In this document: positions 1 through 64,000 of the stretch, piece by piece
Numbering within the stretch: the stretch's first letter is position 1
How the letters are laid out: every line of letters begins with the position of its first letter
NCBI GenBank assembly: GCA_965226205.1
Contig: CBDDCJ010000029.1
Coordinates: 20,667 to 84,666 of the forward strand
Reading direction: 5' to 3'
Source of the DNA: Opitutales bacterium
GTDB lineage: Bacteria > Verrucomicrobiota > Verrucomicrobiia > Opitutales > UBA2987
Length of the DNA: 64,000 nucleotides
Translations under genes and position numbers: made by a program
The notes under the pieces: model-generated
Databases searched by the model: none
The model's input: the letters and a program-made list of their open reading frames with translations, nothing else
What the model was told of the DNA's origin: nothing

Positions 1-113
1 ATGAAACTTCGTCGATTACGAGGACGGCGACGACTCCTGAAGATTCGATTTTCCGAATTAAAGTATCTGAAAACATTTAGAGATGTTATAAATGAAAAAT
101 GGTTAAATTAATT

Positions 114-1212
114 TTATCGCACGACGCGGGCACCGGCCCCGGCTCTGACTTTTTCCACTTCATTGACGCTGGCCATGGAGGTGTCCCCCGGAGTGGTCAT
201 GGCCAGGGCTCCGTGGGCGGCCCCATATTCGACGGCCTCCTGTGGATCGTTTTTGGTCAGCAAGCCGTAGATAAAACCGCTGGCAAAACTGTCTCCGCCG
301 CCCACCCGATCCATAATTTCGAGATCGGCATAGGAACGGCTTTGGTAAAATTTGCCCTGCAACCAGGCGATGGCGCCCCAATCGTTGATGGTGGCCGTTT
401 TGACCCCGCGCAAAGTTGTGGCCGTGGCCTTGAAATTGGGAAATTCCCGCGCCGCCGTCTCGATCATTTTTTTAAATCCCTCAATGGGCAGGTCCCTCAA
501 ATTTTCGTCAACCCCTTCCACCTCGAAACCGAGACAGGCGATAAAATCCTCCTCGTTCCCAATCATGACATCGACATATTTTGCGATCTCACGATTGACT
601 TCCCGGGCATTTGGCCTGGCCGCCGATGGATTTCCACAGCGAGGGCCGGTAATTGAGGTCGTAGGAAACGATGGTTCCGTGTTTTTGGGCTGACTGGACG
701 GCTTCCAGGATAACTTCCGCCGTTGTTTCGCTGAGAGCGGCAAAGATACCGCCGGTATGGAGCCAACGCGCGCCGCAGTTGCCGAAAATATGGTCCCAAT
801 CGACATCGCCCGGCTTCATCTGGCAGGAGGCGGTCTGTCCGCGATCGGGAACCCCCACCGCCCCCCGTATGCCGAAACCGCGCTCCGTGAAATTGAGTCC
901 GTTGCGCACCGTGCGGCCAATCCCGTCGTAGGGGAGCCATTGGATGAATTGCGTATCGACGCCTCCTTGCAGGATGAAGTCCTCAATCAGGCGGCCGATT
1001 TCATTGTCGGCAAATGCCGTAACCACGGCCGTTCTCAAGCCAAAACAACGGCGCAGTCCCCTGGTCACGTTATACTCGCCGCCGCCCTCCCAGGCGGTGA
1101 ATTGGCGGGCCGTGCGGACGCGTCCCTCTCCAGGATCGAGACGGAGCATGATTTCTCCCAGGGAAACGCAGTCGTATTGGCAGGAGTCGGCGGGTCTGAT
1201 ATCAAGGCTCAT
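114..1212 (-). pseudogene. PfkB-family sugar kinase (2-keto-3-deoxygluconate kinase-like), single frameshift
   Basis: Two overlapping minus ORFs (589..1212 and 114..806) together make one PfkB kinase. The N part ends ...IVSYDLNYRPSLWKSIGGQAK. The C part continues AREVNREIAKYVDVMIGNEEDF...GGGDSFASGFIYG. The frame switch is near 600-640, at GCCAAATGCCCGG on the coding strand. Confidence 0.8.
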
Positions 1213-1244
1213 GGCGGCAAGTTAAATGCTGGGCGCTAGATGCA

Positions 1245-1397
1245 GGTTTCAGGTGTCAGGATGTGGAATATGGGATTCATGTGGTTTATAAATGGCAAGA
1301 GGGTTTATTTCGGATGAACTGTCAAGCGACTGCGATTTGAAAGGAATCACCGATAAGAGGAAAACACCACGTTTCCTGACACCTGACACCTGAAACC
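1245..1397. repeat. Intergenic inverted repeat built from CCTGACA heptamers
   Basis: GGTTTCAGGTGTCAGG (1245-1260) is the exact reverse complement of CCTGACACCTGAAACC (1382-1397). The right arm is a tandem CCTGACA CCTGACA CCTGAAA. The spacer is about 120 bp. It lies between the dehydrogenase stop and the kinase start. Confidence 0.7.
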
Positions 1398-1398
1398 C

Positions 1399-2379
1399 CT
1401 ATCCCCCTCCTCCCGGCTTGATGGGCACATCGTTGAATTGCGCCAGGGGTTTTTCTCCTCTCAGGGCGAGAATCAGGTTTTTTGTCGCCTTGGTGGCCTG
1501 CCGGACCACGCTCTCATAGGTGCGCGATCCGATGTGGGGCGTTATCAGGCAATTGGGCGCGCTGAACAGTGGATGGTCTTCCGGGGGCGGCTCCAGTTCG
1601 AGCACATCGGCGCCGTAACCGCCCACTTGCCCGCTTATTAGCGCTGCCACCATGGCGCCAGTATCGACCAGTTCCCCACGGGCGCAATTGATGACCAGAA
1701 CGCCTTTTTTCATGCGGCCGATGCTTTCCGCGTCGAGCATGTTGCGGGTCTCCGGGGTGAGGTTGGTGTGCAGAGTCACGATGTCGGAAGCGTTTAACAT
1801 TTCGCCCAGCGATTCGGCTCTCTTGACTCCGTGCCGGTCAGCGAATTCGCGGTCCCAATAGATGTCGTAGGCGAGCGTTTCCAGGCCGAAGGCTTTGGCC
1901 CGGATGGCCATTTCCTTGCCGATGCGGCCAAGACCGGCGATCCCGATTTTCCTGCCCATGATCTCACGGCCGGTAAGCCGTTTCCATTGGCCGGAGCGGG
2001 TGAAATTCACCTCTTCAACGAGGTTTCGTACCAGCGCCAATAGGAGGGCGAAACAATGCTCCGCCACCGTGGTGTGGTTGACGCCGGGGGTGAAGAGCAC
2101 GGGAATGCCAAGCTCGGTGGCGGCCTCGATATCGATTTTGTCCAGACCGATGCCGTACTTGCTTAAAACACGCAAACGGGGGAGGGCCTTTTCCAGCACC
2201 CGCCGGGTAATCCTGTCGTCCCCGCAAATGATGCCATCTACCTCGCCTACCAGTTCGAGGGTTTGCTCTTCGTTGAGAGGCCCCCGGGCGGTAATGATTT
2301 CATAACCGGTTTCGCGGAGCAGTTGATGATGCTCCCCAGGGATGTCCTGGAAAGAAGTCGTGGTAAGCAAAATAACCAT
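1399..2379 (-). CDS. D-isomer-specific 2-hydroxyacid dehydrogenase (SerA/GyaR-like)
   Basis: 326-aa ORF. It has a Rossmann motif GIAGLGRIGKEMA and the typical C-terminal TPHIGSRT segment. Confidence 0.85.
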   Translation of the reverse strand: MVILLTTTSFQDIPGEHHQLLRETGYEIITARGPLNEEQTLELVGEVDGIICGDDRITRRVLEKALPRLRVLSKYGIGLDKIDIEAATELGIPVLFTPGVNHTTVAEHCFALLLALVRNLVEEVNFTRSGQWKRLTGREIMGRKIGIAGLGRIGKEMAIRAKAFGLETLAYDIYWDREFADRHGVKRAESLGEMLNASDIVTLHTNLTPETRNMLDAESIGRMKKGVLVINCARGELVDTGAMVAALISGQVGGYGADVLELEPPPEDHPLFSAPNCLITPHIGSRTYESVVRQATKATKNLILALRGEKPLAQFNDVPIKPGGGG

Positions 2380-2438
2380 TTGTAATTAAATATTTTATAA
2401 TGATTGCCGTCCAAAATGTAAATGACCCGCTGCCGCAA

Positions 2439-3089
2439 TCAGGCGTATCCTCCCACCGCGATGCAATGGCAGGTCGTTCCCCCGAGGACGAACAGGTGCC
2501 AGATGAAATGGCAGTATTTTACCCTGTTATCAAGCGAGTAAAAAACCACTCCCAAAGTGTAGAAAAGCCCACCCGCAACAAGCCAGAAAAGCCCCCAGCC
2601 CGGAATAAGCAGCCACAACTGCTGGATGGCGATGACGGCCAGCCAGCCCATCAGGAGGTAGAGAAAGGTCGAGAAACGCGGGTAGCGCATGGGACCGAAA
2701 GCCTTGAGCACAACCCCTACCAGGGCCAGGCCCCAAATGACCCCGAAAAGCGTCCAACCCCAGGGACCGCGGAGCACGCCGAGCGTGAAGGGCGTATAGG
2801 TTCCGGCAATCAAAAGGAAAATAGCGGAGTGGTCGAGAACCTGAAAAACCTTTTTGGCCCGGTTCCTGGCCAAGGCATGATAGAGGGTCGAAATAAAATA
2901 GAGCAGCAGCATGGAAGCGCCGAAAATGCTGGCCCCCACGACCCCCGCCGCCCCGCCATGGCGAACGGCCATGACAATCAGAATCGGAGTGGCAACCAGT
3001 GCGCCCACCAGCCCAACGCCATGACTGACGCTATTGGCAATCTCCTCTCCCAGAGTCTGCGGGTGTTCTTCCATAGTTAGCGTTTTCAT
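2439..3089 (-). CDS. Hemolysin III / PAQR family membrane protein
   Basis: 216-aa hydrophobic ORF with family motifs LDHSAIFLLIAGTYTP and HFIWHLFVLGG. Confidence 0.8.
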   Translation of the reverse strand: MKTLTMEEHPQTLGEEIANSVSHGVGLVGALVATPILIVMAVRHGGAAGVVGASIFGASMLLLYFISTLYHALARNRAKKVFQVLDHSAIFLLIAGTYTPFTLGVLRGPWGWTLFGVIWGLALVGVVLKAFGPMRYPRFSTFLYLLMGWLAVIAIQQLWLLIPGWGLFWLVAGGLFYTLGVVFYSLDNRVKYCHFIWHLFVLGGTTCHCIAVGGYA

Positions 3090-3152
3090 TGCTTTATAGG
3101 CTCTTCGTCATTTTTGGGCGGGGAACTGTTTGTAGAGTTTTTTCGCCAATAT

Positions 3153-4127
3153 TCAGGACCGCAGGACGCCGGCGATTTGTTCCGTGAGGAAATTTTGATA
3201 GGTGGTTTTGAGTCCTTCCTCAAGCAAAATGCGCGGCTGCCAGCCGGTTTGCCGGATGAGGGAAATGTCCAAGAGTTTACGGGGTGGGCCATCCGGTTTG
3301 GTCGCATCGGTTAAAATCTTGCCTTCGAATCCCACTACCCGGCCGATGGTGCGGGCCAGTTCCAAAATGGAGACATCCGCGCCGGTTCCTACGTTTATCC
3401 AGTCGGGCGGGTTATTCAGTTGCAGAAGATGATAAACGGCTTCCGCCAGATCGTCCACATGGAGGAACTCCCTCCGAGGCGTCCCGCTGCCCCAGAGTGT
3501 GACTTCGCCGAGGTCTTTCTCCACCGCCTCGTGAAATCGCCGCAGGAGGGCGGGAATGACGTGGCTGTTTTGCGGGTGGTAGTTGTCACCCGGACCATAA
3601 AGATTGGTCGGCATGGCGGAGTGGAAGAGCGCCCCATGCTGCCGCCAGAAGAATTGGCAGAGCTTGAGGCCCGCGATTTTGGCCAGGGCGTAAGCCTCGT
3701 TGGTCGTCTCCAGAGGGCCGGTCAGGAGCGCCTCTTCGGTCATGGGTTGGGCCGCCTCGCGCGGGTAGATGCAGGAGCTGCCCAGAAAGAGCAGCCGGCG
3801 CACACCCGATTGGTGGGCCGCATGGATGACATTGAGGGCGATGGCCAGGTTGTCGTAAATGAAATCCGCCGGATAGGTGGCGTTGGCATGAATCCCTCCC
3901 ACCTTGGCGGCGGCCAAGATAACATGGTCTGGCTGTTTATTCTCGAAAAAGGACCGCACAGCCGCCGCCTGGCGCAAATCCAGCTCGTCGCGGGTGGCAG
4001 TGAGTAGATTTCGAAAACCTTTTGCCCGTAAATTCCTCACAATAGCGGACCCGACCATGCCTCGGTGCCCGGCCACGAATATGGAGTCATCCGGGTTGAT
4101 CATTTTGCTTTCCATTTCTCTCCACAA
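3153..4127 (-). CDS. fcl: GDP-L-fucose synthase
   Basis: 324-aa ORF. It has an SDR N-terminus [12 protein letters not shown] and a YALAKIAG (YxxxK) motif. It lies directly downstream of gmd. The start may be a few codons inside the ORF. Confidence 0.9.
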
Positions 4128-4136
4128 TGAAGGGCT

Positions 4137-5156
4137 CTATTTGCCCGACGAAGCCTGTTGGTAGGCCAGTTCATTTTCAGCCAATTCCAGGTCCGCCTCG
4201 ACCATGATTTGCACAAGTTTCTTGAAAGTCACCCGCGGTTCCCAATTCAAATGCTGCCGGGCTTTGGCCGGATCGCCGACGAGCAGATCGACTTCCGAGG
4301 GGCGTTCGTAGCGGGAATCACTTTTCACAAATTCCTTCCAGTCCAGATCGAGGAGCCCGAAGGCTTCCTGGCAAAACTCCCGCACGCTGTGGTTCTCGTT
4401 GGTGGCGATCACATAGTCCCCTGGCTTGTCCTGCTGCAGCATGAGCCACATGGCCTCGACATAATCGGGCGCGTAACCCCAATCGCGCCGGGCCTCCATG
4501 TTCCCGAGAAAAAGATTCTTCTGCAACCCCACCTTGATGCGGGTGGCGGCCCGCGTAATTTTGCGGGTGACAAAAGTTTCCCCCCGGCGGGGAGACTCGT
4601 GGTTGAAAAGGATGCCGTTGCTGGCGTGCAAATCATAGGCCTCCCGGTAGTTTACGGTTAACCAGTAGGAAAATACTTTGGCGCATCCATAAGGGGAACG
4701 AGGATAAAAAGGCGTGCTCTCGGTCTGGGGAACTTCCTGCACTTTACCATACATCTCGGAAGAAGATGCCTGGTAAAACCGCACTTTCTTTTCCAGGCCA
4801 GCCTCCCTTAATCCCTCCAACATGCGGACCGTGCCCAAGCCGGTGACATCCCCAGTATATTCCGGAATGTCAAAAGAAACGCGCACATGGCTCTGCGCTC
4901 CCAGGTTGTAGATCTCCTCCGGCTCGACATCGTAAAAAAGCTTGGCCAGGCGGCCTCCGTCCGAAAGATCGCCGAAATGAAGAAAGAGTCGGGTGCTGTC
5001 AATATGGGGGTCCTGATAAATATGATCGATGCGCGAGGTATTAAAAGTAGAGGCGCGCCGGATAATCCCATGCACCTCGTAATCCTTCTTGAGAAGCAAC
5101 TCGGCCAGATAAGAACCATCCTGCCCGGTGATTCCGGTTATAAATGCTCGTTTCAT
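4137..5156 (-). CDS. gmd: GDP-mannose 4,6-dehydratase
   Basis: ORF 4137..5183. Homology starts at [22 protein letters not shown] (internal Met at 5156). It has SSEMYG and YGCAKVF motifs. Confidence 0.92.
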
Positions 5157-5212
5157 AATATCAAAATACCGACCTTTTCCCACTCGTTGAATAACCCAAA
5201 TATTTCATAAAA

Positions 5213-5300
5213 CCATAGATTACACTGGTAAGCGCAGATAAATAAAATTAATTTCGATTGGTAATCAACAAATTATCTGTGTCAATCCGTGTATTCTGCG
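5213..5300. repeat. Inverted arrays of 10-bp-phased heptamers (ATCYGYG family)
   Basis: The left arm is CCATAGATTACACTGGTAAGCGCAGATAA (5213-5241). The right arm is TTATCTGTGTCAATCCGTGTATTCTGCG (5273-5300). The units are spaced 10 bp apart and the two arms are in opposite orientation. Confidence 0.65.
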
Positions 5301-5417
5301 TTTAAAAAATCCATCGCCGATGGAAGAAAAACTGATTTTCAGGAATTGACGAAAACACCCCGCATGGCAACATAGACCCTCAACCAGAAGCCCGGCCGAA
5401 ATCATTGACCGGTTATT

Positions 5418-5494
5418 GGGGGATTAGCTCAGTTGGTTAGAGCGCTTGCTTCACACGCAAGAAGTCGCTGGTTCGAGTCCAGTATCTCCCACCA
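5418..5494 (+). tRNA. tRNA-Val (anticodon CAC), CCA encoded
   Basis: Hand-folded cloverleaf. Acceptor GGGGGAT/ATCTCCC, D stem GCTC/GAGC, anticodon stem CTTGC/GCAAG with loop TTCACAC, T arm GCTGG-TTCGAGT-CCAGT, then ACCA. Confidence 0.9.
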
Positions 5495-5503
5495 TTTTCC
5501 TAT

Positions 5504-5537
5504 AATCCTGTAAATTAATAACTTACAGGATTTTTTT
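5504..5537 (+). terminator. Rho-independent terminator after tRNA-Val
   Basis: Stem AATCCTGTAA / TTACAGGATT with loop ATTAATAAC, followed by TTTTTT. Confidence 0.75.
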
Positions 5538-5979
5538 GTGTTTCTAATATGCTCTTCTTACAGCAACCTTACATCACAAACTATGCAAGTTTCTTTGGTT
5601 TATATGGTCATAAAAGCATCATAAGAGAGGAATTTTCCTTATCCCACCTTTGCCAGCTTACCAACCAATGAGACCAGCAAGCGTAGCTCTGAGGCTATGG
5701 CGCGGATGCTTTTGAAACAATATAAATATGGGTTCATAAGTATTTGATTACCAAAAGACAATGATTTTGCTTATCCCGCTTTTTATCCCGAAATACCGAT
5801 CAGAATCAATTGCGAGGTCGGGATGCTCTCCCACCCAAAGATGTTTGTTATTTTTTTTGAGGTATTTGTAGGTGATCTCGTTCACCTTTTGATCTTCCCT
5901 ATTCAGGGTCAAATTCTTTCCTGGGCCACGAAATGTGTCTCCAAACAGATTACAGGGCTGCCCATGGTGAATCTCCCTG

Positions 5980-6138
5980 GTGATGTGACCGCCAAAAACA
6001 CGACCATTGCCAGTGAGAGTCTTTCGGGAGAAATTACCGGAAAGACCTACGAAGCAAAAAAATACACCCCTGAACAGACCATAACGATACTGCGCGAAGT
6101 AGACGCAGGCAAGGTAGTGTTTTTGGCGGTCACATCAC
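5980..6138. mobile_element. Miniature IS3-family derivative (MITE-like)
   Basis: There is a perfect 22-bp terminal inverted repeat: GTGATGTGACCGCCAAAAACAC at 5980-6001 and its reverse complement at 6117-6138. The interior encodes only an IS3/IS407-type OrfA start (..KKYTPEQTITILREVDAGK). No transposase body is present and I found no clear TSD. Confidence 0.7.
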
Positions 6139-6167
6139 AGGCGCTCGAAGCGCGATTCCGCATCCCC

Positions 6168-7693
6168 TCATTGTGCGGGTTCATTTAGCCCGAGGCGCGC
6201 ATACTGTTCGGGCGGTGCTTCGCAGGAATTCATGAGGGTCAAGAGGTGTTCGCGCATGCGGGCCTCCACCGCTTCATCTTCGAGTGGCCGCTCTTCGCCG
6301 GGATCTTGGGATACGTCGTAGAGGCGGGTGGTCAGTTTCGAACCTGTCCACTTACCGCCGCCGATTCCTGGATGGCGGTCAATCTTCATGGTAGCGCAAT
6401 CCTTGGTAAACCCAAAGGGCGGTTGCAGGCTGATTTTTTCCCGCAGCTCCTCCATACTGAAGAGGTCGCGCATATGGGCGGGCATTAGGGTATATTCGAA
6501 TAGTGGGCCGTTGGCCTCACCAACCGGGCCGCGCATGTAAACATAGCGGCCGTCGGTCACGTTCACATGGGCTCCGTGCATGCCGAAGGATGGCGGCCTC
6601 CCGAATCGGAGTGTCGTCGGCGATGGCCTGAGACAGGGAACGGCCCAGCATGTCCGGGGTCGCCTCCACTCCGAAAAAATCGAGGAGGGTGGGGCCGAGA
6701 TCAATGGAAGGCTGAATGAGGGCCTGCCGGCGCTCGCCCCCGCTTCCGGCAGCGCGGATCCCAGATAAAAAACGGGGTGTGCGCGATCTCCTGGTAAAAC
6801 GGGCACCAGCACTTCCCGGTGCCGTCATGCTCGCCGAGGAGGAACCCGTGGTCCGTCCACACGATCAGCATGGTGTCCTCCCACATTTTGAGGCGGTCCA
6901 TGGTGTCGAGGACGTCGCCCAGTTTGGCGTCGCACATGCTGATGAGGGAGGCGTTTTCATGGCGCAGGTGCTCGATCTGCTCGGGAATTTCCTCCACCTT
7001 TCCGTAATTGGGCCAGTCGAAATGGGGACCAGTATAGCGGTCGTAGTGCGCCGCGTAGTGATGCTTGTACTGGCGTGCGCTGAAATAGGGTTCATGCGGA
7101 TCGAAGGTTTCGATTTGCAGCCACCAGTTGTCCTCCTTGCGATTGCGCTCGATGAATTCTATCCCTGCTCTGAACGTTTTCGATTGAGAATGGTCTCCCT
7201 CGGACGGCATTGCGCCCCGATTTTTCCAATCCTGCTGAATCCACGGCATCGGAAAACTGGGATTCGTGTTCCCATGCCTGCCGATGGCCTCCGGATGCTC
7301 GCTCGGGGCGACCTGCCCGAACCAGGGGTCGCCCTCATGGCCGCGGAAAAACTCCCAGGTATTGTAGCGGGTGTGGTAATTGGCGCCTCCCGTTTCGAAA
7401 TAATGGTAGTGATCGGTGCAGAGGTGCGTGTAGACTCCGGCCTTCTTGAGAATCTCCGGCACCGAATCGTCAAACGGCTCGAGCGGTCCCCAACTGCGAT
7501 GCAAGAAGTTGGGACGCCCGGTGTGCAAATCCCTTCTCGCCGGCATGCAAGGCATCGAACAAACATAGCTTTGGTCAAACGTCACCGTCTGCTCCGCCAG
7601 GCGTTTGAAATTGGGCGCGTGGACCCAATCGCAGCCAAAAGGGGCAGCATGTGCCGGTTAAGCGAATCGAACATGACCATGATTATTTTCATA
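6168..7693 (-). pseudogene. Sulfatase (formylglycine type), at least 3 frameshifts
   Basis: The start MKIIMVMFDSLNRHML (7693) is out of frame with PFGCDWVHAPNFKRLAEQTVTFDQSYVCSMPCMPARRDLHTGR (CxPxR signature). The C-terminal half is spread over ORFs 6701..7585, 6517..6828 and 6168..6812. Confidence 0.85.
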
Positions 7694-7914
7694 GGGCTCC
7701 TTGGAAATTAACTCTTATCCGAGATTTCCCATATGAACATTCATAATCGTTGAAACTAGCTACTATCCAATAGTTCGATCCAATTTTCGGTTTTCATTGT
7801 GATTTGGCAATCCTTTCCTTCCTGTATTCTCCAGCAGGGCCCCCTGGGACTGAGCATGATTGGCCCTTTGCGATCACCTCCGGCACCAAAGAAATTTCAT
7901 TTCAAGTGGGTGTA

Positions 7915-8135
7915 TGAAATGGACGGGGAAAACTGGACAGTGGAATAAGGTGGTCTTGAGCCACTAAATCCGCTAACCTATGAATGTTATTAAATCACGA
8001 AAGAGAAGACAATACGGTGCTCAGTTTAAAGCCCGGGTGGCCCTGGAAGCAATCAGGGGCGCTCATACCATCAACGAGATCGCCGGTCGTTTTGAGGTGC
8101 ATCCGAACCAGGTGACCCAATGGGGAAAGGGCCGG
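7915..8135 (+). mobile_element. IS3-family left end (IR plus orfA 5' part), truncated
   Basis: TGAAATGGACGGGGAAAACTGGACAGTGG resembles an IS3-family IRL. OrfA-like N-terminus: KRRQYGAQFKARVALEAIRGAHTINEIAGRFEVHPNQVTQW. Homology stops near 8125-8150. Confidence 0.65.
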
Positions 8136-8813
8136 AGCAACCCGGCCCGCAAGTGGCGGCGAGGCACCCCGCAGGGAGCGCCCATATCGCCGCTTCTGGC
8201 CAACCTGTATATGCGCCGTTTTATTCTCGGCTGGAAAACGCTCGGTTATGCCGAGCAGTTGCGCTCGCATATTGTGAACTACGCAGACGACTTCGTCATC
8301 CTCTGCCGGGGAACCGGCGTGGAGGCTCTCGAAGCCATGCGTCATATTATGAAGCGGGTGAAACTGACGGTCAACGAAGAGAAGACGCGGTTGTGCCGAA
8401 TACCCGAGGAATCTTTCGAGTTCCTTGGCTACACCATAGGGCGTTGTCATTCGCCTCGAACGGGCAAAGCCTACCTAGGCACAAAACCGTCCAAGACGAA
8501 GGTCCAACGAGTCAATCGGCGAATCAGTGAAATGACGCGAGCGAACACCCAGTGGCGAGAAACCGAGCAGATGGTAACAGCAATCAACCGTCAATTGCGC
8601 GGCTGGGGCCACTACTTCTGTCTGGGATCGGTGAGCAAAGCCTACCGGGCGGTGGACAGCCACAGCCGGTATCGGCTACGCCAGTGGTTGCACAAGAAAC
8701 ACAAGCGCAAAGGAGCGGGCACGAAACAGTATCCAGATGAATATCTGCATGATACGCTCGGCCTGGTCTGTTTGGGATTAACAACAGGCAACCTCCCGTG
8801 GGCGAAAACATGA
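7980..8813 (+). pseudogene. Chimeric ORF: IS3 OrfA N-terminus fused to the C-terminal two thirds of a group II intron reverse transcriptase/maturase
   Basis: After ..HPNQVTQWGK the ORF continues RGTPQGAPISPLLANLYM...IVNYADDFVILC (YADD RT motif)...FLGYTI...QLRGWGHYFCLG (maturase X-domain style). RT domains 0-4 are absent. Confidence 0.8.
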
Positions 8814-8990
8814 AAATACCCTTGTCCGAAAGCCGGATGCGGGTACCGAGCAACGCGACATCCTCCAAACCGCACGTCCGGTTTGATGAGCGGGAGAGTG
8901 GAAACGGAGATATGGAAGGATATTCAGGCACCGGCAACCGAAAGGGTCGGTCTCAGCTATGGCCTAACCTACGTCCACCGCGCCACCTCC
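8136..8990 (+). mobile_element. Group II intron 3' remnant (RT 3' part plus domain V-like helix)
   Basis: RT/maturase as above. At 8831-8883 there is a helix with an AGC triad, a G-U wobble and an AC bulge as in domain V, but with a 27-nt apical loop. The 3' boundary is not determined. Confidence 0.55.
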
Positions 8991-9004
8991 CGACTCTACT
9001 GAAT

Positions 9005-10345
9005 TCACGTTTGGGAAGGCATGAAACTTAGTAGGAGGCGCTCGACCGAAGCGTTTTTATTGAAGGTTAGGGTCCATCTTCCATTTGGTCGATTCAATCG
9101 GCCTGCTTTGAGCAGGAGGTTCCTTCGCAGGGTGTGCCAGTTTTCAAATTTCCACAGCGCGCTGCGCTTTTCGTTGGTGTGCCGGCGGGTGGCCGCGCGT
9201 TCCATTTGCAATTCCGGGTCAGGTTGTGAGCCAGCAGGTTGGCCAGTAAAAAGACTTTGTTGGCGTTCCACCGGCGGGCCGGAATGTAGTCCATCTGTCC
9301 GTGGTTTTTCAATTCCCCGAAGATGCTTTCCTGTGCTCCGCGCCCTTCATGAAAGCGCACCACTTTTCTGGTTATGCACTTCTTGTTCGTTACGATTGCC
9401 TTGAACTGATAGCCGCGTTGGCGAGGCTCGAATAAATCCAGTTGCAAGGGCCCCTTAATCTGTTCATTGACTTCGGCGCGGATAAACACAAAACGGTTTC
9501 TTCGGTCCCAGCTCTTCGGTTTCCACCGTTTCTCGAAATAGCCCAGCTCTTTTTCTGCGCTGCTCAGATACCACCACAGCCGTCTGTTTTCGATCAAATC
9601 CTTCAGGGCCACTAACCGCGCAAAGGGAACCGATATGGTGTATTCGAGCTTTAGCGATTCCAGCGTTTGCACCATCTCATCGCTGAAGAAGGCACTGTCC
9701 ATGCGGGTTTCCACCTTCGCTGAGGGCAAGACCTCCCGCACCATTTGCACACACCGGCGCATAAACTCGATGGCTCCATGGGAGTCGTGCACGTTGCCAC
9801 TGCGATGCAAAACCGCTAAGACTTGTCCGGTTTGCCCCACGGTGCAAAAGAGCGGGTAGTAACTGCGCTGCCCTTTCTTTTTGCGGTTGAATCCAACGGC
9901 CGTCCCTTCGGCCCGCCGGCGGGCGCTCAGCACACTGCCGTCAAAGTCCAGCGTAATGCGCGCCAAACCCTCCTGTGCAAGCCGCTGCAACACTAACTGG
10001 GCATTGATTTTTTCCAGCCCCAGCAGGCTGCGCCCGTCGAATTGCTCCAACATCCGGCTTATCGTCGGCACGCTGGGCAACCGCTTCATTCCGGCCATCT
10101 GTCGCACCAGCGGATCCTCCTTATAGAAATCGATGTCGCGCAAGGGCCGAAACCCAAGCACAATGTGGATGACCAACAGTTGCACTATCCGGCCAAAGCG
10201 GTAATGGCTGCCGACTTGCAGGTGACGGCAGCAACAGTCCAGTTTTTGCGCTAATTGCAATCTCTCCAATAACGGTTTGAAAATGACCAATCCGCCATAA
10301 GAGGTCATTTGCTCCTTGGCGAATTTGATCTGAGGCAGACATCAT
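9005..10345 (-). mobile_element. IS1380-family element, transposase frameshifted near C-terminus; ends not defined
   Basis: ORF 9094..10308 has ..KEQMTSYGGLVIF.., NRKKKGQRSYYPLF and FHEGRGAQESIFGELK. The expected C-terminus (LTRELQMERAATRRHTNEKRSALW...AGRLNRPNGRWTLT) is in another frame (9005..9271). The upstream ATG at about 10343 is also out of frame. I could not find convincing terminal IRs. Confidence 0.7.
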
Positions 10346-10469
10346 TTTCTTGCCTTAATATCCCTTTTTGCTATCTTCACATTTAGTGGCTGGTTAAGAG
10401 TTTGGAATTTTAGTTATGAAAAATCCATAATATACTCTTAATCAGCCATATACAACTTATTTATACCCT

Positions 10470-11736
10470 CTATAAATACTTTTTTATGAAACTATGGGGT
10501 TTGTTCGCTTGCTCATTCGCTCGGCCCGATGTTCCGTTCTTATTCAATGGCTTTCCGCTAATTCCTGTCTTACCAACATCCCCAGATTTATTTTCTACAA
10601 TATCGTAGCGATGTTGTGGTTTTGTGCTGGACTTGGAATTGCCATGTACTGGTTTCTTAGCGGCTCCACTTGCCCTTTCAACTTTTTTGGTATCTGTTAC
10701 AGTGTCAACAGCTTTCTCTGTTGCCTTTAATGCATCGACAGCTTCGTCAGCATATCTTGATGCTTTTAGGCCTACTGAAAATCCACCCGGAATAAATGGA
10801 ATAGCAGCTGCGGCTATATCGCCTATGGCGGCAGCTCCAGATTTTGCTGCTTCCTTCCATTCTCCGGCGTAAATATTGGCCCTGTCTCAAATACACCGAC
10901 TACCGCGCTGCCAATATCCCAAAACGTCTCAGAAGTAAAAAACAGCCCCAAAGCGTCATAAGCATTGATCGGATTGTTACCCGCGAAGATGTAGAGGTTG
11001 ATATCGCTGTTGCTCGGGGTGAGGCCAACGGTCAGGGACGGAAAGCTGTCAAATTCGAGCCCGTTGCTGCCGCCTTGGTTGCTGCTGTGGGCGGTGGCGT
11101 TGGCGCTGTAGAACTTTTTGTCCTTCTCGAAGGTCGAGGCGATGGTGCTGTTGCGGAAACCGCCGATTTGCAATTCCTCCGTCGAGTGGGTCAGCGAAGT
11201 GTTGCGCAGCAAGGCGTCTTGTTTCTCCCTCCATTCGTCGAAAAAGTTCCGCCCCGGCAAGCTGCCGCCACTGAAGAACGGATTGGTCGTGGCAAAGCTC
11301 AAATCCTGATAAAGCGTCCAGCCGCCCCGCTCCTCAATGGGGTCGCGATTGATGAACCGCCCCAGGCTCGCGCTGTAGTAGCGGAACCCGTAGTAGCTCA
11401 ACTCCGTCTCCGAATCGTAATATTTGGTCGAGAACCGGAAAGGATTCTCATCCGCAAAAGAACCCGTGGACCGCAGCAATTCCCAAAAGGCGAGTATTCA
11501 TAAGCCGCCACCAGGCTGCCATCACCCGCGTCGGTCAAAGACGTCAAATTGCCATTGCCATCATAACCGGCCAAATAAACCGGCTCGCCCGCATCCACAT
11601 GATCCTGCAAAGCCAAAAGCCCCCCAATATGCCCAGCCCCACCCACAGAACCCGACAAATCCGGCCCCCAGGTGATTAATTTATTAGCTGCAGATGAACG
11701 CGGATGGGCGCGGATTATGGAATTAATTTTGATCAA
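10470..11736 (-). pseudogene. Orphan RHS C-terminal core plus toxin-like tip, 5'-truncated, 2 frameshifts
   Basis: WGPDLSGSVGGAGHIGGLLAL...YEYSPFG | ELLRSTGSFADENPFRFSTKYYDSETELSYYGFRYYSASLGRFINRDPIEERGG...NLYIFAGNNPINAYDALGL. A third frame then carries ..IYAGEWKEAAKSG...KPVHGNSKSSTKPQHRYDIVENKSGDVGKTGISG.. down to the stop at 10470. The shifts are near 11482-11484 (GGG run) and about 10880-10930. Confidence 0.8.
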
Positions 11737-11777
11737 ATTACTGTATTTCTATCTGTGCAAATCTGTGTAATCCGTGG
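11690..11777. repeat. Inverted arrays of 10-bp-phased heptamers (ATCYGYG family)
   Basis: GCAGATGAACGCGGATGGGCGCGGATTATGG (11690-11720) faces ATCTGTGCAAATCTGTGTAATCCGTGG (11751-11777). Confidence 0.65.
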
Positions 11778-12100
11778 TTTTATAAAACATTCGACAGCAC
11801 ATGGAGGCGGAGGGACCTTGTGTTGGCGTGTCTGGATAGTAGGGGCAGGCGTACTAATGAGCAACCAACCCGAGAAGCTGGCTTTAAGGTTCGCCGTCAT
11901 TTGGCATCTCCTTTGCTGTGGTGTGCCCTCCGCTTTGGCTCTGGCCGAAATAACCGCCGACTACATGATTTATCACGTCAGCCGGAAATAATTGCTTTCC
12001 GCCTTAATCTGAGTTTCTTTATTTATAGGGATGTCTTTGAAGGAGTTTCTGGAATTGACGCCGACAGTCACAGCGTCTGAGCGCCTATCCGGGTAGAGAA

Positions 12101-13213
12101 ATGGAAGAAGTCAGATTGGGAATAGCGGGTTTGGGAGACATGGGCGTGAATCATGCCCGGAAGATTCTTGCCGGAGATATTCGGGGGTTGCAACTGGCGG
12201 CCGTGTGCGATCTGCGGGCGGAGGCCCTGACGGCGTTTCCCGCCGCCGCGCATTTCCATGCCAGTGGTGAAATGATCCGCTCGGGAGCTATCGATGCCGT
12301 GTTGATCGCAACCCCGCATTTTGACCATACCAGCGTTGGCATCGAAGCCCTCGAAGGGGGGCTGCACGTCCTCGTGGAAAAACCTGTCTCGGTGCACAAG
12401 GCGGATTGTGAGCGGCTCTTTGCGGCCCATCGCGACGAACGGCAGGTCTTCGCGGCCATGTTTAATCAGCGGACCCAGAATCCCCATCGTTGGCTACACG
12501 CTCTCATTCACGGCGGCGAACTGGGAGAGATTCGCCGTATCGTCTGGATAATCACCAACTGGTTCCGAACGGAAGCCTATTATCGTTCCGGGGGATGGCG
12601 TGCCACCTGGGCAGGGGAGGGTGGGGGAGTCCTCCTGAACCAATGCCCGCACCAGCTCGATCTCTGGCAGTGGCTCTTCGGTATGCCCAAACGGTTGACC
12701 GCCCAATGCGCACTGGGGCGGTTCCACGATATCGAAGTCGAGGATGATGTGACCGCCTTTTTCGAGTACGAGAACGGCTGCACGGGTATATTTATCACTT
12801 CGACGGGAGAATCTCCCGGCAGCAACCGGTTGGAAATATCGGGTGAAAAGGGACGCGTAGTTCTAGAGAACAAAAGTCTGTCCTACACGCGAAATCTGGT
12901 TCCCATGTCACAGTTTGGACAGGATGCGGAAAAAGGATTCGCGCGCCCCCCGAGCGAGGAAGTCGAGATCGAGTTACCCCCGAGCGAAAACCAGCACAGC
13001 ATCATCCTTCAAAATTTCGCCGACGCTATTCTCCAGGGGGCGGACTTGATCGCCCCGGCCAAGGACGGTATACATTCGGTCGAATTGGCAAACGCCATGA
13101 TCTATTCCGGTATCGAGAATAGGCCGGTCGAACTTCCCCTCGATGCCGAGGCCTATGAATCATTTCTCAACAGGTTGATCCGGGAATCGGAAAACAGCCC
13201 ATTGTCTGTTTGA
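12101..13213 (+). CDS. Gfo/Idh/MocA family oxidoreductase
   Basis: 370-aa ORF with N-terminal Rossmann LGIAGLGDMGVNHA and EKPVS motif. Confidence 0.85.
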   Translation: MEEVRLGIAGLGDMGVNHARKILAGDIRGLQLAAVCDLRAEALTAFPAAAHFHASGEMIRSGAIDAVLIATPHFDHTSVGIEALEGGLHVLVEKPVSVHKADCERLFAAHRDERQVFAAMFNQRTQNPHRWLHALIHGGELGEIRRIVWIITNWFRTEAYYRSGGWRATWAGEGGGVLLNQCPHQLDLWQWLFGMPKRLTAQCALGRFHDIEVEDDVTAFFEYENGCTGIFITSTGESPGSNRLEISGEKGRVVLENKSLSYTRNLVPMSQFGQDAEKGFARPPSEEVEIELPPSENQHSIILQNFADAILQGADLIAPAKDGIHSVELANAMIYSGIENRPVELPLDAEAYESFLNRLIRESENSPLSV

Positions 13214-13264
13214 ATATCACACCCGCCCACCCACTTCCACATCATTGCATCCCCTCTTCCCGTC

Positions 13265-13882
13265 ATGAATTCTGCGGCCAATCTACTTTTTATTTGGACC
13301 GATCAGCAGCGGGCCGACAGCCTGCCATGTTACGGCAACGCCTTTGCCTCCACGCCCCACCTGGATCGATTGGCGAGCGAAAGTTTCATCTTTGAGCGGG
13401 CCTACTGCACACAACCGGTTTGCACCCCTTCGAGGGCCTCCATTCTGACCGGGTTGTGGCCGCATACGCACGGCTGTATCAGCAACAACTACCCCCTCGC
13501 ACCGGAGAGTCGGACCATCGCGGAACAGGTCGGCGACCGTTATCACTGTGCCTATTACGGCAAGTGGCATCTGGGTGATGAGCTGTCTCCGCAGCATGGA
13601 TTCGATGACTGGGTCAGTATCGAGGACGGGATATACCGAGCCTACTACTCGGACTCGGAAATGCTTTAGCAACGCAGCAATTACCACCATTTCCTCATGC
13701 AGCAAGGGGTTCCCCCGATCAATAAGAGAAGGACGGGGATGGGAGAGTCTTTTCGCGATTTTTTTCGCTGCCTTGGCAGAACCCTATACCAAAGCGAGGC
13801 ATAGGCTGTTGAAGCCTGCTTTTTCAGTTATGAAGTCCAGAGTCCGTTCCACTCCTTCATCGTGCGAATCCCAGAGATAGGT
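13265..13882 (+). pseudogene. Sulfatase, in-frame TAG, frameshifts, 3' end lost at a MITE
   Basis: The N-terminus is LLFIWTDQQRADSL...CTPSRASILTGLWPH (C-x-P-x-R). There is an in-frame TAG at 13667-13669. Homology (..AALAEPYTKA..) continues in another frame. The sequence ends at the MITE and nothing resumes after it. Confidence 0.8.
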
Positions 13883-14182
13883 AGAGGCTGTCCCAAAGTT
13901 ATAACCATTTGTTTTACAGTAAGTTAACTTGTTTATAAAGCTGTCATAAAGACCGTTTTTAGGGGATTTTGGGCAATTTCGATGTCTATAACACCGTCAG
14001 CCTTTCTCTTGTTTTGCATATTCAAATACAATTCTACCATAGACCTCTGTCTGACGCGATTATATTTATAACGAAAAGAGGCCTTATACAGCGTTTTTGA
14101 CGGAATTGAATGACTTACGTTCCCTTACAGTTCGGAGTCGAATATCTCAATTCGCAAAATTCGGGTTTTTGGGACAGCCTCT
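13883..14182. mobile_element. 300-bp MITE, copy A1 (termini AGAGGCTGTCCCAAA), TSD AGGT
   Basis: 15-bp perfect terminal inverted repeats. AGGT is duplicated at 13879-13882 and 14183-14186. There is no ORF of note. Confidence 0.85.
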
Positions 14183-14293
14183 AGGTAAAAAGGGAAACAG
14201 TTTTCATCGTTATATTTTTCGATCTGGGACACTATTCTCAATTCTGATGATGGCTACTCTCTATTCCCGTTTCATACCCTCGCTCACATGCCA

Positions 14294-15374
14294 TCAGCGG
14301 TAAACGGCTTGAATCAAGGCCCTCATGAAACCGGCCGCAAATGCCCGCCCTTCCCGGTCCAGCCGGTCATTGGGAATTTGCGGTGTGTGGTCCATCATAA
14401 AAGGCCCTTTGAAACCAATATCGCGATAGGCGCGCATGGCTTCAAACATGTCCACATTTCCTTCATCCACAAATACTTCCTGGAAATCGTGAGGGCTTCC
14501 ACGGACATTGCGGAAATGAACATAGATAATTTTATTTTGCCGTCCCATTCGTCGTATGGTTTCGTAAACATCGACACCCATTTCGGTCACGCAGCCCTGG
14601 CAGAAAAGCATGCCGTGGACGGCGCTGGGCGCGAGTTGAAAAATCTTTTCGTAGTTCTCGATCGAGGAAACAATGCGCGGGTAGCCGCCAAAGGGTTCCG
14701 CTATCGGCGGGTCGTCGGGATGCAGGGCCAAACGCACACCGGCTTGTTCCGCCGCCGGAACAATGCGACGCAGCAGATATTGCAAATTTTCCCACATTTG
14801 TTCTTCCGGGATTTTCACCGGCTGATCTTTTTCCGATGAACTCCGCGCATATTCCCGATAGTTAAAACTGCTGTAGAGCGCGCCTCCGCGACCCTTTTGG
14901 GGAGTTGTGCGAAGGATGGTAATCGGTTTGAAGTTGTAACCGAAAAACGGAATCCCGACTTCTCCCATGGCTTTTAACAGGTTGCGCCACTGCTCGATTT
15001 TTTCATCCCTCCCGGGCAAACCGAGGGAAATGGCATGGGGACATCTTTTGCAAAGCGTTTGCAATTTCAGGCCGTGGGCCTCGGCCTTTTTTTTTCATGT
15101 CCTCACAGTAAACGGCCATTTCATCGAAGTTGTCCATTGGCGGGGGCGGATAAATGGACAGCGAGTCCACCCCGATTGCGCGGAAAAAATCCAGATTCTC
15201 AGCGCACACGAGATCTGCTGGCAATTGTTCCTGTATAGTGGCCTGATCGTTCAAAATGTTTGCCAGATAAGAAGGATAATCAAAACATAAGGCAATTGCG
15301 GATTCGTCAATGCATCTCGATATTATGATTAAATTTACTAATTTTTCCAGTGAGGACATTAAGCGCTGTAACAC
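14294..15374 (-). pseudogene. uxuA: Mannonate dehydratase, frameshift in an A9 run
   Basis: ORFs 15003..15374 and 14294..15064 join as ..EDMKKK|AEAHGLKLQTLCKRCPHAISLGLPGRDEKIEQW.. if the A9 run (T9 on the plus strand, 15087-15095) is read as A8. The C-terminal part is typical UxuA (..VHFRNVRG..FMMDHTP..). Confidence 0.8.
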
Positions 15375-16303
15375 TTAAGGGCCTCTGGTCTGCCATCCAT
15401 TCGCCCTGGGGAGAGGACGGCAGGCTTGATGAGGGCGCTCTGCGGCGCAATTGCCAAAAATTGGCCGCGGCCAAGGTGGACGGCATTTATACGACCGACA
15501 GCGACGGTGAGTTTTACGCCATTGAGTTGGATGAATTCCAGCGATTGGCGAAGGCCTTCGGGCGGGCCGTCGAGCCGACCGGGGTGGATGCCGCCATGGG
15601 CGTGACGTGGAGCCATACACAGGGAATCATCGACCGCATCAAGGCCTCATGCGAGGCTGGAGTGTCCAATGTGCATGTGGCCTTCCCGTTTTTCATGCCA
15701 CCGGCCAAGAGCGATGTTGACCGGTTCTGGGATGACTTGGCGGGGGCCGTCCCGCAAGCCCGATGGATCCACTATGCCCACCCCGGATGCGGACCGGCAT
15801 TGACCGGCATTGACTATGCCCGGCTCTCGGAAAGATTTCCCGAACAGTTTATCGGAACCAAAACCACCACCCAAATAACTTCTGCATTGACGGAGGTTTT
15901 GGCCAATTCGGGTCATCTGGCCCATTTTGTCGGTGAATTCACACTGACGCAAGGAATGCTGCTGGGGGCAAAAGGTTGCAACAGCTATTGGGTAAACATC
16001 ATGCCCGGATGGATGCGGAAATATTTTGATGTCTGCCTCGAAGGCGACTGGGCAACCGCAGCCCGTCTTCAAAAAAAATTGATAAAATGGGAACTTTCCG
16101 GGGTACAGCCGCTGCGCGATGCCGGGCATAGACACGCCATCATCGGCAAAGCCAGGGCCGAACTAACCGGCTGGCTGGAGGAATCGGGATGCACCCGCCC
16201 GCCTTATTATCCGGTTTCCCGGGAACTCATAACCGGTATGAAGAAAGCATTTGAGGAATACTGGGCTCATGAAATCGAGGAGGAAAAATTTCCGCAGTCT
16301 TAA
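15350..16303 (+). CDS. Dihydrodipicolinate synthase / N-acetylneuraminate lyase family protein
   Basis: 317-aa ORF (GTG start). DHDPS-family N-terminus GLWSAIHSPWGEDGRLDEGALRRNCQKLAAAKVDGIYTTDSDGEF. Confidence 0.7.
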   Translation: MRTLSAVTLKGLWSAIHSPWGEDGRLDEGALRRNCQKLAAAKVDGIYTTDSDGEFYAIELDEFQRLAKAFGRAVEPTGVDAAMGVTWSHTQGIIDRIKASCEAGVSNVHVAFPFFMPPAKSDVDRFWDDLAGAVPQARWIHYAHPGCGPALTGIDYARLSERFPEQFIGTKTTTQITSALTEVLANSGHLAHFVGEFTLTQGMLLGAKGCNSYWVNIMPGWMRKYFDVCLEGDWATAARLQKKLIKWELSGVQPLRDAGHRHAIIGKARAELTGWLEESGCTRPPYYPVSRELITGMKKAFEEYWAHEIEEEKFPQS

Positions 16304-16339
16304 TTTTCCAATTTTAATTTAAACGAACTTAAATTAGCT

Positions 16340-18234
16340 AGAGGCTGTCCCAAAAGGGTGATTTTTGCGAGGGGATTTTGAAGAGTGTTCATTTTAGTGG
16401 TATTTTCTTTTGGGAGGGGGTGACTTTGCTCTCCTATGACGTTAGGATTCTGGTTTTGGGGTCCGTTTGCCTGGTTTTCTTTGTATGGGCCGACAGTAGG
16501 CCTGTGAAAAAGTATTGTCCTTGCTTTTCCGGCCGACAGTAGGCCTGTGAAAAAGTATTGTCCTTGCTTTTCCGCTCTTTATTTAGGCCGCCGCTTTGGT
16601 TTTTAGTTCATCTTGCTGGGCCAGCATCTTGGCCACTTTCCATAGATTGTGCGAGAGGACCGACCAGGCTACGCTGATCGAGCGGTTGGCAAAGCCTTTG
16701 CTGCGCAATCGCCCGGCCTGCCAGCGATTCTTCAATACCCCGATCCGCCCTTCGGTGCTGGCCCGGCGCTTTTGCAATTGCCTGAAGTGTGGTTCCTCCA
16801 TCCGTTTTTTCAACTGCTTCGGATCGCGTGGACAGAGCGCATCGTAGATGCCCTCCTGGGCTAACTGCCGGCGGGCCCGCTGGGAGGCGAATCCCCGGTC
16901 CGCGCACATGGCCGCTATGGGTTCGGCTAGGTTGAAGCGGTTCTGTCTTTGCAAACTCTCTTGCATTTGTTCATTTTCGCTTGGCGTCCGGCTGCCGTAG
17001 AGTTTCCAGTCCAGCAGGTATCCTTCAACGCTTTCACCCAAAAACAGGGTGTTGCCAAACTCAACCTCTTGGCCCGCTTTGCCTCGCACAATCACCTGCG
17101 CATCGGGTTCGTAAACACTCAAAACTTTCTCTGCGTTTTTCACCTGGCGGCCGCCAATGCGTTTTTCACCTGGCGGCCGCCAATGATTCGCTCGTGCGCT
17201 TGCTTGATGACCACCGGGATTAGCTCGCTCATGCGCTCCATCCGGGTAAGGATCTGTTGGACCTGTTTTTCGCTGTAATCGCTTTGCTCCCAGCAGGCTT
17301 GCAATAATTCCCGGTGACTGCGGGCATGCTCCCCGATCCGTTTGAGCAGCTTTTTCATCTGCCTCAAGATACCCTTGCGTTGCCGCGCGCTGTCCTTTCG
17401 CCGCCGGCTGTGGGTCATCTGTATGCACAGCCGATTCATCTGCCGAGCCAAGGGCTCCGGTTCGATCGGCATGCGATGGCGCAAACCGGCCTTCTCACGG
17501 ATCAGCCGGATCGCTTTGAGCAGCGTGCCCGCTACATCCTTGAGCAGCACCCAGTCCGTCGGCCAATGAATGTTGACCTCCAAACAGGTGCCGTCGATCA
17601 GGCAAATGGTGGTGTCTATCGGCTTGTCCAATCCCACCACCTGCCGGGCCAGATCAGCATCGCCCACAACCTCAGTCAAGGTCCGGTGCAAGGCCCTCAA
17701 CTGCTCTTCGCTGAAAAACTTCGAGGCCCGTTCCAGGGTGCTCTTGGAGATGCCCCTTATGCCGTCGATATGACGGACACGACAAAAGTCAGCCAACAGA
17801 TCGCTGCTGCCCAGAGCCCTCGACAAATGCCGAAACGAAATCCCACCGAGCAGATAACGCAGCGTTTCCATACGCAACGCCTTGAGGGCAAAATTAGCCC
17901 GCTTTTGCCGGGCCTTTACACTCATTGGCTGGCCTCTTTCCAAGGCCAGATCAACGCCCTGCGATTCCACCTCCGAATCGATCAGCAGCCGGTCGATACG
18001 CTCGATGGTGGCGCGAAAGTTATCGTAATCGAGGCAACGGTCGACCACAGTTAAAGCTGGACGCAGGAGGCATTGGATGGCTATATTTTTCATAGAAAGG
18101 GCTATATTGATTTTCGCTAACGCAATTATAGAACCCTTTTTTAGCCGGATCGAGCAAAAAAATGCTCTTTCCGGCTATTTTTATAAACGTCATCCAGTTG
18201 ACTACAAAATCTTTATATTTTTGGGACAGCCTCT
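16340..18234 (-). mobile_element. IS copy 1 (IS5/IS1182-like DDE transposase), defective: 43-bp and 26-bp internal tandem duplications
   Basis: Termini are AGAGGCTGTCCCAAAA. It is 1895 bp, which equals the 1826-bp intact copy plus 43 (16488-16573) plus 26 (17133-17184). The 26-bp duplication splits the transposase into ORFs 17140..18093 and 16583..17428. The flanking 4-mers do not match (AGCT versus AAAT). Confidence 0.85.
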
Positions 18235-18436
18235 AAATAAAGAGCGGAAAAGCAAGGACAATACTTTTTCACAGGCGTACTGTCGGCCCATACAAAGAAA
18301 ACCAGGCAAACGGACCCCAAAACCAGAATCCTAACGTCATAGGAGAGCAAAGTCACCCCCTCCCAAAAGAAAATACCACTAAAATGAACACTCTTCAAAA
18401 TCCCCTCGCAAAAATCACCCTTTTGGGACAGCCTCT
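18235..18436 (+). repeat. Solo inverted copy of the IS left end (202 bp)
   Basis: It is the reverse complement of the first 202 bp of the IS (1 mismatch seen). It abuts the right IR of copy 1. Its inner breakpoint coincides with the transposase stop codon position. Confidence 0.85.
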
Positions 18437-20410
18437 ACACTACCAATTTTATTAAGGATTCCCCAATGAAAATTCTCGGATCTAACGCTTTGGATTTCCT
18501 TCAACTCGGCAGTAATAATTGGGTTGCCGGTTCGCAAAAGTCACCCGGTGGCAAGCCCATTATGGTTAATGACCCGCACTTTGACACCAAAATGCTGCCC
18601 ACGCCGATCTATTCTATAGGAATGTTCACCCCTGAATTAAGATCTGTTGGCGTGAATGTGCCTGGTATTCCGGGTTTATTGGTGGGCAGAAATGAATATG
18701 TCGCAGCCGGGGTAACCGTTGCTTATGGTGATGCCCAGGATTTGTATATTGAAACAATCGATCCGAATAATCCGGCTAACTATCTGGAGGGCAAAAAGTC
18801 GATTCCATTTGAAGTGATTGAACAAACCCTGAAAATCAAGGATGAAGATGATCCAAGTGGTTTCAGAACGGAAAAATTAACTATTCGCCTGACGAAACGA
18901 GGCCCCGTGATTTCGAATGTTCTGAAGGATTTTAAAACGGAAAAACTGGTCACTGTTCGCTATGCTCCCGTGGAAAGCATGCAACCTTCCCTGGGTCTGG
19001 ATTTTCTTTTGAAATCTAAATCGGTCGGAGACATAAAAAATTATTTGAAAGATATCACTACAGTATATTTGAATTTTGTTTTTGCTGATGTTCATGGTGG
19101 TATAGCTTGGCAGACTAGCGGAAGAATTCCTATTCGATCTAAAGGAAATGGTTCAGTTCCCTTTAAAGTAACAGATGATCAGGACAACTGGGCGGGCTGG
19201 ATTCCCTATGAGGAAATGCCTCAAAACTACCAACCAGATAGAGGATGGGTTGGTACCGCTAATCATAAAACGGTAACCAAAGATTACCCTTACTACTACT
19301 CTTCCCAGTTTTCCCCAAGTTATCGCTATCAACGTATGACCGAGTTACTGGACTCTCCAGGGAAAAAGACTGTGGACGATCATTGGAATTTCATGCGGGA
19401 CGATCTGAATGTTTTATCCAGAGCGATATCTCCCATTCTGGCCAAAGCTTTAATTGCCCAACCTGAGACTCGTAAAATGGGAGAAATATTAAACCAATGG
19501 GATTTTAGAGATAAAATTGATTCTCCCGCGCCAAGTATATTTCAGGAAACCTATCGAAACCTGGCCGGACTGGTTTTTAAAGATGAACTGGGAGAAGAGC
19601 TCGGTTCTTATTTGATCGGCAATAACTAGAGGCTGTCCCAAAGTTATAACCATTTGTTTTACAGTGAGTTAACTTGTTTATAAAGCTGTTATAAAGACCG
19701 TTTTTAGAGGATTTTGGGCAATTTCGATGTCTATAACACCGTCAGCCTTTCTCTTGTTTTGCATATTCAAATACAATTCTACCATAGACCTCTGTCTGAC
19801 GCGATTATATTTATAACGAAAAGAGGCCTTATACAGCGTTTTTGACGGAATTGAATGACTTACGTTCCCATACAGTTCGGAGTCGAATATTTCAATTCGC
19901 AAAATTCGGGTTTTTGGGACAGCCTCTAACTACTTCTGGCAGGAAAGACTGGGAATAATGATCAATGAGGGTGAATCCGAATGGTTTGACGATGTTAGCA
20001 CTAAGGATAAGATAGAAACCCTGACAGACCTGATACAAAAAGCTGGAATGAAAACGCGCGAGGATCTAATGGAGAGGATTGGTGATGATCCGGAAGACTG
20101 GCTTTGGGGGAAAATCCATCAAATAGAATTTCTTAACCCTATTCGAAGAAGCGGATTGGGAAAAGGCTGGTTAAGGGGAGGCTCTCATCCTATGGCAGGT
20201 TCAGGAGACACGATTTACCGCGCGCGTTTTTCTTTAAATCAAGAAGGCAACTTCGTAAAGGTTTCCGCTGCTCTCAGGATGGTGGCTGACCTGAACGATA
20301 ATGAAAAAGTGTTGGCGGTAATATCAGGTGGCGTCGTCGGGCGAACGTTCTCTCCTCACTTCACCGATCAAATCGAGGCCTATATGAGTGGAGAAAAAAT
20401 GTATTGGTGA
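18437..20410 (+). pseudogene. Penicillin/AHL acylase family (Ntn hydrolase), alpha-subunit region lost, split by a MITE
   Basis: The reading frame starts just before the beta-subunit nucleophile motif GSNNWVAG. ORFs 18466..19629 and 19958..20410 rejoin in frame as ..YLIGNNYFWQERLGIMINEGESEW.. when MITE A2 and one AACT are removed. Confidence 0.8.
19628..19927. mobile_element. 300-bp MITE, copy A2, TSD AACT
   Basis: It has the same termini as A1. By eye there are about 5 substitutions relative to A1. AACT is at 19624-19627 and 19928-19931. Confidence 0.9.
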
Positions 20411-21598
20411 TTCAGCGATGAAAAGATAGAAGAACATGCTCGCTCCGAATTACATTTAATTCCTTAAACTTCCCTTTGACGCAGAAACACTGAAAACTCC
20501 CGCACTCTAGGGACGCAATCAAATTTTGGCCAACAAAATGATGCAAAGGAATTTGCTCAAACTGGCGTCGCGGCTATTGGTTGGGCGAATAGGCTTTGTT
20601 TGGCCTCTTCCAGGTTTTGATGGACGGTCCATTTTTTATAGTCTTCGAATTCCTGGCAGGTTTTTGTGACTTGGGAACTGCCGGCCAGTGCGCCGGGCAC
20701 GGCCAGGTTTTCGCATTCTTCCAGCGCCTCGCCGATCAATTCAAATGTTTCCATATGGTATTCCTTAACCTCAAGGGCGTCGATAATAACTTTTCCGTAG
20801 CCGTCTTCGACCACTTCGGCCAGTTTGGTGGCGAGAATCTTTTGCATATCGTGTATATCCTTAAGGTCGCCATGGGGAATATTGATGATGAAATACTCGC
20901 CCTCTATGCGATAATATTTGCTCGTCATATCGATATGAAGAGTGCGCGCGATATTGGATTTTAATTCCACAAAATTGATCGGCTTGGTTACAATGGTGTT
21001 GAAACCCGATTCCTGCGCTTTGCGCTGCTCATCGACCGCCGTCTTGATGGAGAGTTCGAAAACGGGCACGCCACGGGTGCGGGCATTGGAGCGTAAAAAA
21101 CGAATCAAGGAGAAAGCCCCGTTCTCCGGCAGGGAGAGGCTTACGATGAGACGATCAACCTTATTCTGGAGCGTGTATTCCATCGCTTCGGAAGGCCCTT
21201 TGAGGCTTTTCACGACCCAGGAATTGCTGACCAGGTTTTCCCTGATCTGACGCACGATGATCGGTTTGTCGTCGATTAGAAGGATCTTCGCTCTGGCGAT
21301 GCTTTGAACGCCTTCTCCCAGTGGCACCGTTTGGGAATCGAGATTAGTCATTTCCGATGTCAATCCCTGTTCACCGATCTCTATTTTGAGAGTATCGAAA
21401 GTTTCCCGCAGTTCATCCAGAGCGACCTCCAGGGAATCGAGGCTGCTTTCGTTCAACTGGTCGATTTTTTCCACCGAATTCCTGAATTTGTAAGCGCCGA
21501 AAGTGAGGCAGGAGCCTTTCATCGCATCGAGGCGGGAGAGGGCCGGCAGAATATCGCCATCGGCTATCAGGTTTCTCGTATTGGCGATACCCTTATCT

Positions 21599-23424
21599 AG
21601 AGGCTGTCCCAAAAGGGTGATTTTTGCGAGGGGATTTTGAAGAGTGTTCATTTTAGTGGTATTTTCTTTTGGGAGGGGGTGACTTTGCTCTCCTATGACG
21701 TTAGGATTCTGGTTTTGGGGTCCGTTTGCCTGGTTTTCTTTGTATGGGCCGACAGTAGGCCTGTGAAAAAGTATTGTCCTTGCTTTTCCGCTCTTTATTT
21801 AGGCCGCCGCTTTGGTTTTTAGTTCATCTTGCTGGGCCAGCATCTTGGCCACTTTCCATAGATTGTGCGAGAGGACCGACCAGGCTACGCTGATCGAGCG
21901 GTTGGCAAAGCCTTTGCTGCGCAATCGCCCGGCCTGCCAGCGATTCTTCAATACCCCGATCCGCCCTTCGGTGCTGGCCCGGCGCTTTTGCAATTGCCTG
22001 AAGTGTGGTTCCTCCATCCGTTTTTTCAACTGCTTCGGATCGCGTGGACAGAGCGCATCGTAGATGCCCTCCTGGGCTAACTGCCGGCGGGCCCGCTGGG
22101 AGGCGAATCCCCGGTCCGCGCACATGGCCGCTATGGGTTCGGCTAGGTTGAAGCGGTTCTGTCTTTGCAAACTCTCTTGCATTTGTTCATTTTCGCTTGG
22201 CGTCCGGCTGCCGTAGAGTTTCCAGTCCAGCAGGTATCCTTCAACGCTTTCACCCAAAAACAGGGTGTTGCCAAACTCAACCTCTTGGCCCGCTTTGCCT
22301 CGCACAATCACCTGCGCATCGGGTTCGTAAACACTCAAAACTTTCTCTGCGTTTTTCACCTGGCGGCCGCCAATGATTCGCTCGTGCGCTTGCTTGATGA
22401 CCACCGGGATTAGCTCGCTCATACGCTCCATCCGGGTAAGGATCTGTTGGACCTGTTTTTCGCTGTAATCGCTTTGCTCCCAGCAGGCTTGCAATAATTC
22501 CCGGTGACTGCGGGCATGCTCCCCGATCCGTTTGAGCAGCTTTTTCATCTGCCTCAAGATACCCTTGCGTTGCCGCGCGCTGTCCTTTCGCCGCCGGCTG
22601 TGGGTCATCTGTATGCACAGCCGATTCATCTGCCGAGCCAAGGGCTCCGGTTCGATCGGCATGCGATGGCGCAAACCGGCCTTCTCACGGATCAGCCGGA
22701 TCGCTTTGAGCAGCGTGCCCGCTACATCCTTGAGCAGCACCCAGTCCGTCGGCCAATGAATGTTGACCTCCAAACAGGTGCCGTCGATCAGGCAAATGGT
22801 GGTGTCTATCGGCTTGTCCAATCCCACCACCTGCCGGGCCAGAAGGGCATCGCCCACAACCTCAGTCAAGGTCCGGTGCAAGGCCCTCAACTGCTCTTCG
22901 CTGAAAAACTTCGAGGCCCGTTCCAGGGTGCTCTTGGAGATGCCCCTTATGCCGTCGATATGGCGGACACGACAAAAGTCAGCCAACAGATCGCTGCTGC
23001 CCAGAGCCCTCGACAAATGCCGAAACGAAATCCCACCGAGCAGATAACGCAGCGTTTCCATACGCAACGCCTTGAGGGCAAAATTAGCCCGCTTTTGCCG
23101 GGCCTTTACACTCATTGGCTGGCCTCTTTCCAAGGCCAGATCAACGCCCTGCGATTCCACCTCCGAATCGATCAGCAGCCGGTCGATACGCTCGATGGTG
23201 GCGCGAAAGTTATCGTAATCGAGGCAACGGTCGACCACAGTTAAAGCTGGACGCAGGAGGCATTGGATGGCTATATTTTTCATAGAAAGGGCTATATTGA
23301 TTTTCGCTAACGCAATTATAGAACCCTTTTTTAGCCGGATCGAGCAAAAAAATGCTCTTTCTGGCTATTTTTATAAACGTCATCCAGTTGACTACAAAAT
23401 CTTTATATTTTTGGGACAGCCTCT
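21599..23424 (-). mobile_element. IS copy 2 (intact), 1826 bp, 16-bp TIR AGAGGCTGTCCCAAAA, TSD ATCT
   Basis: ATCT is at 21595-21598 and 23425-23428. It carries a single 494-aa transposase ORF. Confidence 0.9.
21799..23283 (-). CDS. DDE transposase (IS5/IS1182-like; family assignment uncertain)
   Basis: 494 aa. Candidate D-D-E context: LIDGTCLEVNIHWPTD, MCADRGFAS, STEGRIGVLKNRW. It also has the SVYEPDAQVIVRGKAGQEVEFGN motif typical of IS5-superfamily enzymes. Confidence 0.8.
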   Translation of the reverse strand: MKNIAIQCLLRPALTVVDRCLDYDNFRATIERIDRLLIDSEVESQGVDLALERGQPMSVKARQKRANFALKALRMETLRYLLGGISFRHLSRALGSSDLLADFCRVRHIDGIRGISKSTLERASKFFSEEQLRALHRTLTEVVGDALLARQVVGLDKPIDTTICLIDGTCLEVNIHWPTDWVLLKDVAGTLLKAIRLIREKAGLRHRMPIEPEPLARQMNRLCIQMTHSRRRKDSARQRKGILRQMKKLLKRIGEHARSHRELLQACWEQSDYSEKQVQQILTRMERMSELIPVVIKQAHERIIGGRQVKNAEKVLSVYEPDAQVIVRGKAGQEVEFGNTLFLGESVEGYLLDWKLYGSRTPSENEQMQESLQRQNRFNLAEPIAAMCADRGFASQRARRQLAQEGIYDALCPRDPKQLKKRMEEPHFRQLQKRRASTEGRIGVLKNRWQAGRLRSKGFANRSISVAWSVLSHNLWKVAKMLAQQDELKTKAAA

Positions 23425-23571
23425 ATCTAGGTCCGTTATGAATAATTCGAGAATTTTGAGATAGCGCACATAGTCGATTTCGAGCCGGGAGATGACCACC
23501 TCGGGATCCGTCAACACTTCATTGGACATTTTGCTTTTGACGGGAATTCTATCCGCTACTTTGCGCACTTG

Positions 23572-23913
23572 CTAGATCAACCGCGATGCTTTGAATGGTT
23601 TCAGAATAAAGTCCTTAACATCGTTTTTAACCGCGTCCATGACCAGTTCGCGGTCCCGGTTCATCGTCACCAGAATGATTGGCATCGTTTTAAAACGGGT
23701 GTCCTGGCGCATGCGCTTGATCAGTTCGATACCAGTCAATTCGGGCATTACATTGTCGAGTATGCAGAGGTCCACATCAAGGCCCTTGTCCAGCATTTGC
23801 CAGGCCACCTCTCCGTCGTCCGCATCGACGATGCTCCAGGTTTTTTCCCGGCGCAGGATTTCACACATGGTGGTCCTGATTACGGCATCGTCATCGACAG
23901 TTAAAATATTCAT
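23572..23913 (-). CDS. Single-domain response regulator (CheY-like)
   Basis: 113 aa with ILTVDDD, DLCILDNVMPELTG and ILKPF motifs. Confidence 0.9.
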   Translation of the reverse strand: MNILTVDDDAVIRTTMCEILRREKTWSIVDADDGEVAWQMLDKGLDVDLCILDNVMPELTGIELIKRMRQDTRFKTMPIILVTMNRDRELVMDAVKNDVKDFILKPFKASRLI

Positions 23914-23927
23914 GGGAACGCAAATTC

Positions 23928-26378
23928 CTATGGGCTGACGGTAGCCGATAAGTGAGACTTGATGGCCTGGAAGGTTTTATCTAGGGTGCCGAGGTGGGAC
24001 TCCAGCTCTTTCAAGTCTCCATTGCGGGCATTGTATTCCACCATTTGCGATACTTTCATCAATTCGTTCTGGCCGCATTGCCCGGCAGAACCCGCGATGC
24101 TGTGGGCGTGAATCCTGACGTTTTCCAGGTCGCCCTGCGAGAAAGCTTCCTGGAAGAGGACAACCCGTTTTGAAACCTCTTTGAGGAAAACGGCGATGAC
24201 CCTCTCGCTAATATACTCCAAATCTTCCGGCTCCAATTCTCCCCCATCTTCTTCCCACTGATTTTCCAACGATTGCTCAAGTTCGCTCAATTGCGGTTCG
24301 GGCCTGACTTTAAATTCTTCCGTCTCCGTCTTTTCATCGTTAGAATCAACCTCCGGCAATCGGTTTCCGCGCTTTAACTGGTATTCGATTGCTCTTTGCA
24401 AGGCATTCGCCAGATTTTTTTTCTTAACCGGTTTGGCCACAAAATCGCTCATGCCAGCCTCCAGAAACTTTTCTCTATCCCGGGGCAGGGCGCTGGCCGT
24501 CATGGCGATAATATAAATCTGGTTGTCGAGGACTTGGGAGTCGGGTTTGCGAATCAGTTTAGACGCCGTAATGCCATCCATTTTCGGCATGTTGACATCC
24601 ATCAGGACGACGTCATAGTGCTCCTTGGTGAGCGCTTGGACGGCTTTTCGGCCGTTATCCCGAATGTCGATTTTGTGTCCCATGGACTCGACCTGTATCT
24701 TGGCAATTTCCTGGTTTGTCAGGTTGTCCTCGGCCAGCAGAACCTTAAGCTGTTTGTTGGGAGGCAAGGCTGCGGCCGCGGCATTGTTTTGCAAATTTGA
24801 CGCCAGGTCCCCAACGGCGAATTCTGAGCCTCTGACCGGATGCTGGTCCGCCTGTTTCTCCAATCGCAGAAAGACGAAGAATTCCGCTCCCTTCCCGGGA
24901 TCGCTCTTGACCACGATTTTTCCCTTCATCATTTCCACCAGGCGCCTGCAAATGCTCAGGCCGAGGCCCGTGCCTCCGAATTTTCGAGTGGTCGATATGT
25001 CGGCTTGCTGAAATGGCTTAAACAATAATTCTTGACCCGATTTCGATATCCCGATTCCTGAATCCCGGACGGCTATGCGGAGAGAGACGGAAGAGGCGTT
25101 TTCTTTGCGGCAATCCAAATTCACCCGAATAAAACCTTCATTGGTAAATTTAATCGCATTGCCGACCAAATTTATGAGGATTTGGCGGATGCGGGTGGGG
25201 TCCCCGATGAGCTGGCGTGGCACGTTCTGCCCGATATTCAACTCGAGATCCAGTCCTTTCTCGTTGACTCGGTGCTTCAACAATTCCACGGAAGTCTCAA
25301 TCGTTTTTATGAAGTCGAATGGAATAGACTCCAAGGCCAACTGGCCGGATTCCACTTTTGAATAATCGAGAATATCATTGATAATGCGCAGGAGCGAATT
25401 GGCGGATTCCTGCATGGTTTCCGCGTAATGGCGCTGTTGGGGATCGAGTTTCGTTTCCTGAAGAATCTCACTCATGCCGATGACGCCGTTGAGAGGGCTG
25501 CGAAATTCGTGGCTCATCATGGCCAGAAAAGCATCCTTGGCCCGATTGGCGGCCTCCGCCTCCTCTTTGGCCCGGGCGAGGGCTTCCTCGATTTTTTTGC
25601 GTCTCGAAATATCGTAAAAACCGGCCAGCAAGGCGGGCCTTTCCTCGAAATCAACTTTGCGGATGGACATGGAAAGCCAGAAGCGATCCCCGTTCAGGTT
25701 TTTCATTTCGACTTCATCGAAATCACGCGTTTTTTTACTTTGTATAGCCTTGCTTAATTTCGATCTAACCTCGTCATCGACCAGAAAATTGAAGGCGTTT
25801 TGCGAGCATATTTGATCGGAGGGAACACCGAAAACATTGATCGCCCTTTCGTTGGCCATCAAGATATCGCCCTTGGGTGTGCTTGCCATTATCAGTGGAA
25901 CGGGTGTGGCGTCGAAAATGTGCTGTATGCGGTTTTTGGACTTTTGCAGGTCCTGCTGGACTTTTTTGCGGTAGGCGATCTCTCTTTGCAATTCGAGGTG
26001 AATCCGCACTCTGGCCAGCAATTCGGAGGGGTTGAAGGGCTTGGTCACATAGTCCGTCCCGCCGCTCTTAAAGGCTTTGACGATTTCCGAGGGCTTGTCG
26101 AAAGCGCTCAGAAAAATGACCGGAATTTCCTTGGTTTTCGAATCGGCCTTTAATTTGCGGCAGATTTCCACCCCACTGATGCCCGGCAGATCGATATCGA
26201 GCAAGATGAGATCGGGAGTGGAGTTCTCCAGATAAGCCAGAGCCTCGACTCCGTTAATCGCATTAAATACCCGATATCCTCGATCTTTAAACAGCGAGGA
26301 CAGCAAACACCGTACAGTGCTGGAGTCATCGACGATTAGAATATCGCCGAGCCCCCAGTCTTGGGAACCATAAACCAT
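23928..26378 (-). CDS. Hybrid sensor histidine kinase (REC-PAS-HisKA-HATPase-REC-Hpt)
   Basis: 816 aa. It has the H-box [12 protein letters not shown] and the G2 box [15 protein letters not shown]. The two receivers carry [14 protein letters not shown] and [14 protein letters not shown]. The C-terminal Hpt is [13 protein letters not shown]. Confidence 0.9.
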
Positions 26379-26441
26379 AGAGGCTTTAAATCGACGGAGT
26401 TAAAATTTTCTAAATGGAAATTTTTAAAAATCGAACGCCGG

Positions 26442-28703
26442 CTATTTAAACCTGCGCAGTCGAAGGCTGTTGGCCACCACGGAAATGCTGCTCAGGGCCA
26501 TGGCTGCGCTGCCGATCATGGGATTGAGGAGCCAACCCGTCCAGGGGTAGAGGATTCCTGCCGCAATGGGCACACCCGCCATGTTGTAAAGAAAAGCGAA
26601 AAAAAGGTTTTGCCGGATGGTTCCCAGAATGCGGCGCGACAACCGAACCGCCACCGCCACCCCCTGGAGGTCGTTATGGATCAGGGTGATGTCCCCGGCC
26701 TCGATGGCCGCCTCGGTCCCGGAGGCAATGGCGAAGCCGATATCGGCCTGGGCCAGGGCCGGGGCGTCGTTGATCCCGTCACCGACCATTCCCAGAAGCA
26801 TTCCCTCGTCCTGCCATTGCTTGACCAGGCTGGCTTTACCGGCGGGTTTTACCTCGGCCAGATAATGTTCGATTCCGAGCTGGCGGGCGATTTTTTCCAC
26901 CGCCGCCGGCTGGTCGCCCGATACCAGCCGAATATCAATTTTCTGTTTGCGAATGGTATTGATGAAATCCTGCGAGCCTGGGCGGAGGGCATCCCCCACC
27001 GCCAGCAAGCCAGCGGCTTTTCCATCGATTGAAACCAAAACGGGTGTTTCACCGGCATGGGAAATTTCCTCAATTCCACGGGAAAGAGCCTCCAGGCCGA
27101 TATTTCTGTCTTTCATCAAGGGAATATTGCCGATGAGGAGTTTTTGGTTTTCAACCACCGCCTCGATTCCGAACCCTTCCAGAGCGCGGAAATCTTTTGG
27201 CTCGCTCAAGGTTAATGCCTTCTCTTTGGCCAACTCGAAGAGGGCCCGGCCCACCGGATGCTCGGAGGCGGATTCGGCGCTCCCGCATAATCTCAGGAGC
27301 TCGTCTTCCCCAATCTCATCGGTGGTCTGGATTCTTAAAACGCGCGGGCGGCCCTCCGTCAGGGTTCCCGTTTTATCCAAAACGATGCCATCCAGTTTGC
27401 TCACCAATTCGAGAGCTTCGCCATTTTTGACCAGGATGCCCAACTCGGCCCCTCTGCCCATTCCCACTGTGATGGCTGTGGGCGTGGCCAGACCCAGAGC
27501 GCAGGGACAGGCGATGATGAGGACGGATACAAATACCTGCAAAGCAAAGGGCAGGGCGGGTTCCGGCCCGAATTTCAACCAATAGGCGCCGGCGGCCAAT
27601 GCAATGAACAGGATCACTGGAACAAAATAGCCGCTGATGACATCGGCCAGACGGGCAATCGGGAGTTTGGAACTTTGCGCATCGCGCACCAGATCGACGA
27701 TTTTTCGCAGCAGGGTGTCCGTGGCCGCGGATGTCACCCGGAAGCGGAAACTTCCCGTGCGGTTCAAGGTGCCGCTGTAAACGGGATGGCCGGGATTTTT
27801 TTCCACCGGCATGGGCTCACCCGTCAGCATCGATTCATCGATGGAAGAAGAGCCCGAAATGATTTCACCGTCGAGGGGCAGGATTTCGCCGGGCCTGACG
27901 ATAACGATTTCCCCCACGGACACTTCTTGAAATGGCGTCTTTATCTCACGTTCATCGCGGATGACACTGGCTGTCTTGGGTTGCAGCCCAATCAGGTTGC
28001 GCAGGGCGGCGGTGGTATTTCTTTTAGCCCGCGCTTCCAGCAGCCGGCCCAACCCCACCAGAACGATTATCACCACCGTGGCATCGTAATAAAGATGGGG
28101 CGCCTGGCCCAGTTTTTCCCAAAATCCGGGCGCCAAGGTGACGGAAAAACTGTAAAGATAGGCGGTTCCCGAACCGATGGAAATGAGGGTGTTCATATCT
28201 GCCCCAAAATGCGAAAGCCGACTCCAGGCGCTCCTAAAGAAGGGACTGCCGGTCAAAATCAATACGCCCGTGGCCAGGCCCCAGAGAATCCAGGAATGGC
28301 CGGGAAAAACGATTTTGCCCATCGAAATGATAAGAACGGCGGCAGCCATGATCGCGGAAAAACCCAATTTGAGGGACTGGCGTTGGTATTCCTGGGCTTC
28401 ATCTTTTTGGCGGCGCTCTTCGGCTTCGGCCAAATCCGCCCTAAAATCGAGCAATTCAGCCACGTATCCTTCACCGGCAATTTGGGCGCAAATCCGTTCA
28501 GGGTTAATGCTGCCAGCCTCATAAGCCACCTGCACCTCGCCCGCGGCCAGATTTACCAGCGCCCGATGGACCCCTTCCAATTGGAGAATCGATTTCTCCA
28601 CCCGCCCCACGCATGAAGCGCAATGCATCCCTTTGACCGAAAACCGATCCTCCCGCTCCGTCGGGAGAACAGCCACTGACTCAGGTGTAGTTTTCATTTG
28701 CAT
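26442..28703 (-). CDS. copA: Copper-translocating P1B-type ATPase
   Basis: 753 aa with an HMA domain [12 protein letters not shown], the CPC motif [20 protein letters not shown] and [10 protein letters not shown]. Confidence 0.92.
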
Positions 28704-28809
28704 TCAAGTTTTGCTTGGCACTATTCGCCGGAATGATTAAATATCTAATATCGATCCTATTGACCAAATTAAAATCACTCCTGTTTTCCGCGGGCTGAGC
28801 GAGGAAGCC

Positions 28810-29202
28810 TTGCAGAATTTGACGAGCAATCTGCGCTCCCTGGATTATTCACCCGGCAATATTGTTATAACCGAGGGCACCTTGGGGGACACTCTTTACA
28901 TTATCTCGGAAGGCTCCGTGGAGGTTGTGAAAAATCTGGACGAGCCCGGGGAAATAATCCTGGACAACCTCAAAAAGGGGGAAATATTTGGGGAAATGTC
29001 AATCATAGAGTCGGTTCTCCGATCGGCTACGGTGAGGGCCCTGGAGGAACCCACCAGGGTTTACGCACTCCATAAATCGGACCTTCATCGTCTTTTCAAG
29101 ACCGCTCCCACCCAATTCGCCCTCCTTATTTTGAACATTTCCCGCGACCTTTGCCGCAGGCTTCGCAAGATTGACGATCTTTACGCGGCCAGAGGCGATT
29201 GA
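28810..29202 (+). CDS. Cyclic-nucleotide-binding domain protein
   Basis: cNMP-binding fold (..GDTLYIISEGSVEV..FGEMSII..RSATVRA). Domain-like sequence (IKITPVFRGLSEEAL) continues upstream to the stop at 28738 without ATG/GTG/TTG, so the start is uncertain. Confidence 0.7.
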   Translation: MQNLTSNLRSLDYSPGNIVITEGTLGDTLYIISEGSVEVVKNLDEPGEIILDNLKKGEIFGEMSIIESVLRSATVRALEEPTRVYALHKSDLHRLFKTAPTQFALLILNISRDLCRRLRKIDDLYAARGD

Positions 29203-29309
29203 GGGATATCCCGCCATCAAGCATCATTCAAAGTTTCATTTTCCATAAAAAAAACCGAAGGGCTCAAAATGCTTCAAATAGCGCCAGCCCAAGCAAAAGG
29301 GCCATCCAA

Positions 29310-30164
29310 ATGAAGAAGATACTCGTTTGCGCTGACGGCTCCGATTACGCCCAGGTTTGCTGCCAGTACGCCGCCTGGCTGGCCGGGCGGTCCGGCGCCC
29401 ATATCGATTTGCTCTACCTGACCGACATCCGGCAATTTGAAGTGCCCTTCATCGCTGATTTAAGCGGCAGCCTCGGCATCCAGCCCTACCAGGACATCAT
29501 GAGCCAACTGCAAGAAATGGAACGCAAAAAAGCCATCATGATCGAGGAAACAAGCCGCCAGGCGCTGGCCGCCGGTGGACAGGCCGACGGGATAAGTTTT
29601 CACCACCGCACAGGTCTGCTCATCGATTGTCTGGGAGACTTTGAGAACGATGTGGATCTCGTCATGCTCGGCAAACGAGGAGAAAATGCCGATTTTGCCA
29701 CCGAGCACCTCGGCTCGACCATGGAACGCGTTCTGCGGGCGAGCAAAAAACCTTGCCTCGTGACCTCCCGTAAATTTAGGGAAATCCGCAAAATCCTGCT
29801 CGCCTACGACGACGGCCAAAGTTGCCGCAAAGCCCTCCGGCACCTCATCATATCCGGCCTGGAAATCATGAAGGATGTTCAATTTCACATCGTTACGGTA
29901 GTCGAAAATAAGGATCAGGCGTTCGCCCAAAAAAGCCTTGGAGAGGCGGAATCGGTCTCCCGGCCGGCCGGTTACAAAACGGTCTGCCAATTGCTGAACG
30001 GCCATGTCGAGGAGGCCCTCTCCGGCTATGTCGAAAAAGAAAACATCGACCTCCTCGTCATGGGCGCCTACGGCCACACCCGCATCCGCTACCTTCTCAT
30101 CGGAAGCGCCACCACCACCGCCACCCTCAGAAGCTGCAAAATACCCGTCCTTTGCTTTAGGTAA
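29310..30164 (+). CDS. Universal stress protein, tandem UspA domains
   Basis: Homology starts at MKKILVCADGSDYAQ (ATG at 29310) inside ORF 29199..30164. It has DLLVMGAYGHTRIRYLLIGSATT. Confidence 0.85.
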   Translation: MKKILVCADGSDYAQVCCQYAAWLAGRSGAHIDLLYLTDIRQFEVPFIADLSGSLGIQPYQDIMSQLQEMERKKAIMIEETSRQALAAGGQADGISFHHRTGLLIDCLGDFENDVDLVMLGKRGENADFATEHLGSTMERVLRASKKPCLVTSRKFREIRKILLAYDDGQSCRKALRHLIISGLEIMKDVQFHIVTVVENKDQAFAQKSLGEAESVSRPAGYKTVCQLLNGHVEEALSGYVEKENIDLLVMGAYGHTRIRYLLIGSATTTATLRSCKIPVLCFR

Positions 30165-30180
30165 ACGCAGCTGTAGGTTA

Positions 30181-32097
30181 ATGCGTTTCCTTCACCAGTT
30201 AATTCTATTAATTTTCCTGGTTCTCTTAATGATGAGCAGCGGTTTGGCTGCGTAAGAGCTTCCTTCGCGTTTTTCGGGATTTCGTTTCAGCCGGAAGGCG
30301 GAGGTTGATGTATCTCAGCAGGAAGTCTGGCAAGCTTCAGAAGGATGGGTTTTTCAGGATGGGGTTTGGCGAGTGGACCAACCCGGAAGGCTTATAATTC
30401 CGTTTACTCCTTCCAATCGGGTAAAGTTTAAATTCGCAGTAGTTCTTTCTTCTTTTTCAGAACTCGGCTTGTATCTCGGTTTCAAGGAAGATAAAAAGAT
30501 GAAGCTCGACGGTGGTTGGAAGTCGCGCTACGGAGCTTATAACTTCCGCTGTGGACAGGGAAGGGGGGATCACTACAGCATCGAAAGTTTAGGCAAGAGA
30601 GGAGGGCGTATTTTTAGTGAAAGTTGGGAACCTGCGGGCGTTAAAAATGCCAACCCTCATATTTTTACAGTGGAGTTTGACGAAGGGATTTTAAGATTGG
30701 CGATTGACGGCATGGAAATAGTGAGTGGGTTCGACCAACATCCCCTGGCGCTTTTAAGCGCGCTCTCATTCAATGTGGAGGGTCCGATTGAGATTCGTCC
30801 CCTATCCCTAACTATAACACCTTCCGTTCTCAAAAGAATAACGCTCTATCATTGGGACGATACCCCTTTGAGTTTTACCGCCGGTGATTTTATTATCTGG
30901 ATTTCGGAGGATAATGAAACTTACCGAATGTATCGTGGCCCGTTAGTTTTCAATGATCAAATAGTTGAAAAAAAATCCGAGCCATTCACACCTGCGCCCG
31001 AAAAGCGATTTGGCTCACCCCGAAGTATGCGAACCTATCGTTTCTCAGATATGGACATTGATTCCCGCTATATGGTCATCGAGTTGAGGGCCGAATCCTC
31101 TGGTAACAAAATCGAAAATTATCTTTCAGCCTTTGTTGAAATTAAAAACGAAAAAGGAGAACGGATTCCGGTAACCTACGGTTTATCGGCCAGCATGCGT
31201 TTTGATCCCGATGCCGTGCAGCAGAGGGTGGGGGATTTCCGAAAAGCCGGTATCGCCTTCGATGCGGGAGAGCGCACCCGTTATGATCGTTGGACAGGCG
31301 GCGCGCGTTTGCAGCAATCACTAGGCCGAAGCCGGTTTTCGCTGGAGCCGGGAGGTTGGCTAGGGTTAGCAATGGGCCGCAACGAGTTTCCCACCGCCAC
31401 GGTCGATCCTAGCTTTCCCGAAGTGCGCATGTGGATAACTGAGCACGTAAGGAAGCTGATGGAACTGGGCGCTGACGGTGTCGATTTCCGCCTGGTTAAC
31501 CATACCGAATCGCTGGACTGGGAAAACTATGGTTTCAGCCAACCGGTAGTGGCGGAGTTCGGGAAACGTTATGGGATCGACATCACCCGTGAGAGCTTCG
31601 ACCGTTCACTTTGGGGAAAGCTTCGCGGTGAGTATATTGATATTCTTTTGCGTGAGATTAGCAAGAATGTTCACGCCTACGAGGGGACCTTTCAGATACA
31701 CATCGACCCTTTCATGGCTTTCGGCCCGGAAAGCAACTGCTATCACGAAACCTCCTGGAATTGGCCGTCCTGGATAAATGACGGGATAATCGATGAAATC
31801 ACCTTAAAGGAAGGCCCGGAGACTTTTTCCGCCATGGATGAGAACACTTTTTGGAATGAAATAATTCGCCGGGGGAGTGAAGCGAAGATACCGGTTTACG
31901 CCTGCAACGGCGATCTATTTGACACTCCCGAAACGCCCCTCGAATGGTATGAAAAAAGTTATCACGCAGGATTATCGGGGATCATTTTTTATGAAAGTTT
32001 CAAACTGGTTCATTTGCAAACAGACGGCAAGTTTGCCCTTAAAAACAAATCGTTTCACCTCTCCCTCAAACGATTCAGAGATAATATTGGAAAATAA
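30181..32097 (+). pseudogene. Secreted LamG/DUF1080-like plus glycoside-hydrolase-like TIM-barrel protein with an in-frame TAA after the signal peptide
   Basis: MRFLHQLILLIFLVLLMMSSGLAA, then TAA (30253-30255), is in the same frame as ELPSRF...GVWRVDQPGRL.. (ORF 30373..32097). The domain guesses are weak. Confidence 0.6.
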
Positions 32098-32132
32098 CAT
32101 GAATAATGGAACTAGCTATAGGCTTTCCACCG

Positions 32133-32927
32133 TTATTTAAAACCTTCCTCGCCTTCGCTGTGCAGGGAAGCGCCCTTTTGGCGGATATTTTCGCGAGCCT
32201 TCTCCACTGGAACATTTTGCGCTTTCATGACATCGCCCCAAGCTCCTTGAGGCGCAGCCCATCGGGCGGCATTGTAGAGGATGCGTTGAATCTGCTCGTT
32301 GTGGTATATTGGATAAGTTTCGTGGCCCGGCCGGAAGTAAAATATTTTGCCATTGCCCCTAAACCAGCAGCAGCCGGACCGAAACACTTCGCCCCCCTCG
32401 AACCATGAGATAAACACCTGCTCGTCCGGCACCGGTATGCCGAAAGGTTCGCCATACATTTCCGCATTTTCCAGCTCCACGCATTTCCCCACGCCCCGAA
32501 CAATGGGATGGCCGGGATTGACCACCCAGAGGCGTTCACGCTCCCCGGCTTCACGCCACTTGAGGGCGCAGGATGTCCCCATCAGCCGTTTGAATATTTT
32601 GGAAAAATGAGCCGAGTGGAGCGCAATCAATCCCATCCCGGCGAGGATGCGCTGCTGCACCCGATCGACTATTTTGTCATCGACTTCACCGTGCGCCCGG
32701 TGCCCCCACCAAAACAGGACATCCGTTTTTGCCAGGCGCTCCTCGCTTAGCCCATGTTCGGGCTGCTCCAAAGTAGCCGTGGAGACTTCCAGCAGCCCAT
32801 CGCTATCGCTGGAGCGCAACCCCACCGCAATGGCGTTATGAATACCATTGGGATAAATATTTTTGACGTCTTCATTCAACCGCTCGTGAACGTTTGCATT
32901 CCAGATAACAACTGATAATTTACTCAT
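32133..32927 (-). CDS. ThuA-domain protein (trehalose utilisation-like)
   Basis: 264 aa with [10 protein letters not shown]...[14 protein letters not shown], typical of ThuA. Confidence 0.8.
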
Positions 32928-32985
32928 GGCGAAGTCGGGATATTATTCCAACTATTCTGGAGAATTAATAACCGCTGTCAATGGT

Positions 32986-33603
32986 TTATCCGATGCCTAA
33001 TTTTTCCAATTCAAGGGTAGCTTGATGGGTGTTTTGGAAATAGATGCCATTTATTCCCAACTGCCGGGCGGCCTCTATGTTTGCCGGGCGGTCGTCGAGA
33101 AAAACGCAGTTTTCGGGCGGTGTTTTTAATCTTTCCAGGGCAATGCGGTAAAGGGTTAAATCCGGTTTGATGACGCCGTGATGGCAGGAGATGACAATGT
33201 CGTGGAACAAGGCGTCAAAACCGTAGCGGTGACGGCGTTTTCGAGATATGGCGTGCGAGTCGTTGGATAAGATGAATATTTTAAAACCGTTTTCTTTCAG
33301 ATTCCGGGCCAGGGTTATACCGCCGGGGATTTCTTTAAAATAGCTTTCAAAACCGATGTCTTCCCCGGTTGCCTCTATGCCTACGGCGTTGAGAACCTCT
33401 TTCCAAAACAACTCTTCCTCCATTAAGCCGCGATCGACTATGGGCCGGCACTTTTTCCAGACGACGAACATGCGGCCGATCTCTCCGGGTTTTTCGTATT
33501 TAGCGGCCAGGTCGGCTATTTTATCGTCGATGAAGTCCACCAGCAAAACGCCGCCCACATCAAAAAGCACATTGGATATTTCCGGCACTTTTATACCTAA
33601 CAA
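32986..33603 (-). CDS. HAD-family hydrolase
   Basis: 205 aa with LFDVGGVLL (motif I), ILSNDSH and FLDDRPANIEAA. Confidence 0.85.
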   Translation of the reverse strand: MLGIKVPEISNVLFDVGGVLLVDFIDDKIADLAAKYEKPGEIGRMFVVWKKCRPIVDRGLMEEELFWKEVLNAVGIEATGEDIGFESYFKEIPGGITLARNLKENGFKIFILSNDSHAISRKRRHRYGFDALFHDIVISCHHGVIKPDLTLYRIALERLKTPPENCVFLDDRPANIEAARQLGINGIYFQNTHQATLELEKLGIG

Positions 33604-34120
33604 TAGCGGATTAATGACAAACTTACTTCAATACCACAGGGTCGTAAATGGAATCGATCTGGACTCCGTCAACATCATATTCAAGAACACGTTTGAGGTC
33701 GGCCAGTCCCCGCTGCAAGGGGTCGCCCGTTTTGTAATGTTTAAGGTTAATACTAACGATAACCATGAGCCCCATTTTGTGAAATCCCTCAACTTCCTCA
33801 CGGGTAAAATCTTCTCCGTGGTTGAATATGTAATAATACTTTTCGGGATCGCGCTCGGCTTTGATTCTCAGTTTGGCAGTTTCCAGAGGGTCTCGCCAGG
33901 CCACTTTGGCTTTTCCGAAAAACCAGTCAGATACCTTTTCCTGGTTATTAATGGGAATGCGATTCGTTAATATGAGCGCGCTTTCGATTCCCCGGCAGTA
34001 TTTCTCTATCAGCTTGTCGTCGGCGCCCTTGATGTCCACCATGAGATCGATGCGTCCGGCGCAGATGGCGGCATATTCTTCAAACGTTGGAATCTCTTCT
34101 CCGTTGCGCAGCAGTTTGAT

Positions 34121-34672
34121 TTAATTTCAGATACCCCGTAGCTTGCTACGGGGAGCGGTAACTTTATAACAGAGATGAATGAGCGAAGAGAAACGGGAGC
34201 ATTTGAGGCGCGCGAGCCATTGCGTGTGGCAGATCCACTACCATATGGTGTTCCCTGTGAAGTATCGGAAGATGCTCTTGGAAAGGCGGGTGCAAGAGGT
34301 GCTGAAAGAAACAAGCGTTGGGATAGCCGAGCGCTATGAAATAGAGATGGAAGCACTGGGAATGGATGGAGACCATGTGCATTTGCTGTGTGGAGCGCAT
34401 CCGAAAGAAGCACCCGGGCGAATCGTTCAGAAATATAAGAGCATAACGGCGCGGGAGATCTTTCGGCGCGAACCTTGGGTGAAGGAGAAGCTGTGGGGAG
34501 GGGAGTTTTGGAGTGACGGGTATTATGTTGGAACGGTAGGGGAGCGTGGGGATTGGGCCAGTGTGGAGGCCTACGTAAGAAAACAGGGCAAACCGAAGAA
34601 GCAGTTGCAACAATTGATGCTGTGGTGATCATGAATTTCTTTCTTAGATACCCCGTAGCTTGCTACGGGGTG
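34121..34672 (+). mobile_element. IS200/IS605-family element (tnpA only), 552 bp, no TSD
   Basis: The identical hairpin AGATACCCCGTAGCTTGCTACGGGG occurs near both ends in the same orientation (stems 34134-34153 and 34651-34670). Boundaries are inferred from host-gene continuity. Confidence 0.85.
34179..34628 (+). CDS. tnpA: IS200/IS605 Y1 (HUH) transposase
   Basis: 149 aa with WQIHYHMVFPVKYR, the HUH motif GDHVHLL and FWSDGYYVGTVG. Confidence 0.9.
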   Translation: MSEEKREHLRRASHCVWQIHYHMVFPVKYRKMLLERRVQEVLKETSVGIAERYEIEMEALGMDGDHVHLLCGAHPKEAPGRIVQKYKSITAREIFRREPWVKEKLWGGEFWSDGYYVGTVGERGDWASVEAYVRKQGKPKKQLQQLMLW

Positions 34673-35027
34673 TTTCATTTTCTTTATTTCGGCCAATGTT
34701 AGATCGGATATATTTTTATCCACCCCGGTTTCCCTTTTTAAACTGGCATCGTGAAAACAAATGACGTGGCCGTCTTTGGATATGCGCGCATCCACCTCCA
34801 AATGGGTATAGCCACGGGCAATGGCTTCCTCAAGACCCTCAATGCTGTTTTCGGCGATATTTTCATCCACCACTCCCCCAAGGTGGGCGATAAGAAGAAG
34901 GTTCTTCATTTTTCCCGCGCTCTTCGCCCACGCTTCTGGCCCGGCGCTCAATGCGAGCATGATTATACATAAAAATGAAAGGTAGGTCCGAAAGGTTAAT
35001 TTCATGATATTAGGTCTGTTTCCTGGT

Positions 35028-36485
35028 CAATACCATCCCATAGGGGCGAGGCAAGCTTCGTAACCCATTGATAATCAATGTGAGTTTTTGACTTTTGGGG
35101 GAATCGAATTTTTGAAATTTTATCACATGTTTCTCTTTTATTGCTTTTGCCACCTTGTGCTGTCCCATAGGTTTTCAACCAAACCCAGGGAAATAGGCCT
35201 GCTGGGGAGTCGCTCGCATTCTAAATCGTCCACCGGCTGTCCCATAGAAATCGAGCAAGTCCCGCAGGTTAAAGCGATCCCAAAGCACGTCTCTGACAAG
35301 TGTGAACAGGCGGACAAAACTATGCTCCCAGCGGCTCAACCAGGCCTGGAACCGGAGCAGCACATAGAGCAGCAAAGCGCTCCAAATCTGCCAGCGCACG
35401 GCATTGGCGCTATGGCCGAGGAAATCGCACAAGTTGAGCGTTTGTTTGATTTGGCGGAAGCAGGTTTCAATGGACCAGCGGCAGCGATACAGTTCGCTGA
35501 TCGTATGGGGCGACCACTGCAAATTATTAGTCAAAAATTCCATCACTCGCCACTGGCCATCAATCTCCACCCATGCCGTTACCCGGCGCATCGGCTGGGG
35601 ATAATCCTGACGGGATTTTTTGTTCTTAAGGACCACCAGATCATCGCGCAAAATATTGCCCTTGGGCTTCTTGAGCAGCCTCTTGACACAGCGCAAGGCC
35701 ATGTTCTTTTTGGCCCGGGTGACAAAGTAAATGCCCCTCGAGGACAAGTCAAAGAGGTGGGTCAAATCGATGTAGGCCTTGTCAAACAATACGATTTCAC
35801 CGGCTTTGAGGGCGGCGCACATTTCACGGGCTCGTTTGGCGTCATTGTCCCTGGCCGTGTCGATGATGGCAAACCGGGGCAGAAAACTTTTCAAATCCAG
35901 GCGCAAGTGACATTTGGCGGCCGCCTTTCGCCGACGATGTTTAGCCCAATCCATGCAGTTGGCGACCAAACCGATAGTGGACGAATCGACGATGTTGATA
36001 ACGCGTTTGAAACGTCGGGGAAACCCCTTGAATTTACCACCCGCAAACCCCGGAGACAACGACTGCAAGTGCTTGAGCACCGACCAAAACAGTTCTCCCG
36101 ACATCGCGGCATCGCGATGCTTGTTGGCGTAGGAAAGCCCGTTGCGACTGGGAGCGCTGGCCCCCCGGATACTGGCCAGCAACCCTCTGTGATGAGCGAG
36201 TCCGTCACAGACATCATTAAGCCCAATAGCATGAGTGATCTGAGCATAGAGCAAACTAACGATATGGCTCCATGGACTGAAACTGCGAGCTTTCTTATCG
36301 ACACCCTACTGGCGGGCCAACTTGGCCACCAGATGTCCCGGAATAAAATTGCAAAGCTGTCGCAGAACGCACACCTTGCATTTGGCTGGATTTGCTTTTT
36401 GTTTTTTCATAGTAACCTGCTTCTAGTGAAACAGGCGAACAAGAGCAATTCCAGCCGTTTTGCGTTATTTCCTATGGGATGCTAT
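35028..36485 (-). mobile_element. IS4-family element, transposase with in-frame TAG; 11-bp TSD TGTTTCCTGGT
   Basis: Direct repeats at 35017-35027 and 36486-36496. The ends share CATCCCATAGG (35034-35044, reverse complement at 36471-36481). The transposase runs 36410 down to 35175: MKKQKANPAKCKVCVLRQLCNFIPGHLVAKLARQ, then TAG (36306-36308), then GVDKKARSFSPWSHIVSLLYAQITHAIGLNDV... It has DKAY and YRCRWSIETCFRQIKQ. Confidence 0.85.
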
Positions 36486-37837
36486 TGTTTCCTGGTAATG
36501 GATTTATTCTTTTCTTTTTCCAAAAAATCTCCATTGCCGCCGATCAGGAGTGGTATGAGAATGAGGATGGCCGCCGCCGTGCAGCCAATCCATAACGCGA
36601 AAGTGCCTTGCCAGCCATATTTATCGGTAATCCAACCACTGAGGACGGAGGTCAGTACGGCTCCGAAATAACTCAAGGCGCCGGTCAACCCGACGGCGGA
36701 GGCGACCGCCCGGCGCGGGACCATGGCCAGGGGACCCAAACCAGTGCATACCATTTGAGCGCCGTAGATGAAAAACCCCGACAGCCCGAAAGCGACCGCG
36801 TCGAGCGTTCCGTATCCCTTGGGAATCAAAAAGATCAGGGCCAGGCTGGCGGTAACGCCGATCATATAAATCGCGGCCACGGCAAGGTTGCGCCTGATGA
36901 AATAACGGTCTGCAATAAATCCCGCCAGAATGGTTCCCGGTATCCCCATCAATTCCAGAAAACTCGATTTGAAACTGGCCCATCCGACGGAGGAGCCTTT
37001 CATCTCGTTAAGATAAGTAACGCCCCAGTCGCCCAGACCGTAACGCACCATGTAGATAAACATGCAGGCTATGCTGAGCACCCAAATCCGCGGGTTGGTG
37101 AGAACGTAGTTGCGGAAAATTTCCCAGGCTGTTTCGTCGGTGTCGTGCACGCTGTCCTTGGGCAGGTCCCCGTGGTATTCCTGAATGGGTGGCAGTCCAA
37201 CGGACTCGGGCCGGTCAAGCATCTTCCTGGCGAGGTAGAGGGAGCCCAGCAAACAGAAAATTCCAGGCATTAAAAAGCCCGCCTGCCAGCCCAGCCTTTC
37301 GACCAGAAATCCACCGACCATTAATATACAAAAAGCTCCCAGGTTGTGGCAGGTATTCCAGACCCCGTAATAACGGCCTCTCTCTTTGGCGCTGAACCAG
37401 TTGGCAATGGTTTTCGGCCCGACCGGGCTTCCCATCGATTGAAAATAACCATTGAGAATCCAGAAGAGCCCGAAAAAAAGAAGGGAGTGGCTGATGCCGA
37501 AACATAGATTTACCAAGGCCGCCCCACCCAGACCGGCAGCCATGAACATGCGCGGGTTGGAGCGATCGCAAAGCGGCCCGTTGATGAGCTTGGCAATGGC
37601 ATAGGTGGCGCTGAAAAGGGATAATACGATACCCATTTGCGCCTTGCTGACCTCTAGATCCTCCATCAGCAAGGGGAGGGCAGGAGCGATATTTTTGCGG
37701 ATCAGGTAGTAAAAGGCGTAGCCCAGATAAACGGCGGTGAAGACCTGAATGCGCCTCTGGCGATAAGTCTTCGGAACCAGCTCCTCCGGCAGACGCTCAA
37801 TCGCTGGTGCCTTCCTCATGAAGTCAAACAATTTCAC
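36482..37837 (-). CDS. MFS organophosphate:phosphate antiporter (GlpT/UhpC-like)
   Basis: 451 aa with YRQRRIQVFTAVYLGYAFYYLIRKNIAPALP..., a GlpT/UhpC-type N-terminus. The last codon and the stop are now supplied by the IS4 end (originally ..TRKQT-TAA, judged from the left copy of the TSD). Confidence 0.8.
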   Translation of the reverse strand: MKLFDFMRKAPAIERLPEELVPKTYRQRRIQVFTAVYLGYAFYYLIRKNIAPALPLLMEDLEVSKAQMGIVLSLFSATYAIAKLINGPLCDRSNPRMFMAAGLGGAALVNLCFGISHSLLFFGLFWILNGYFQSMGSPVGPKTIANWFSAKERGRYYGVWNTCHNLGAFCILMVGGFLVERLGWQAGFLMPGIFCLLGSLYLARKMLDRPESVGLPPIQEYHGDLPKDSVHDTDETAWEIFRNYVLTNPRIWVLSIACMFIYMVRYGLGDWGVTYLNEMKGSSVGWASFKSSFLELMGIPGTILAGFIADRYFIRRNLAVAAIYMIGVTASLALIFLIPKGYGTLDAVAFGLSGFFIYGAQMVCTGLGPLAMVPRRAVASAVGLTGALSYFGAVLTSVLSGWITDKYGWQGTFALWIGCTAAAILILIPLLIGGNGDFLEKEKNKSITRKQ

Positions 37838-37841
37838 CTTT

Positions 37842-38867
37842 TCACGAATCTATTTCGTTTAAATTGACGGGGCGGTTTTCCTCCCAGGATTTTCGGGCGG
37901 CCAGGCCCATGACCACCGGCAGGCGGCCCTCCTGCCCGGAAACAGCGGGCGGCGTGTCTCGCCGCAGGCAGTGAACGAACTCCCGCATCTCGGCGATATA
38001 GGATTCATGGTAGCGTTCCAAAAAGAAATAATGGGGAAGGGCGGTATGGACGCCCTCCTTGTTGCTGTAAACGTGCTGATCGGACGTGTTGTTGCCGATG
38101 GCCACCATGCCCCCCGATCCAAACACCTCCACCCTCTGATCATAACCGTAAACAGCCTGGCGGCTATTGTCGATCACGCCGATGGCGCCACCCTCGAATC
38201 GAAGGGTAATGGCTGCCGTGTCGATGTCCCCGGCGGTCCCGATGGCGGCATCCACGAGAACACTGCCAGCGGCGTAAATTTCCGTTACCGGGCGCTGCAT
38301 GAGGAATGAAGCCATGTCGAAATCGTGAATCGTCATATCCAGAAAAATCCCTCCCGATACTTTAATGTATTCAAGCGGCGGCGGGGCGGGGTCCCGGCTG
38401 GTAATGCGGAGCAGGTGGGGAGTGCCGATTTTCCCGTCCTCCACCAATTGCCTGGCTTTTTGAAAATTGGGGTCGAAACGCCGGTTAAACCCAATTTGCA
38501 GCTTGATTCCCGCCTTCTTTACCGCAGCCAGCGCACGGTCGATTTTTTCAAGGCCGAAATCGATCGGTTTCTCGCAAAAAATGTCTTTGCCGGCCTCGGC
38601 GGCGGCTTCGATGATGGCGGAGTGGGTATCGGTGGCGGAGCAGATGGCGACCGCGTCGATGGCCGGGTTTTCAAGCAAGACCCGATAATCCTGGACGGCC
38701 ATGGGAACCTTAAACTTTTCCACGATTTCCTCTGCGGTCTCTATGCAAACATCGGCAATGGCTGAGAGCCTGACTCCTTCTATATGCCGCGTGAGGTTTT
38801 CGGCATGCAACCGGCCAATGCGCCCGGCTCCAATCAGGCCGATGTTGATCCATTTACCGGTTTTCAT
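37842..38867 (-). CDS. Gfo/Idh/MocA oxidoreductase (inositol 2-dehydrogenase-like)
   Basis: 341 aa with IGLIGAGRIGRLHA and FCEKPI. Confidence 0.8.
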   Translation of the reverse strand: MKTGKWINIGLIGAGRIGRLHAENLTRHIEGVRLSAIADVCIETAEEIVEKFKVPMAVQDYRVLLENPAIDAVAICSATDTHSAIIEAAAEAGKDIFCEKPIDFGLEKIDRALAAVKKAGIKLQIGFNRRFDPNFQKARQLVEDGKIGTPHLLRITSRDPAPPPLEYIKVSGGIFLDMTIHDFDMASFLMQRPVTEIYAAGSVLVDAAIGTAGDIDTAAITLRFEGGAIGVIDNSRQAVYGYDQRVEVFGSGGMVAIGNNTSDQHVYSNKEGVHTALPHYFFLERYHESYIAEMREFVHCLRRDTPPAVSGQEGRLPVVMGLAARKSWEENRPVNLNEIDS

Positions 38868-38934
38868 GAATACGACTGCATTCGTTCATTCAGCGAAACG
38901 TCTTTATTGGCAAGTGATTATGGATGGGCCTGAA

Positions 38935-39354
38935 CTATTCCCCGGCGAAACTGAGTATGATCTTGCGGGTGTGAGGGTGGGACCTGTGTTCCCATAAAAA
39001 TACTCCCTGCCAGGTACCCAGAGCCAGTTTTCCTTCGGCAAAGGGAATTACTTCGGTGGTGCGGGTGAGGGCCATTTTTATATGGCTGGGCATGTCGTCG
39101 GGGCCTTCCAGTGTGTGGATGAAATCCGGGTCTCCCTCGGGAACCAGTTTTTCCATAAACATTGCCAGGTCACGGCGGGCGGAGGGATCGGCATTTTCCA
39201 TGATGACCAGGCTGCAACTGGTGTGCCGGCAAAAAACCGTCACGGTTCCCACCCGCAGGCCGGCGCGGGACAGCTCGCGCTCGATCTCCGCGGTCATCTC
39301 GTAGGTGCCTTTGCCTTTTGTCCGAAAAGCCAACGAGGAAGTTGAAAAAGACAT
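38935..39354 (-). CDS. YjbQ/UPF0047 family protein
   Basis: 139 aa with the HTSCSLVIMENADP....HIKMAL pattern typical of YjbQ. Confidence 0.75.
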   Translation of the reverse strand: MSFSTSSLAFRTKGKGTYEMTAEIERELSRAGLRVGTVTVFCRHTSCSLVIMENADPSARRDLAMFMEKLVPEGDPDFIHTLEGPDDMPSHIKMALTRTTEVIPFAEGKLALGTWQGVFLWEHRSHPHTRKIILSFAGE

Positions 39355-39366
39355 TGCGGAAAGGGT

Positions 39367-40809
39367 TTATGCCTTGGGCCTAACCATTTCGATGGGCCGC
39401 AATGCCTTGTCCAGGGTGGCTTCGTCCAAAAAGCCGTTTTCGAGGACGACCTGGCGGAGGGTTTTGTTTTCCGCGAAGGCCGTTTTGGCCACTTCGGCCG
39501 CTTTGTCGTAGCCGATGTGGGGATTGAGGGCGGTGACCAGCATGAGTGAACTGTCCACGAGTTCCCGGCAGCGTTCCTGGTTGACTTCGAGGCCCTCAAC
39601 ACAGCGTTCGGCAAATACCACTGCGCCATTGCTGAGGCAGGTGATCGATTCGTGCAGGGAATGGGCTATCAATGGAATGGTGACGTTGAGCTCGAAATGT
39701 CCGTCGCGGCCGCAAAGGGTGACGCAATGGCAGAGGCCCATGCAATAAATGGAGGCCTGCACCAGCATTTCACTCATGACCGGGTTTATCTTGCCCGGCA
39801 TGATGGAGGAGCCGGGCTGGGTGGCCGGGAGGGTCAATTCCCCAAGACCGGAACGCGGGCCGGAGCCGAGCAGCCGGATGTCGTTGGCCACCTTGGTCAG
39901 GCTGGCCGCGATGGTGTTAATGTAACCGGCGGCTTCCACGCAATCGTCCCGCCCCCCCTGGGCCTCAAAATGATTGTCCGCCTCCCGAAACGGGATGCCT
40001 GTGGTTTCGGACAAAATCCGGCATACTATGCCGGCGAATTCTGGGTGGGTGTTGATGCCGGTTCCCACGGCGGTGCCTCCGATGGCCAGTTCGGTCAAAA
40101 CTTCCCGCGCCTTGACGGCGCGTAGACTACCCTTGCGGACCTGGGCGGCATAGCCGGAAAATTCCTGGCCGAGGGTCAAGGGGGTGGCATCCATTAAATG
40201 GGTTCGGCCGATTTTAACGATATTCTTCCAGGCTTCCGATTTTTCATTGAGGGCGGAGGCCAGTTTATCCAGAGCCGGTATGAGCTTTTCCTTGAGGGCG
40301 AGGGCCAGGCTGAGGTGCAAAACGGTGGGGATGATATCGTTGGAGGATTGCCCCAAATTCACATCGTCATTGGGATGGATGGGGTCTTTCGACCCGATGG
40401 GTTTTCCCGCCAGTTGGCTGCAACGGTTGGCGATTACCTCGTTGGCATTCATGTTGGAGGAGGTGCCGGAGCCGGTCTGAAAAACATCGACGGGGAAATG
40501 TTCATTCAGGAGGCCCTGGGAGATCTCTTTGGAAGCCTCCATAATGAGGTTTCCTTTTTCTCTGCTCAGGCGCCCCAGTTCCATATTGGCGGCGGCGCAG
40601 GCCGATTTTATGATGCCCAGGCCGCGTATGAAATCGCCCGGCATACGGTGTCCGCTAATGGGAAAATTAAGCACGGCCCGCTGGGTGGAAGCCCCATAAA
40701 GGGCACCCTCGGGCACCTCCAGCGGACCCATGGAATCTCTTTCCATTCTCACTTTTCTGCCTACCGAATCCTTCCCTAAATTTGCATTCATGATTCCACA
40801 ATATACCAT
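39367..40809 (-). CDS. fumC: Class II fumarate hydratase (aspartase/fumarase superfamily)
   Basis: GSSIMPGKINP signature, SSNDIIPT and GGTAVGTGINTHPEF. The true start is probably internal (..MERDSMGPLEVP..). Confidence 0.8.
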   Translation of the reverse strand: MVYCGIMNANLGKDSVGRKVRMERDSMGPLEVPEGALYGASTQRAVLNFPISGHRMPGDFIRGLGIIKSACAAANMELGRLSREKGNLIMEASKEISQGLLNEHFPVDVFQTGSGTSSNMNANEVIANRCSQLAGKPIGSKDPIHPNDDVNLGQSSNDIIPTVLHLSLALALKEKLIPALDKLASALNEKSEAWKNIVKIGRTHLMDATPLTLGQEFSGYAAQVRKGSLRAVKAREVLTELAIGGTAVGTGINTHPEFAGIVCRILSETTGIPFREADNHFEAQGGRDDCVEAAGYINTIAASLTKVANDIRLLGSGPRSGLGELTLPATQPGSSIMPGKINPVMSEMLVQASIYCMGLCHCVTLCGRDGHFELNVTIPLIAHSLHESITCLSNGAVVFAERCVEGLEVNQERCRELVDSSLMLVTALNPHIGYDKAAEVAKTAFAENKTLRQVVLENGFLDEATLDKALRPIEMVRPKA

Positions 40810-40849
40810 ACTCTATTGTTTACTATATAGAAATATTTTTTTAAAAAAC

Positions 40850-42000
40850 TCAGCCTTCTTCGTTTTCAGGCGCGGGCGAAGTTTCCTCCGAATGGGGGTC
40901 CTCTTCCATTGTCTGCTGTCGGACGCCATCTTTAAAAGGGGTTTCATTGTTCCCCTCTTCGGCCGGAATGCGGGTTTTGGCCAAGATTTGCTGGTCTTCC
41001 GGTTTGGGTTCCACCTTCACCGTGAAATCGATCTGTTCCCCGCCCCGATTTATTTTAACCGTCACGAACTGGCCCTCCCTCAAGTAAAACAAGGCCAGTC
41101 CCACATCGCCCGTATGGTGGGTATCCTGATCGCCGATTCTCAACAGAATGTCACCGGCCAGGAGTCCGGATTTTTCCGCCGGGCCTTCGGGAATAATTTT
41201 CTGCAAGACTACCTGGGCGCCCTGCAGGGTGGTGGTGCGCATTTGCACCTGGAATCCGAGCCAGCCATAAGTGACCTTTTCAGAAAAAAGCAGTTCGTCG
41301 CGTATTCTTAAAGCAGCCCTGGCAGGGATGGAATAGGAGCTTTGCAGGTCGGGGGGAAGGTTGGCCACCGATACGGCCACCAGCTTGCCACTGAGGTCGA
41401 GCAGGGGAGAACCCGATTCTCCGGGGCCCAAGGGCATGCCGGTGCGAATGTAGGGCACTCGAAAAATTTCAGTTCCAAAGCCGCTTTCCAAACCAGTAAC
41501 CAATCCCAGCCGCGGGCTCGGTCCAAATTCGTGCAGCGCGCTGAGCCGCACCACCATGCTGCCGATGGCTGGTGTGACCGGTGAATCGCTCAGATGCAGA
41601 TAATTGAAATTCCTGGGCAGCGTATCGACTTTAATGAGCGTCAGGTTGGTGGACCGGTCGCTGCCGAGGATTTCGGCCGCATAATCGATGCCGTTATGAT
41701 CCACGGAAATGCGATCCGCCTTTTGACCGTTATCGAGGTGGGTGGCCTTGGCGTTGGTCAGGACATGGCCCTCCCGGCTGATAAAAAAGCCAGTTCCCAG
41801 AAGAAGCTGGGCTCTTTCCTCCCCGTCTCCTTTTTGAAACCGGGCTTTTACCCTGACAATGGCGCCTTTATTTTCATCGAATATTTCGATCAGGCGGCGC
41901 TGGAGACTAAAAAAACTGCCGGCCTCCTGGGTAAATGCGCCTTGGGGCCAGCCTAAAAAAAAAGAACCGGGAGGGAGACTAAACTGATGTTCCGTCTCAT
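40850..42000 (-). pseudogene. HtrA/DegP-like serine protease with PDZ domain, frameshift in a T9 run
   Basis: ATG at 42000 (MRRNISLVSLPVLFF). The frame from about 41955 down to 40850 is open but has no start codon (LGWPQGAFTQEAG...GTGFFISREGHVLTNA...GESGSPLLDLSGKLVAV...). The two join if the run at 41955-41963 (A9 on the plus strand) has 10 rather than 9 bases. Confidence 0.8.
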
Positions 42001-42010
42001 AAAAACTCGA

Positions 42011-42619
42011 TTAAAAATAATCCAGGGTGGGCGCGGAAACAAATTTGACCAATGGATTATCGCCCGCCAGGGCCTCATTTTGTGCTAGATTGCCGATTCC
42101 GTTGGCGGCAGTCAAAGTATGGGGCGTCATAACCGTATCGAAAGCCCGTTGGCTGTCCGAAGGCAGGGCAATGACATTAATGACAAAACTCACCCTCGTC
42201 TGCACGGAGAGGTATGATCTGGTAAAAGGCATAGCGCCAGCAACCCGGCTGGCATTATTGACAGGCATATAGGCAAAGGCGTTGCGGCCATAAGCCTGGC
42301 CCTGGTGTTCTTTGCCTTTGGGAACGAGTGAAATCTGAGCTTTACCCGGGGTGGGTTGGCCAAGTGAAATTCCGTCTTGAAATACGGTAAAGACGAGGGC
42401 GGCGGCGAGGGGCAGGGCGATGGCCATGCGGCCGAAAACCGGAGTCAGGTATCTCTGATGCCAGAGTTTTTCATCAACCAGCGCCCGCAGGGTTTTGCGG
42501 CGCAGCTCGCGGTCGAACTGCTCCCAGAATTCCGCCGAAGGCTTCTCACGCCTTTTAAGGCGGAGCACTTCCTCGAGGGTGATTTTGATCCTGGTGAACT
42601 GGTGCGGTTGTGAAGACAT
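42011..42619 (-). CDS. Putative membrane-anchored anti-sigma factor
   Basis: It lies immediately downstream of the ECF sigma. MSSQPHQFTRIKITLEEVLRLKRRE.., followed by one hydrophobic segment (MAIALPLAAALVFTVF). The call rests on position and architecture only. Confidence 0.5.
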   Translation of the reverse strand: MSSQPHQFTRIKITLEEVLRLKRREKPSAEFWEQFDRELRRKTLRALVDEKLWHQRYLTPVFGRMAIALPLAAALVFTVFQDGISLGQPTPGKAQISLVPKGKEHQGQAYGRNAFAYMPVNNASRVAGAMPFTRSYLSVQTRVSFVINVIALPSDSQRAFDTVMTPHTLTAANGIGNLAQNEALAGDNPLVKFVSAPTLDYF

Positions 42620-42630
42620 GAAGTTACTTG

Positions 42631-43263
42631 CTAACTTATATAATTCTGCAAATAGGCCTGTAATTGCTGTTTGGCGTAATGCAGACGCGAGCGCACGGTG
42701 CCGACCGAACACTTCATGATTTCAGAAATTTCCTGATGGCTGAGTTCTTCGATTTCGAATAAAACCACAACTGTTCTATGTTTAGGAGACAATTTGTGCA
42801 GTGCTTCGTTCAATTTTTCCTGTAGTTCATTGAGTAGCGCCGACTTGTCTGAGTTGGCGCGCACGGCGAGGGCTTCCAATATATCGGCGGCGCCCATTTC
42901 TTCGTTAATGGTCTCGAAACTGAAGAACCTTCGCAAACGGTTGCGCTTGAGGTGGGTCAGCGCGCCGTTGATGGCGATTCGATAGAGCCAGGTAAAAAAG
43001 CTGGATTTGCCCTTGAACCGGTTAATGGACCGGAAAGCCTTGATAAAGGCGTCCTGGGTAAGATCGGCGGCATCCTCGCGGTTCGAGGTGAGATTGTAGA
43101 TGATGGAGAAGAGCCGTTCGCGGTATTTTAAAATGAGCTGATCGAAAGCGCCCACATCGCCCTGCTGGACGCGGAGAACATAGGCGATATCGCTATCAAC
43201 ATTCGTCTCTTGCAGGCTGGTGACGGAAGCGAGAGCTTCGCCAGTTGCTTTGGTCAAGCTCAT
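42631..43263 (-). CDS. ECF-type RNA polymerase sigma-70 factor
   Basis: 210 aa with region 2 (REDAADLTQDAFIKAF) and region 4 (LSHQEISEIMKCSVGTVRSRLHYA). Confidence 0.9.
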   Translation of the reverse strand: MSLTKATGEALASVTSLQETNVDSDIAYVLRVQQGDVGAFDQLILKYRERLFSIIYNLTSNREDAADLTQDAFIKAFRSINRFKGKSSFFTWLYRIAINGALTHLKRNRLRRFFSFETINEEMGAADILEALAVRANSDKSALLNELQEKLNEALHKLSPKHRTVVVLFEIEELSHQEISEIMKCSVGTVRSRLHYAKQQLQAYLQNYIS

Positions 43264-43384
43264 TTAGGCGGCCATAGTAGGGAATAAGTGGGTAAAATCA
43301 ATATTAAATAACAATGCCCCGGATGGAAAAAGTGAGACAGGATTATTGGGCAAATGTTTCGATATTAAATAGCGGATTGCGATA

Positions 43385-44440
43385 TTAGGGCCAGGTAAAT
43401 TTTTCCACCTGTCTTTTGACATAGGCGCTGATTCCTTTGAGGTGGTTGGTTGGCGGGTAATCAGAAAAAGGATCGAGGGCCTTTTCGGCTGTTTCAATTT
43501 CCCGCTGGAAGCATTGGCTTACCTCATCGAAAATCCCTTTTTCGGCCATCAATCGATTCAGGCCCCTGATGTCCGCCGGTTTGCCATTGTGAAACGATCG
43601 CACTAGTTCCTTGCCTTCCATACGGCTCAATTTGCGAAGCAGCAATATGAGCGGAAGGGTGAATTTTCCGCTGGCAACATCGGTGCCCAGGGTTTTTCCG
43701 ATGCGGGCTTCCTGCCCGATAAAATCGGCAATATCGTCAAATATCTGATAGGCGATGCCAAGGCTGCGCCCGAACCGGCCTGCGGCCGAGATAAAGCCAT
43801 CGTCATAAGCGGCCAGTTTCGCCCCCAAATGACAGGATACATAGAAGAGTTCGGCCGTTTTATAATTGATGATGTGGTAATAATCTTCGACCGCCAGGGC
43901 CGTGTTGCCCCGCTCGAATGATTGCCCGATCTCCCCGGCGCAGACCCGGCGGGTGGATTGGGAGACAGCCCGGCAGACCTCCACGGTGGGGAACTCCGAG
44001 GCCAGCTTGAGGGCCTGGGAAAATAGGGCGTCTCCCAGCAAAACGGCGATTCCGGGGCCGAATTTTTCACTGACCGTGGATTCGTTGTGGCGCATGGATG
44101 CCTCGTCGAGAATATCGTCGTGCACCAGGGTCGCCAGATGCACCAATTCAATAACGGCGGCGGCTTTCACCAGATCGCGTAAACCAGTCTGGGAAGCAGT
44201 CCAGCCGCTGTAAAACAGGAGGATTGGCCGGATGCGTTTTCCACTGTGCTTCAGGCAGTAGGTGACCAGTTCACGGGTTTCGTCCTCAAAATCATCCACC
44301 TGCCCTCGCATGAATTGCTCCAGGAGATTGAGATGCGGTTTGACAGGCTCCGAAATGGACTCCAAACCTACATAACGAATCGTTCGCTTAGGTTCGGGAG
44401 GGCTGGTCGTGGTTAATGGCATTGGTAAAAGGTAACTCAT
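43385..44440 (-). CDS. Polyprenyl diphosphate synthase (IspB-like)
   Basis: 351 aa with LVHDDILDE (first DDxxD) and QIFDDIADF (second). Confidence 0.85.
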   Translation of the reverse strand: MSYLLPMPLTTTSPPEPKRTIRYVGLESISEPVKPHLNLLEQFMRGQVDDFEDETRELVTYCLKHSGKRIRPILLFYSGWTASQTGLRDLVKAAAVIELVHLATLVHDDILDEASMRHNESTVSEKFGPGIAVLLGDALFSQALKLASEFPTVEVCRAVSQSTRRVCAGEIGQSFERGNTALAVEDYYHIINYKTAELFYVSCHLGAKLAAYDDGFISAAGRFGRSLGIAYQIFDDIADFIGQEARIGKTLGTDVASGKFTLPLILLLRKLSRMEGKELVRSFHNGKPADIRGLNRLMAEKGIFDEVSQCFQREIETAEKALDPFSDYPPTNHLKGISAYVKRQVEKFTWP

Positions 44441-44507
44441 TGACCCCTAAAATCAAGTTTTCTACAATCATCTGCAAATAATTGGAAAAATGGAGTGAAC
44501 GAAACCT

Positions 44508-45125
44508 GTGAAAACTGATTTTTTCTTCTCCCTAATAATTTTTGCGGTTGCCCTTTATTTGGGAAAACAATGGCTGGGGGACCTGAGGGGCGAAAAAACC
44601 GGTTTGCGAGCTTTTCCAGGAGCTGTGCCGGCCTCCCCTTTTTTAATAATGGCGGCCATAGCGGGCGCGCTAGTTATCCTTGCCATCGAGACGATTGGGG
44701 AATATCGACTGGGAACTTCCGCCACCCAGTCCAACATAACAGGGTCTTTTCTTCTCGTCATGGTCGCGGCGGGATTTCTCGAGGAACTCATCTTCCGGGG
44801 ATATCTGGTTATCGAAAATCGTGGGCGAATCATTTTATGGTCGGGCATCCTGGCAGTGTCCGTCCTCTTTACCCTGGGCCATGCGCAATATTGGCTGTTG
44901 TGGGGAGAATCTTCGCCCACGGGCGATCTATCCCTCAATTTTACAACGGGAAGCCTCTGGACCCTCCTGATTTTATTTGTCAACTCCCTTTGGTTTTACA
45001 CGGTTCGCTTCAACCAGTTCAATCCCGCCCGCTCGCTCCTACCATGCATCGCCGCCCACATATCGAGCAATCTCGGAGTATTTGTAATTAAACTTTTACA
45101 AGGCCATGTGGCCGGTATAATTTGA
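44508..45125 (+). CDS. CPBP-family intramembrane metalloprotease (CAAX protease-like)
   Basis: 205 aa, hydrophobic, with EELIFRGYL and a downstream FTLGHAQYW motif. Confidence 0.8.
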   Translation: MKTDFFFSLIIFAVALYLGKQWLGDLRGEKTGLRAFPGAVPASPFLIMAAIAGALVILAIETIGEYRLGTSATQSNITGSFLLVMVAAGFLEELIFRGYLVIENRGRIILWSGILAVSVLFTLGHAQYWLLWGESSPTGDLSLNFTTGSLWTLLILFVNSLWFYTVRFNQFNPARSLLPCIAAHISSNLGVFVIKLLQGHVAGII

Positions 45126-45166
45126 GGAAGCCTGCACCATAAGAATATTTTGCTAAGGTTAAAAAA

Positions 45167-45328
45167 ATGAAAACCGGATATACCGCTATTATTAAACGAG
45201 ACGGGGATTGGTGGATTGGCTGGGTAGAGGAAATTCCCGGCGTTAATGCCCAGGAGAAAACCAAAAATGAATTAATGGAAAGCCTCCGGGAAGCGTTAAG
45301 AGATATTTTAGAGCTTAACATAACTTAA
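45167..45328 (+). CDS. hicB: HicB-like antitoxin (UPF0150), no adjacent HicA
   Basis: 53-aa ORF, not in the supplied track: MKTGYTAIIKRDGDWWIGWVEEIPGVNAQEKTKNELMESLREALRDILELNIT. This is the classic short HicB pattern. Confidence 0.65.
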   Translation: MKTGYTAIIKRDGDWWIGWVEEIPGVNAQEKTKNELMESLREALRDILELNIT

Positions 45329-45358
45329 ATTGGAAGGCCGGATAGGAAAAGATAGCCG

Positions 45359-46372
45359 ATGATATTTCAAAATCTGGAATTCCACAATGTGGGTGAATTG
45401 AGGGCTGTGCCGGATGGGCGGGGTTGGCGGTTGCAGCGGGTTCCCGAAAATGTCCGCATGGCCCTGAATGAGGGAGCCCAAATGAGGGTTTTGCAGCCGG
45501 ATACTTGCGAAATCCGATTTACGGCGGATGGTCCTTGCCATGTAACCCTTTCCTCCGAGGGCCAGACCAAAGTGACTGTTTTTTGCGGTCTCTTCGACAG
45601 CCGCCAACGTTTCCTTATTGGTCCGGAACCCCAAATAATTGAATTCGCCCCTCATGAAACGCTTTCTCAACTGGATCCCAAATATTGCCGGGATATGGCA
45701 TTCTCGCCGCGGGTATTCCGGCTGATTTTCGGTGGGGCGCAGCGCGACCCGATCATTTTTCACGGCATTGAGGGCGAGAACGTGCGCCCGCCCGAAGCCG
45801 CAGACTTGCCCGCCTTGAGATACCTGGCGTATGGGACATCGATTACCCACGGCTTCGATGCGGAGGGGCCGCACCTCAGCTATGTGAGCCAGGCGGCCAG
45901 GCATCTGGGGGCGGATTTGATCAATCTCGGAGTGGGCGGTTCGGCTTTTTACGAAGCCGAATTCGCTGATTATATGGCTGATCGGGAGGATTGGCAAATC
46001 GCCACCCTCGCTCTTTCCGTAAACATGAGGGAATTTTCGATTGATGAATTCTACAAAAGGGTCAGCTACATGGTAAACAGAGTCGCCGGGAGCGATCCCG
46101 CGCGGGCGGTTGCCTGCATCACCCTCTATCCCTTTTTTCTGGATTTTGGCATCTTCCCCCAAGACAAACCATTCAAAGCCAATGCCGAAGAATACCGCCA
46201 GGCATTGCGGGACGCCGTAGCCGCCTGCCCGCACGAAAATGCGCGCCTGATCGAGGGTCCCGATCTGTTGACGGACATCAGCGGCATGACTGCCGACCTC
46301 ATTCATCCCGGCGACAATGGAATGATCGAAATGGGTCGGAACCTGGCTAAAATATTAAGTGGCTGGTCTTAG
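45359..46372 (+). CDS. SGNH/GDSL-family hydrolase
   Basis: 337 aa with YLAYGTSITHG (block I) and DLIHPGDNGM (block V, DxxH). Confidence 0.75.
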   Translation: MIFQNLEFHNVGELRAVPDGRGWRLQRVPENVRMALNEGAQMRVLQPDTCEIRFTADGPCHVTLSSEGQTKVTVFCGLFDSRQRFLIGPEPQIIEFAPHETLSQLDPKYCRDMAFSPRVFRLIFGGAQRDPIIFHGIEGENVRPPEAADLPALRYLAYGTSITHGFDAEGPHLSYVSQAARHLGADLINLGVGGSAFYEAEFADYMADREDWQIATLALSVNMREFSIDEFYKRVSYMVNRVAGSDPARAVACITLYPFFLDFGIFPQDKPFKANAEEYRQALRDAVAACPHENARLIEGPDLLTDISGMTADLIHPGDNGMIEMGRNLAKILSGWS

Positions 46373-46380
46373 AGGGTGCC

Positions 46381-47274
46381 TTAACCGTTGCCGTCAAATT
46401 CTTCGAAGAATTTCAGCATGGCGGAAATGTCTTCATCTCCATAACCTTTTGCCGTGGCCATATCGTGGAGGGATAGAACGGCTGCCGCCATGGGCGTTGG
46501 GGTTCCCGTTTCACGAGCCAGCTCATTCATGTAATGGACGTCCTTGCGGGCCAGCTTTTGCTGGAAATTAATACTGAAATCGCGCTTCATCAGCTTTGGC
46601 ATCATCCCCTGAAAAGTGGCGTTGTTGCCGCCGCTGACCGAGATGACGTCATAGAGGGCTTGCAGGCTTACTCCATATTTTTGGGCGAACGGAAGAATTT
46701 CGCATAGAGTCAAAAGCGAAGCCTGCCCAAAATAGTTATTGATGAGTTTAATGGCGTGCCCGGAGCCCGACTCGCCGACATGGAAGACATTCGCGGAAAA
46801 AGCCTCGAAAACGGATTTCACGATATCATATGCATCTTTCGAGCCGCCGCACATAACGTTCAGTTTGCCTTCTTCGGCCTGCACCTTGCTTCCGGTCAGT
46901 GGAGCGTCCAGCAAATCAATGCCCCGATCTTTGAAAACGGCGCAGAGGCGGCGGGTGGAAGGTGGATAGCTGGTGGATAGGTCAACGATAATCTGCCCTT
47001 CGCTGAGGCTTGGGCCAATGCCTTCATTATTCAGCAAAATATGTTCTACCGTTGGCGTGTCCGGCAGGCAGAGCATGACAATGCCGGACTCCGCAGCCAG
47101 GTTCTCATAATTAGCAGCCCGCCTGGCTCCAAGTCCGGTCAAGCGTTCCGCCGCCGCCAGGGCGCGCGGGTTTTCCCGAGCCGTAAAGCTGACCTCAATC
47201 TCTTTTTTGCGCAGGTTCTTGACGATACCCGCGCCCATATTGCCGATGCCGATAAATCCAATGGGTTGGTTCAT
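46381..47274 (-). CDS. NAD(P)-dependent 3-hydroxyisobutyrate dehydrogenase family oxidoreductase
   Basis: 297 aa with IGFIGIGNMGAGIVKNL. Confidence 0.85.
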   Translation of the reverse strand: MNQPIGFIGIGNMGAGIVKNLRKKEIEVSFTARENPRALAAAERLTGLGARRAANYENLAAESGIVMLCLPDTPTVEHILLNNEGIGPSLSEGQIIVDLSTSYPPSTRRLCAVFKDRGIDLLDAPLTGSKVQAEEGKLNVMCGGSKDAYDIVKSVFEAFSANVFHVGESGSGHAIKLINNYFGQASLLTLCEILPFAQKYGVSLQALYDVISVSGGNNATFQGMMPKLMKRDFSINFQQKLARKDVHYMNELARETGTPTPMAAAVLSLHDMATAKGYGDEDISAMLKFFEEFDGNG

Positions 47275-47283
47275 GCTTTAACT

Positions 47284-48789
47284 TTATGTTCCTAGGTGGT
47301 TTACATCGTCCAGTGGAAAAATAGGATGATGTATTTTCTTGAAAGGCAATCGCTTGATATTTCGATCCGTAGAGCCCCCGGTGTCAACCGTAACGACCGA
47401 TTTGACGATACCTGTATAGCCAGCCCGGAACAGTTTATGGGATTTTTGCACAATCAAGTCCATCGATTCCGGTTCCAGGCCCATGCTCCTCCAGAATTCA
47501 GGATCATGCATCATCGAAGTGAATTCAATCGCCATGAGGAAAATATTATCTCCAATCCGAAGAAGAGCGCGCCTCCCGATATCCAGTTTCATCCCGCCAA
47601 AAGAGGTTCCTTTAATGGTAAAAGGCCGGTCGTTTAAACGCATTACGGTGGCTCTAAGCGGCACTTTCAGGTTATAGGCCTCCTTGTCATCGGAACCGCC
47701 AACCGAACTATCGATTATTTGCCCCTCCCCGGCTTTCCAGGCTTTTTCCAATGTTGCCGGATCGACGATGGGAATGGCCGCGGCCGCAAACCGGCCCCCT
47801 GCCGCCGGCATTGAGAGGAGGCTCCGCAGCAAAACCGTGCTGTCCCCCATTGCGCCCGCCGTGGTGATATCCCCGGAATCGACAATGGCAATGGGTTTTT
47901 CGTATTCGGCCATATTTCGGATGAATTCCTCAATGTCCGGGTAATTCTGCAAAAACTCGCGGCGTCGATTCCAGATCTCGCCGGCAAGTTCCGAAAATTG
48001 CCTCTCCATTTCCTTTTGACCGGCATTTTCGACATAGGCGAGCAAGGCAATTCCATGCCCTTTAAGATCTACCCAGGGATGTGTGCAAAAAGCCGAAGCG
48101 CTGAATACTTGAGGGCGCATTTCCAAGTCCTTCACCCTCTCCATGACATCAAACATGGGGCCGTTCAGGGTCTCTGTGTTGTCCACCGGCAAAATCATGG
48201 GCGCCCGCCTGAAAACTATCTCGAATCGAGGTTTTTCCGCCGTCAGCCTGAGCAAAGCCTCTGTCGCGCGACGTCCGGTATCGCCCATGTCAATGTGTGG
48301 ATAGGTCCGATAACCGACAAGCAGGTCGGCATTTTTCAGCATCCGCTCCGTCACAACGGCGTGAAAATCCAGGGAGCAGACGATGGGCGCGGATTTACCC
48401 ACAATTTTCCGGACCATTTCCAGAATGAGGCCCTCACCGTCATCCAGATGCTCCGCCACGAGGGAACCGTGCAATGAAAGGAAAACACCGTCCACCGGCC
48501 AAGATTTTTTCAGCGGCTCAATGATCATCGCCTCCAGTTGGGCAAAAGTATCCTTTAAAACAGGGCCGTAAGCGACCGCCCAAGCCGCCATTCCCGGTAT
48601 GATTTCGATTGGTTCGGGATGGTTTTCTAGGGCCTCGAAAAAACCGCCGATCTCGGTATTGGTTCCGTATAACTGTTCCCGGATGGCATCACCCTGCAAA
48701 AGATAGCCGCGTTGAAAGCATCCCAGGTCCGACATAGCAGGGCAAAAACTGTTCGTTTTCTGAAAGAAGCCTGAGAAAAAAATTTTCAT
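47284..48789 (-). CDS. M81-family metallopeptidase (MlrC-like)
   Basis: 501 aa. N-terminus MKIFFSGFFQKTNSFCP, with a length and layout typical of MlrC/DUF1485 proteins. Confidence 0.7.
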   Translation of the reverse strand: MKIFFSGFFQKTNSFCPAMSDLGCFQRGYLLQGDAIREQLYGTNTEIGGFFEALENHPEPIEIIPGMAAWAVAYGPVLKDTFAQLEAMIIEPLKKSWPVDGVFLSLHGSLVAEHLDDGEGLILEMVRKIVGKSAPIVCSLDFHAVVTERMLKNADLLVGYRTYPHIDMGDTGRRATEALLRLTAEKPRFEIVFRRAPMILPVDNTETLNGPMFDVMERVKDLEMRPQVFSASAFCTHPWVDLKGHGIALLAYVENAGQKEMERQFSELAGEIWNRRREFLQNYPDIEEFIRNMAEYEKPIAIVDSGDITTAGAMGDSTVLLRSLLSMPAAGGRFAAAAIPIVDPATLEKAWKAGEGQIIDSSVGGSDDKEAYNLKVPLRATVMRLNDRPFTIKGTSFGGMKLDIGRRALLRIGDNIFLMAIEFTSMMHDPEFWRSMGLEPESMDLIVQKSHKLFRAGYTGIVKSVVTVDTGGSTDRNIKRLPFKKIHHPIFPLDDVNHLGT

Positions 48790-48825
48790 TTTCGATTAAG
48801 GATGCAAGGTCATGCCATTATACTT

Positions 48826-49125
48826 AGAGGCTGTCCCAAAAACCCGAATTTTGCGAATTGAGATATTCGACTCCGAACTGTAAGGGAACGTAAGTCATTC
48901 AATTCCGTCAAAAACGCTGTATAAGGCCTCTTTTCGTTATAAATATAATCGCGTCAGACAGAGGTCTATGATAGAATTGTATTTGAATATGCAAAACAAG
49001 AGAAAGGCTGACAGTGTTATAGACATCGAAATTGCCCAAAATCCCCCAAAAACGGTCTTTATGACAGCTTTATAAACAAGTTAACTTACTGTAAAACAAA
49101 TGGTTATAACTTTGGGACAGCCTCT
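48826..49125. mobile_element. 300-bp MITE, copy A3 (inverted relative to A1), TSD ACTT
   Basis: ACTT at 48822-48825 and 49126-49129. The site is intergenic. Confidence 0.9.
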
Positions 49126-49222
49126 ACTTAATCATTCCGAATCCACCCAAAACACATACAATTTTGACCGTCCCGCAAGTTCACGAGGTCCCATAAACGA
49201 TTACAAATCAGCAGATTATAAA

Positions 49223-49297
49223 TGGAGGCGCGGGTCGGAATCGAACCGACGTGTAGAGGATTTGCAGTCCCCGGCCTTACCACTTGGCTACCGCGCC
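49223..49297 (-). tRNA. tRNA-Cys (anticodon GCA), U73 and CCA encoded
   Basis: The reverse complement folds as follows: acceptor GGCGCGG/CCGCGCC, anticodon stem GGGGA/TCCTC with loop CTGCAAA, T arm GTCGG-TTCGATT-CCGAC, then TCCA. Confidence 0.9.
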
Positions 49298-49472
49298 GAA
49301 TCAATGGGCTGAATATCATATAAGCCGCATCTGAAAACAAGTTTCAAGTTGTTTTTCTTTTTATTAGTCTGATTTGCTTGGAGAACCTTTCAATTCTAAA
49401 AAGCTTTGATTTTTTACCTTGAAAATCGGCTAGACTCCGATTGCCACCTTCCGGCATACTTTGCCGCCTTTT

Positions 49473-50252
49473 ATGCCTGCTACCATTTTAACCATTGCCA
49501 ATCAAAAGGGAGGCGTCGGCAAGACGGCCACCGCTATCAACCTGGGGGCCGCTCTGGCCGCTAAAGGCGTCCGCACACTGTTGCTCGACATGGACCCGCA
49601 GGCCAATGCCACGAGTGGGCTCGGTCTGCAGAAATCAACCGGAGGGAGCATTTACGGCCCGCTCCACGGCGATGGTCTTGCGGTCGAAAAAATTATCCCT
49701 ACGGGCATCGAGAATTTTTCCATCATCCCGTCGGAAGTTGACTTGGCGGCGGTGGAAATCGAGCTGGCGCAAAAGCAGGACTACCTTATACAGTTGCGCA
49801 ACTGCCTGCAACCGCTGCGAAACTCGGTGGATTTCGGAGTCATTTTAATCGACTGTCCGCCAGCCCTCGGTTTGCTCTCCATGAACAGCCTGGCGGCGGG
49901 AGATTACTTGCTGATCGCCTTGCAATGCGAATACTTGGCCATGGAGGGTCTGGGCCAGATATTGGCTGTGGTCGAGCAGTTGAGGGAGGCCGGGGCCAGC
50001 CCCGGCTTGCAACTGGGGGGGATTGTCATGACTATGTTCGATGTGCGCACCAATTTGAGCCGGCAGGTTGTGGACGAAGTTCGGGGGCATTTTGGAGACG
50101 TTGTTTTCAATCCCGTGATTCCCAGAACCATTCGATTGGGGGAAGCTCCCAGCTTTGGGAAGACGATTTTTCAATATGACCATCTCAACCCGGCTGCCAG
50201 CGCTTATAGAAACCTGGCCGGGGAAGTCCGGGCGCGTTTCGATTTGAAATGA
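49473..50252 (+). CDS. ParA/Soj-family ATPase (no adjacent parB)
   Basis: Deviant Walker A IANQKGGVGKTATA. The ATG at 49473 lies inside ORF 49461..50252. Confidence 0.85.
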   Translation: MPATILTIANQKGGVGKTATAINLGAALAAKGVRTLLLDMDPQANATSGLGLQKSTGGSIYGPLHGDGLAVEKIIPTGIENFSIIPSEVDLAAVEIELAQKQDYLIQLRNCLQPLRNSVDFGVILIDCPPALGLLSMNSLAAGDYLLIALQCEYLAMEGLGQILAVVEQLREAGASPGLQLGGIVMTMFDVRTNLSRQVVDEVRGHFGDVVFNPVIPRTIRLGEAPSFGKTIFQYDHLNPAASAYRNLAGEVRARFDLK

Positions 50253-50288
50253 GGTTATTGGGTCCTGCACGTTGCGATTGGAAATTTA

Positions 50289-50990
50289 ATGTCTGACCTG
50301 GATCAACTGCAAAAGTCCATCGGTTATCGCTTCCGGAACGTGGAGTTGCTGCGGCAAAGCCTGACCCATCCCTCTTATATACAGGTCAATCCACGGGCGG
50401 GCGAACATAATCAGCGGCTGGAGTTTTTGGGCGACACGGTGTTTTCCCTGACGCTGGCGGAAAAGCTTTACCATCTGCTTCCGGATGACAGGGAGGGCCC
50501 CCTCAGCCGCTGCCGGTCCAGTTTGGTCAAAGGAGAGAAACTAACCAGTCTGGCCCTCAACCTGGGCCTGCACAAGCACCTGCGAATGAGCGATGGAGAG
50601 GAGCAAAATGGGGGGCGGCAGCGGCCTTCAATCCTAGAGGATGCCCTCGAAGCTCTCGCTGGGGCGATTTTTTTGGACAGCGGCCAAGAGACTGTCAAAC
50701 GGGTCATCCTATCCTGGTATGACGGCATCGAACCGCATCTGGAAAACCTGCTCGAAACCTATAACCCCAAAGGACAGTTGCAGGAGGCGGTGCAGCCCGC
50801 CCTCGGCAACAAGGCCCTGAAATACCGCGTGACCGAAGAGACCGGGCCCGGCCATAAAAAATATTTCAAGGTGATCGTCCTCGTGGGCGGCAAAAAAATG
50901 GGCGAAGGCGAAGGGACATCTAAAAAAGAGGCCGAGGAAAGGGCCGCCGTGATCGCCTTGCGAAAGTGGAAGCAATCCACCTCTCAATGA
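50289..50990 (+). CDS. rnc: Ribonuclease III
   Basis: 233 aa with the NQRLEFLGDTV signature and a C-terminal dsRBD (GPGHKKYFKV..GEGEGTSKKEAEERAA). Confidence 0.92.
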   Translation: MSDLDQLQKSIGYRFRNVELLRQSLTHPSYIQVNPRAGEHNQRLEFLGDTVFSLTLAEKLYHLLPDDREGPLSRCRSSLVKGEKLTSLALNLGLHKHLRMSDGEEQNGGRQRPSILEDALEALAGAIFLDSGQETVKRVILSWYDGIEPHLENLLETYNPKGQLQEAVQPALGNKALKYRVTEETGPGHKKYFKVIVLVGGKKMGEGEGTSKKEAEERAAVIALRKWKQSTSQ

Positions 50991-53900
50991 GGGCAAGTCC
51001 GATCAAAAACTCCCTTCAGGCGGAGTTGATGCCGGGGGTTGTGGAGGCCGCCGTCCCAGCCATTTGTTCGCTCTTGATAAAACAAAAACTGGGGCCGGTC
51101 ACATTTATTTTGGCCAAAAACCAGAGCCAGTGCGAACATTGGAGCGAAGACCTGATTTTTTTTGATCGAATTTCCAAAAATCAGATTAACATTGAGACGC
51201 ATCTGCTGCCCGATCTTAGCGGCTGGTCAAGGGATGATCCGCACTATTTTAACCAGGAATGCGACCGGCTGGCCACCCTGACCCGTCTGAATGACTACCG
51301 CCTGTTAAAGGAAGCGGAGCATCCGTTGGTCATTCTGGCCACTCCGCGCGGATTGTTTCAACCGTTCCCGCACCGGAAAACCCTCGCGGCGCTGGAAATC
51401 CGCCTGCGGCCGGGCCTAGATTATCCTTTTGGAATGCTGGTGGAGAACCTGGAATCGAGTCTGCGCTACGATTGCGAGGCACTCTGTGAAACCCCTGGGC
51501 AATATGCGGTGCGCGGAGGATTGGTCGATGTTTATCCCGTCAATGCCGATCAACCCTACCGGATTGATTTTTTTGGCGATGAAATCGAGGAAATGCGGGC
51601 TTTTGATCCGACCACCCAGCTCTCTCTGGAAAGTGTTACCGAGGTGGTTGTGGCAGCCTTGCCCAAAGGGGTGCAACAGGAAAGGGAAAATCATTTTTTC
51701 GATTATTTGGGGGACGCCGTCCACTGGATACTATGGGAGCCGGCAGTCCTGGCAGAAGCGTTTCCGGTCTATTTTCCCGAAACGCAGTTGGCCGGGCCGT
51801 CCATTTCGGGATTTCCTCAACTGCGGGAAAGGCGCGAGGTATTTCCGGATCGCTGGACTGGGTTGACGGAAATCGATGCGACGAACCCGCTATTCGGGCC
51901 CGATTGTCCACGCAAACCCTGTTTGACGGATCCTTTGAGCAGCTACCGGACATTTATTCCAGAGGCGGATTTCGGGCTGGGAAGAGTCGAGGCCGAGCAG
52001 GAAGCGCGTTTGCAATTTCTGAAACAGGCGCTTGATTGGCAGCAGGAGGGATTCAACATCCTTTACGCGGCGATAAACGATGGCCGGGAAAAGCGTTTTC
52101 GCTCCATCCTTGAATCGGAACCGGAATTGGCCGGGTTGAAACCGCGATTTGTTCGTGGTGAAATCAGCGAAGGATTCCTCCTTTTCTTTCCCGAAGCTCA
52201 CGACACATTCGCGCCCCAAAGCGAGAAGACACCCGCAGGCAAAGGCATCGTTTTTTTAAGCGACACGGAAATATTCGGACGTTTCCGCAAACGCCCTGTG
52301 GGGTTGCGGCGCAGGCGTCTACCCCACCGCGCCCAGGTCGATCAAATGCTGAATTTTTCCGAATTGGCGGAAGGCGATCTGTTGGTCCATCTGCAACACG
52401 GCATATGCCAGTATGGCGGCCTCACCCAGTTGAACATAGAAGAAAAAGACAGGGAGGTCATTTCGCTCGAATTTGAAGACGGGATAATCCTGCATGTGCC
52501 TTTGCACGAATCGCACCTGCTCACGCGATATGTCGGGTTGACCAAGGCACGGCCGAGATTGGGCCGGCTGGGGGGCGCAGCCTGGAACCGAACCCGCCGG
52601 GCAGCGGAAAAAGCGACCCTCGATTACGCGGCCGAAATGCTCCATTTGCAGGCCCGGCGCGAAACCATAAAAGGGCATGCATTTCCCCCCGACAGTCAAT
52701 GGCAGCAAGAGTTCGAGGAATCATTCCCATTTCAGGAAACACCCGACCAGGCCAGCGCAATCGCCGAAACCAAGGCCGATATGGAGTTGGAGCAAACCAC
52801 GGACAGGCTCATCTGCGGCGATGTCGGTTACGGGAAAACGGAAGTCGCTTTAAGGGCCGCCTTCAAATCCGTCATGGACGGCAAACAGGTGGCCGTGCTG
52901 GTCCCCACAACGGTCCTGGCGCAGCAGCATTGGAACACTTTTCTGGAAAGAATGGCGGCCTATCCTATCAACATTGAGATGCTCAGCCGTTTTCGCACCA
53001 AAAAGCAGCAGGTCAAAATCCTCGATCAGTTGCAAAGTGGCAAAGTGGACATCCTCATCGGCACGCACCGTTTATTGAGTGGTGATGTAAGGTTCAAAGA
53101 TCTGGGCATACTGATTGTGGATGAGGAGCATCGCTTCGGCGTTAAACACAAGGAAAAGCTGAAACAACTGCGGGAAGATGTGAATGTGTTTTCCATGAGC
53201 GCGACCCCCATTCCGCGCACCTTGTACCTGGCTCTCATGGGAGCGAGAAAAATGAGCTTGATTGAAACGCCGCCCGTGGACCGTTTACCCATCCACACGA
53301 TAGTAAAAAACTACGATCCGAAAATGGTCAAAGAAGCCATCGAGTTTGAAGTCTCCCGGGGCGGACAGGTATTTTATTTGCACAACCGGGTCCAGACCAT
53401 TGATTCGGTGGCCCTCCGGCTGCAGGAGATGTTTCCCAAAATGAATATTGCGGTGGGCCATGGGCAGATGGCGGAAACCTTACTGGAAAGAATAATGACC
53501 CGGTTCGTGGCGGGCGAATTCGATATCCTGGTCTGCACCACCATCATAGAATCGGGGTTGGATATTCCCAACTGCAATACTATCATAATCGAGGGAGCGG
53601 ACCGTTTCGGATTGTCCCAGCTATACCAGTTGCGGGGCCGGGTGGGCAGGAGCAAACGCCAGGCCTACGCCTACCTGCTCTTGCACCGGCATTCCCGCCT
53701 CGTCGAGCAGGCCCGCAAAAGACTCAGCGCCATGCGCCAATACAATCGGCTGGGGGCGGGCTTCAAGATCGCCATGCGGGACCTCGAACTGCGGGGGGCG
53801 GGGAACCTCCTGGGCACACGCCAAAGCGGCCATATTGCGGGAGTCGGCTTCGAGCTTTACTGCCAATTGTTAAAGCAGAGCATTGCGCGTCTGAAGGGTG

Positions 53901-54412
53901 GAAAGGGGGCCGCCAATATCCGGGCCGTGATCCGCCTCGATTTTGTCACCTTGGGTGGCGGTTTCAAAACGGAAAACGAAGAGACGCCCATCGGTTTCGC
54001 CGTCCTCAAGGAGGAGAAATTGGCCCGCGAACGGATTGGTTTGCAGGCCGCGGGCATACCCCGCCATTATATCGGCGAAACGCAGTTGCGGATCGATCTT
54101 CACCGCCAGATGGCCTTGGCTGATTCCGTGAAAGCCGTCCGCAAAATCCGGGCGGCGCTGAAAGATCGGTTCGGCCCCTACCCAGCCGAAGTGGAAGCTC
54201 TGCTCCTCGTCACCGAAATCAGGTGTCTGGCAGAAGCCAAAAACATTGTCCAGGTATCGAGCGAGGGAAATCGGCTCAAATGCTTGAAAGCCAGCGGCCT
54301 ATCCAACGATTACCTGAAACATGGCAATCGTTTTCCCCGACTGGCCCGGCGAACCCCGCTCCCCCGTCTGAAGGAAGTGCGCGATTTTCTAAAAAAAGTT
54401 AAAGCCGATTAA
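50987..54412 (+). CDS. mfd: Transcription-repair coupling factor
   Basis: About 1140 aa with the helicase motifs GDVGYGKTEVA and DEEHRFG, a TRG-type region and a UvrB-homology N-terminus. The ATG at 50987 overlaps the rnc stop (ATGA). Confidence 0.9.
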   Translation: MRASPIKNSLQAELMPGVVEAAVPAICSLLIKQKLGPVTFILAKNQSQCEHWSEDLIFFDRISKNQINIETHLLPDLSGWSRDDPHYFNQECDRLATLTRLNDYRLLKEAEHPLVILATPRGLFQPFPHRKTLAALEIRLRPGLDYPFGMLVENLESSLRYDCEALCETPGQYAVRGGLVDVYPVNADQPYRIDFFGDEIEEMRAFDPTTQLSLESVTEVVVAALPKGVQQERENHFFDYLGDAVHWILWEPAVLAEAFPVYFPETQLAGPSISGFPQLRERREVFPDRWTGLTEIDATNPLFGPDCPRKPCLTDPLSSYRTFIPEADFGLGRVEAEQEARLQFLKQALDWQQEGFNILYAAINDGREKRFRSILESEPELAGLKPRFVRGEISEGFLLFFPEAHDTFAPQSEKTPAGKGIVFLSDTEIFGRFRKRPVGLRRRRLPHRAQVDQMLNFSELAEGDLLVHLQHGICQYGGLTQLNIEEKDREVISLEFEDGIILHVPLHESHLLTRYVGLTKARPRLGRLGGAAWNRTRRAAEKATLDYAAEMLHLQARRETIKGHAFPPDSQWQQEFEESFPFQETPDQASAIAETKADMELEQTTDRLICGDVGYGKTEVALRAAFKSVMDGKQVAVLVPTTVLAQQHWNTFLERMAAYPINIEMLSRFRTKKQQVKILDQLQSGKVDILIGTHRLLSGDVRFKDLGILIVDEEHRFGVKHKEKLKQLREDVNVFSMSATPIPRTLYLALMGARKMSLIETPPVDRLPIHTIVKNYDPKMVKEAIEFEVSRGGQVFYLHNRVQTIDSVALRLQEMFPKMNIAVGHGQMAETLLERIMTRFVAGEFDILVCTTIIESGLDIPNCNTIIIEGADRFGLSQLYQLRGRVGRSKRQAYAYLLLHRHSRLVEQARKRLSAMRQYNRLGAGFKIAMRDLELRGAGNLLGTRQSGHIAGVGFELYCQLLKQSIARLKGGKGAANIRAVIRLDFVTLGGGFKTENEETPIGFAVLKEEKLARERIGLQAAGIPRHYIGETQLRIDLHRQMALADSVKAVRKIRAALKDRFGPYPAEVEALLLVTEIRCLAEAKNIVQVSSEGNRLKCLKASGLSNDYLKHGNRFPRLARRTPLPRLKEVRDFLKKVKAD

Positions 54413-54451
54413 ACCAAGAAAATGAGGTTGCATGATGCTCCCATTTTTTAA

Positions 54452-54480
54452 CCACAGATTACACGGATATACACAGATAA
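54452..54480. repeat. Single arm of the phased-heptamer repeat family
   Basis: CCACAGATTACACGGATATACACAGATAA, with three units at 10-bp spacing, just downstream of mfd. Confidence 0.55.
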
Positions 54481-54572
54481 TTTGTTCAATATTATCAGGG
54501 CTTGATAGGTTTTTTTTACCCGAGTTTAACTGCGAAAGTAGGGGTTTTATGAGATATTGGAATTTAATTTCA

Positions 54573-56685
54573 CCTTAACAGGCTGTTGAAAAAGACTGGC
54601 TTACTTAGTGGAAGAAACTAAAGTGTCAGGATGCGTGGTAAGATAAATAAACAAACGGATATGCTGGCCTTGATCAACCTGGAAGATCGCATCCCAGCGA
54701 AGCACCCGATCCGCCGCATTAAGGCGATGGTGGACGAAGTGCTCAGGGGGATGAGCGGTACCTTCGATGAGATGTATGAGTCACAGGGACGCGCCTCGAT
54801 ACCGCCGGAGCGTCTGCTCAAAGCGAAGGTACTGATGGCGCTCTATACGGTGCGCAGCGAACGGCAGTTGTGCGAACGGTTGCGCTACGACCTGCTCTTC
54901 CAGTGGTTTCTGCAGATGAACCCATGCGAGTCCGTTTTCGACCATTCGGTCTTCTCCAAAAACATGACTCGATTGCTCGAACACGGCACCTCTGAAATCT
55001 TCTTCGCCGAGGTCGTCGAGTTGGCGCGCCGACACGACTGGGTAAGCAACGAACACTTCAGCGTGGACGTCGATGAAAAGCTTTCGTCCGAAAGAAGAGA
55101 CTGAGGACGGCACCGATCAGCCCGAGGGCAACGGCTGGCAAGATTACAAAGGACAAAAACGCAGTAACCAAACACACGCCAGTCGCACCGACTCGGAGGC
55201 TCACCTGCTCAAAAAAGGCAAAGGCAAGGAAGCCAAACTGTGCTTCAACGCGCACGCGGTAATGGAAAACCGCAACGGACTGTGCGTGCTCATGGACGTG
55301 ACCGCCTCGGTCGGCAGAACCGAAGCGCAACAAGCCAGCGACCAACTGGACGAACTGTGCATGCGCGGATTCGAGCCACGCACTGTCGGAGCCGATGCCG
55401 GCTACCACACCAAAGCCTTTGTGCGGGAGTGCCGAGACCGTGAGATCGAACCTCACGTGGCCCCCCACGGCGGACGTAAAACACGGTAGTGTATAAAAAA
55501 AGAATGTTATTTTGTATTTTTAGCTGTACAGATAGCGTTAGGCAGTTTATTCTTAGTGCATGGTTACTAAAATTATTAATTGTCGGCACTGTGGAAGTGA
55601 AAATATCATTAAATTTGGCAAGACGCCCAACCATAAACAGCGCTACCGCTGCCATGATTGTGGTAAACAAAGCCGCGAAAACCCCACAGTGAAATACACC
55701 GAAGAGCAAAAAGAAATGATCCTTCGAGTCTATCAGGAACGCAGCAGTCTACGCGGTTTACAGCGCGCCTTCGGGGTGAGTCCCAACACCGTTTTGAGTT
55801 GGTTAAAAAAAACGACAATCGCTGCGACCGCTCAAAAGCACGATTCTTGCGGCCCGCCGCCATGATGTCATTGAACTGGACGAACTGTGGTCTTTTGTGG
55901 GACGCAAGAGCGATGCCCAATGGGTTTGGATCGCTCTTTGCCGACGCACCCGTCAAATCCTCTCCTATGCCATTGGGCCTCGGGATTGGTATCGTTGCCG
56001 GGAACTTTACGAGCGTCTGCCACGGGCCTACAAAAGATGTGCCACCTACAGCGACTTTTGGTCCACTTATGATGAAGTCTTTCCTCATAACCGATCCGTG
56101 GGAAAAGAAACCGGTGAAACGGCCCATGTGGAACGATGGAACAATACCCTGCGCCAACGACTGGGTCGTTTCACACGCAAAACCCTCTCCTTTTCCAAGC
56201 TTAAGAGTATGCATGAAACCTGTCTGAGACTTTTCATTCATCAATATAATCAAGAATTAGCCACCATTCCTACTTAATACACTACCTAAAACACCTGGTC
56301 TGGACGGCAGGCACCGCCGTGGCCAACGCTACCGTGCCAGCCAAAAAGTGCGCAAGCGGATCGAAGAAATCTTCGGCTGGGTAAAGACCACCGGAGGCTT
56401 CCGCAAAAGCCGCTACCGGGGCGTGGCCCGCACCCATCTGAGCGCCCACTTCGTCACCGCCGCATGCAACCTTGTGCGAATGGCCAAACTGGCCGAACAG
56501 CCACCACCCATGTTAGCCGGGGCCTAACGGCCCCAAGGCCCCGCTATGCCCCGAGGGGTAATACGGGGCCAGAAATCAACACCAAATCCTTAAAAACGCC
56601 TTATAATGAACCGCAAACATACCTTCTCGGGCCTGTCACGACCTGTCGATAGCTCAATAGTGCGTTTTTCAACAACCTGTTAAGG
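54573..56685 (+). mobile_element. IS5-family element (defective) carrying a nested IS1-family copy; TSD TTCA
   Basis: The IRs are CCTTAACAGGCTGTTGAAAAAG (54573..) and the reverse complement of GTTTTTCAACAACCTGTTAAGG (..56685), matching 20/22. TTCA is at 54569-54572 and 56686-56689. The transposase is in three pieces. Piece one is 54631..55104 (..LCERLRYDLLFQWF..HFSVD). Piece two is 55073..55489, reached after a roughly 22-nt deletion and frameshift (MKSFRPKE..). The C-terminus at 56287..56527 (..RKRIEEIFGWVKTTGGFRKSRYRG..) lies beyond the IS1 insertion. Confidence 0.85.
55485..56286 (+). mobile_element. IS1-family copy C1 (802 bp), nested in the IS5-family element, TSD TAAAACAC
   Basis: The ends are GGTAGTGTATAAAA and TTAATACACTACC. 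insA is at 55560..55865 (zinc finger CRHCGS..CHDCG plus HTH). The insB frame is from about 55810 to 56277 (DELWSFVGRKSDAQWVWIAL..SDFW..HVERWNNTLRQRLGRFTRKTLSFSK). There is an A8 run at 55805-55812. Confidence 0.9.
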
Positions 56686-56746
56686 TTCAAGCCCCCCCCA
56701 TTAGAACCCTTTCGGTTATAACGAAGTGAATCCAATTGCATCAGGA

Positions 56747-57548
56747 GGTAGTGTATAAAAAAAGAATGTTATTTTGTATTTTTAGCTGTACAAATAGCGT
56801 TAGGCAGTTTATTCTTAGTGCATGGTTACTAAAATTATTAATTGTCGGCACTGTGGAAGTGAAAATATCATTAAATTTGGCAAGACGCCCAACCATAAAC
56901 AGCGCTACCGCTGCCATGATTGTGGTAAACAAAGCCGCGAAAACCCCACAGTGAAATACACCGAAGAGCAAAAAGAAATGATCCTTCGAGTCTATCAGGA
57001 ACGCAGCAGTCTACGCGGTTTACAGCGCGCCTTCGGGGTGAGTCCCAACACCGTTTTGAGTTGGTTAAAAAAAACGACAATCGCTGCGACCGCTCAAAAG
57101 CACGATTCTTGCGGCCCGCCGCCATGATGTCATTGAACTGGACGAACTGTGGTCTTTTGTGGGACGCAAGAGCGATGCCCAATGGGTTTGGATCGCTCTT
57201 TGCCGACGCACCCGTCAAATCCTCTCCTATGCCATTGGGCCTCGGGATTGGTATCGTTGCCGGGAACTTTACGAGCGCCTGCCACGGGCCTACAAAAGAT
57301 GTGCCACCTACAGCGACTTTTGGTCCACTTATGATGAAGTCTTTCCTCATAACCGATCCGTGGGAAAAGAAACCGGTGAAACGGCCCATGTGGAACGATG
57401 GAACAATACCCTGCGCCAACGACTGGGTCGTTTCACACGCAAAACCCTCTCCTTTTCCAAGCTTAAGAGTATGCATGAAACCTGTCTGAGACTTTTCATT
57501 CATCAATATAATCAAGAATTAGCCACCATTCCTACTTAATACACTACC
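56747..57548 (+). mobile_element. IS1-family copy C2 (802 bp), TSD CATCAGGA
   Basis: The 8-bp repeat is at 56739-56746 and 57549-57556. insA is at 56822..57127 and insB at ..57539. It has an A8 run. Confidence 0.9.
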
Positions 57549-57887
57549 CATCAGGACTTGTTCAATGTTTTCAGGATTGACAAAATATATTCTGTGCTTT
57601 TCCCCATTTAATTTTTTCAATCGTGAAAATACTTTTTTTTCCTCTTTTGTATTAGGAGTTCTCATATCTGTTATTATAAAAACCGATCTGTTAGGATGTT
57701 TTTCTATTAACTGTTCCTGCTTTTTCCGCAATCTAGAAAGAAGGTATTTTGGAACTTTACCAACCGGCCTATTACCGATTTTTCGTTTATCGATAACTAT
57801 TAATATAAAATCAGCAGTCTCATTTATTGTAGCAAATTTCATTTGGGTTTCAGTCGAATCACGAACGCAAAACTCAATCTCATCGTC

Positions 57888-58689
57888 GGTAGTGTATTAA
57901 GTAGGAATGGTGGCTAATTCTTGATTATATTGATGAATGAAAAGTCTCAGACAGGTTTCATGCATACTCTTAAGCTTGGAAAAGGAGAGGGTTTTGCGTG
58001 TGAAACGACCCAGTCGTTGGCGCAGGGTATTGTTCCATCGTTCCACATGGGCCGTTTCACCGGTTTCTTTTCCCACGGATCGGTTATGAGGAAAGACTTC
58101 ATCATAAGTGGACCAAAAGTCGCTGTAGGTGGCACATCTTTTGTAGGCCCGTGGCAGGCGCTCGTAAAGTTCCCGACAACGATACCAATCCCGAGGCCCA
58201 ATGGCATAGGAGAGGATTTGACGGGTGCGTCGGCAAAGAGCGATCCAAACCCATTGGGCATCGCTCTTGCGCCCCACAAAAGACCACAGTTCGTCCAGTT
58301 CAATGACATCATGACGGCGGGCCGCAAGAATCGTGCTTTTGAGCGGTCGCAGCGATTGTCGTTTTTTTTAACCAACTCAAAACGGTGTTGGGACTCACCC
58401 CGAAGGCGCGCTGTAAACCGCGTAGACTGCTGCGTTCCTGATAGACTCGAAGGATCATTTCTTTTTGCTCTTCGGTGTATTTCACTGTGGGGTTTTCGCG
58501 GCTTTGTTTACCACAATCATGGCAGCGGTAGCGCTGTTTATGGTTGGGCGTCTTGCCAAATTTAATGATATTTTCACTTCCACAGTGCCGACAATTAATA
58601 ATTTTAGTAACCATGCACTAAGAATAAACTGCCTAACGCTATTTGTACAGCTAAAAATACAAAATAACATTCTTTTTTTATACACTACC
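57888..58689 (-). mobile_element. IS1-family copy C3 (802 bp, inverted), TSD TCATCGTC
   Basis: The 8-bp repeat is at 57880-57887 and 58690-58697. insA is at 58309..58614 (minus) and insB at 57897.. (minus). It has a T8 run on the plus strand. Confidence 0.9.
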
Positions 58690-59493
58690 TCATCGTCTTC
58701 TTTACCACTAACCACAAAATGCCAAGACATTATAGCGACGTTTGGTTTTCTTTGTTCACCTTTTAGGTATTAACCTATTCTATCTACGTTAATTATTGCG
58801 CCTGTTGTATGATCGGGCTGGCCTCCTATAAGCGTCGGTTTTGCGATTCCGTGAGCATCCATTTGCAGCCACTGGGCAACAAACAAGTTATTAGTGATTA
58901 TTTCTTGAGCATTTAATACTAGACGTGATTTAGGATATTGAAGACAGCGAAAGGTTGTAGAGCCGGCATCTACAAGAAGTTGAGGACGGGGGATTATATC
59001 CAAAATTAATTTTGAAATTCTTGCTGTTATATGAGCTAGCTCTTCATACCTGTTGTTCACAAGTCTTTCATACATACTTGCATATGAAAACCAATGAACG
59101 CCTGGAATTACGTTTATGATCTCTTCATTATTATCTGCCCATCCTAAACCTAGCCAAGGATAAGTTTTAATAAATTCATCTATTCTTTCGTGTATATCTT
59201 CGATTGTCAGATATTGCTTTAATTTCTCTAATTCATCTCGGTTCCCAAACCCCATATCTTTTAATGTCTGTATTAAATTCTCCATGTGGAATTTTATTAC
59301 CAAGAGATGTGTATCAATTACTAGGCGTTGACGTTCATCGCCATTGATCGCCTGCACCAATACACCCAATAGAAGAATTTCGACAATTTTTTTTCTACTT
59401 TTTTCTTGCTTGTTCATAGGAATAAAAGTAAGGCTAACTGAGAGCCCATAATATGGTGGTCCTTTGAGAAAAAGGTTTTACCTTCGAATTTTT

Positions 59494-60313
59494 GGTAGTG
59501 TATAAAAAAAGAATGTTATTTTGTATTTTTAGCTGTACAAATAGCGTTAGGCAGTTTATTCTTAGTGCATGGTTACTAAAATTATTAATTGTCGGCACTG
59601 TGGAAGTGAAAATATCATTAAATTTGGCAAGACGCCCAACCATAAACAGCGCTACCGCTGCCATGATTGTGGTAAACAAAGCCGCGAAAACCCCACAGTG
59701 AAATACACCGAAGAGCAAAAAGAAATGATCCTTCGAGTCTATCAGGAACGCAGCAGTCTACGCGGTTTACAGCGCGCCTTCGGGGTGAGTCCCAACACCG
59801 TTTTGAGTTGGTTAAAAAAACGACAATCGCTGCGACCGCTCAAAAGCACGATTCTTGCGGCCCGCCGCCATGATGTCATTGAACTGGACGAACTGTGGTC
59901 TTTTGTGGGACGCAAGAGCGATGCCCAATGGGTTTGGATCGCTCTTTGCCGACGCACCCGTCAAATCCTCTCCTATGCCATTGGGCCTCGGGATTGGTAT
60001 CGTTGCCGGGAACTTTACGAGCGTCTGCCACGGGCCTACAAAAGATGTGCCACCTACAGCGACTTTTGGTCCACTTATGATGAAGTCTTTCCTCATAACC
60101 GATCCGTGGGAAAAGAAACCGGTGAAACGGCCCGAAACCGGTGAAACGGCCCATGTGGAACGATGGAACAATACCCTGCGCCAACGACTGGGTCGTTTCA
60201 CACGCAAAACCCTCTCCTTTTCCAAGCTTAAGAGTATGCATGAAACCTGTCTGAGACTTTTCATTCATCAATATAATCAAGAATTAGCCACCATTCCTAC
60301 TTAATACACTACC
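59494..60313 (+). mobile_element. IS1-family copy C4 (820 bp): A7 run fuses insA-insB in frame, 19-bp tandem duplication then truncates it; TSD CGAATTTTT
   Basis: The 9-bp repeat is at 59485-59493 and 60314-60322. ORF 59569..60144 reads ..SWLKKRQSLRPLKSTILAARRHDVIELDELWSFVG.. without a shift. GAAACCGGTGAAACGGCCC is duplicated at 60115-60152, which creates a TGA. Confidence 0.9.
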
Positions 60314-60346
60314 CGAATTTTTAAAGATTGAACTGTTTTCTGCACG

Positions 60347-61006
60347 TCATACGTCGCAATCTGGTATAGAAAATGCCCGATCGAATGTTCGGCAGATAAG
60401 CTTGCCATTATGACCGGTATAGGACAAAGGCATTTCTTTTAAAATTCCGAAAGAATCCTGATACATTTCCTGGAATGAAACCAAGTAATCCTCCGGCGGT
60501 TGACTTGAAATCAGCTGGATACCACAATCTAATGTAATATAAGTTGCTGTAGCTTTAAGCCTAACTATAATTTCTTCATTCGTCGTCATCGTATTTATAG
60601 TACCGGTAGGCTCCAAGAAGTCCGAGAATGGTCTAACGTAAACTGGTTGTCCTTTGACGAAAACTGGACAGTTTCTAATCCGGGTTTTCTTTTTTTTTAG
60701 CACGTAAATCCATAGGCCTTTAACAGCAGGCGAAACGCTGGAGTTGGCGAAATTTTCAATGCATCCGATTATTTGATCTGGTAGTGAACGGATCCTCTCG
60801 GGTAAATACACAATCATGACTTGATCATGATACGAGATATTTTTTACCCGACCCGCTGACAGATTTTTGAAAAATTCGAAAACAAAACGACGTGACGTCT
60901 CCCCTCCATTCAAGCATTCGTCGACGGTATTCGTAAACCAATCCGCCCGTTCGGGACCGTCCTCAGATTTCGGGAGTGTAAAATATTCATTAATATCGTT
61001 AGCCAT
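60347..61006 (-). CDS. Hypothetical protein (219 aa), first gene of the AT-rich cassette
   Basis: Intact ORF MANDINEYFTLPKSEDGPERADWF... I recognise no motif. It is on the same strand as, and about 100 bp (IS removed) upstream of, the DeoRC-like gene. Confidence 0.55.
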   Translation of the reverse strand: MANDINEYFTLPKSEDGPERADWFTNTVDECLNGGETSRRFVFEFFKNLSAGRVKNISYHDQVMIVYLPERIRSLPDQIIGCIENFANSSVSPAVKGLWIYVLKKKKTRIRNCPVFVKGQPVYVRPFSDFLEPTGTINTMTTNEEIIVRLKATATYITLDCGIQLISSQPPEDYLVSFQEMYQDSFGILKEMPLSYTGHNGKLICRTFDRAFSIPDCDV

Positions 61007-61276
61007 GGACTTCCTTTCTAAAAATGCCGTTGATCACAACAAGAAATGGCATTAAAAAAAATTATTCAGCACTGATTTTTAAGAAAAAAATTCACTAAAT
61101 AAACACGAGTTTTAAAGACATATGCAAGGAAAAAGGAAAGTAAACCGTTTTTTTACATTTTGTGAGTGGTTTAACGTGAGATAAAGCTTTCCAAAGTAGA
61201 AAATAACAACGATGGAATCCAAAAGGGAAAGATGACATGAGGTTTTCAGGAGTCATTTCTTTGCAATAGATCTCCC

Positions 61277-61310
61277 CTAATCGGTATTGAAAACTAATCG
61301 GTATTGAAAA
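61277..61310. repeat. Perfect tandem 17-mer x2 (CTAATCGGTATTGAAAA)
   Basis: The units are at 61277-61293 and 61294-61310, about 270 bp upstream of the cassette start at 61006. Confidence 0.8.
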
Positions 61311-61510
61311 AAGAGCACCCCCGTACCACCAATAAGGACTAACAGGGTCATGCTTGAATCTTGAGGGAGTAAATGAAATCAAGAGGAGAGGTAAAGGGGT
61401 ACTTTCGTTGATTCAGATGGCATAAATGAAGTTGCAATAATGTATCTCACGGAGAGGGAATGCCGCCAAAAGGTTTAAAAGTGACAAAACTAATCTTTTC
61501 CGAATGATTC

Positions 61511-61686
61511 TGAATCCATGGATTACACCACAAACTCATCAGTCTAACCGCGAATGAACAACAATAAACGCGAATCATTTTTTGGAGGGTTTAGGATTAC
61601 GAAAAGATGTTAGGGCGTGTTAGTTCATTTTATGAATGAAGCTAATGCAGAAGGTATATTCGCGTTCATTGGTGTTCATTCGCGGT
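61511..61686. repeat. Palindromic element built from phased ATTCGCG-type heptamers
   Basis: ACCGCGAATGAACAACAATAAACGCGAATCA (61547-61577) faces ATTCGCGTTCATTGGTGTTCATTCGCGGT (61658-61686). There is also an AATCCATGGATT palindrome near 61513-61524. Confidence 0.65.
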
Positions 61687-62059
61687 AGTAAAATAGGGAG
61701 AAAATAGACGCTTTGTGTGATCAAGGAGATGAGAAACGCTGAGATATTTCGTAACTTCCTGATGGTCAAGGCAGGTTAATAAGAAATATTAAAATGAAAT
61801 TTTTTGAAAAAAAAGCTTGCGGCTTGAGAAGATTTGTGTTCTAATGTTCACTATTATGAGAAACCGATCTAAATCCCAATGTTTTGTAAAACCACAGATT
61901 TCGCGACTGCAGGCGGATGTAGCTAGGGCCATTGAGGCAAGGGCTGCTTGAATTTTTTCCATTTACGGCAACTTCTCGGGTAATCGAATGTCTGATTACC
62001 ACCTTGACCTCTTTACCTGCACTCCTATTAAGCTATAAGTTTAAAAAGAACTATTTAAG

Positions 62060-63058
62060 ATGCATTTCACAATAAACCGTTTTCTGATTCCGTGGGCATT
62101 GTCCACAGTGGCGTTTTTCACTCCGCTAGGCGCGCAAATCGTTCATAACATTTGGGAGCCTCCCTTGATACATGGCATCGCCGCAGTGGTTGAAGACCGT
62201 ATCATTACCTACGAGGAGATTCGCCGCCAAATGTCGCCCCTAATCGGGCGGATTCAGCAGGACTCCCGCAGCGCCGCTGAATTTCAGCGCAACATGGAGG
62301 AACTCTACCTCGAGGTTTTGCAGAGCCTTGTTGATAATATATTGGTCATCAAAGATTTTCAAAGCGAGGAAGAACGCGTCATCCCCCGTTCCTATGTTGA
62401 AAACGAATATGATCGCATTTTAATCGAGGATTTCGGCAACGACAGGCGCAAATTCCTGGAAAACCTGCGCAGCGAAGGCAAAAACCCGCGGGAATTTCGC
62501 AAGGAACTGGAAGAACAGATCATCGTCAGCGTGATGAATCAACAAATGCGCAAATCCCAGTCCGAAATCAGCCCGGAAAAAATTGAGGACTTTTACAACC
62601 AGAATAAAATCCATTTTTACCAGGAGGAAAGCGTTCATTTGCGCTTGATCATGCTTAAGCCTTTCGCCGACGAAAGCAGCGACCTGCTTCGACAAACGGC
62701 CGACAAAGTTATGGCGGAACTGGATTCAGAAGTGTCCTTCGCAAAAGTGGCGGAAAATTACAGCCAGGATTCCCGGCGCAAAAAAGGCGGCGATTGGGGT
62801 TGGATCAACCGCCCGGATTTGCGCGATGAATTAAGCGAAGTGGCCTTCTCGCTGAGTACGAAAACCTACAGCAAGCCGATTCCACTGGGCCAGCAATTTT
62901 ATATTTTGTATGTCGAAGACCGGCGCGATGAGGGAATCCAGCCCCTGGATGAAGTGCGCGACCGCATTGAAAACATTCTGGCTGGCAAGCTGGCCCGTCA
63001 GGCCCAAAAACGCTGGAAAGAACGTCTCCGCAAGAACGCTTTTGTCAAATATTACTGA
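62060..63058 (+). CDS. SurA/PpiD-like periplasmic chaperone with parvulin PPIase domain
   Basis: 332 aa with a signal-like N-terminus, a SurA-N-like region and a parvulin segment (HLRLIML...FAKVAENYSQDSRRKKGGDWGWI). Confidence 0.75.
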   Translation: MHFTINRFLIPWALSTVAFFTPLGAQIVHNIWEPPLIHGIAAVVEDRIITYEEIRRQMSPLIGRIQQDSRSAAEFQRNMEELYLEVLQSLVDNILVIKDFQSEEERVIPRSYVENEYDRILIEDFGNDRRKFLENLRSEGKNPREFRKELEEQIIVSVMNQQMRKSQSEISPEKIEDFYNQNKIHFYQEESVHLRLIMLKPFADESSDLLRQTADKVMAELDSEVSFAKVAENYSQDSRRKKGGDWGWINRPDLRDELSEVAFSLSTKTYSKPIPLGQQFYILYVEDRRDEGIQPLDEVRDRIENILAGKLARQAQKRWKERLRKNAFVKYY

Positions 63059-63532
63059 TGCCCGCCGGAAAACGAAATCAGGGCCGCCCCTGAATTTTCC
63101 GGTTTCTCCGGCCCGGCGGTTGAATAGGTTTGCCAAAAACGGATGGCGGCATATACGCTCCCAGCGGTTATGAACAAGCCCTGCACCGCCTCCCTGCGCC
63201 TGCGCGACCTGGCCGTCAACGAGCGCCCCCAGGAAAGATTGGAAAAACTCGGTCCCGCCGCGCTCAGCGATACGGAACTCCTCGCCATGTTGCTGCGCAG
63301 CGGAAGCAAAGACATGGACGTGCTTTCCCTCTCCTCCCGCATCATCTCCGAAGCCGGTTCCCTGGCCGGGCTCCTCACCTGGACGGATTCCGATTTTAAG
63401 AAACTCAAAGGGATCGGGCGGGTCAAGGCTTTGCAATTGATAACCGTCATGGAAATGGCCCGCCGCATCCTCTCGGACGACCGGGAAAATCCACCCAATT
63501 TTTCCAAACCGGAGGAGGTTTACCGCTATTTT

Positions 63533-63832
63533 AGAGGCTGTCCCAAAAACCCGAATTTTGCGAATTGAGATATTCGACTCCGAACTGTAAGGGAACGTAA
63601 GTCATTCAATTCCGTCAAAAACGCTGTATAAGGCCTCTATTCGTTATAAATATAATCGCGTCAGACAGAGGTCTATGGTAGAATTGTATTTGAATATGCA
63701 AAACAAGAGAAAGGCTGACGGTGTTATAGACATCGAATTTGCCCAAAATCCCCTAAAAACGGTCTTTATGACAGCTTTATTAACAAGTTAACTTACTGTA
63801 AAACAAATGGTTATAACTTTGGGACAGCCTCT
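63533..63832. mobile_element. 300-bp MITE, copy A4 (orientation as A3), TSD ATTTT (5 bp, or 4 bp with an ambiguous end)
   Basis: ATTTT at 63528-63532 and 63833-63837. Removing it restores the radC frame. Confidence 0.9.
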
Positions 63833-63939
63833 ATTTTACCCCATTGACCGTGGGTCTCGAGGTGGAGAAATTCTGGGTCCTCTGCCTCAACCGCAAAAAC
63901 CGCCTTATCAAACGCATAGAAGTTACCTCGGGCACGGCC

Positions 63940-64000
63940 ACCACCACCACCACCACCACCACCACCACCACCACCACCAGCAGCAGCAGCAGCAGCAGCA
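63940..64000. repeat. Microsatellite (ACC)13 followed by (AGC)7, running to the end of the window
   Basis: Direct reading of 63940-64000. Confidence 0.95.

Follow-up and report, generated by a model that had tools for sequence, protein, structure and literature searches.

The 64-kb window, i.e., the whole stretch of DNA analyzed here, very probably holds a recently active autonomous IS together with a non-autonomous MITE that shares its ends and would be mobilized in trans; the host is probably a marine member of the Opitutales (Verrucomicrobiota) that has yet to be cultured and whose genome carries many copies of the IS. Direct observation covers the anatomy of both elements, the identity of their copies, the duplications with their target consensus, the reading frames regained on element removal and one orthologous site that is empty, while we infer movement of the MITE by this particular transposase from the shared ends and target rather than from observed transposition. 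All 13 termini reported in a preliminary description were recovered in place as exact AGAGGCTGTCCCAAA matches, vs 0.11 expected by chance in 64 kb (maximum of 1 in 100 shuffles), and they belong to four MITEs and three IS copies, one intact, one defective and one reduced to 203 bp. With the boundaries first proposed, the four small elements do measure exactly 300 bp each (13883–14182, 19628–19927, 48826–49125 and 63533–63832, the last two in reverse orientation), IS copy 2 is intact (21599–23424; 1826 bp) with an uninterrupted 494-aa ORF, and IS copy 1 is defective (16340–18234; 1895 bp). We place the element start at GAGGCTGTCCC and its end at GGGACAGCCTC (see below), which gives lengths of 1824 bp for the IS and 298 bp for the MITE and the following features:

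13884–14181, (+) strand: MITE copy 1, 298 bp, intergenic, with TAGGTA at 13878–13883 and 14182–14187
16341–18233, (−) strand: defective IS copy (IS copy 1), 1893 bp, flanks unmatched
18234–18435, (+) strand: inverted remnant of a third IS copy, ~203 nt, transposase-distal end
19629–19926, (+) strand: MITE copy 2, in the penicillin amidase gene, duplication TAACTA
21594–21599 (left) and 23424–23429 (right), no strand: TATCTA duplication of the intact IS
21600–23423, (−) strand: intact IS copy (IS copy 2), 1824 bp, GAGGCTGTCCC...GGGACAGCCTC, within the Hpt/REC gene
21799–23283, (−) strand: transposase gene, 494 aa, DDE type, with Pfam and NCBIfam matches
48827–49124, (−) strand: MITE copy 3, intergenic, duplication TACTTA, ~100 bp from a tRNA gene (49226–49297)
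63534–63831, (−) strand: MITE copy 4, in radC, with the 7-bp TATTTTA at 63527–63533 and 63832–63838

Four IS1-family copies also lie within the window.

The single ORF of the IS, enclosed by a terminal inverted repeat of 15 perfect nt, encodes a transposase that matches Pfam DDE_Tnp_1 (27 bits). The best NCBIfam model was ISNCY_1 (NF033593, "ISNCY family transposase"), which covers 54–443 of 444 at 212.8 bits vs a cutoff of 325; IS5_1 reached 118.7 bits (cutoff, 275) and the remaining IS5 models ≤18 bits. Since no NCBIfam IS model gives the transposase a score above its curated cutoff, the family placement is approximate. Amino acid identity to ISRtr6 and an ISRjo3-family element is 22–27%, and D167, D390, E439 and R435 are invariant over eight aligned sequences that include these two, with D167, D390 and E439 as the candidate catalytic triad. 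Judged by these alignments, homology is clear, and the IS appears to belong, as a distant member, to the ISNCY lineage of ISRtr6 and ISRjo3. Membership of the IS5 family was rejected on model scores (IS5_1 below its cutoff) and on the 6–7-bp duplication. The IS is apparently undescribed and abundant in uncultured marine Opitutales. More than 90 near-identical variants of the transposase protein are on record, 15 more full copies were retrieved from assembly ERZ28669063, and the intact copy has 6 substitutions relative to a consensus of 17 copies; relatives occur in "MAG: Opitutales bacterium" (92% identical) and "Ca. Moanabacter sp." (~67% identical). As to the host, RadC relatives, named Opitutaceae, point the same way.

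The 298-bp element has the features of a MITE, namely small size, no transposase gene, inverted repeats, target duplications, dispersed copies and ends that match those of an IS. Its terminal inverted repeat, GAGGCTGTCCCAAA(A), is that of the IS (14–15 nt); 14 nt within the corrected boundaries (15 nt in the original ones) are perfect in all copies and in relatives of 80–90% identity, except for one relative (L147) with one base changed in one arm. The four copies are 97.3–99% identical to each other (3–8 substitutions per pair), copy 1 equals the four-copy consensus, and the five substitutions estimated by eye between the copies termed A1 and A2 proved to be the exact number. No conserved ORF was found among the four copies, in which all six frames are interrupted. 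That the interior is not IS-derived, as previously stated, agrees with its nonsignificant similarity to the IS and with its GC content (38% vs 54% in the IS). Comparison of the MITE and IS ends past the first 15–16 nt gave no significant match (z of 1.7 or lower), and the MITE possibly keeps a short subterminal GA-TTTTGCGA motif of the IS at one end. The relatives of 80–90% identity come from three other metagenomes, and among them the interior evolves more quickly than the B end, whose 46 nt match at 44–46 of 46 positions. Additional MITE copies are L128 and L149, and nine MITE-derived ORF products were present in the protein collection.

Removing an element plus one repeat yields open frames, just as first claimed, in the penicillin amidase gene (junction of MITE copy 2), radC (MITE copy 4) and the Hpt/REC gene (IS copy 2), the last of which regains a 394-aa frame. 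The radC fusion ORF P0154 matches the junction of MITE copy 4, and in a sister Opitutales MAG the orthologous and syntenic radC is uninterrupted, the site reading CATTTTA. Fragments of the amidase gene lie around MITE copy 2 (18466–19629 and 19958–20410), and this gene was damaged a second time, because roughly the first 163 profile positions are absent. The MITE copies in the window are 0–1.7% from their consensus in a star-like pattern and the IS copies are 0.2–0.3% from theirs, the IS sample being biased low in divergence because its copies were retrieved by identical protein sequence. Recent activity, which the preliminary description had proposed, is borne out by this low divergence, the frames that become readable after element removal and the empty radC site in the sister MAG. 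Divergence among the MITE copies is several times that among the IS copies, and the MITE may thus have ceased to move before the IS did.

The proposal of a non-autonomous MITE mobilized in trans gains support from the common 14–15-nt repeat, the TA..TA target that both elements duplicate as either 6 or 7 bp, and the absence of a conserved ORF among the MITE copies. We consider it unlikely that the MITE is, or was, moved by another autonomous element from this lineage, in which case the two families would share only an ancestral terminal repeat. The ends of such a partner would match the subterminal sequence of the MITE, and its existence would fit both the loss of significant MITE/IS similarity after 15–16 nt and the higher divergence of the MITE copies; the conserved 46-nt B end likewise suggests a predicted binding site longer than the part held in common with the IS. 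However, the recovered IS relatives (88–92% identical, L041, L140 and L141; ~67% identical) carry a subterminal sequence of the IS type or of a third type, never of the MITE type, no second autonomous element with these termini was found in ~150 kb of fetched flanks, and duplication length and target are the same for MITE and IS.

Both elements insert at a target with the consensus TA-N2-3-TA, which is duplicated as 6 bp and sometimes as 7 bp. The duplications in the window are TAGGTA, TAACTA, TACTTA and TATTTTA for the MITEs and TATCTA for the intact IS. Among all matched duplications of this IS and MITE, 14 are of 6 bp and 6 are of 7 bp, every one of them TA..TA or TA..TG, and TA precedes 52 of 54 element ends (TG the other 2). 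The MITE shows the mix seen in the IS (three of 6 bp and one of 7 bp in the window; TATATA at L146 and TATATTA at L149 outside it), so that in duplication length and target the two elements are indistinguishable. The preliminary description reported 4-bp duplications and common ends of 15–16 bp. The repeats exist and the ends are shared, but the 4 bp are the inner part of 6-bp duplications (7-bp for MITE copy 4), and the terminal A and T belong to the duplication, not to the element. Elements of 1826 and 300 bp with A...T ends and 4-bp (rarely 5-bp) duplications in a preferred T/ANNT/A site are very improbable, even though both readings predict identical sequence for 18 canonical insertions and the Moanabacter-type IS, ~67% identical, still has the A. 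The source assembly contains two IS copies that separate these readings: the flanks are TAGGTG/GAGG...CCTC/TAGGTG in L006 and TATCTG on both sides in L129, and because a G as the supposed first base goes together with a G just past the right-hand repeat, the base before GAGG is assigned to the duplication. L006 and L129 encode different protein variants (P0040 and P0051), so the G does not represent a mutation common to one lineage. Over 20 matched elements, this base and its right-hand counterpart are both A in 18 and both G in 2, and they never differ (p ~0.005, our own Fisher estimate). Moreover, TAGCTA lies outside unrelated inverted repeats in the ISNCY elements annotated by PGAP (ISRtr6 and the ISRjo3-family element), and therefore the TA..TA block is target rather than element. 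A transposase family with a different duplication length had been named as evidence that would speak against the proposed pair; the corrected 6–7 bp agrees with the PGAP-annotated ISNCY relatives, and the wrong 4-bp length concerns what was observed rather than how it was interpreted.

For an IS transposase acting in trans on the MITE, we propose that the protein would bind the common ends on either element and insert it at a TA-N2-3-TA site with cuts presumably staggered by 6 or 7 bp. Gap repair would then duplicate the whole TA-N2-3-TA site, and both flanks would again carry a valid target, which could account for abutting elements that share one duplication. We tentatively suggest, as a possibility well short of even, that two TA half-sites rather than a fixed stagger set both strand-transfer sites. 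If so, one transposase would produce both 6- and 7-bp duplications, always bounded by TA...TA (or TG), and regeneration of the target on both flanks would account for the head-to-tail pairs sharing one duplication. To our knowledge, a target reader with flexible spacing has not been characterized for IS4/IS5-type DDE transposases.

It is scarcely credible that host selection maintains the 300-bp repeat for a function (small RNA, regulatory module or REP-like) and that its transposon-like ends are incidental. In favor of such a role, its interior is not IS-derived, its 80–90% relatives persist in other metagenomes and the whole MITE folds with z-scores of −2.2 for the (+) and −3.8 for the (−) strand. 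The folding check proposed earlier, however, traced this signal to the terminal-repeat stem, the interior alone giving z of +1.7 and +0.15 and hence no unusual fold. The MITE also has no Rfam match even at an E-value of 1 or lower, no excess of promoter-like or terminator-like sites and no conserved ORF, two of its four copies destroy genes, and in the relatives the B end changes more slowly than the interior.

Two perfect tandem duplications account for the defect of IS copy 1, one of 43 bp (16488–16530) and one of 26 bp (17132–17157), the latter of which shifts the transposase frame; the gene is split into ORFs 16583–17428 and 17140–18093. This copy also has 6 substitutions, and its left flank, TAGCTA, and right flank, TAAATA, do not form a matching target duplication. 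The 13th terminus (18422–18436) is the end of the inverted 203-bp third-IS remnant, which adjoins IS copy 1 and is the reverse complement of IS positions 1–202 with 1 mismatch. IS copy 1 is placed in the TAAATA site of the remnant (18234–18239), whose outer flank is TACACTA (18436–18442). The arrangement at 16335–18442 suggests that one IS copy entered the canonical TAAATA site of another, inverted copy in the amidase gene, and that an adjacent deletion may afterwards have taken the rest of the inverted copy together with the 5′ part of the amidase gene.

Among bacterial transposons, an IS/MITE pair of this kind is ordinary and opens no new question; the value of having corrected the boundaries, duplication length and target (TA-N2-3-TA) of both elements is mostly practical. 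The corrections allow the amidase, radC and Hpt/REC fragments to be labeled as pseudogenes disrupted by transposons and make inversions and deletions mediated by the IS recognizable in these long-read MAGs, and the poorly characterized ISNCY (ISRtr6/ISRjo3-like) lineage gains a MITE partner. Recent mobile-element activity was heavy, with two IS copies, the 203-bp remnant, four MITEs and the IS1-family copies in 64 kb.

The ISRtr6/ISRjo3 relatives (NF033593) are what we take to be the "ISDol1" group of ISfinder, presumably of 1.6–1.9 kb with 6–7-bp direct repeats. Like these ISNCY elements, the IS has a single ORF for an IS4/IS5-type DDE transposase (~445–494 aa) that aligns over its full length, D, D and E included; its length of 1824 bp compares with ~1.6–1.7 kb between the inverted repeats of four plasmid ISNCY elements. 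TAGCTA flanks both sides of ISRtr6, the ISRjo3-family element and a Mycobacterium (M. paragordonae) ISNCY element, all of which have in common with the IS a 6-bp duplication at a TA..TA site, and a Skermanella ISNCY element is flanked by TAGTACTA. The IS differs from these relatives in its low amino acid identity and sub-cutoff ISNCY_1 score, in its unrelated inverted repeats (GAGGCTGTCCCAAA vs GTTTCCG... and CTTCGACCTGAAAAA), and in its relaxed TA-NN-TA or TA-NNN-TA target vs TAGCTA at the few named ISNCY copies examined. With the IS5 family it shares the DDE_Tnp_1 superfamily, and JGI calls its 60–64%-identical relatives "IS5 family transposase", but IS5 models score far below ISNCY_1 for this transposase. 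IS5-group elements likewise prefer short TA-containing palindromic targets (YTAR), but they are shorter (~1.0–1.5 kb), and the IS5 and IS1031 groups make 4-bp or 3-bp duplications. A limited literature search turned up no paper that describes a MITE from Verrucomicrobiota or one paired with this IS lineage. MITE/IS pairs that share terminal repeats only are known from RUP with IS630-Spn1 in Streptococcus pneumoniae and from Nezha with an ISNpu3-like element in cyanobacteria. Although RUP and Nezha belong to other transposase lineages and other host phyla, they resemble the MITE described here in being small, noncoding and present in many copies, in combining IS-identical repeats and target duplications with an IS-unrelated interior, and in having inserted both into and between genes.

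Exact matching of the 15-mer AGAGGCTGTCCCAAA returned 13 occurrences in the window (shuffled sequences: mean, 0.11; maximum, 1), which bears out the 13 shared termini of the preliminary description. As stated there, the termini pair into four elements of 300 bp, one of 1826 bp and one of 1895 bp, and a single terminus is left without a partner. The long elements are copies of an insertion sequence (IS) with a DDE transposase, and the short ones (MITEs, M1 to M4) carry no gene.

Elements with the shared termini (preliminary numbering; corrected boundaries give 1824 bp for the IS and 298 bp for the MITE)
13883 (start), MITE M1, exactly 300 bp
16340-18234, IS copy 1, defective, 1895 bp, paired termini
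18422-18436, thirteenth terminus, unpaired
19628 (start), MITE M2, exactly 300 bp
21599-23424, IS copy 2, intact, 1826 bp, paired termini
48826 (start), MITE M3, reverse, exactly 300 bp
63533 (start), MITE M4, reverse, exactly 300 bp

IS copy 2 holds an uninterrupted 494-aa ORF (21799-23283, minus strand). The MITE copies differ pairwise by 3 to 8 substitutions, in keeping with the "handful" counted earlier, and in a star-like pattern: M1 equals the consensus, and M2, M3 and M4 carry 5, 3 and 3 private changes, respectively. This arrangement is very probably a standard pair of autonomous and non-autonomous transposons; we infer both that the MITE is mobilised in trans and the geometry of the cut.

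Both MITE ends have 14 nt (GAGGCTGTCCCAAA) in common with both IS ends, and one MITE end has 15 nt; beyond these, one MITE end reads GAATTTTGCGAA versus GATTTTTGCGAG at the transposase-distal IS end. The earlier view that the MITE interior does not derive from the IS held up: the best local alignment scored 15 (shuffles: mean, 11.9; maximum, 16) and end-anchored alignments were not significant (z ≤1.7), and an origin of the interior by deletion of the IS was rejected. GC content is 38% in the MITE interior, 54% in the IS and 51% in the window.

A translated search of the MITE against the protein collection revealed nine ORF products running through MITE copies. Seven were looked up (P0148 and P0149 were left out): four returned loci and three (P0142, P0143 and P0146) had no record.

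MITE relatives in the four fetched loci (identity to the window MITE; flanks)
L146, JGI 3300082567, 86.7%; duplication TATATA
L147, JGI 3300009139, 80%; decayed duplication TAGTCTG / TAGGCTA
L148, ENA ERZ23498356, 90%, partial; left end missing
L149, ENA ERZ21829562, ~99%, 510-bp rearranged variant; TATATTA

Specifically, the 46 nt of one particular MITE end, the B end, are identical at 45, 44 and 46 positions in L146, L147 and L148, with 69-94% identity in interior segments and no special conservation of the opposite end in these three loci. This suggests that protein binding at the B end involves a longer site than the stretch common to MITE and IS. Its conservation beyond that stretch is also the main argument for a closer, unseen partner element that would mobilise the MITE, which we regard as unlikely next to mobilisation by the IS.

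The window IS copies lie 0.2-0.3% from a 17-copy consensus and the fetched IS copies 0-0.2%, the latter figure being biased low by their choice through an identical protein; the MITE copies lie on average 0.9% from their own consensus. Taken with the relatives at 80-90%, these divergences indicate that the MITE family is old and that the copies here are young, although their mean age somewhat exceeds that of the IS copies. The 510-bp variant (L149, 1359-1868) repeats ~210 bp of the element between intact 7-bp flanks, with the repeat junction at CCCAAAA, which is present in the terminal repeat and in an internal look-alike (GGGATTTTGGG). In the nested locus L128 (16-3482), an IS3-family element (ends TGAAGTGGACGGGG...) interrupts a MITE with unmatched flanks (TAGCATA versus TACAGTA), and the IS3-family element in turn carries this IS, flanked by TAGGTTA.

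Excision of M2 with one duplication leaves a continuous 572-codon frame in a penicillin-amidase gene, and that of IS copy 2 leaves a 394-codon frame in an Hpt/REC gene, as had been described; M4 lies inside radC, and M1 and M3 are intergenic, with a tRNA gene ~100 bp from M3. The product P0154 (141 aa), encoded on a 670,944-bp contig, runs from the N-terminal part of radC into the MITE (...EEVYRYF-RGCPKNPNFAN), exactly as at the M4 junction. Among full-length RadC proteins the best match is P0150 (91% identical), from a sister "Opitutales bacterium" MAG with the same mfd-rotamase-radC context; it has a single uninterrupted CATTTTA at the M4 site. This orthologous empty site confirms the M4 insertion; 5-bp and 7-bp readings of the duplication would predict the same empty site. 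The 3′ radC fragment contains (CCA)14 followed by (GCA)n from 63938 to the window end at 64000, a run that is not in P0150, which continues ...TSGTATTSLAHPREV.

Each 4-bp repeat of the preliminary description has a T before it on the left and an A after it on the right, and those boundaries make A the first and T the last base of the element. Canonical copies thus permit two possible readings, a 4-bp duplication within T/ANNT/A with A...T ends or a 6-bp TANNTA duplication with GAGGCTGTCCC...GGGACAGCCTC ends. Two transposase variants gave access to fifteen further full IS copies in assembly ERZ28669063. Two loci, L006 (TAGGTG/GAGG...CCTC/TAGGTG) and L129 (TATCTG/GAGG...CCTC/TATCTG), decide for the longer duplication: the supposed first element base is G if and only if position six of the right-hand repeat is G, and since the two loci encode different protein variants, the G does not stem from a single inherited mutation. 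The boundary pairs of the 20 matched insertions comprise 18 A/A and 2 G/G, with no mixed case (Fisher p ~0.005, our own estimate). Judged from these flanks, the target duplication is 6-7 bp; the 4-bp anatomy claimed earlier, which the canonical copies fit, is very unlikely given the G/G boundaries and the lack of mixed cases.

Matched duplications by length
6 bp (n = 14): M1, M2, M3, IS copy 2, L001, L002 (both copies), L003, L006, L007, L010, L127, L129, L146
7 bp (n = 6): M4 TATTTTA; L005 TATGATA; L041 TATTCTA; L126 TAATTTA; IS in L128 TAGGTTA; L149 TATATTA

Across 54 element ends, TA precedes 52 and TG two, and copies without matching flanks retain TA..TA on each side. A duplication that varies between 6 and 7 bp and has TA half-sites as its borders is the only mildly unusual feature of the pair. 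Duplication of the entire site recreates the target on either side of the element, which accounts for elements that abut with one common duplication. L127 (1361-4485) contains two such elements head to tail (IS-TAGTTA-IS), and the product P0142 encodes another abutment with a single duplication (...TTTGGGACAGCCTC TATATA GAGGCTGTCCC...); both fit repeated insertion into a regenerated target. TA-NN-TA occurs 85 times in the 64-kb window versus ~220 expected from base composition (our own estimate), and ten of the 85 belong to the duplications around the four 6-bp insertions.

Six substitutions separate IS copy 1 from IS copy 2, and copy 1 also has two perfect tandem duplications.

Tandem duplications in IS copy 1
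16488-16530, 43 bp, non-coding part
17132-17157, 26 bp, in the transposase gene, shifting the frame

Its outer flanks (left TAGCTA, right TAAATA) show no matching duplication. The adjoining segment on the right (18234-18435) corresponds, as the reverse complement and with 1 mismatch, to the initial ~203 nt of the IS and terminates in the thirteenth terminus and then a TACACTA flank; the intact IS has TAAATA at the position matching the right flank of copy 1. In the simplest history that we infer, copy 1 would have inserted into this canonical site of an inverted third IS copy residing in the amidase gene, and an adjacent deletion would afterwards have removed the remainder of the third copy and the 5′ part of the amidase gene. 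The amidase fragment (18466-19629) aligns to the 675-position Pfam profile from position 164 onwards, in agreement with such a deletion. Overall, the window has four perfect two-copy tandem duplications of 43, 26, 19 and 17 bp (16488-16573, 17132-17183, 60115-60152 and 61277-61310), three of which fall within IS copies: the defective IS contains two, and copy 4 of an IS1-family element contains one. Candidate causes are replication slippage, an assembly artefact or a repair defect, and radC itself is disrupted in this genome.

Copies of the IS1-family element, unrelated to the IS and MITE (~805 bp; NCBIfam IS1 model, 165 bits)
55485-56287, copy 1
56747-57549, copy 2
57888-58691, copy 3, inverted
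59494-60314, copy 4

All four lie within 5 kb and have ends GGTAGTGTAT...ATACACTACC; a likely frameshift site holds an A8 run, which is A7 in copy 4.

For the MITE, an Rfam search was empty even at E ≤1, no conserved ORF was found, and promoter-like and terminator-like sites were not in excess. Folding, suggested earlier as a check, recovered the terminal-repeat stem but no interior structure: whole-element z-scores (−2.2 and −3.8) reflect the terminal repeat, and the interior without this stem (+1.7 and +0.15) folds no better than shuffles. Structured RNA or other cargo was rejected on this evidence, and the same Rfam, folding and site results make a functional repeat selected by the host scarcely credible.

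Beyond the window, a 14-mer scan of GTDB (596 Gb) gave chance matches for the most part, as a query of 14 nt would lead one to expect, with only Opitutales and Moanabacter MAG loci informative among the matches listed. In JGI metagenomes, a MITE-specific 29-mer had zero matches and a degenerate end pattern found two IS relatives only. The window's own transposase was not on record in an exact look-up, and near-identical variants stood in for it. An IS of 92% identity is present in "MAG: Opitutales bacterium" and one of ~67% in "Ca. Moanabacter sp.", a marine verrucomicrobial lineage (PMC6256433); RadC relatives carry the names Opitutaceae or Opitutae. Judged by these relatives, the host is probably a member of the Opitutales. 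The Moanabacter IS shows the same 6/7-bp behaviour (TAAATA, TATTTA, TACAGTA, TAGGCTA and TAGAATA). Its two ends differ, with GAGCCCGTCCCAGTGG on the left and GAGGCTGTCCCAAATCC on the right (L130-L139, assembly ERZ26167216). In its unmatched copies, identical flanks recur between loci (L130 right and L131 left; L131 right and L133 left), a signature of inversions between IS copies; the cross-copy pairs are TAGGTA and TAGTTA, and the copies are several hundred kb apart.

The 494-aa transposase matches Pfam DDE_Tnp_1. In NCBIfam, NF033593 ("ISNCY family transposase") ranks first (212.8 bits, nearly the whole model covered) and IS5_1 second (118.7 bits), both below their curated cutoffs. The nearest annotated plasmid relatives (tblastn) are 24-29% identical over the aligned part and are named ISNCY, ISRtr6-family and ISRjo3-family by PGAP. 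Alignment of the window protein with three close relatives and four plasmid elements revealed D167, D390, E439 and R435 to be invariant, in the usual DxT, ADRG and R-x3-E contexts. Our literature search found no usable definition of the ISDol1 group and no MITE in Verrucomicrobiota or the ISNCY family. Elements of the ISDol1 group of ISNCY in ISfinder are 1.6-1.9 kb long and have 6-7-bp repeats, values that would agree with the window IS. Inverted repeats were located in four fetched plasmid relatives, of which ISRtr6, an ISRjo3-family element and a Mycobacterium element have TAGCTA on both flanks, like the TA..TA site of the IS and MITE, and a Skermanella element has TAGTACTA; these flanks are palindromic, so a single copy does not give the exact duplication length. 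The inverted repeats of these relatives are unrelated to those of the window IS, whereas the TA..TA block outside them is common to both, so the block belongs to the target rather than to the element.

Follow-up and report, generated by a model that had tools for sequence, protein, structure and literature searches.

An IS1-family insertion sequence with its DDE domain in the +1 frame at an A8 run, probably expressed through RNA-polymerase slippage

In the IS1 element of E. coli, the transposase InsAB' is made from insA and insB' by -1 ribosomal frameshifting at an A6C motif. The window analysed here, a stretch of 64,000 nucleotides from an Opitutales metagenome-assembled genome (MAG), contains four copies of an IS1-family element, three of which (C1-C3) carry the catalytic DDE frame at +1 relative to insA, with a run of eight As (A8) at the junction. 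This arrangement raises the question of how a transposase is obtained from such a copy.

The positions of the four copies are given in Table 1. C1-C3 each measure 802 bp and differ from one another by 2-5 substitutions. Their inverted repeats, 22 bp long and 82% complementary, begin with GGTAGTG, and the terminal inverted-repeat motif has four matches in the window versus 0 expected by chance. A preliminary description of this DNA had reported four copies with target duplications of 8-9 bp; the duplications are 8, 8, 8 and 9 bp long, and each of its statements about the sequence was borne out when the window was re-read. These include the A8 runs of C1-C3 with insB at +1 relative to insA, and the shorter A7 run of C4, across which insA and insB read as one ORF. 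C4 had been regarded as a constitutive fusion, and a disabled one, and it does combine A7 with a 19-bp tandem duplication, with no order of the two mutations implied. Without this duplication, C4 equals C1 minus one A, the sole other difference lying at element position 47.

Table 1 Features of the four element copies in the 64,000-nt window
Feature	Position	Strand	Description
C1	55485-56286	+	802-bp copy sitting within another IS; 8-bp target duplication TAAAACAC at 55477-55484 / 56287-56294
C1 inverted repeats	55485-55506 and 56265-56286		imperfect, 22 bp
C1 insA	55560-55865	+	101 aa, zinc ribbon and helix-turn-helix, unslipped reading; stop 55863-55865; PF03811
C1 A8 slippery run	55805-55812	+	register TTA AAA AAA ACG; DDE frame entered by loss of one A or gain of two
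C1 DDE (insB) frame	55807-56277	+	+1 relative to insA; open from TAA 55804-55806 to stop 56275-56277; PF03400
C2	56747-57548	+	insA 56822-57127; A8 57067-57074; DDE frame 57069-57539
C2 target duplication	56739-56746 and 57549-57556		8 bp, CATCAGGA
C3 (inverted)	57888-58689	-	insA 58309-58614; T8 on + strand 58362-58369; DDE frame 57897-58367
C3 target duplication	57880-57887 and 58690-58697		8 bp, TCATCGTC
C4	59494-60313	+	820 bp; A7 59814-59820; single insA-insB ORF 59569-60144, 191 aa
C4 target duplication	59485-59493 and 60314-60322		9 bp, CGAATTTTT
C4 tandem duplication	60115-60133 and 60134-60152	+	19 bp, GAAACCGGTGAAACGGCCC x2; within DDE domain; shifts frame and truncates fusion

The family assignment rests on both protein profiles and element structure. 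The fused protein matches NCBIfam NF033558 (transpos_IS1) along all 199 profile positions, with 190.4 bits against a cut-off of 100, and NF050000 (IS1/IS1595 zinc domain) with 48 bits (cut-off 28). The DDE part scores 78.8 bits against Pfam PF03400 (DDE_Tnp_IS1; cut-off 24.1), and InsA 26.1 bits against PF03811 (Zn_ribbon_InsA), exactly at the cut-off. HTH_Tnp_1 and HTH_23 match weakly at residues 45-86, and the alignment shows conservation of C8, C11, C31 and C34. IS1-family elements are described in ISfinder as about 0.7-1.2 kb in length, with inverted repeats beginning GGnnnTG and target duplications of 8-9 bp, and the element agrees with this description in all three respects. The classical IS1 expression mode, with insB' in the -1 frame and -1 ribosomal frameshifting at A6C, was not found in the element, whose DDE frame is +1. 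A -1-frame insB' is no requirement for IS1-family membership, as single-ORF members such as ISCaa1 exist. The 802-bp element is an autonomous IS1-family insertion sequence with its transposase encoded in two overlapping frames joined at A8.

At the run, insA of C1 reads TGG TTA AAA AAA ACG. The run is the first element of a 59-nt overlap between insA and the DDE frame, and the upstream TAA stop of the DDE frame itself overlaps the start of the run. No ATG, GTG or TTG start codon was found in the +1 frame upstream of the invariant first catalytic Asp (ELDELW); InsB can thus not be made alone. Removal of one A from the run yields a 238-aa full-length IS1 transposase, and no indel is needed to align this A7 reading with the family consensus W-L-K-K-x-x-L-P. 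A -1 slip enters the third frame, as had been noted before; this frame (..LVKKNDNRCDRSK..) has no Pfam match.

Homopolymers are the main error of long reads, and the contigs stem from long-read metagenome assemblies of about 10x, judging by names such as ctg470736_12x_l. The true run could on this account be A7 everywhere and have been over-called by the assembler. In the host MAG, however, the run is A8 in at least 115 copies, A7 in 3, A9 in 1 and AAAAGAAA in 3, so that A8 makes up about 94% of more than 120 genomic copies. Control homopolymers within the same copies are invariant (A7 of the left inverted repeat in 108/108, T5 in 101/101), and a second assembly agrees on A8. A separate JGI metagenome holds a diverged copy (97.4% identity) that has A8 and an 8-bp target duplication of its own, and dozens of diverged metagenomic relatives as well as plasmids of cultured strains share the +1 arrangement. 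An artefact is extremely improbable given these data and is effectively refuted, and the preliminary caveat about homopolymer error can be set aside in view of the invariant control runs and the JGI copy. A8 is the real and dominant state.

The A8 copies have also transposed many times. Among the full-length genomic copies, 62/87 combine A8 with an intact insA and an open +1 frame of 156 codons. Perfect target duplications flank 53 of 85 genomic copies and are 8 bp long in 50 of these 53. The A7 copies are each singletons, each on a different haplotype and nested among A8 haplotypes. A7 at the DNA level is rare, being found in C4 and in a few intact copies at other places in the genome; these constitutive in-frame fusions arose by replication slippage.

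To place the element among its relatives, the 80 best tblastn matches were taken, which are not a random sample, and 76 of them were typed. In 38 of the 76 typed metagenomic relatives, the transposase is split at the same W-L/I-K-K codon site; 25 of these need a +1 shift and 13 a -1 shift. Of the 38 frameshifted relatives, 36 have seven or more As in an uninterrupted row, and the 38 in-frame relatives are mostly without a run. Both types are intermingled across the tree, with +1 and -1 forms as sister taxa, e.g. L174 (-1, A8) beside L177 (+1, A7). The element is not a one-off and belongs to a widespread IS1 sub-clade, the members of which keep a slippery run at the same site in both +1 and -1 arrangements. 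Copies of the +1 type are also found in plasmids of Moraxella osloensis, Piscirickettsia salmonis and Acaryochloris marina, where they are unannotated in RefSeq or have insA alone called.

Purifying selection acts strongly on the DDE part in the +1 frame. In clades consisting only of +1-type relatives, its dN/dS is about 0.06-0.12, with dS >1 (saturated). Between the window element and the JGI copy, codon changes in the +1 frame are 7 synonymous versus 1 non-synonymous, and in each of the other frames 1 versus 7.

Selection bears on the possibility that the A8 copies are frameshift mutants mobilised in trans by a few in-frame A7 copies, the run being an on/off switch at the DNA level with no recoding involved. 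Intact A7 copies are indeed available in the same genome (the 238-aa P0001, P0121 and P0132, plus copy L023_6498), as is a second-site in-frame revertant (P0131), and the run is a mutational hot spot, varying in length in 4/119 uninterrupted runs versus 0/108 A7 controls. Non-autonomous copies, however, should decay neutrally, which is not what the dN/dS of the all-+1 clades or the 7:1 excess of synonymous changes between two A8 lineages indicates. Moreover, A7 has not given rise to any expanded lineage and occurs only in singletons among A8 haplotypes, and frameshifted relatives stand to run-bearing in-frame relatives at about 38:4. IS1 transposase furthermore acts preferentially in cis. Mobilisation in trans is accordingly considered unlikely. 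The run might nevertheless serve as a three-state heritable gearbox, in which single-base replication slips would convert one element between a constitutive in-frame state and the +1 and -1 forms, with rare A7 revertants setting off bursts of transposition.

Transposase is probably produced from the A8 copies themselves, through slippage of RNA polymerase at the run. Faithful transcription and translation would give only the 101-aa InsA, a putative DNA-binding regulator by analogy with IS1. On the T8 template, RNA polymerase would slip occasionally, so that a minority of transcripts carry A7 (one A lost) or A10 (two gained). Normal translation of these transcripts would yield a 238/239-aa InsAB fusion (..SWLKK(K)RQSLRPL..), the presumed DDE transposase, while A9 transcripts would lead to InsA fused to a by-product of the -1 frame. 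In this way, the run would keep the dose of transposase low. The preliminary description had already proposed that the RNA drops one A at A8, and the dominance of A8, the runs of the relatives and the purifying selection support this as the likely route. We infer from these sequence comparisons that RNA polymerase rather than the ribosome makes the shift, and likewise that InsA is a regulator.

Several published characteristics of transcriptional realignment are found in the element and its relatives. An A/T run of about seven or more lies at the orfA/orfB overlap, and slippage on it would restore the full ORF. Run and two-ORF organisation are kept in non-identical homologues (38/76 split, 36 with a run), as proposed by Baranov et al. 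2005, whose threshold of A9 is longer than the A8 here, with A8 variants noted in the same work (PMC1088944). The direction of the shift is not conserved among orthologues (25 +1, 13 -1), and the occurrence of both directions within one transposase family is a criterion for transcriptional realignment according to Antonov et al. 2013 (PMC3711429). Directly behind the run, the 0-frame codon is variable, being ACG in the window element and AGC, AGA, AGT or GGC in relatives, and is not a stop. RNAalifold on 22 +1-type sequences gave 0 conserved pairs. Fold z-scores around the run range from +0.2 to +1.3 upstream and are -0.7 downstream; a stimulatory upstream hairpin was not found there. Nor was a conserved upstream Shine-Dalgarno-like or purine-rich motif found in the relatives. 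Conserved run, both shift directions, variable next codon and lack of conserved structure together match the published signature of transcriptional realignment.

The same observations are relevant to +1 (or -2) ribosomal frameshifting, in which the A8 mRNA would be kept and peptidyl-tRNA-Lys would slip on AAA_AAA_A, with CGA read next. On the run, tRNA-Lys could re-pair perfectly after a +1 slip, ribosomes are known to slip at A-runs, e.g. for -1 shifts at A_AAA_AAG (PMC4066793), and, as the DDE frame is under selection, some recoding does happen. Such a slip needs only four As, however, yet at least seven unbroken ones occur in 36/38 frameshifted relatives. The conserved slow or stop A-site codon of the prfB / Ty1 type of +1 frameshifting is absent, and neither a conserved Shine-Dalgarno-like sequence nor a conserved RNA structure accompanies the run. 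The direction of ribosomal frameshifting is normally constant among orthologues (PMC3711429), whereas close relatives here switch between +1 and -1, and according to a 2016 review, +1 ribosomal frameshifting has not been identified in any IS (PMC5009743). This route, which the preliminary description had offered as an alternative, keeps a small probability and is less likely than slippage of RNA polymerase.

Among known systems, E. coli IS1 is similar in its family profiles, its size of about 0.8 kb, its 8-9 bp target duplications and its targets, IS1 having a preference for A+T-rich sites that the element shares. A short InsA as default product, a rare InsA-InsB fusion as transposase and a shift site that follows the helix-turn-helix, at the same boundary between domains, are further likenesses. 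It differs in that the DDE frame is -1 in IS1 and +1 here, that A6C takes the place of A8, and that the shift here is most likely made by RNA polymerase and not by the ribosome; IS1 copies on E. coli plasmids share about 34% protein identity with the window element.

The closest mechanistic analogue is IS1447 (IS3 family) of Clostridium thermocellum, in which orfB is likewise +1 and loss of one A gives the fusion. Its run is A9, and cDNA clones had A8 in 9/52 and A10 in 8/52 cases, at least seven As being sufficient for slippage (PMC6211511). In contrast to the window element, which is known from sequence, IS1447 was experimentally tested; it belongs to another IS family (rve integrase-type DDE), and a stem-loop adjoins its run while none is detectable at the run of the window element. 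The upstream slippage-stimulating hairpin of Roseiflexus IS630, an accessory feature, was not found at the window element either. Paired +1/-1 clusters of the IS630 family and DDE_Tnp_1, which are other transposase families, resemble the present case in keeping an A-run with a length of 7-8 or more where orfA meets orfB, with no conserved direction of the shift among orthologues (PMC3711429; PMC1088944). The only IS1 cluster listed in the realignment survey (DDE_Tnp_IS1; 230 genes, 8 genera) is -1.

IS1 elements of the -1 type whose A-run is followed by G (ISSru3 of Salinibacter, Deinococcus, Leptolyngbya, Picosynechococcus) encode proteins that are about 40-45% identical and need a frameshift at the A-run, which in ISSru3 and Deinococcus lies at the same W-L-K-K boundary. 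They differ in needing -1, and RefSeq joins them into one 'IS1 family transposase' CDS. Single-ORF IS1 elements, among them ISCaa1 and the majority of the roughly 240-aa metagenomic homologues, show 50-61% identity over the full length and are collinear with the A7 reading, but need no frameshift and usually have no long A-run at the K-K codons.

IS1 is the textbook transposase of -1 ribosomal frameshifting. In a large and widespread IS1 sub-clade, by contrast, the same boundary between the domains retains a run of A7-A9. Many of its members have the catalytic domain in the +1 frame, beyond the reach of the classical mechanism, and the window element, present in more than 115 copies, is one of them. 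A description of transcriptional slippage for the IS1 family was not found in the literature, though it is known in other IS families, and the IS1 sub-clade would make a fourth major IS family with transcriptional realignment. The element adds a new IS1-family member to an already known type of recoding, with no new principle. The +1 arrangement explains the present mis-annotation of such copies as pseudogenes or as isolated insA genes; among the RefSeq plasmids examined, joining into one CDS was confined to the -1 forms. If the ribosomal reading were true, +1 ribosomal frameshifting would for the first time be shown in an insertion sequence. The host genome also contains a second IS1-family element that needs -1 at A8G, an IS1447-like IS3-family element with A9 that needs +1, and an IS3-family element with the identical motif and register (CTA AAA AAA ACG) that nevertheless needs -1. 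One genome thereby offers a natural test bed, with IS1-type +1 and IS3-type -1 at an identical TA_AAA_AAA_ACG, a pairing that could separate slippage of RNA polymerase from that of the ribosome.

Characteristics of the four copies of the IS1-family element in the window (C1 to C4) are listed in the table, together with their neighborhood and repeats elsewhere in the same genome. C1, C2 and C3 differ pairwise by 2-5 substitutions, and each of the four copies has a target duplication of its own. The element is bounded by 22-bp imperfect inverted repeats with GGTAGTG as first bases. The conceptual 238-aa fusion covers the whole NCBIfam profile transpos_IS1 (190 bits) and matches Pfam DDE_Tnp_IS1 (79 bits); the zinc ribbon of InsA is also recognized. 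As expected, the length of 802 bp, the GGTAGTG repeats and the 8-9 bp duplications fit the IS1 family. The DUF772 and DDE_Tnp_1 pieces of the IS that hosts C1 do not share a frame (+1 offset), and their junction lacks a long A-run. C2 and C3 lie in opposite orientation, only 339 bp apart, and interrupt one and the same ORF on the minus strand; their target duplications are separate.

Table. Copies of the IS1-family element, neighboring features in the window and repeats at other loci (locus named) of the same genome
Feature	Position	Strand	Description
C1	55485-56286	+	IS1-family element, 802 bp, A8; target duplication TAAAACAC, 8 bp
C2	56747-57548	+	IS1-family element, 802 bp, A8; target duplication CATCAGGA, 8 bp
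C3	57888-58689	-	IS1-family element, 802 bp, A8; target duplication TCATCGTC, 8 bp
C4	59494-60313	+	IS1-family element, A7; target duplication CGAATTTTT, 9 bp
Duplication in C4	60115-60152		19-bp tandem duplication
Host IS of C1	54572-56686		IS1182/IS5 type, ~1.3 kb without C1
Inverted repeats of host IS	54572-54593 / 56665-56686		22 nt, 95% complementary
Transposase piece of host IS	54631-55104		DUF772
Transposase piece of host IS	55073-55489		DDE_Tnp_1
Transposase piece of host IS	56348-56527		DDE_Tnp_1_6
C2 and C3	56747-58689		Insertions in one minus-strand ORF
Antisense hairpin	57077-57093	-	7 pairs, three of them G-T; T8 at 57067-57074
A+T-rich island	57500-62000		Holds C2-C4; 34-41% G+C versus ~52% in the genome
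Flanking ORF in island	58770-59417	-	No significant Pfam match
Flanking ORF in island	60347-61006	-	No significant Pfam match
Inverted repeat downstream of C4, in island	61547-61575 / 61658-61686		29 nt, 93% complementary, arm spacing 82 nt
Intact A7 copy	L001:2926-3726		Assembly ERZ25074053; no target duplication
IS3-family repeat	L101:1112-2337		ATA CTA AAA AAA ACG GTG; orfB at -1; at least 23 copies
Second IS1-family element	L101:780-1100		GAA TGG ATT AAA AAA AAG TCC TGA; -1 type (A_AAA_AAG); at least 11 copies
IS3-family repeat	L102:6257-7436		TGG CTA AAA AAA AAG (A9); orfB at +1; at least 4 copies

The preliminary description gave a correct account of the sequence throughout, namely four copies, 8-9 bp duplications, A8 in C1-C3 and insB at +1. 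In these three copies, insA (zinc ribbon and helix-turn-helix) encodes 101 aa, reads ..TGG TTA AAA AAA ACG.. across the A-run and stops 51 nt past it, while the DDE-domain frame (insB) is at +1 relative to insA. Since the upstream TAA of the DDE frame shares its two As with the start of the run, the sole window for a shift starts at the run. The -1 frame reads ..LVKKNDNRC.., as previously stated; it has no Pfam or other family match. C4 was likewise described accurately: its run is A7, insA and insB form one ORF, and this ORF ends at 191 aa because of the 19-bp duplication. Without this duplication, C4 would be identical to C1 except for the missing A and one other base. The element has roughly 5,300 homologues; those that share 50-61% identity mostly have a single ORF of ~240 aa, and the A7 reading (..SWLKK-RQSLRPL..) aligns without indels to their consensus W-L-K-K-x-x-L-P. 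The A8 state thus corresponds to the in-frame state with one extra A.

Two other readings of the region were rejected. A hidden third gene in the 142-aa -1-frame ORF across insB has no Pfam match, and the openness of that ORF is not unusual when synonymous codons are shuffled (P = 0.11; mean of 2.4 stops versus 2 observed). Separate translation of InsB from GTG at 55897 would start downstream of the invariant ELDELW aspartate and thus yield a product that lacks one catalytic residue; as no canonical start precedes this aspartate, InsB alone cannot be made.

The run length was typed in the host MAG CBDDEL01 (Opitutales, Verrucomicrobiota), from which the window comes, over the window and 91 further stretches of 8 kb. 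Among the copies listed there, at least 115 have A8, at least 3 A7 and at least one A9, and in at least 3 the run is interrupted as AAAAGAAA. Three interrupted copies (L044_3920, L032_1660 and L049_2554) are still out of frame. Control runs hold constant in the same copies: A7 in the left inverted repeat in 108/108, T5 in 101/101 and A5 in 112/113 of the copies listed. A8 is also present in a second assembly (ERZ21829562) and in a copy on the independent JGI metagenome contig Ga0255800_10017166, which differs by 21 substitutions, has both ORFs intact and is flanked by its own 8-bp target duplication. Homopolymer miscalling is ruled out by these three lines of evidence, and an artefact of sequencing or assembly as the source of A8 is extremely improbable. 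The earlier caveat on homopolymer length can accordingly be dropped, the agreement of three copies now extending to at least 115.

Of the 87 full-length copies listed, 62 combine A8 with an undamaged insA and a +1 frame that stays open over all of its 156 codons. Perfect target duplications flank 53 of 85 copies listed and therefore mark separate transposition events. Judged from the sequences, A8 copies are the active form of the element. A7 copies are singletons of different haplotypes nested among A8 copies; intact ones are few (L001 and L023_6498; proteins P0001, P0121 and P0132), and those known from one assembly could in part be consensus errors. That such rare A7 copies supply the transposase in trans to the A8 copies is regarded as unlikely.

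The A7 copy at L001 shares its left-end markers with the copy at L010 and its right-end markers with that at L009. At the same site in ERZ21829562, two A8 copies flank an IS21-containing segment. The L001 copy seems to have arisen by recombination between these two, the arrangement being either a real deletion with a change in run length or an assembly collapse. In one A8 copy, on a 96-kb ENA contig, a second-site 1-nt deletion ~35 nt downstream restores a single ORF (P0131, 239 aa) with an altered 12-aa linker, ..WLKKTTIAATAQKHDSLAARRHD...

Variation among copies was evaluated with insA in frame 0 and insB in the +1 frame. Variable sites in the 802-bp copies listed fall on codon position 3 in 21/42 and on position 2 in 7/42 cases. 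A comparison of the window element with the JGI copy shows mostly synonymous codon changes in insA (7 synonymous, 2 non-synonymous) and in the +1-frame DDE part (7 and 1), and the ratio is reversed when the insB region is read in either other frame (1 and 7).

Relatives were taken from a public metagenome scan as the 80 best-matching loci, which are not a random sample, and were typed by separate N- and C-terminal tblastn searches and inspection by eye. Of the 76 that were assigned a type, 25 need +1, 13 need -1 and 38 are in-frame. The shift site always lies at W-L/I-K-K codons, with an unbroken run of at least 7 As in 36/38 shifted relatives; in in-frame relatives the run is mostly broken or absent. 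In run-bearing loci inspected by eye, 6 or 9 As after the Leu/Ile codon give the in-frame state, 7 give +1 and 8 give -1 (A_AAA_AAG). A neighbor-joining tree of the DDE part interleaves +1 and -1 relatives, some of them as close sisters. Three clades that are wholly +1 show a dN/dS of 0.06-0.12 (dS above 1) for the DDE part read in the +1 frame. The split arrangement has thus lasted under purifying selection, which requires expression of the DDE frame. In two +1-type relatives (L104 and L118), the reading seems to require another shift close to the ELDELW codons to regain the original frame; a second site of recoding, decay or a sequencing error could account for this.

Both types are also found on plasmids of cultured bacteria: A8 with +1 in Moraxella osloensis, Piscirickettsia salmonis and Acaryochloris marina, and A6-7 followed by G with -1 in ISSru3, Deinococcus, Leptolyngbya and Picosynechococcus. 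On the plasmids examined, RefSeq joins the -1 forms as one 'IS1 family transposase' CDS and leaves the +1 forms unannotated or annotated as insA only.

Within the host MAG, 38/113 A/T runs of at least 8 bases outside the element belong to three other repeats, among the stretches listed. The IS3-family repeat with A8 has a motif and codon register identical to those of the IS1-type element; the same A8 site thereby serves opposite shift directions in one genome, -1 in the IS3-family repeat versus +1 in the IS1-type element. The second IS1-family element has its shift site at the W-I-K-K boundary, as in the first, and the IS3-family repeat with A9 and orfB at +1 resembles IS1447. All four combinations of family (IS1 or IS3) and direction (+1 or -1) are found in this one host, which is most simply explained by a host RNA polymerase that slips both ways on A8-A9, although this evidence is circumstantial.

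The sole conserved nucleotide feature at the junction of the relatives is the run itself, and the 0-frame codon after it varies (ACG, AGC, AGA, AGT, GGC). With regard to stimulatory RNA structures up- or downstream of the run, single sequences fold no better than shuffles, and no conserved base pairs surround the run in 22 +1-type relatives. Rfam has no family match in 55300-60500 (only a chance snoRNA, E = 0.42), and a promoter and terminator scan gave matches at the consensus level only. On the antisense strand of C2, the run supplies the T-tract for a hairpin that resembles a terminator, a consensus-level match; the region has 3 such sites versus 0.8 expected.

A lone conserved run, both directions in close relatives, a variable next codon and the lack of conserved structure make up, as far as sequence comparison goes, the signature that the literature describes for programmed transcriptional realignment. 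This process was inferred by Antonov et al. 2013 for transposase families that include both +1 and -1 clusters at A-rich sites (PMC3711429). Baranov et al. 2005 relied on runs conserved together with the ORF organisation and noted working A8 variants (PMC1088944). The experimentally tested twin of the element is IS1447 of the IS3 family, with orfB at +1 in both but A9 rather than A8; among its cDNA clones, 9/52 had A8 and 8/52 A10, and seven As were enough (PMC6211511). A +1 shift made by the ribosome during translation is doubtful in comparison, as a 2016 review knows of no IS that uses it and reports transcriptional realignment for the +1 IS cases studied (PMC5009743). Based on the signature and these precedents, transcriptional realignment would give InsA from A8 RNA, the InsAB transposase from A7 (or A10) RNA and a -1-frame by-product from A9 RNA. 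The RNA-polymerase slippage put forward in the preliminary description agrees with the comparative signature; that the polymerase itself makes the shift stays a proposal.

Frameshifting reported for the IS1 family in the literature covered here is of the -1 type only, although ISfinder or Sharma et al. 2011 may already list a +1 type. E. coli IS1 shifts by -1 at A6C and ISCaa4 by -1 at A6G, and GeneTack has a single DDE_Tnp_IS1 cluster, also -1 (PMC3711429). A survey of 63 IS1 entries of ISfinder examined -1 only, and IS1 is absent from the supplement of Antonov 2013. Transcriptional realignment of the +1 type is established in the IS630, IS5-like and IS3 families. With their +1 arrangement, the element and its many relatives would therefore be something new within the IS1 family, which they would add to an already known type of recoding.

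Follow-up and report, generated by a model that had tools for sequence, protein, structure and literature searches.

The window analyzed here is a 64-kb stretch of DNA from a marine Opitutales bacterium (Verrucomicrobiota), in which an AT-rich interval crowded with insertion sequences (ISs) separates mfd from a surA-like gene. The left flank, mfd (50966-54412, plus strand), encodes the transcription-repair coupling factor; the identical gene in a sister strain, L002, has the Pfam domains CarD_TRCF_RID, DEAD, Helicase_C and TRCF. The right flank, the surA-like gene (62060-63058, plus strand), encodes a periplasmic peptidyl-prolyl isomerase (Pfam: Rotamase_2, Rotamase and SurA_N_3). Two genes, here called A and B, lie between them on the minus strand, with gene B convergent with mfd. 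The interval runs from the end of mfd to the promoter of the surA-like gene (54398-61994), as delimited by comparison with L008, the closest species representative (92% identity in the surA-like gene), where the match stops at 54397 and resumes at 61995.

An earlier note on this sequence had judged by eye that the interval is more AT-rich than its flanks and that only about 3 kb would remain once the ISs were taken out. Computation bears out both statements. The island without ISs is 3,028 bp long with a GC content of 0.374 (2,949 bp and 0.375 for the span given at the time), and the ISs add 4.5 kb; the GC content is 0.514 for the whole window, 0.549 for mfd and 0.496 for the surA-like gene. 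Every IS-free piece of the interval falls between 0.34 and 0.39. Codon usage, which the same note had proposed to check together with a GC profile, deviates just as strongly from that of the host. GC at third codon positions (GC3) is 0.405 in gene A and 0.292 in gene B, against a host mean of 0.632 (standard deviation 0.065; 30 host open reading frames [ORFs]), and an index similar to the codon adaptation index is 0.61 and 0.56 for the two island genes, while the lowest host gene scores 0.65.

All four IS1 copies of the window sit in this locus, each with its 8-9 bp target site duplication (TSD) intact. The element is 802 bp long with 22-bp imperfect terminal inverted repeats. Like other members of the IS1 family, it has the Zn_ribbon_InsA and DDE_Tnp_IS1 domains, and its two frames are separated by a slippery run of A8; it belongs to a verrucomicrobial lineage and has no nucleotide match in E. 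coli genomes. C1 (55485-56286, plus strand; TSD TAAAACAC) lies inside an IS5-family element. C2 (56747-57548, plus strand; TSD CATCAGGA) lies in the C-terminal tail of gene B, which is not conserved; it is also present in the sister strain, which lacks C3 (57888-58689, minus strand; TSD TCATCGTC), located in the middle of the sensor-like domain of gene B described below. C4 (59494-60313, plus strand; TSD CGAATTTTT) lies 77 bp upstream of the gene B ATG, in the spacer that separates gene A from gene B. It differs from the family pattern in having a run of A7, which fuses the two frames into one InsAB frame, and it has a 19-bp duplication that is seen only in the window. The IS5-family element (1,291 bp in its native form), bounded by inverted repeats, occupies 54579-56679, not 54572-56686 as first proposed. 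It has landed in a TTAA within the last codons of gene B; that these 4 bp are duplicated follows from L002, where the site is empty (ACCTTAAGGT). Its transposase domain matches DUF772 (E = 3e-20), and the DDE part is interrupted by C1. The four insertions that had been described, with C1 nested in one of them, are thus all present. This pile-up may reflect a dispensable AT-rich islet in a genome that is undergoing an IS1 burst.

With the ISs removed, gene B can be reconstructed as a pseudogene of 381 codons (54547-59417, minus strand), assembled from the pieces 59417-58690, 57887-57549, 56746-56684 and 54578-54547, with its ATG at 59417 and its end at 54547-54549. The earlier proposal of a protein read downwards from 59417 is correct in its start, but its length of roughly 400 amino acids was too high. 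Codon 216 is an in-frame TAA (58770-58772, minus strand), where the sister strain has CAA (Gln) owing to a single nucleotide polymorphism (SNP) at 58772. This stop codon had not been described before. In L002 the gene is open and encodes a 362 amino acid allele (P0004). In the window, gene B is non-functional, with the TAA, C3, and both C2 and the IS5-like element in its tail.

The family of gene B is very rare. Only five clusters at 90% identity, all unannotated, were found to belong to it out of 5.8 billion, and the homologues of gene B (30-35% identity) come from unrelated genomes rich in GC. The N-terminal region (amino acids 1-135) is novel, while the C-terminal two-thirds resembles the sensor domain of DeoR-type regulators. 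The Pfam domain DeoRC matches three of four family members, the best with an E-value of 4.7e-5 and 23.8 bits, below the gathering threshold of 31.8 bits. When the family was aligned by hhalign with E. coli DeoR, SrlR, YgbI and UlaR, the probability was 83% at full length and 92% (E = 6e-7, approximately 126 columns) for the C-terminal part. The DeoR-C signatures DxGS/TTT, TNx(L), (L)xGG, DxxK and (I)TD are retained at the corresponding positions as DAGSTTF, TNNLFVA, LIGG, DK.K and ITD, although gene B has an insertion of about 40 amino acids between DK.K and ITD. The resemblance to a DeoR sensor noticed at first reading is therefore remote but reproducible, and the C-terminal domain may be regarded as a divergent DeoR-C-like (ISOCOT-fold) sensor of a small molecule or phosphosugar.

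The first reading had also held that the N-terminus is not the usual DeoR helix-turn-helix (HTH), and the profile searches agree. Where DeoR regulators have HTH_DeoR, gene B has instead a conserved 135 amino acid domain (W.GL.W ... GV.WF..SMY) with no detectable relatives: it reaches a probability of only 2.4% in hhalign against DeoR profiles that include the HTH, and the N-termini of the five family members match nothing in Pfam at E ≤ 10. The AlphaFold model of gene B (pLDDT 50) is too poor to show a fold and has no match in Foldseek. DeoR-family regulators bind operator DNA and release it upon binding a phosphorylated ligand. They also differ from gene B in genomic setting, since no sugar-catabolic operon lies beside gene B or its homologues in the contexts seen, and neither an operator, a target operon nor a DNA-binding domain was identified for gene B. 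Judging from domain homology, the most likely original role of gene B would be that of a ligand-responsive regulator, built like a DeoR repressor with another N-terminal output or DNA-binding module. If characterized, the family would be a candidate for a new regulator architecture, in which a DeoR effector-binding domain is placed on a wholly different N-terminal module.

Gene A (60347-61006, minus strand) is an intact ORF of 219 amino acids, in which nothing had been recognized before and for which every search came back without a relative. It matches nothing in Pfam, NCBIfam, PADLOC or PHROGs, and both an exhaustive HMMER search of 1.84 billion representative proteins and a search of 5.8 billion clusters return only the gene itself. 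It stands exactly 100 bp from the gene B ATG on the same strand once C4 and its duplication are removed, in agreement with the spacing of about 100 bp originally suggested, and was probably once co-transcribed with gene B. It would be a lineage-restricted ORFan.

Is gene A a gene at all? The frame could have arisen by chance or be what is left of a longer gene that has decayed, in which case the islet would be junk DNA altogether. Such a reading would account for the failure to find a homologue among 1.84 billion representatives and for the poor AlphaFold model (confidence 42). The surrounding region is plainly decaying, and the two strains differ within gene A by a single SNP, at which the stop codon of the gene is either lost or restored. 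On the other hand, an open frame of 219 codons in DNA of 41% GC would, in our judgment, be unlikely to arise by chance. The frame begins with an ATG preceded by a Shine-Dalgarno-like motif (GAAAGGAAG), which contains AGGA and lies 3-9 nucleotides upstream, and its GC3 of 0.405 is near that of gene B, which is demonstrably genuine, and not near that of the host. We therefore consider a spurious gene A unlikely; in the window strain it is still an open frame.

Upstream of gene A lies the non-coding part of the island (61007-61994), about 1 kb long. The repeats that had been pointed out here are real. A 17-mer is repeated perfectly in tandem at 61277-61310, and the palindromic heptamers are four copies of CGCGAAT in a 29-nucleotide inverted repeat (61547-61575 and 61658-61686), which forms a 140-nucleotide hairpin (61547-61686). 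A search of the region against Rfam gave no match. Its right-hand 500-650 bp (61337 or 61487 to 62035) are also found ahead of the surA-like gene in L009, L010 and L029, three other species, with 77-87% identity for 61487-62035. The extent first assigned to the island is thus right for the part containing genes A and B, which is private, but not for the right-hand 0.5-0.65 kb. Because this block is found in three species but not in L008, the interval may be composite, or the block may have been lost by L008.

The shared block raises the question whether the whole interval is an old, variable AT-rich hotspot, ancestral to several species, whose cargo has been gained and lost repeatedly, with the short L008 arrangement a secondary deletion. 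In support of a hotspot, the three species differ from one another beyond the block: there are other small ORFs in L009, and fragments of IS3 and IS66 transposases in L029, which has no mfd within 10 kb. Against this, mfd directly adjoins the surA-like gene in seven genomes, including the closest species representative, and the part with genes A and B is unmatched in any other species. An ancestral hotspot thus seems quite unlikely to us, and it would mainly shift the right boundary, leaving the acquisition of genes A and B in place.

The comparison of the mfd-surA interval among relatives, which the earlier note had recommended, supports acquisition. The two flanking genes are adjacent, separated by about 20-220 bp, in L008 and in six more distant Opitutales genomes (L011, L012, L014, L015, L016 and L019), all of which lack the island; because of this adjacency in seven related genomes, the island is taken to be an insertion. 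The foreign composition and codon usage, the lack of a match in other species for the part with genes A and B, and the foreign look of the gene B homologues elsewhere (in three of four other hosts the homologue is lower in GC than its flanks, and in L038 it adjoins an integrase, a transposase and VapBC) point the same way, and the horizontal origin proposed at the outset is upheld. We estimate at roughly 70% the probability that the locus is a small, horizontally acquired genomic islet in advanced decay, whose cargo was the ORFan gene A and the rare-family gene B. In one Opitutales lineage, the islet came in as low-GC DNA and settled at the 3' end of mfd. It is comparable to the small acquired islets that accumulate ISs in host-restricted or IS-expanding bacteria: it is likewise low in GC, atypical in codon usage and specific to a strain or species, with nested ISs and stepwise inactivation visible between near-identical strains. 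Unlike such islets, it is only 3 kb long, its right end is common to other species, and no integrase, tRNA, att-like or boundary direct repeat, or other mobility gene was found at it; the closest tRNAs lie at 5418 and 49223.

The two genes had also been described as a cassette, which would imply that homologous pairs occur together elsewhere. A conserved cassette of this kind is not supported: gene A has no homologue, and the homologues of gene B have other neighbours, among which the resemblance is not significant. Those in L003 include BipA, an S15 peptidase and a secretin; among those in L038 are VapBC, a tyrosine integrase, a Mutator-type transposase and a sigma-54 activator. It is tempting to suppose that genes A and B form a mobile module of a sensor and a fast-evolving partner of about 200 amino acids, e.g., a new defence, addiction or signalling system, and that the neighbours of the gene B homologues are gene A orthologues diverged beyond recognition. 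An unannotated protein of 190-210 amino acids does lie directly beside each homologue with enough context, downstream in L003 and upstream and divergent in L038. Gene A and these two neighbours share the pattern LPx5-6[PA][EA]RA[DQ][WYA]Fx3V, once each in six-frame translations of the window, L003 and L038, and a hidden Markov model built from the L003 and L038 neighbours ranks gene A first of 2,006 ORFs. However, that top rank has an E-value of 0.44, both reciprocal jackknife tests fail, the pattern was drawn from those three sequences themselves, and the probability in pairwise hhalign among the neighbours is at most 3%. Gene order and orientation differ in every case, and the secondary structure predicted for gene A (mostly beta from residue 62 on, in a low-confidence model) also speaks against the module.

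Nor was any link to defence, phages or plasmids found, in keeping with the initial statement that no specific role such as defence was evident. PADLOC-DB 2.0 (E ≤ 0.1-1) returned nothing for gene A, gene B, three homologues or their neighbours; neither gene A nor gene B was matched by tblastn in 50,697 phage and 72,556 plasmid records, and scans of IMG/VR and PHROGs were negative as well. On this evidence a mobile two-gene module is improbable, and it is more doubtful still that the gene B family and a hyper-variable protein of about 200 amino acids next to it, marked by an N-terminal "ERAxxF" motif, make up an unrecognized mobile system. If they did, the PVC group and other environmental bacteria would exchange the system, and its most AT-rich member would be preserved in the window in the course of being lost.

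For the acquired islet, the recent history can be followed through the sister strain, which is 99.9% identical to the window (about 0.1% divergent). Of the four IS1 copies, L002 has C2 and C4 but not C3 or C1; the IS5-like element is missing as well, and gene B lacks the premature stop codon there. What the window has in addition is C3, the IS5-like element with its nested C1, the CAA to TAA nonsense mutation and one missense change in gene B, and such stepwise additions bear out the earlier impression of a locus being dismantled. C4, in the spacer between the genes, and C2, in the tail of gene B, entered before the split of the two sampled strains. Since then, the window lineage has acquired the nonsense mutation, C3 in the sensor domain and the IS5-like element in the last codons, the last of these then being hit by C1. 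With the stop codon, C3 and the IS5-like element all dating from after the split, it is in the window strain that gene B is therefore non-functional. As such, the islet is a well-documented but rather ordinary instance of genes being gained and then decaying, and beyond this and the rare family of gene B it does not evidently bear on any larger open question. It offers a clean example of gain followed by loss, in which strains only 0.1% apart capture successive steps: ISs in the promoter region and tail came first, then the nonsense mutation, a third IS1 and the nested IS5/IS1.

The interval between mfd (50966-54412, plus strand) and the gene for a surA-like peptidyl-prolyl isomerase (62060-63058, plus strand) is a mosaic of insertion sequences and low-GC DNA. 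The earlier note had judged this island to be AT-rich by eye and to measure about 3 kb without its insertion sequences, an observation that is accurate and beyond chance: 3,028 bp remain between 54413 and 61994 after subtracting the insertion sequences and one copy of each target duplication, and the GC content of the island without insertion sequences is 37.4%, compared with 54.9% in mfd, 49.6% in the surA-like gene and 51.4% in the window. Two genes lie in this DNA, gene A (an open reading frame of 219 amino acids) and gene B (a reconstructed pseudogene whose C-terminal part resembles the DeoR sensor domain). Both are foreign by codon statistics. The GC content at third codon positions is 0.405 in gene A and 0.292 in gene B, against 0.632 ± 0.065 in host open reading frames (n = 30), and a CAI-like index is 0.61 and 0.56, respectively, against 0.73 ± 0.036 (minimum 0.65; n = 30).

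Scanned against the GTDB species representatives, the surA-like protein identifies the host as a member of the Opitutales (Verrucomicrobiota); its identities to the nearest species are 92% (L008), 89% (L009), 86% (L029) and 84% (L010). In seven genomes (L008, L012, L014, L015, L016, the Ca. Moanabacter L011 and the Pelagicoccus L019), mfd stops approximately 20-220 bp ahead of the surA-like gene. Because this adjacency is so widely conserved, the DNA bearing genes A and B is an insertion; in the closest species, L008, the alignment to the window extends up to 54397 and resumes at 61995. The C-terminal tails of mfd, compared to see whether the L008 arrangement is ancestral or the product of a deletion, are too variable to discriminate. 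One lineage thus gained low-GC DNA by insertion at the 3' end of mfd, and horizontal acquisition, as proposed earlier, is well supported by the foreign codon usage together with the absence of A/B DNA at the junction in relatives. In L029, fragments of IS3-family (rve_3) and IS66-family transposases (8074-9245) lie directly upstream of a conserved block ahead of the surA-like gene, with no mfd within 10 kb, which makes the region upstream of the surA-like gene a hotspot of rearrangement and insertion in more than one species. A search for att-like repeats at the island ends gave a single candidate, a 16-nt match at 88%, which was rejected as part of a short repeat recurring at 5267-5310. This 44-nt repeat (ATTTTTTAACCACAGATTACACGGATATACACAGATAATTTGTT, 89% identical) is found at 54443-54486, just past the mfd stop, and on the reverse strand at 5267-5310, near a tRNA-Val; a related core, AACCACAGATT, occurs at 61890.

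The insertion sequences agree with the earlier inventory of four IS1-family copies and one IS5-family element with a copy nested in it. The former (C1, 55485-56286, inside the IS5-family element; C2, 56747-57548; C3, 57888-58689, inverted; C4, 59494-60313) are copies of one element of 802-820 bp, and the 64-kb window contains no further IS1 copy. Each is surrounded by an intact 8-9-bp target duplication, so they are simple insertions without subsequent recombination between them. The IS5-family element, which encodes a DUF772 transposase domain, spans 54579-56679 by comparison with a sister strain, with a TTAA duplication at the palindromic target ACCTTAAGGT; these bounds are slightly tighter than those called from inverted repeats. 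The slippery run is A8 in C1-C3 and A7 in C4, and the A7 run fuses the InsA and InsB frames of C4 into a single 238-aa transposase. It is intact in the sister strain (L002 9124-9924); the window's copy is truncated again by a tandem duplication of 19 bp (60115-60152) that L002 lacks. An E. coli or Shigella origin, hinted at by the name IS1, is set aside since the region has no megablast match among 5,426 E. coli genomes. The IS1 copies of L008 (1027-1831, 2568-3368, 15285-16087) are 98.9-99.5% identical to those of the window; outside IS1, the alignable flanks of the two share 86-94% nucleotide identity (approximately 92% at the protein level). Such near-identity in diverged species points to a recent IS burst or to spread across species.

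The sister strain is represented by L002, an 80-kb ENA metagenome contig found by exact-sequence look-ups to encode the same proteins, with flanks approximately 99.9% identical to those of the window. Its island contains only C4 and C2 and lacks both C3 and the IS5-like element. Four SNPs separate the two islands: two lie in gene B, a nonsense change (58772) and a missense one (58759); a third, at 60347, alters the stop codon of gene A, which reads TGA in the window and TGG in L002; and the fourth, at 61773, is non-coding. In the window, gene B can be read in one frame of 381 codons across the C3, C2 and IS5 insertion sites (minus strand; ATG at 59417, end at 54547-54549), with an in-frame TAA at codon 216 (58770-58772), where L002 has CAA (Gln). 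Together with the C3, C2 and IS5-like insertions, this codon gives gene B four independent lesions. In L002 it is an open frame of 362 amino acids (P0004), with its final residues encoded by the end of an IS1 copy. IS1 had therefore reached the A-B spacer and the variable tail of gene B before the two strains split; afterwards, in the window lineage, the nonsense codon arose, C3 landed in the sensor domain, and the final codons took up the IS5-like element, into which C1 inserted. The suggestion that the locus is being dismantled is borne out by this comparison. Insertion sequences would accumulate in the islet because it is both dispensable and AT-rich.

What is new here is of modest interest, being limited to a rare gene B family with an unrecognised N-terminal domain and to gene A, an uninterpretable ORFan. 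The gene B family comprises only five clusters at 90% identity (P0004, P0007, P0008, P0009 and P0010); a JGI metagenome scan gave one extra member, encoded on contig L037, to which P0009 matches, and the GTDB species representatives contain no relative. The members are 30-35% identical to one another and none is annotated. The motifs DAGSTTF, TNNLFVA, LIGG, SWH, DK.K and ITD are invariant or nearly so in their alignment. Three of four members match the Pfam family DeoRC, all below the gathering score (best E-value 4.7e-5). In profile-profile comparison with four genuine DeoR-family repressors of E. coli K-12 (DeoR, SrlR, YgbI, UlaR), the full-length family scores a probability of 83% (E-value 9e-6), and the C-terminal part alone 92% (E-value 6e-7, 126 columns). 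A conserved signature (W.GL.W ... GV.WF..SMY) is found in the first 135 residues, which give 2.4% against the DeoR helix-turn-helix in hhalign, no match, and hit no Pfam family at E ≤ 10. The earlier reading of a DeoR-like C-terminal half joined to a non-canonical N-terminus thus holds. Gene B reuses the sensor domain of the DeoR family in a different architecture, and by that family's own definition it is not a member. The family profile finds nothing relevant among PDB sequences. An AlphaFold2 model from a three-sequence alignment is poor (pLDDT 50), and its Foldseek matches in the PDB, generic Rossmann-like folds with E-values above 0.009, were set aside. The DeoR-C domains of characterised members (DeoR, GlpR, UlaR) bind phosphorylated sugars. 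Gene B was probably once a ligand-responsive regulator.

Gene A (60347-61006, minus strand) is intact, with an AGGA-containing motif ahead of its ATG. With C4 taken out, it terminates exactly 100 bp upstream of the gene B ATG, and from this spacing on the same strand the two were probably co-transcribed. Gene A is an ORFan: it has no match in Pfam, NCBIfam, PADLOC or PHROGs, and no relative was found by a word-indexed search of 5.8 billion clusters, by exhaustive phmmer over 1.84 billion representatives, or in phage, plasmid and IMG/VR collections. Its single-sequence AlphaFold model (pLDDT 42) is uninformative.

Do genes A and B form a two-gene cassette, as the earlier note had it? We judged the contexts of gene B homologues in L003 and L038-L045, contigs L007 and L037 being too short. 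In L003, the homologue has BipA on one side and an S15 peptidase plus secretin on the other, and an unannotated 209-aa open reading frame comes after it. In L038-L045, the homologue P0010 adjoins a FitA-like/VapC (VapBC) pair, a tyrosine integrase and a Mutator-type transposase (L038 5567-12162), apparently an integrated element, with an unannotated, divergent 191-aa open reading frame upstream and a disrupted sigma-54 activator downstream. The activator is called in L038 as two overlapping open reading frames, a 990-aa sensor/AAA+ part and a 126-aa AAA-lid/HTH_8 part. Gene A and the approximately 200-aa neighbours have in common the motif LPx5-6[PA][EA]RA[DQ][WYA]Fx3V. Gene A against the L003 neighbour gives a pairwise E-value of 0.027, and a six-sequence search gives motif alignments at 0.17 and about 0.9; an HMM from which gene A was left out places it top among 2,006 open reading frames, at an E-value of 0.44, and the reciprocal jackknife tests fail. 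Across BLASTP, MAFFT, the motif scan, jackknife HMMs and hhalign, the homology is not significant and is suggestive at best. With differing contexts and an hhalign probability of at most 3%, co-occurrence of A-like and B-like genes was not demonstrated. Judged by the criterion that the earlier note itself set, a conserved gene pair is unsupported and stays a reading of low probability. In three contigs the homologues are lower in GC than their flanks (L003, 0.58 versus 0.67; L038, 0.57 versus 0.64-0.68; L007, 0.54 versus 0.63), which fits a horizontally moving gene. Searches of PADLOC, PHROGs and the phage, plasmid and IMG/VR collections turned up nothing that would point to a role in defence, as a toxin-antitoxin pair, or on phages or plasmids.

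The right part of the 1-kb non-coding region between gene A and the surA-like gene complicates the picture of a single insertion. A block of approximately 550 bp (61487-62035, and in L029 also 61337-61433) recurs at 77-87% identity just ahead of the surA-like gene in L009 (827-1432), L010 (471-836) and L029 (9096-9867) and is missing from L008. Past it, these three species carry other content than the window, so that the right-hand part of the island either predates the A/B segment or arose independently of it. The core of the block (61770-61935) follows an extended -10-like TGTTCTAAT; approximately 88 nt present in the three species are missing from the window between 61935 and 61950. No frame holds an open reading frame conserved across the four species. 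Rfam gives nothing below an E-value of 0.35 in the window's region and, on the L009 and L010 contigs, only tRNAs elsewhere plus a pair of matches below threshold, of which one (L010 826-971) falls close to the surA-like start; the RNAalifold consensus of three species has negligible covariation. The perfect tandem 17-mer noticed earlier lies at 61277-61310, and the palindromic heptamers correspond to CGCGAAT, of which four copies, half of the eight in the window, sit within a 29-nt inverted repeat (61547-61575 and 61658-61686) at a spacing of 20 bp on each arm. The repeat forms a 140-nt hairpin (61547-61686; dG -54.8 kcal/mol, z = -7.4). In L009 its right arm has degenerated with no compensatory substitutions, which makes a conserved RNA structure unlikely; the hairpin could be a protein-binding array.

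Two other low-GC patches in the window, a 387-aa open reading frame at 18466-19629 (GC 0.43, GC3 0.40) and approximately 1 kb at 39-44% GC (48500-49500) adjoining a tRNA-Cys (49223-49297), could be further acquired segments.
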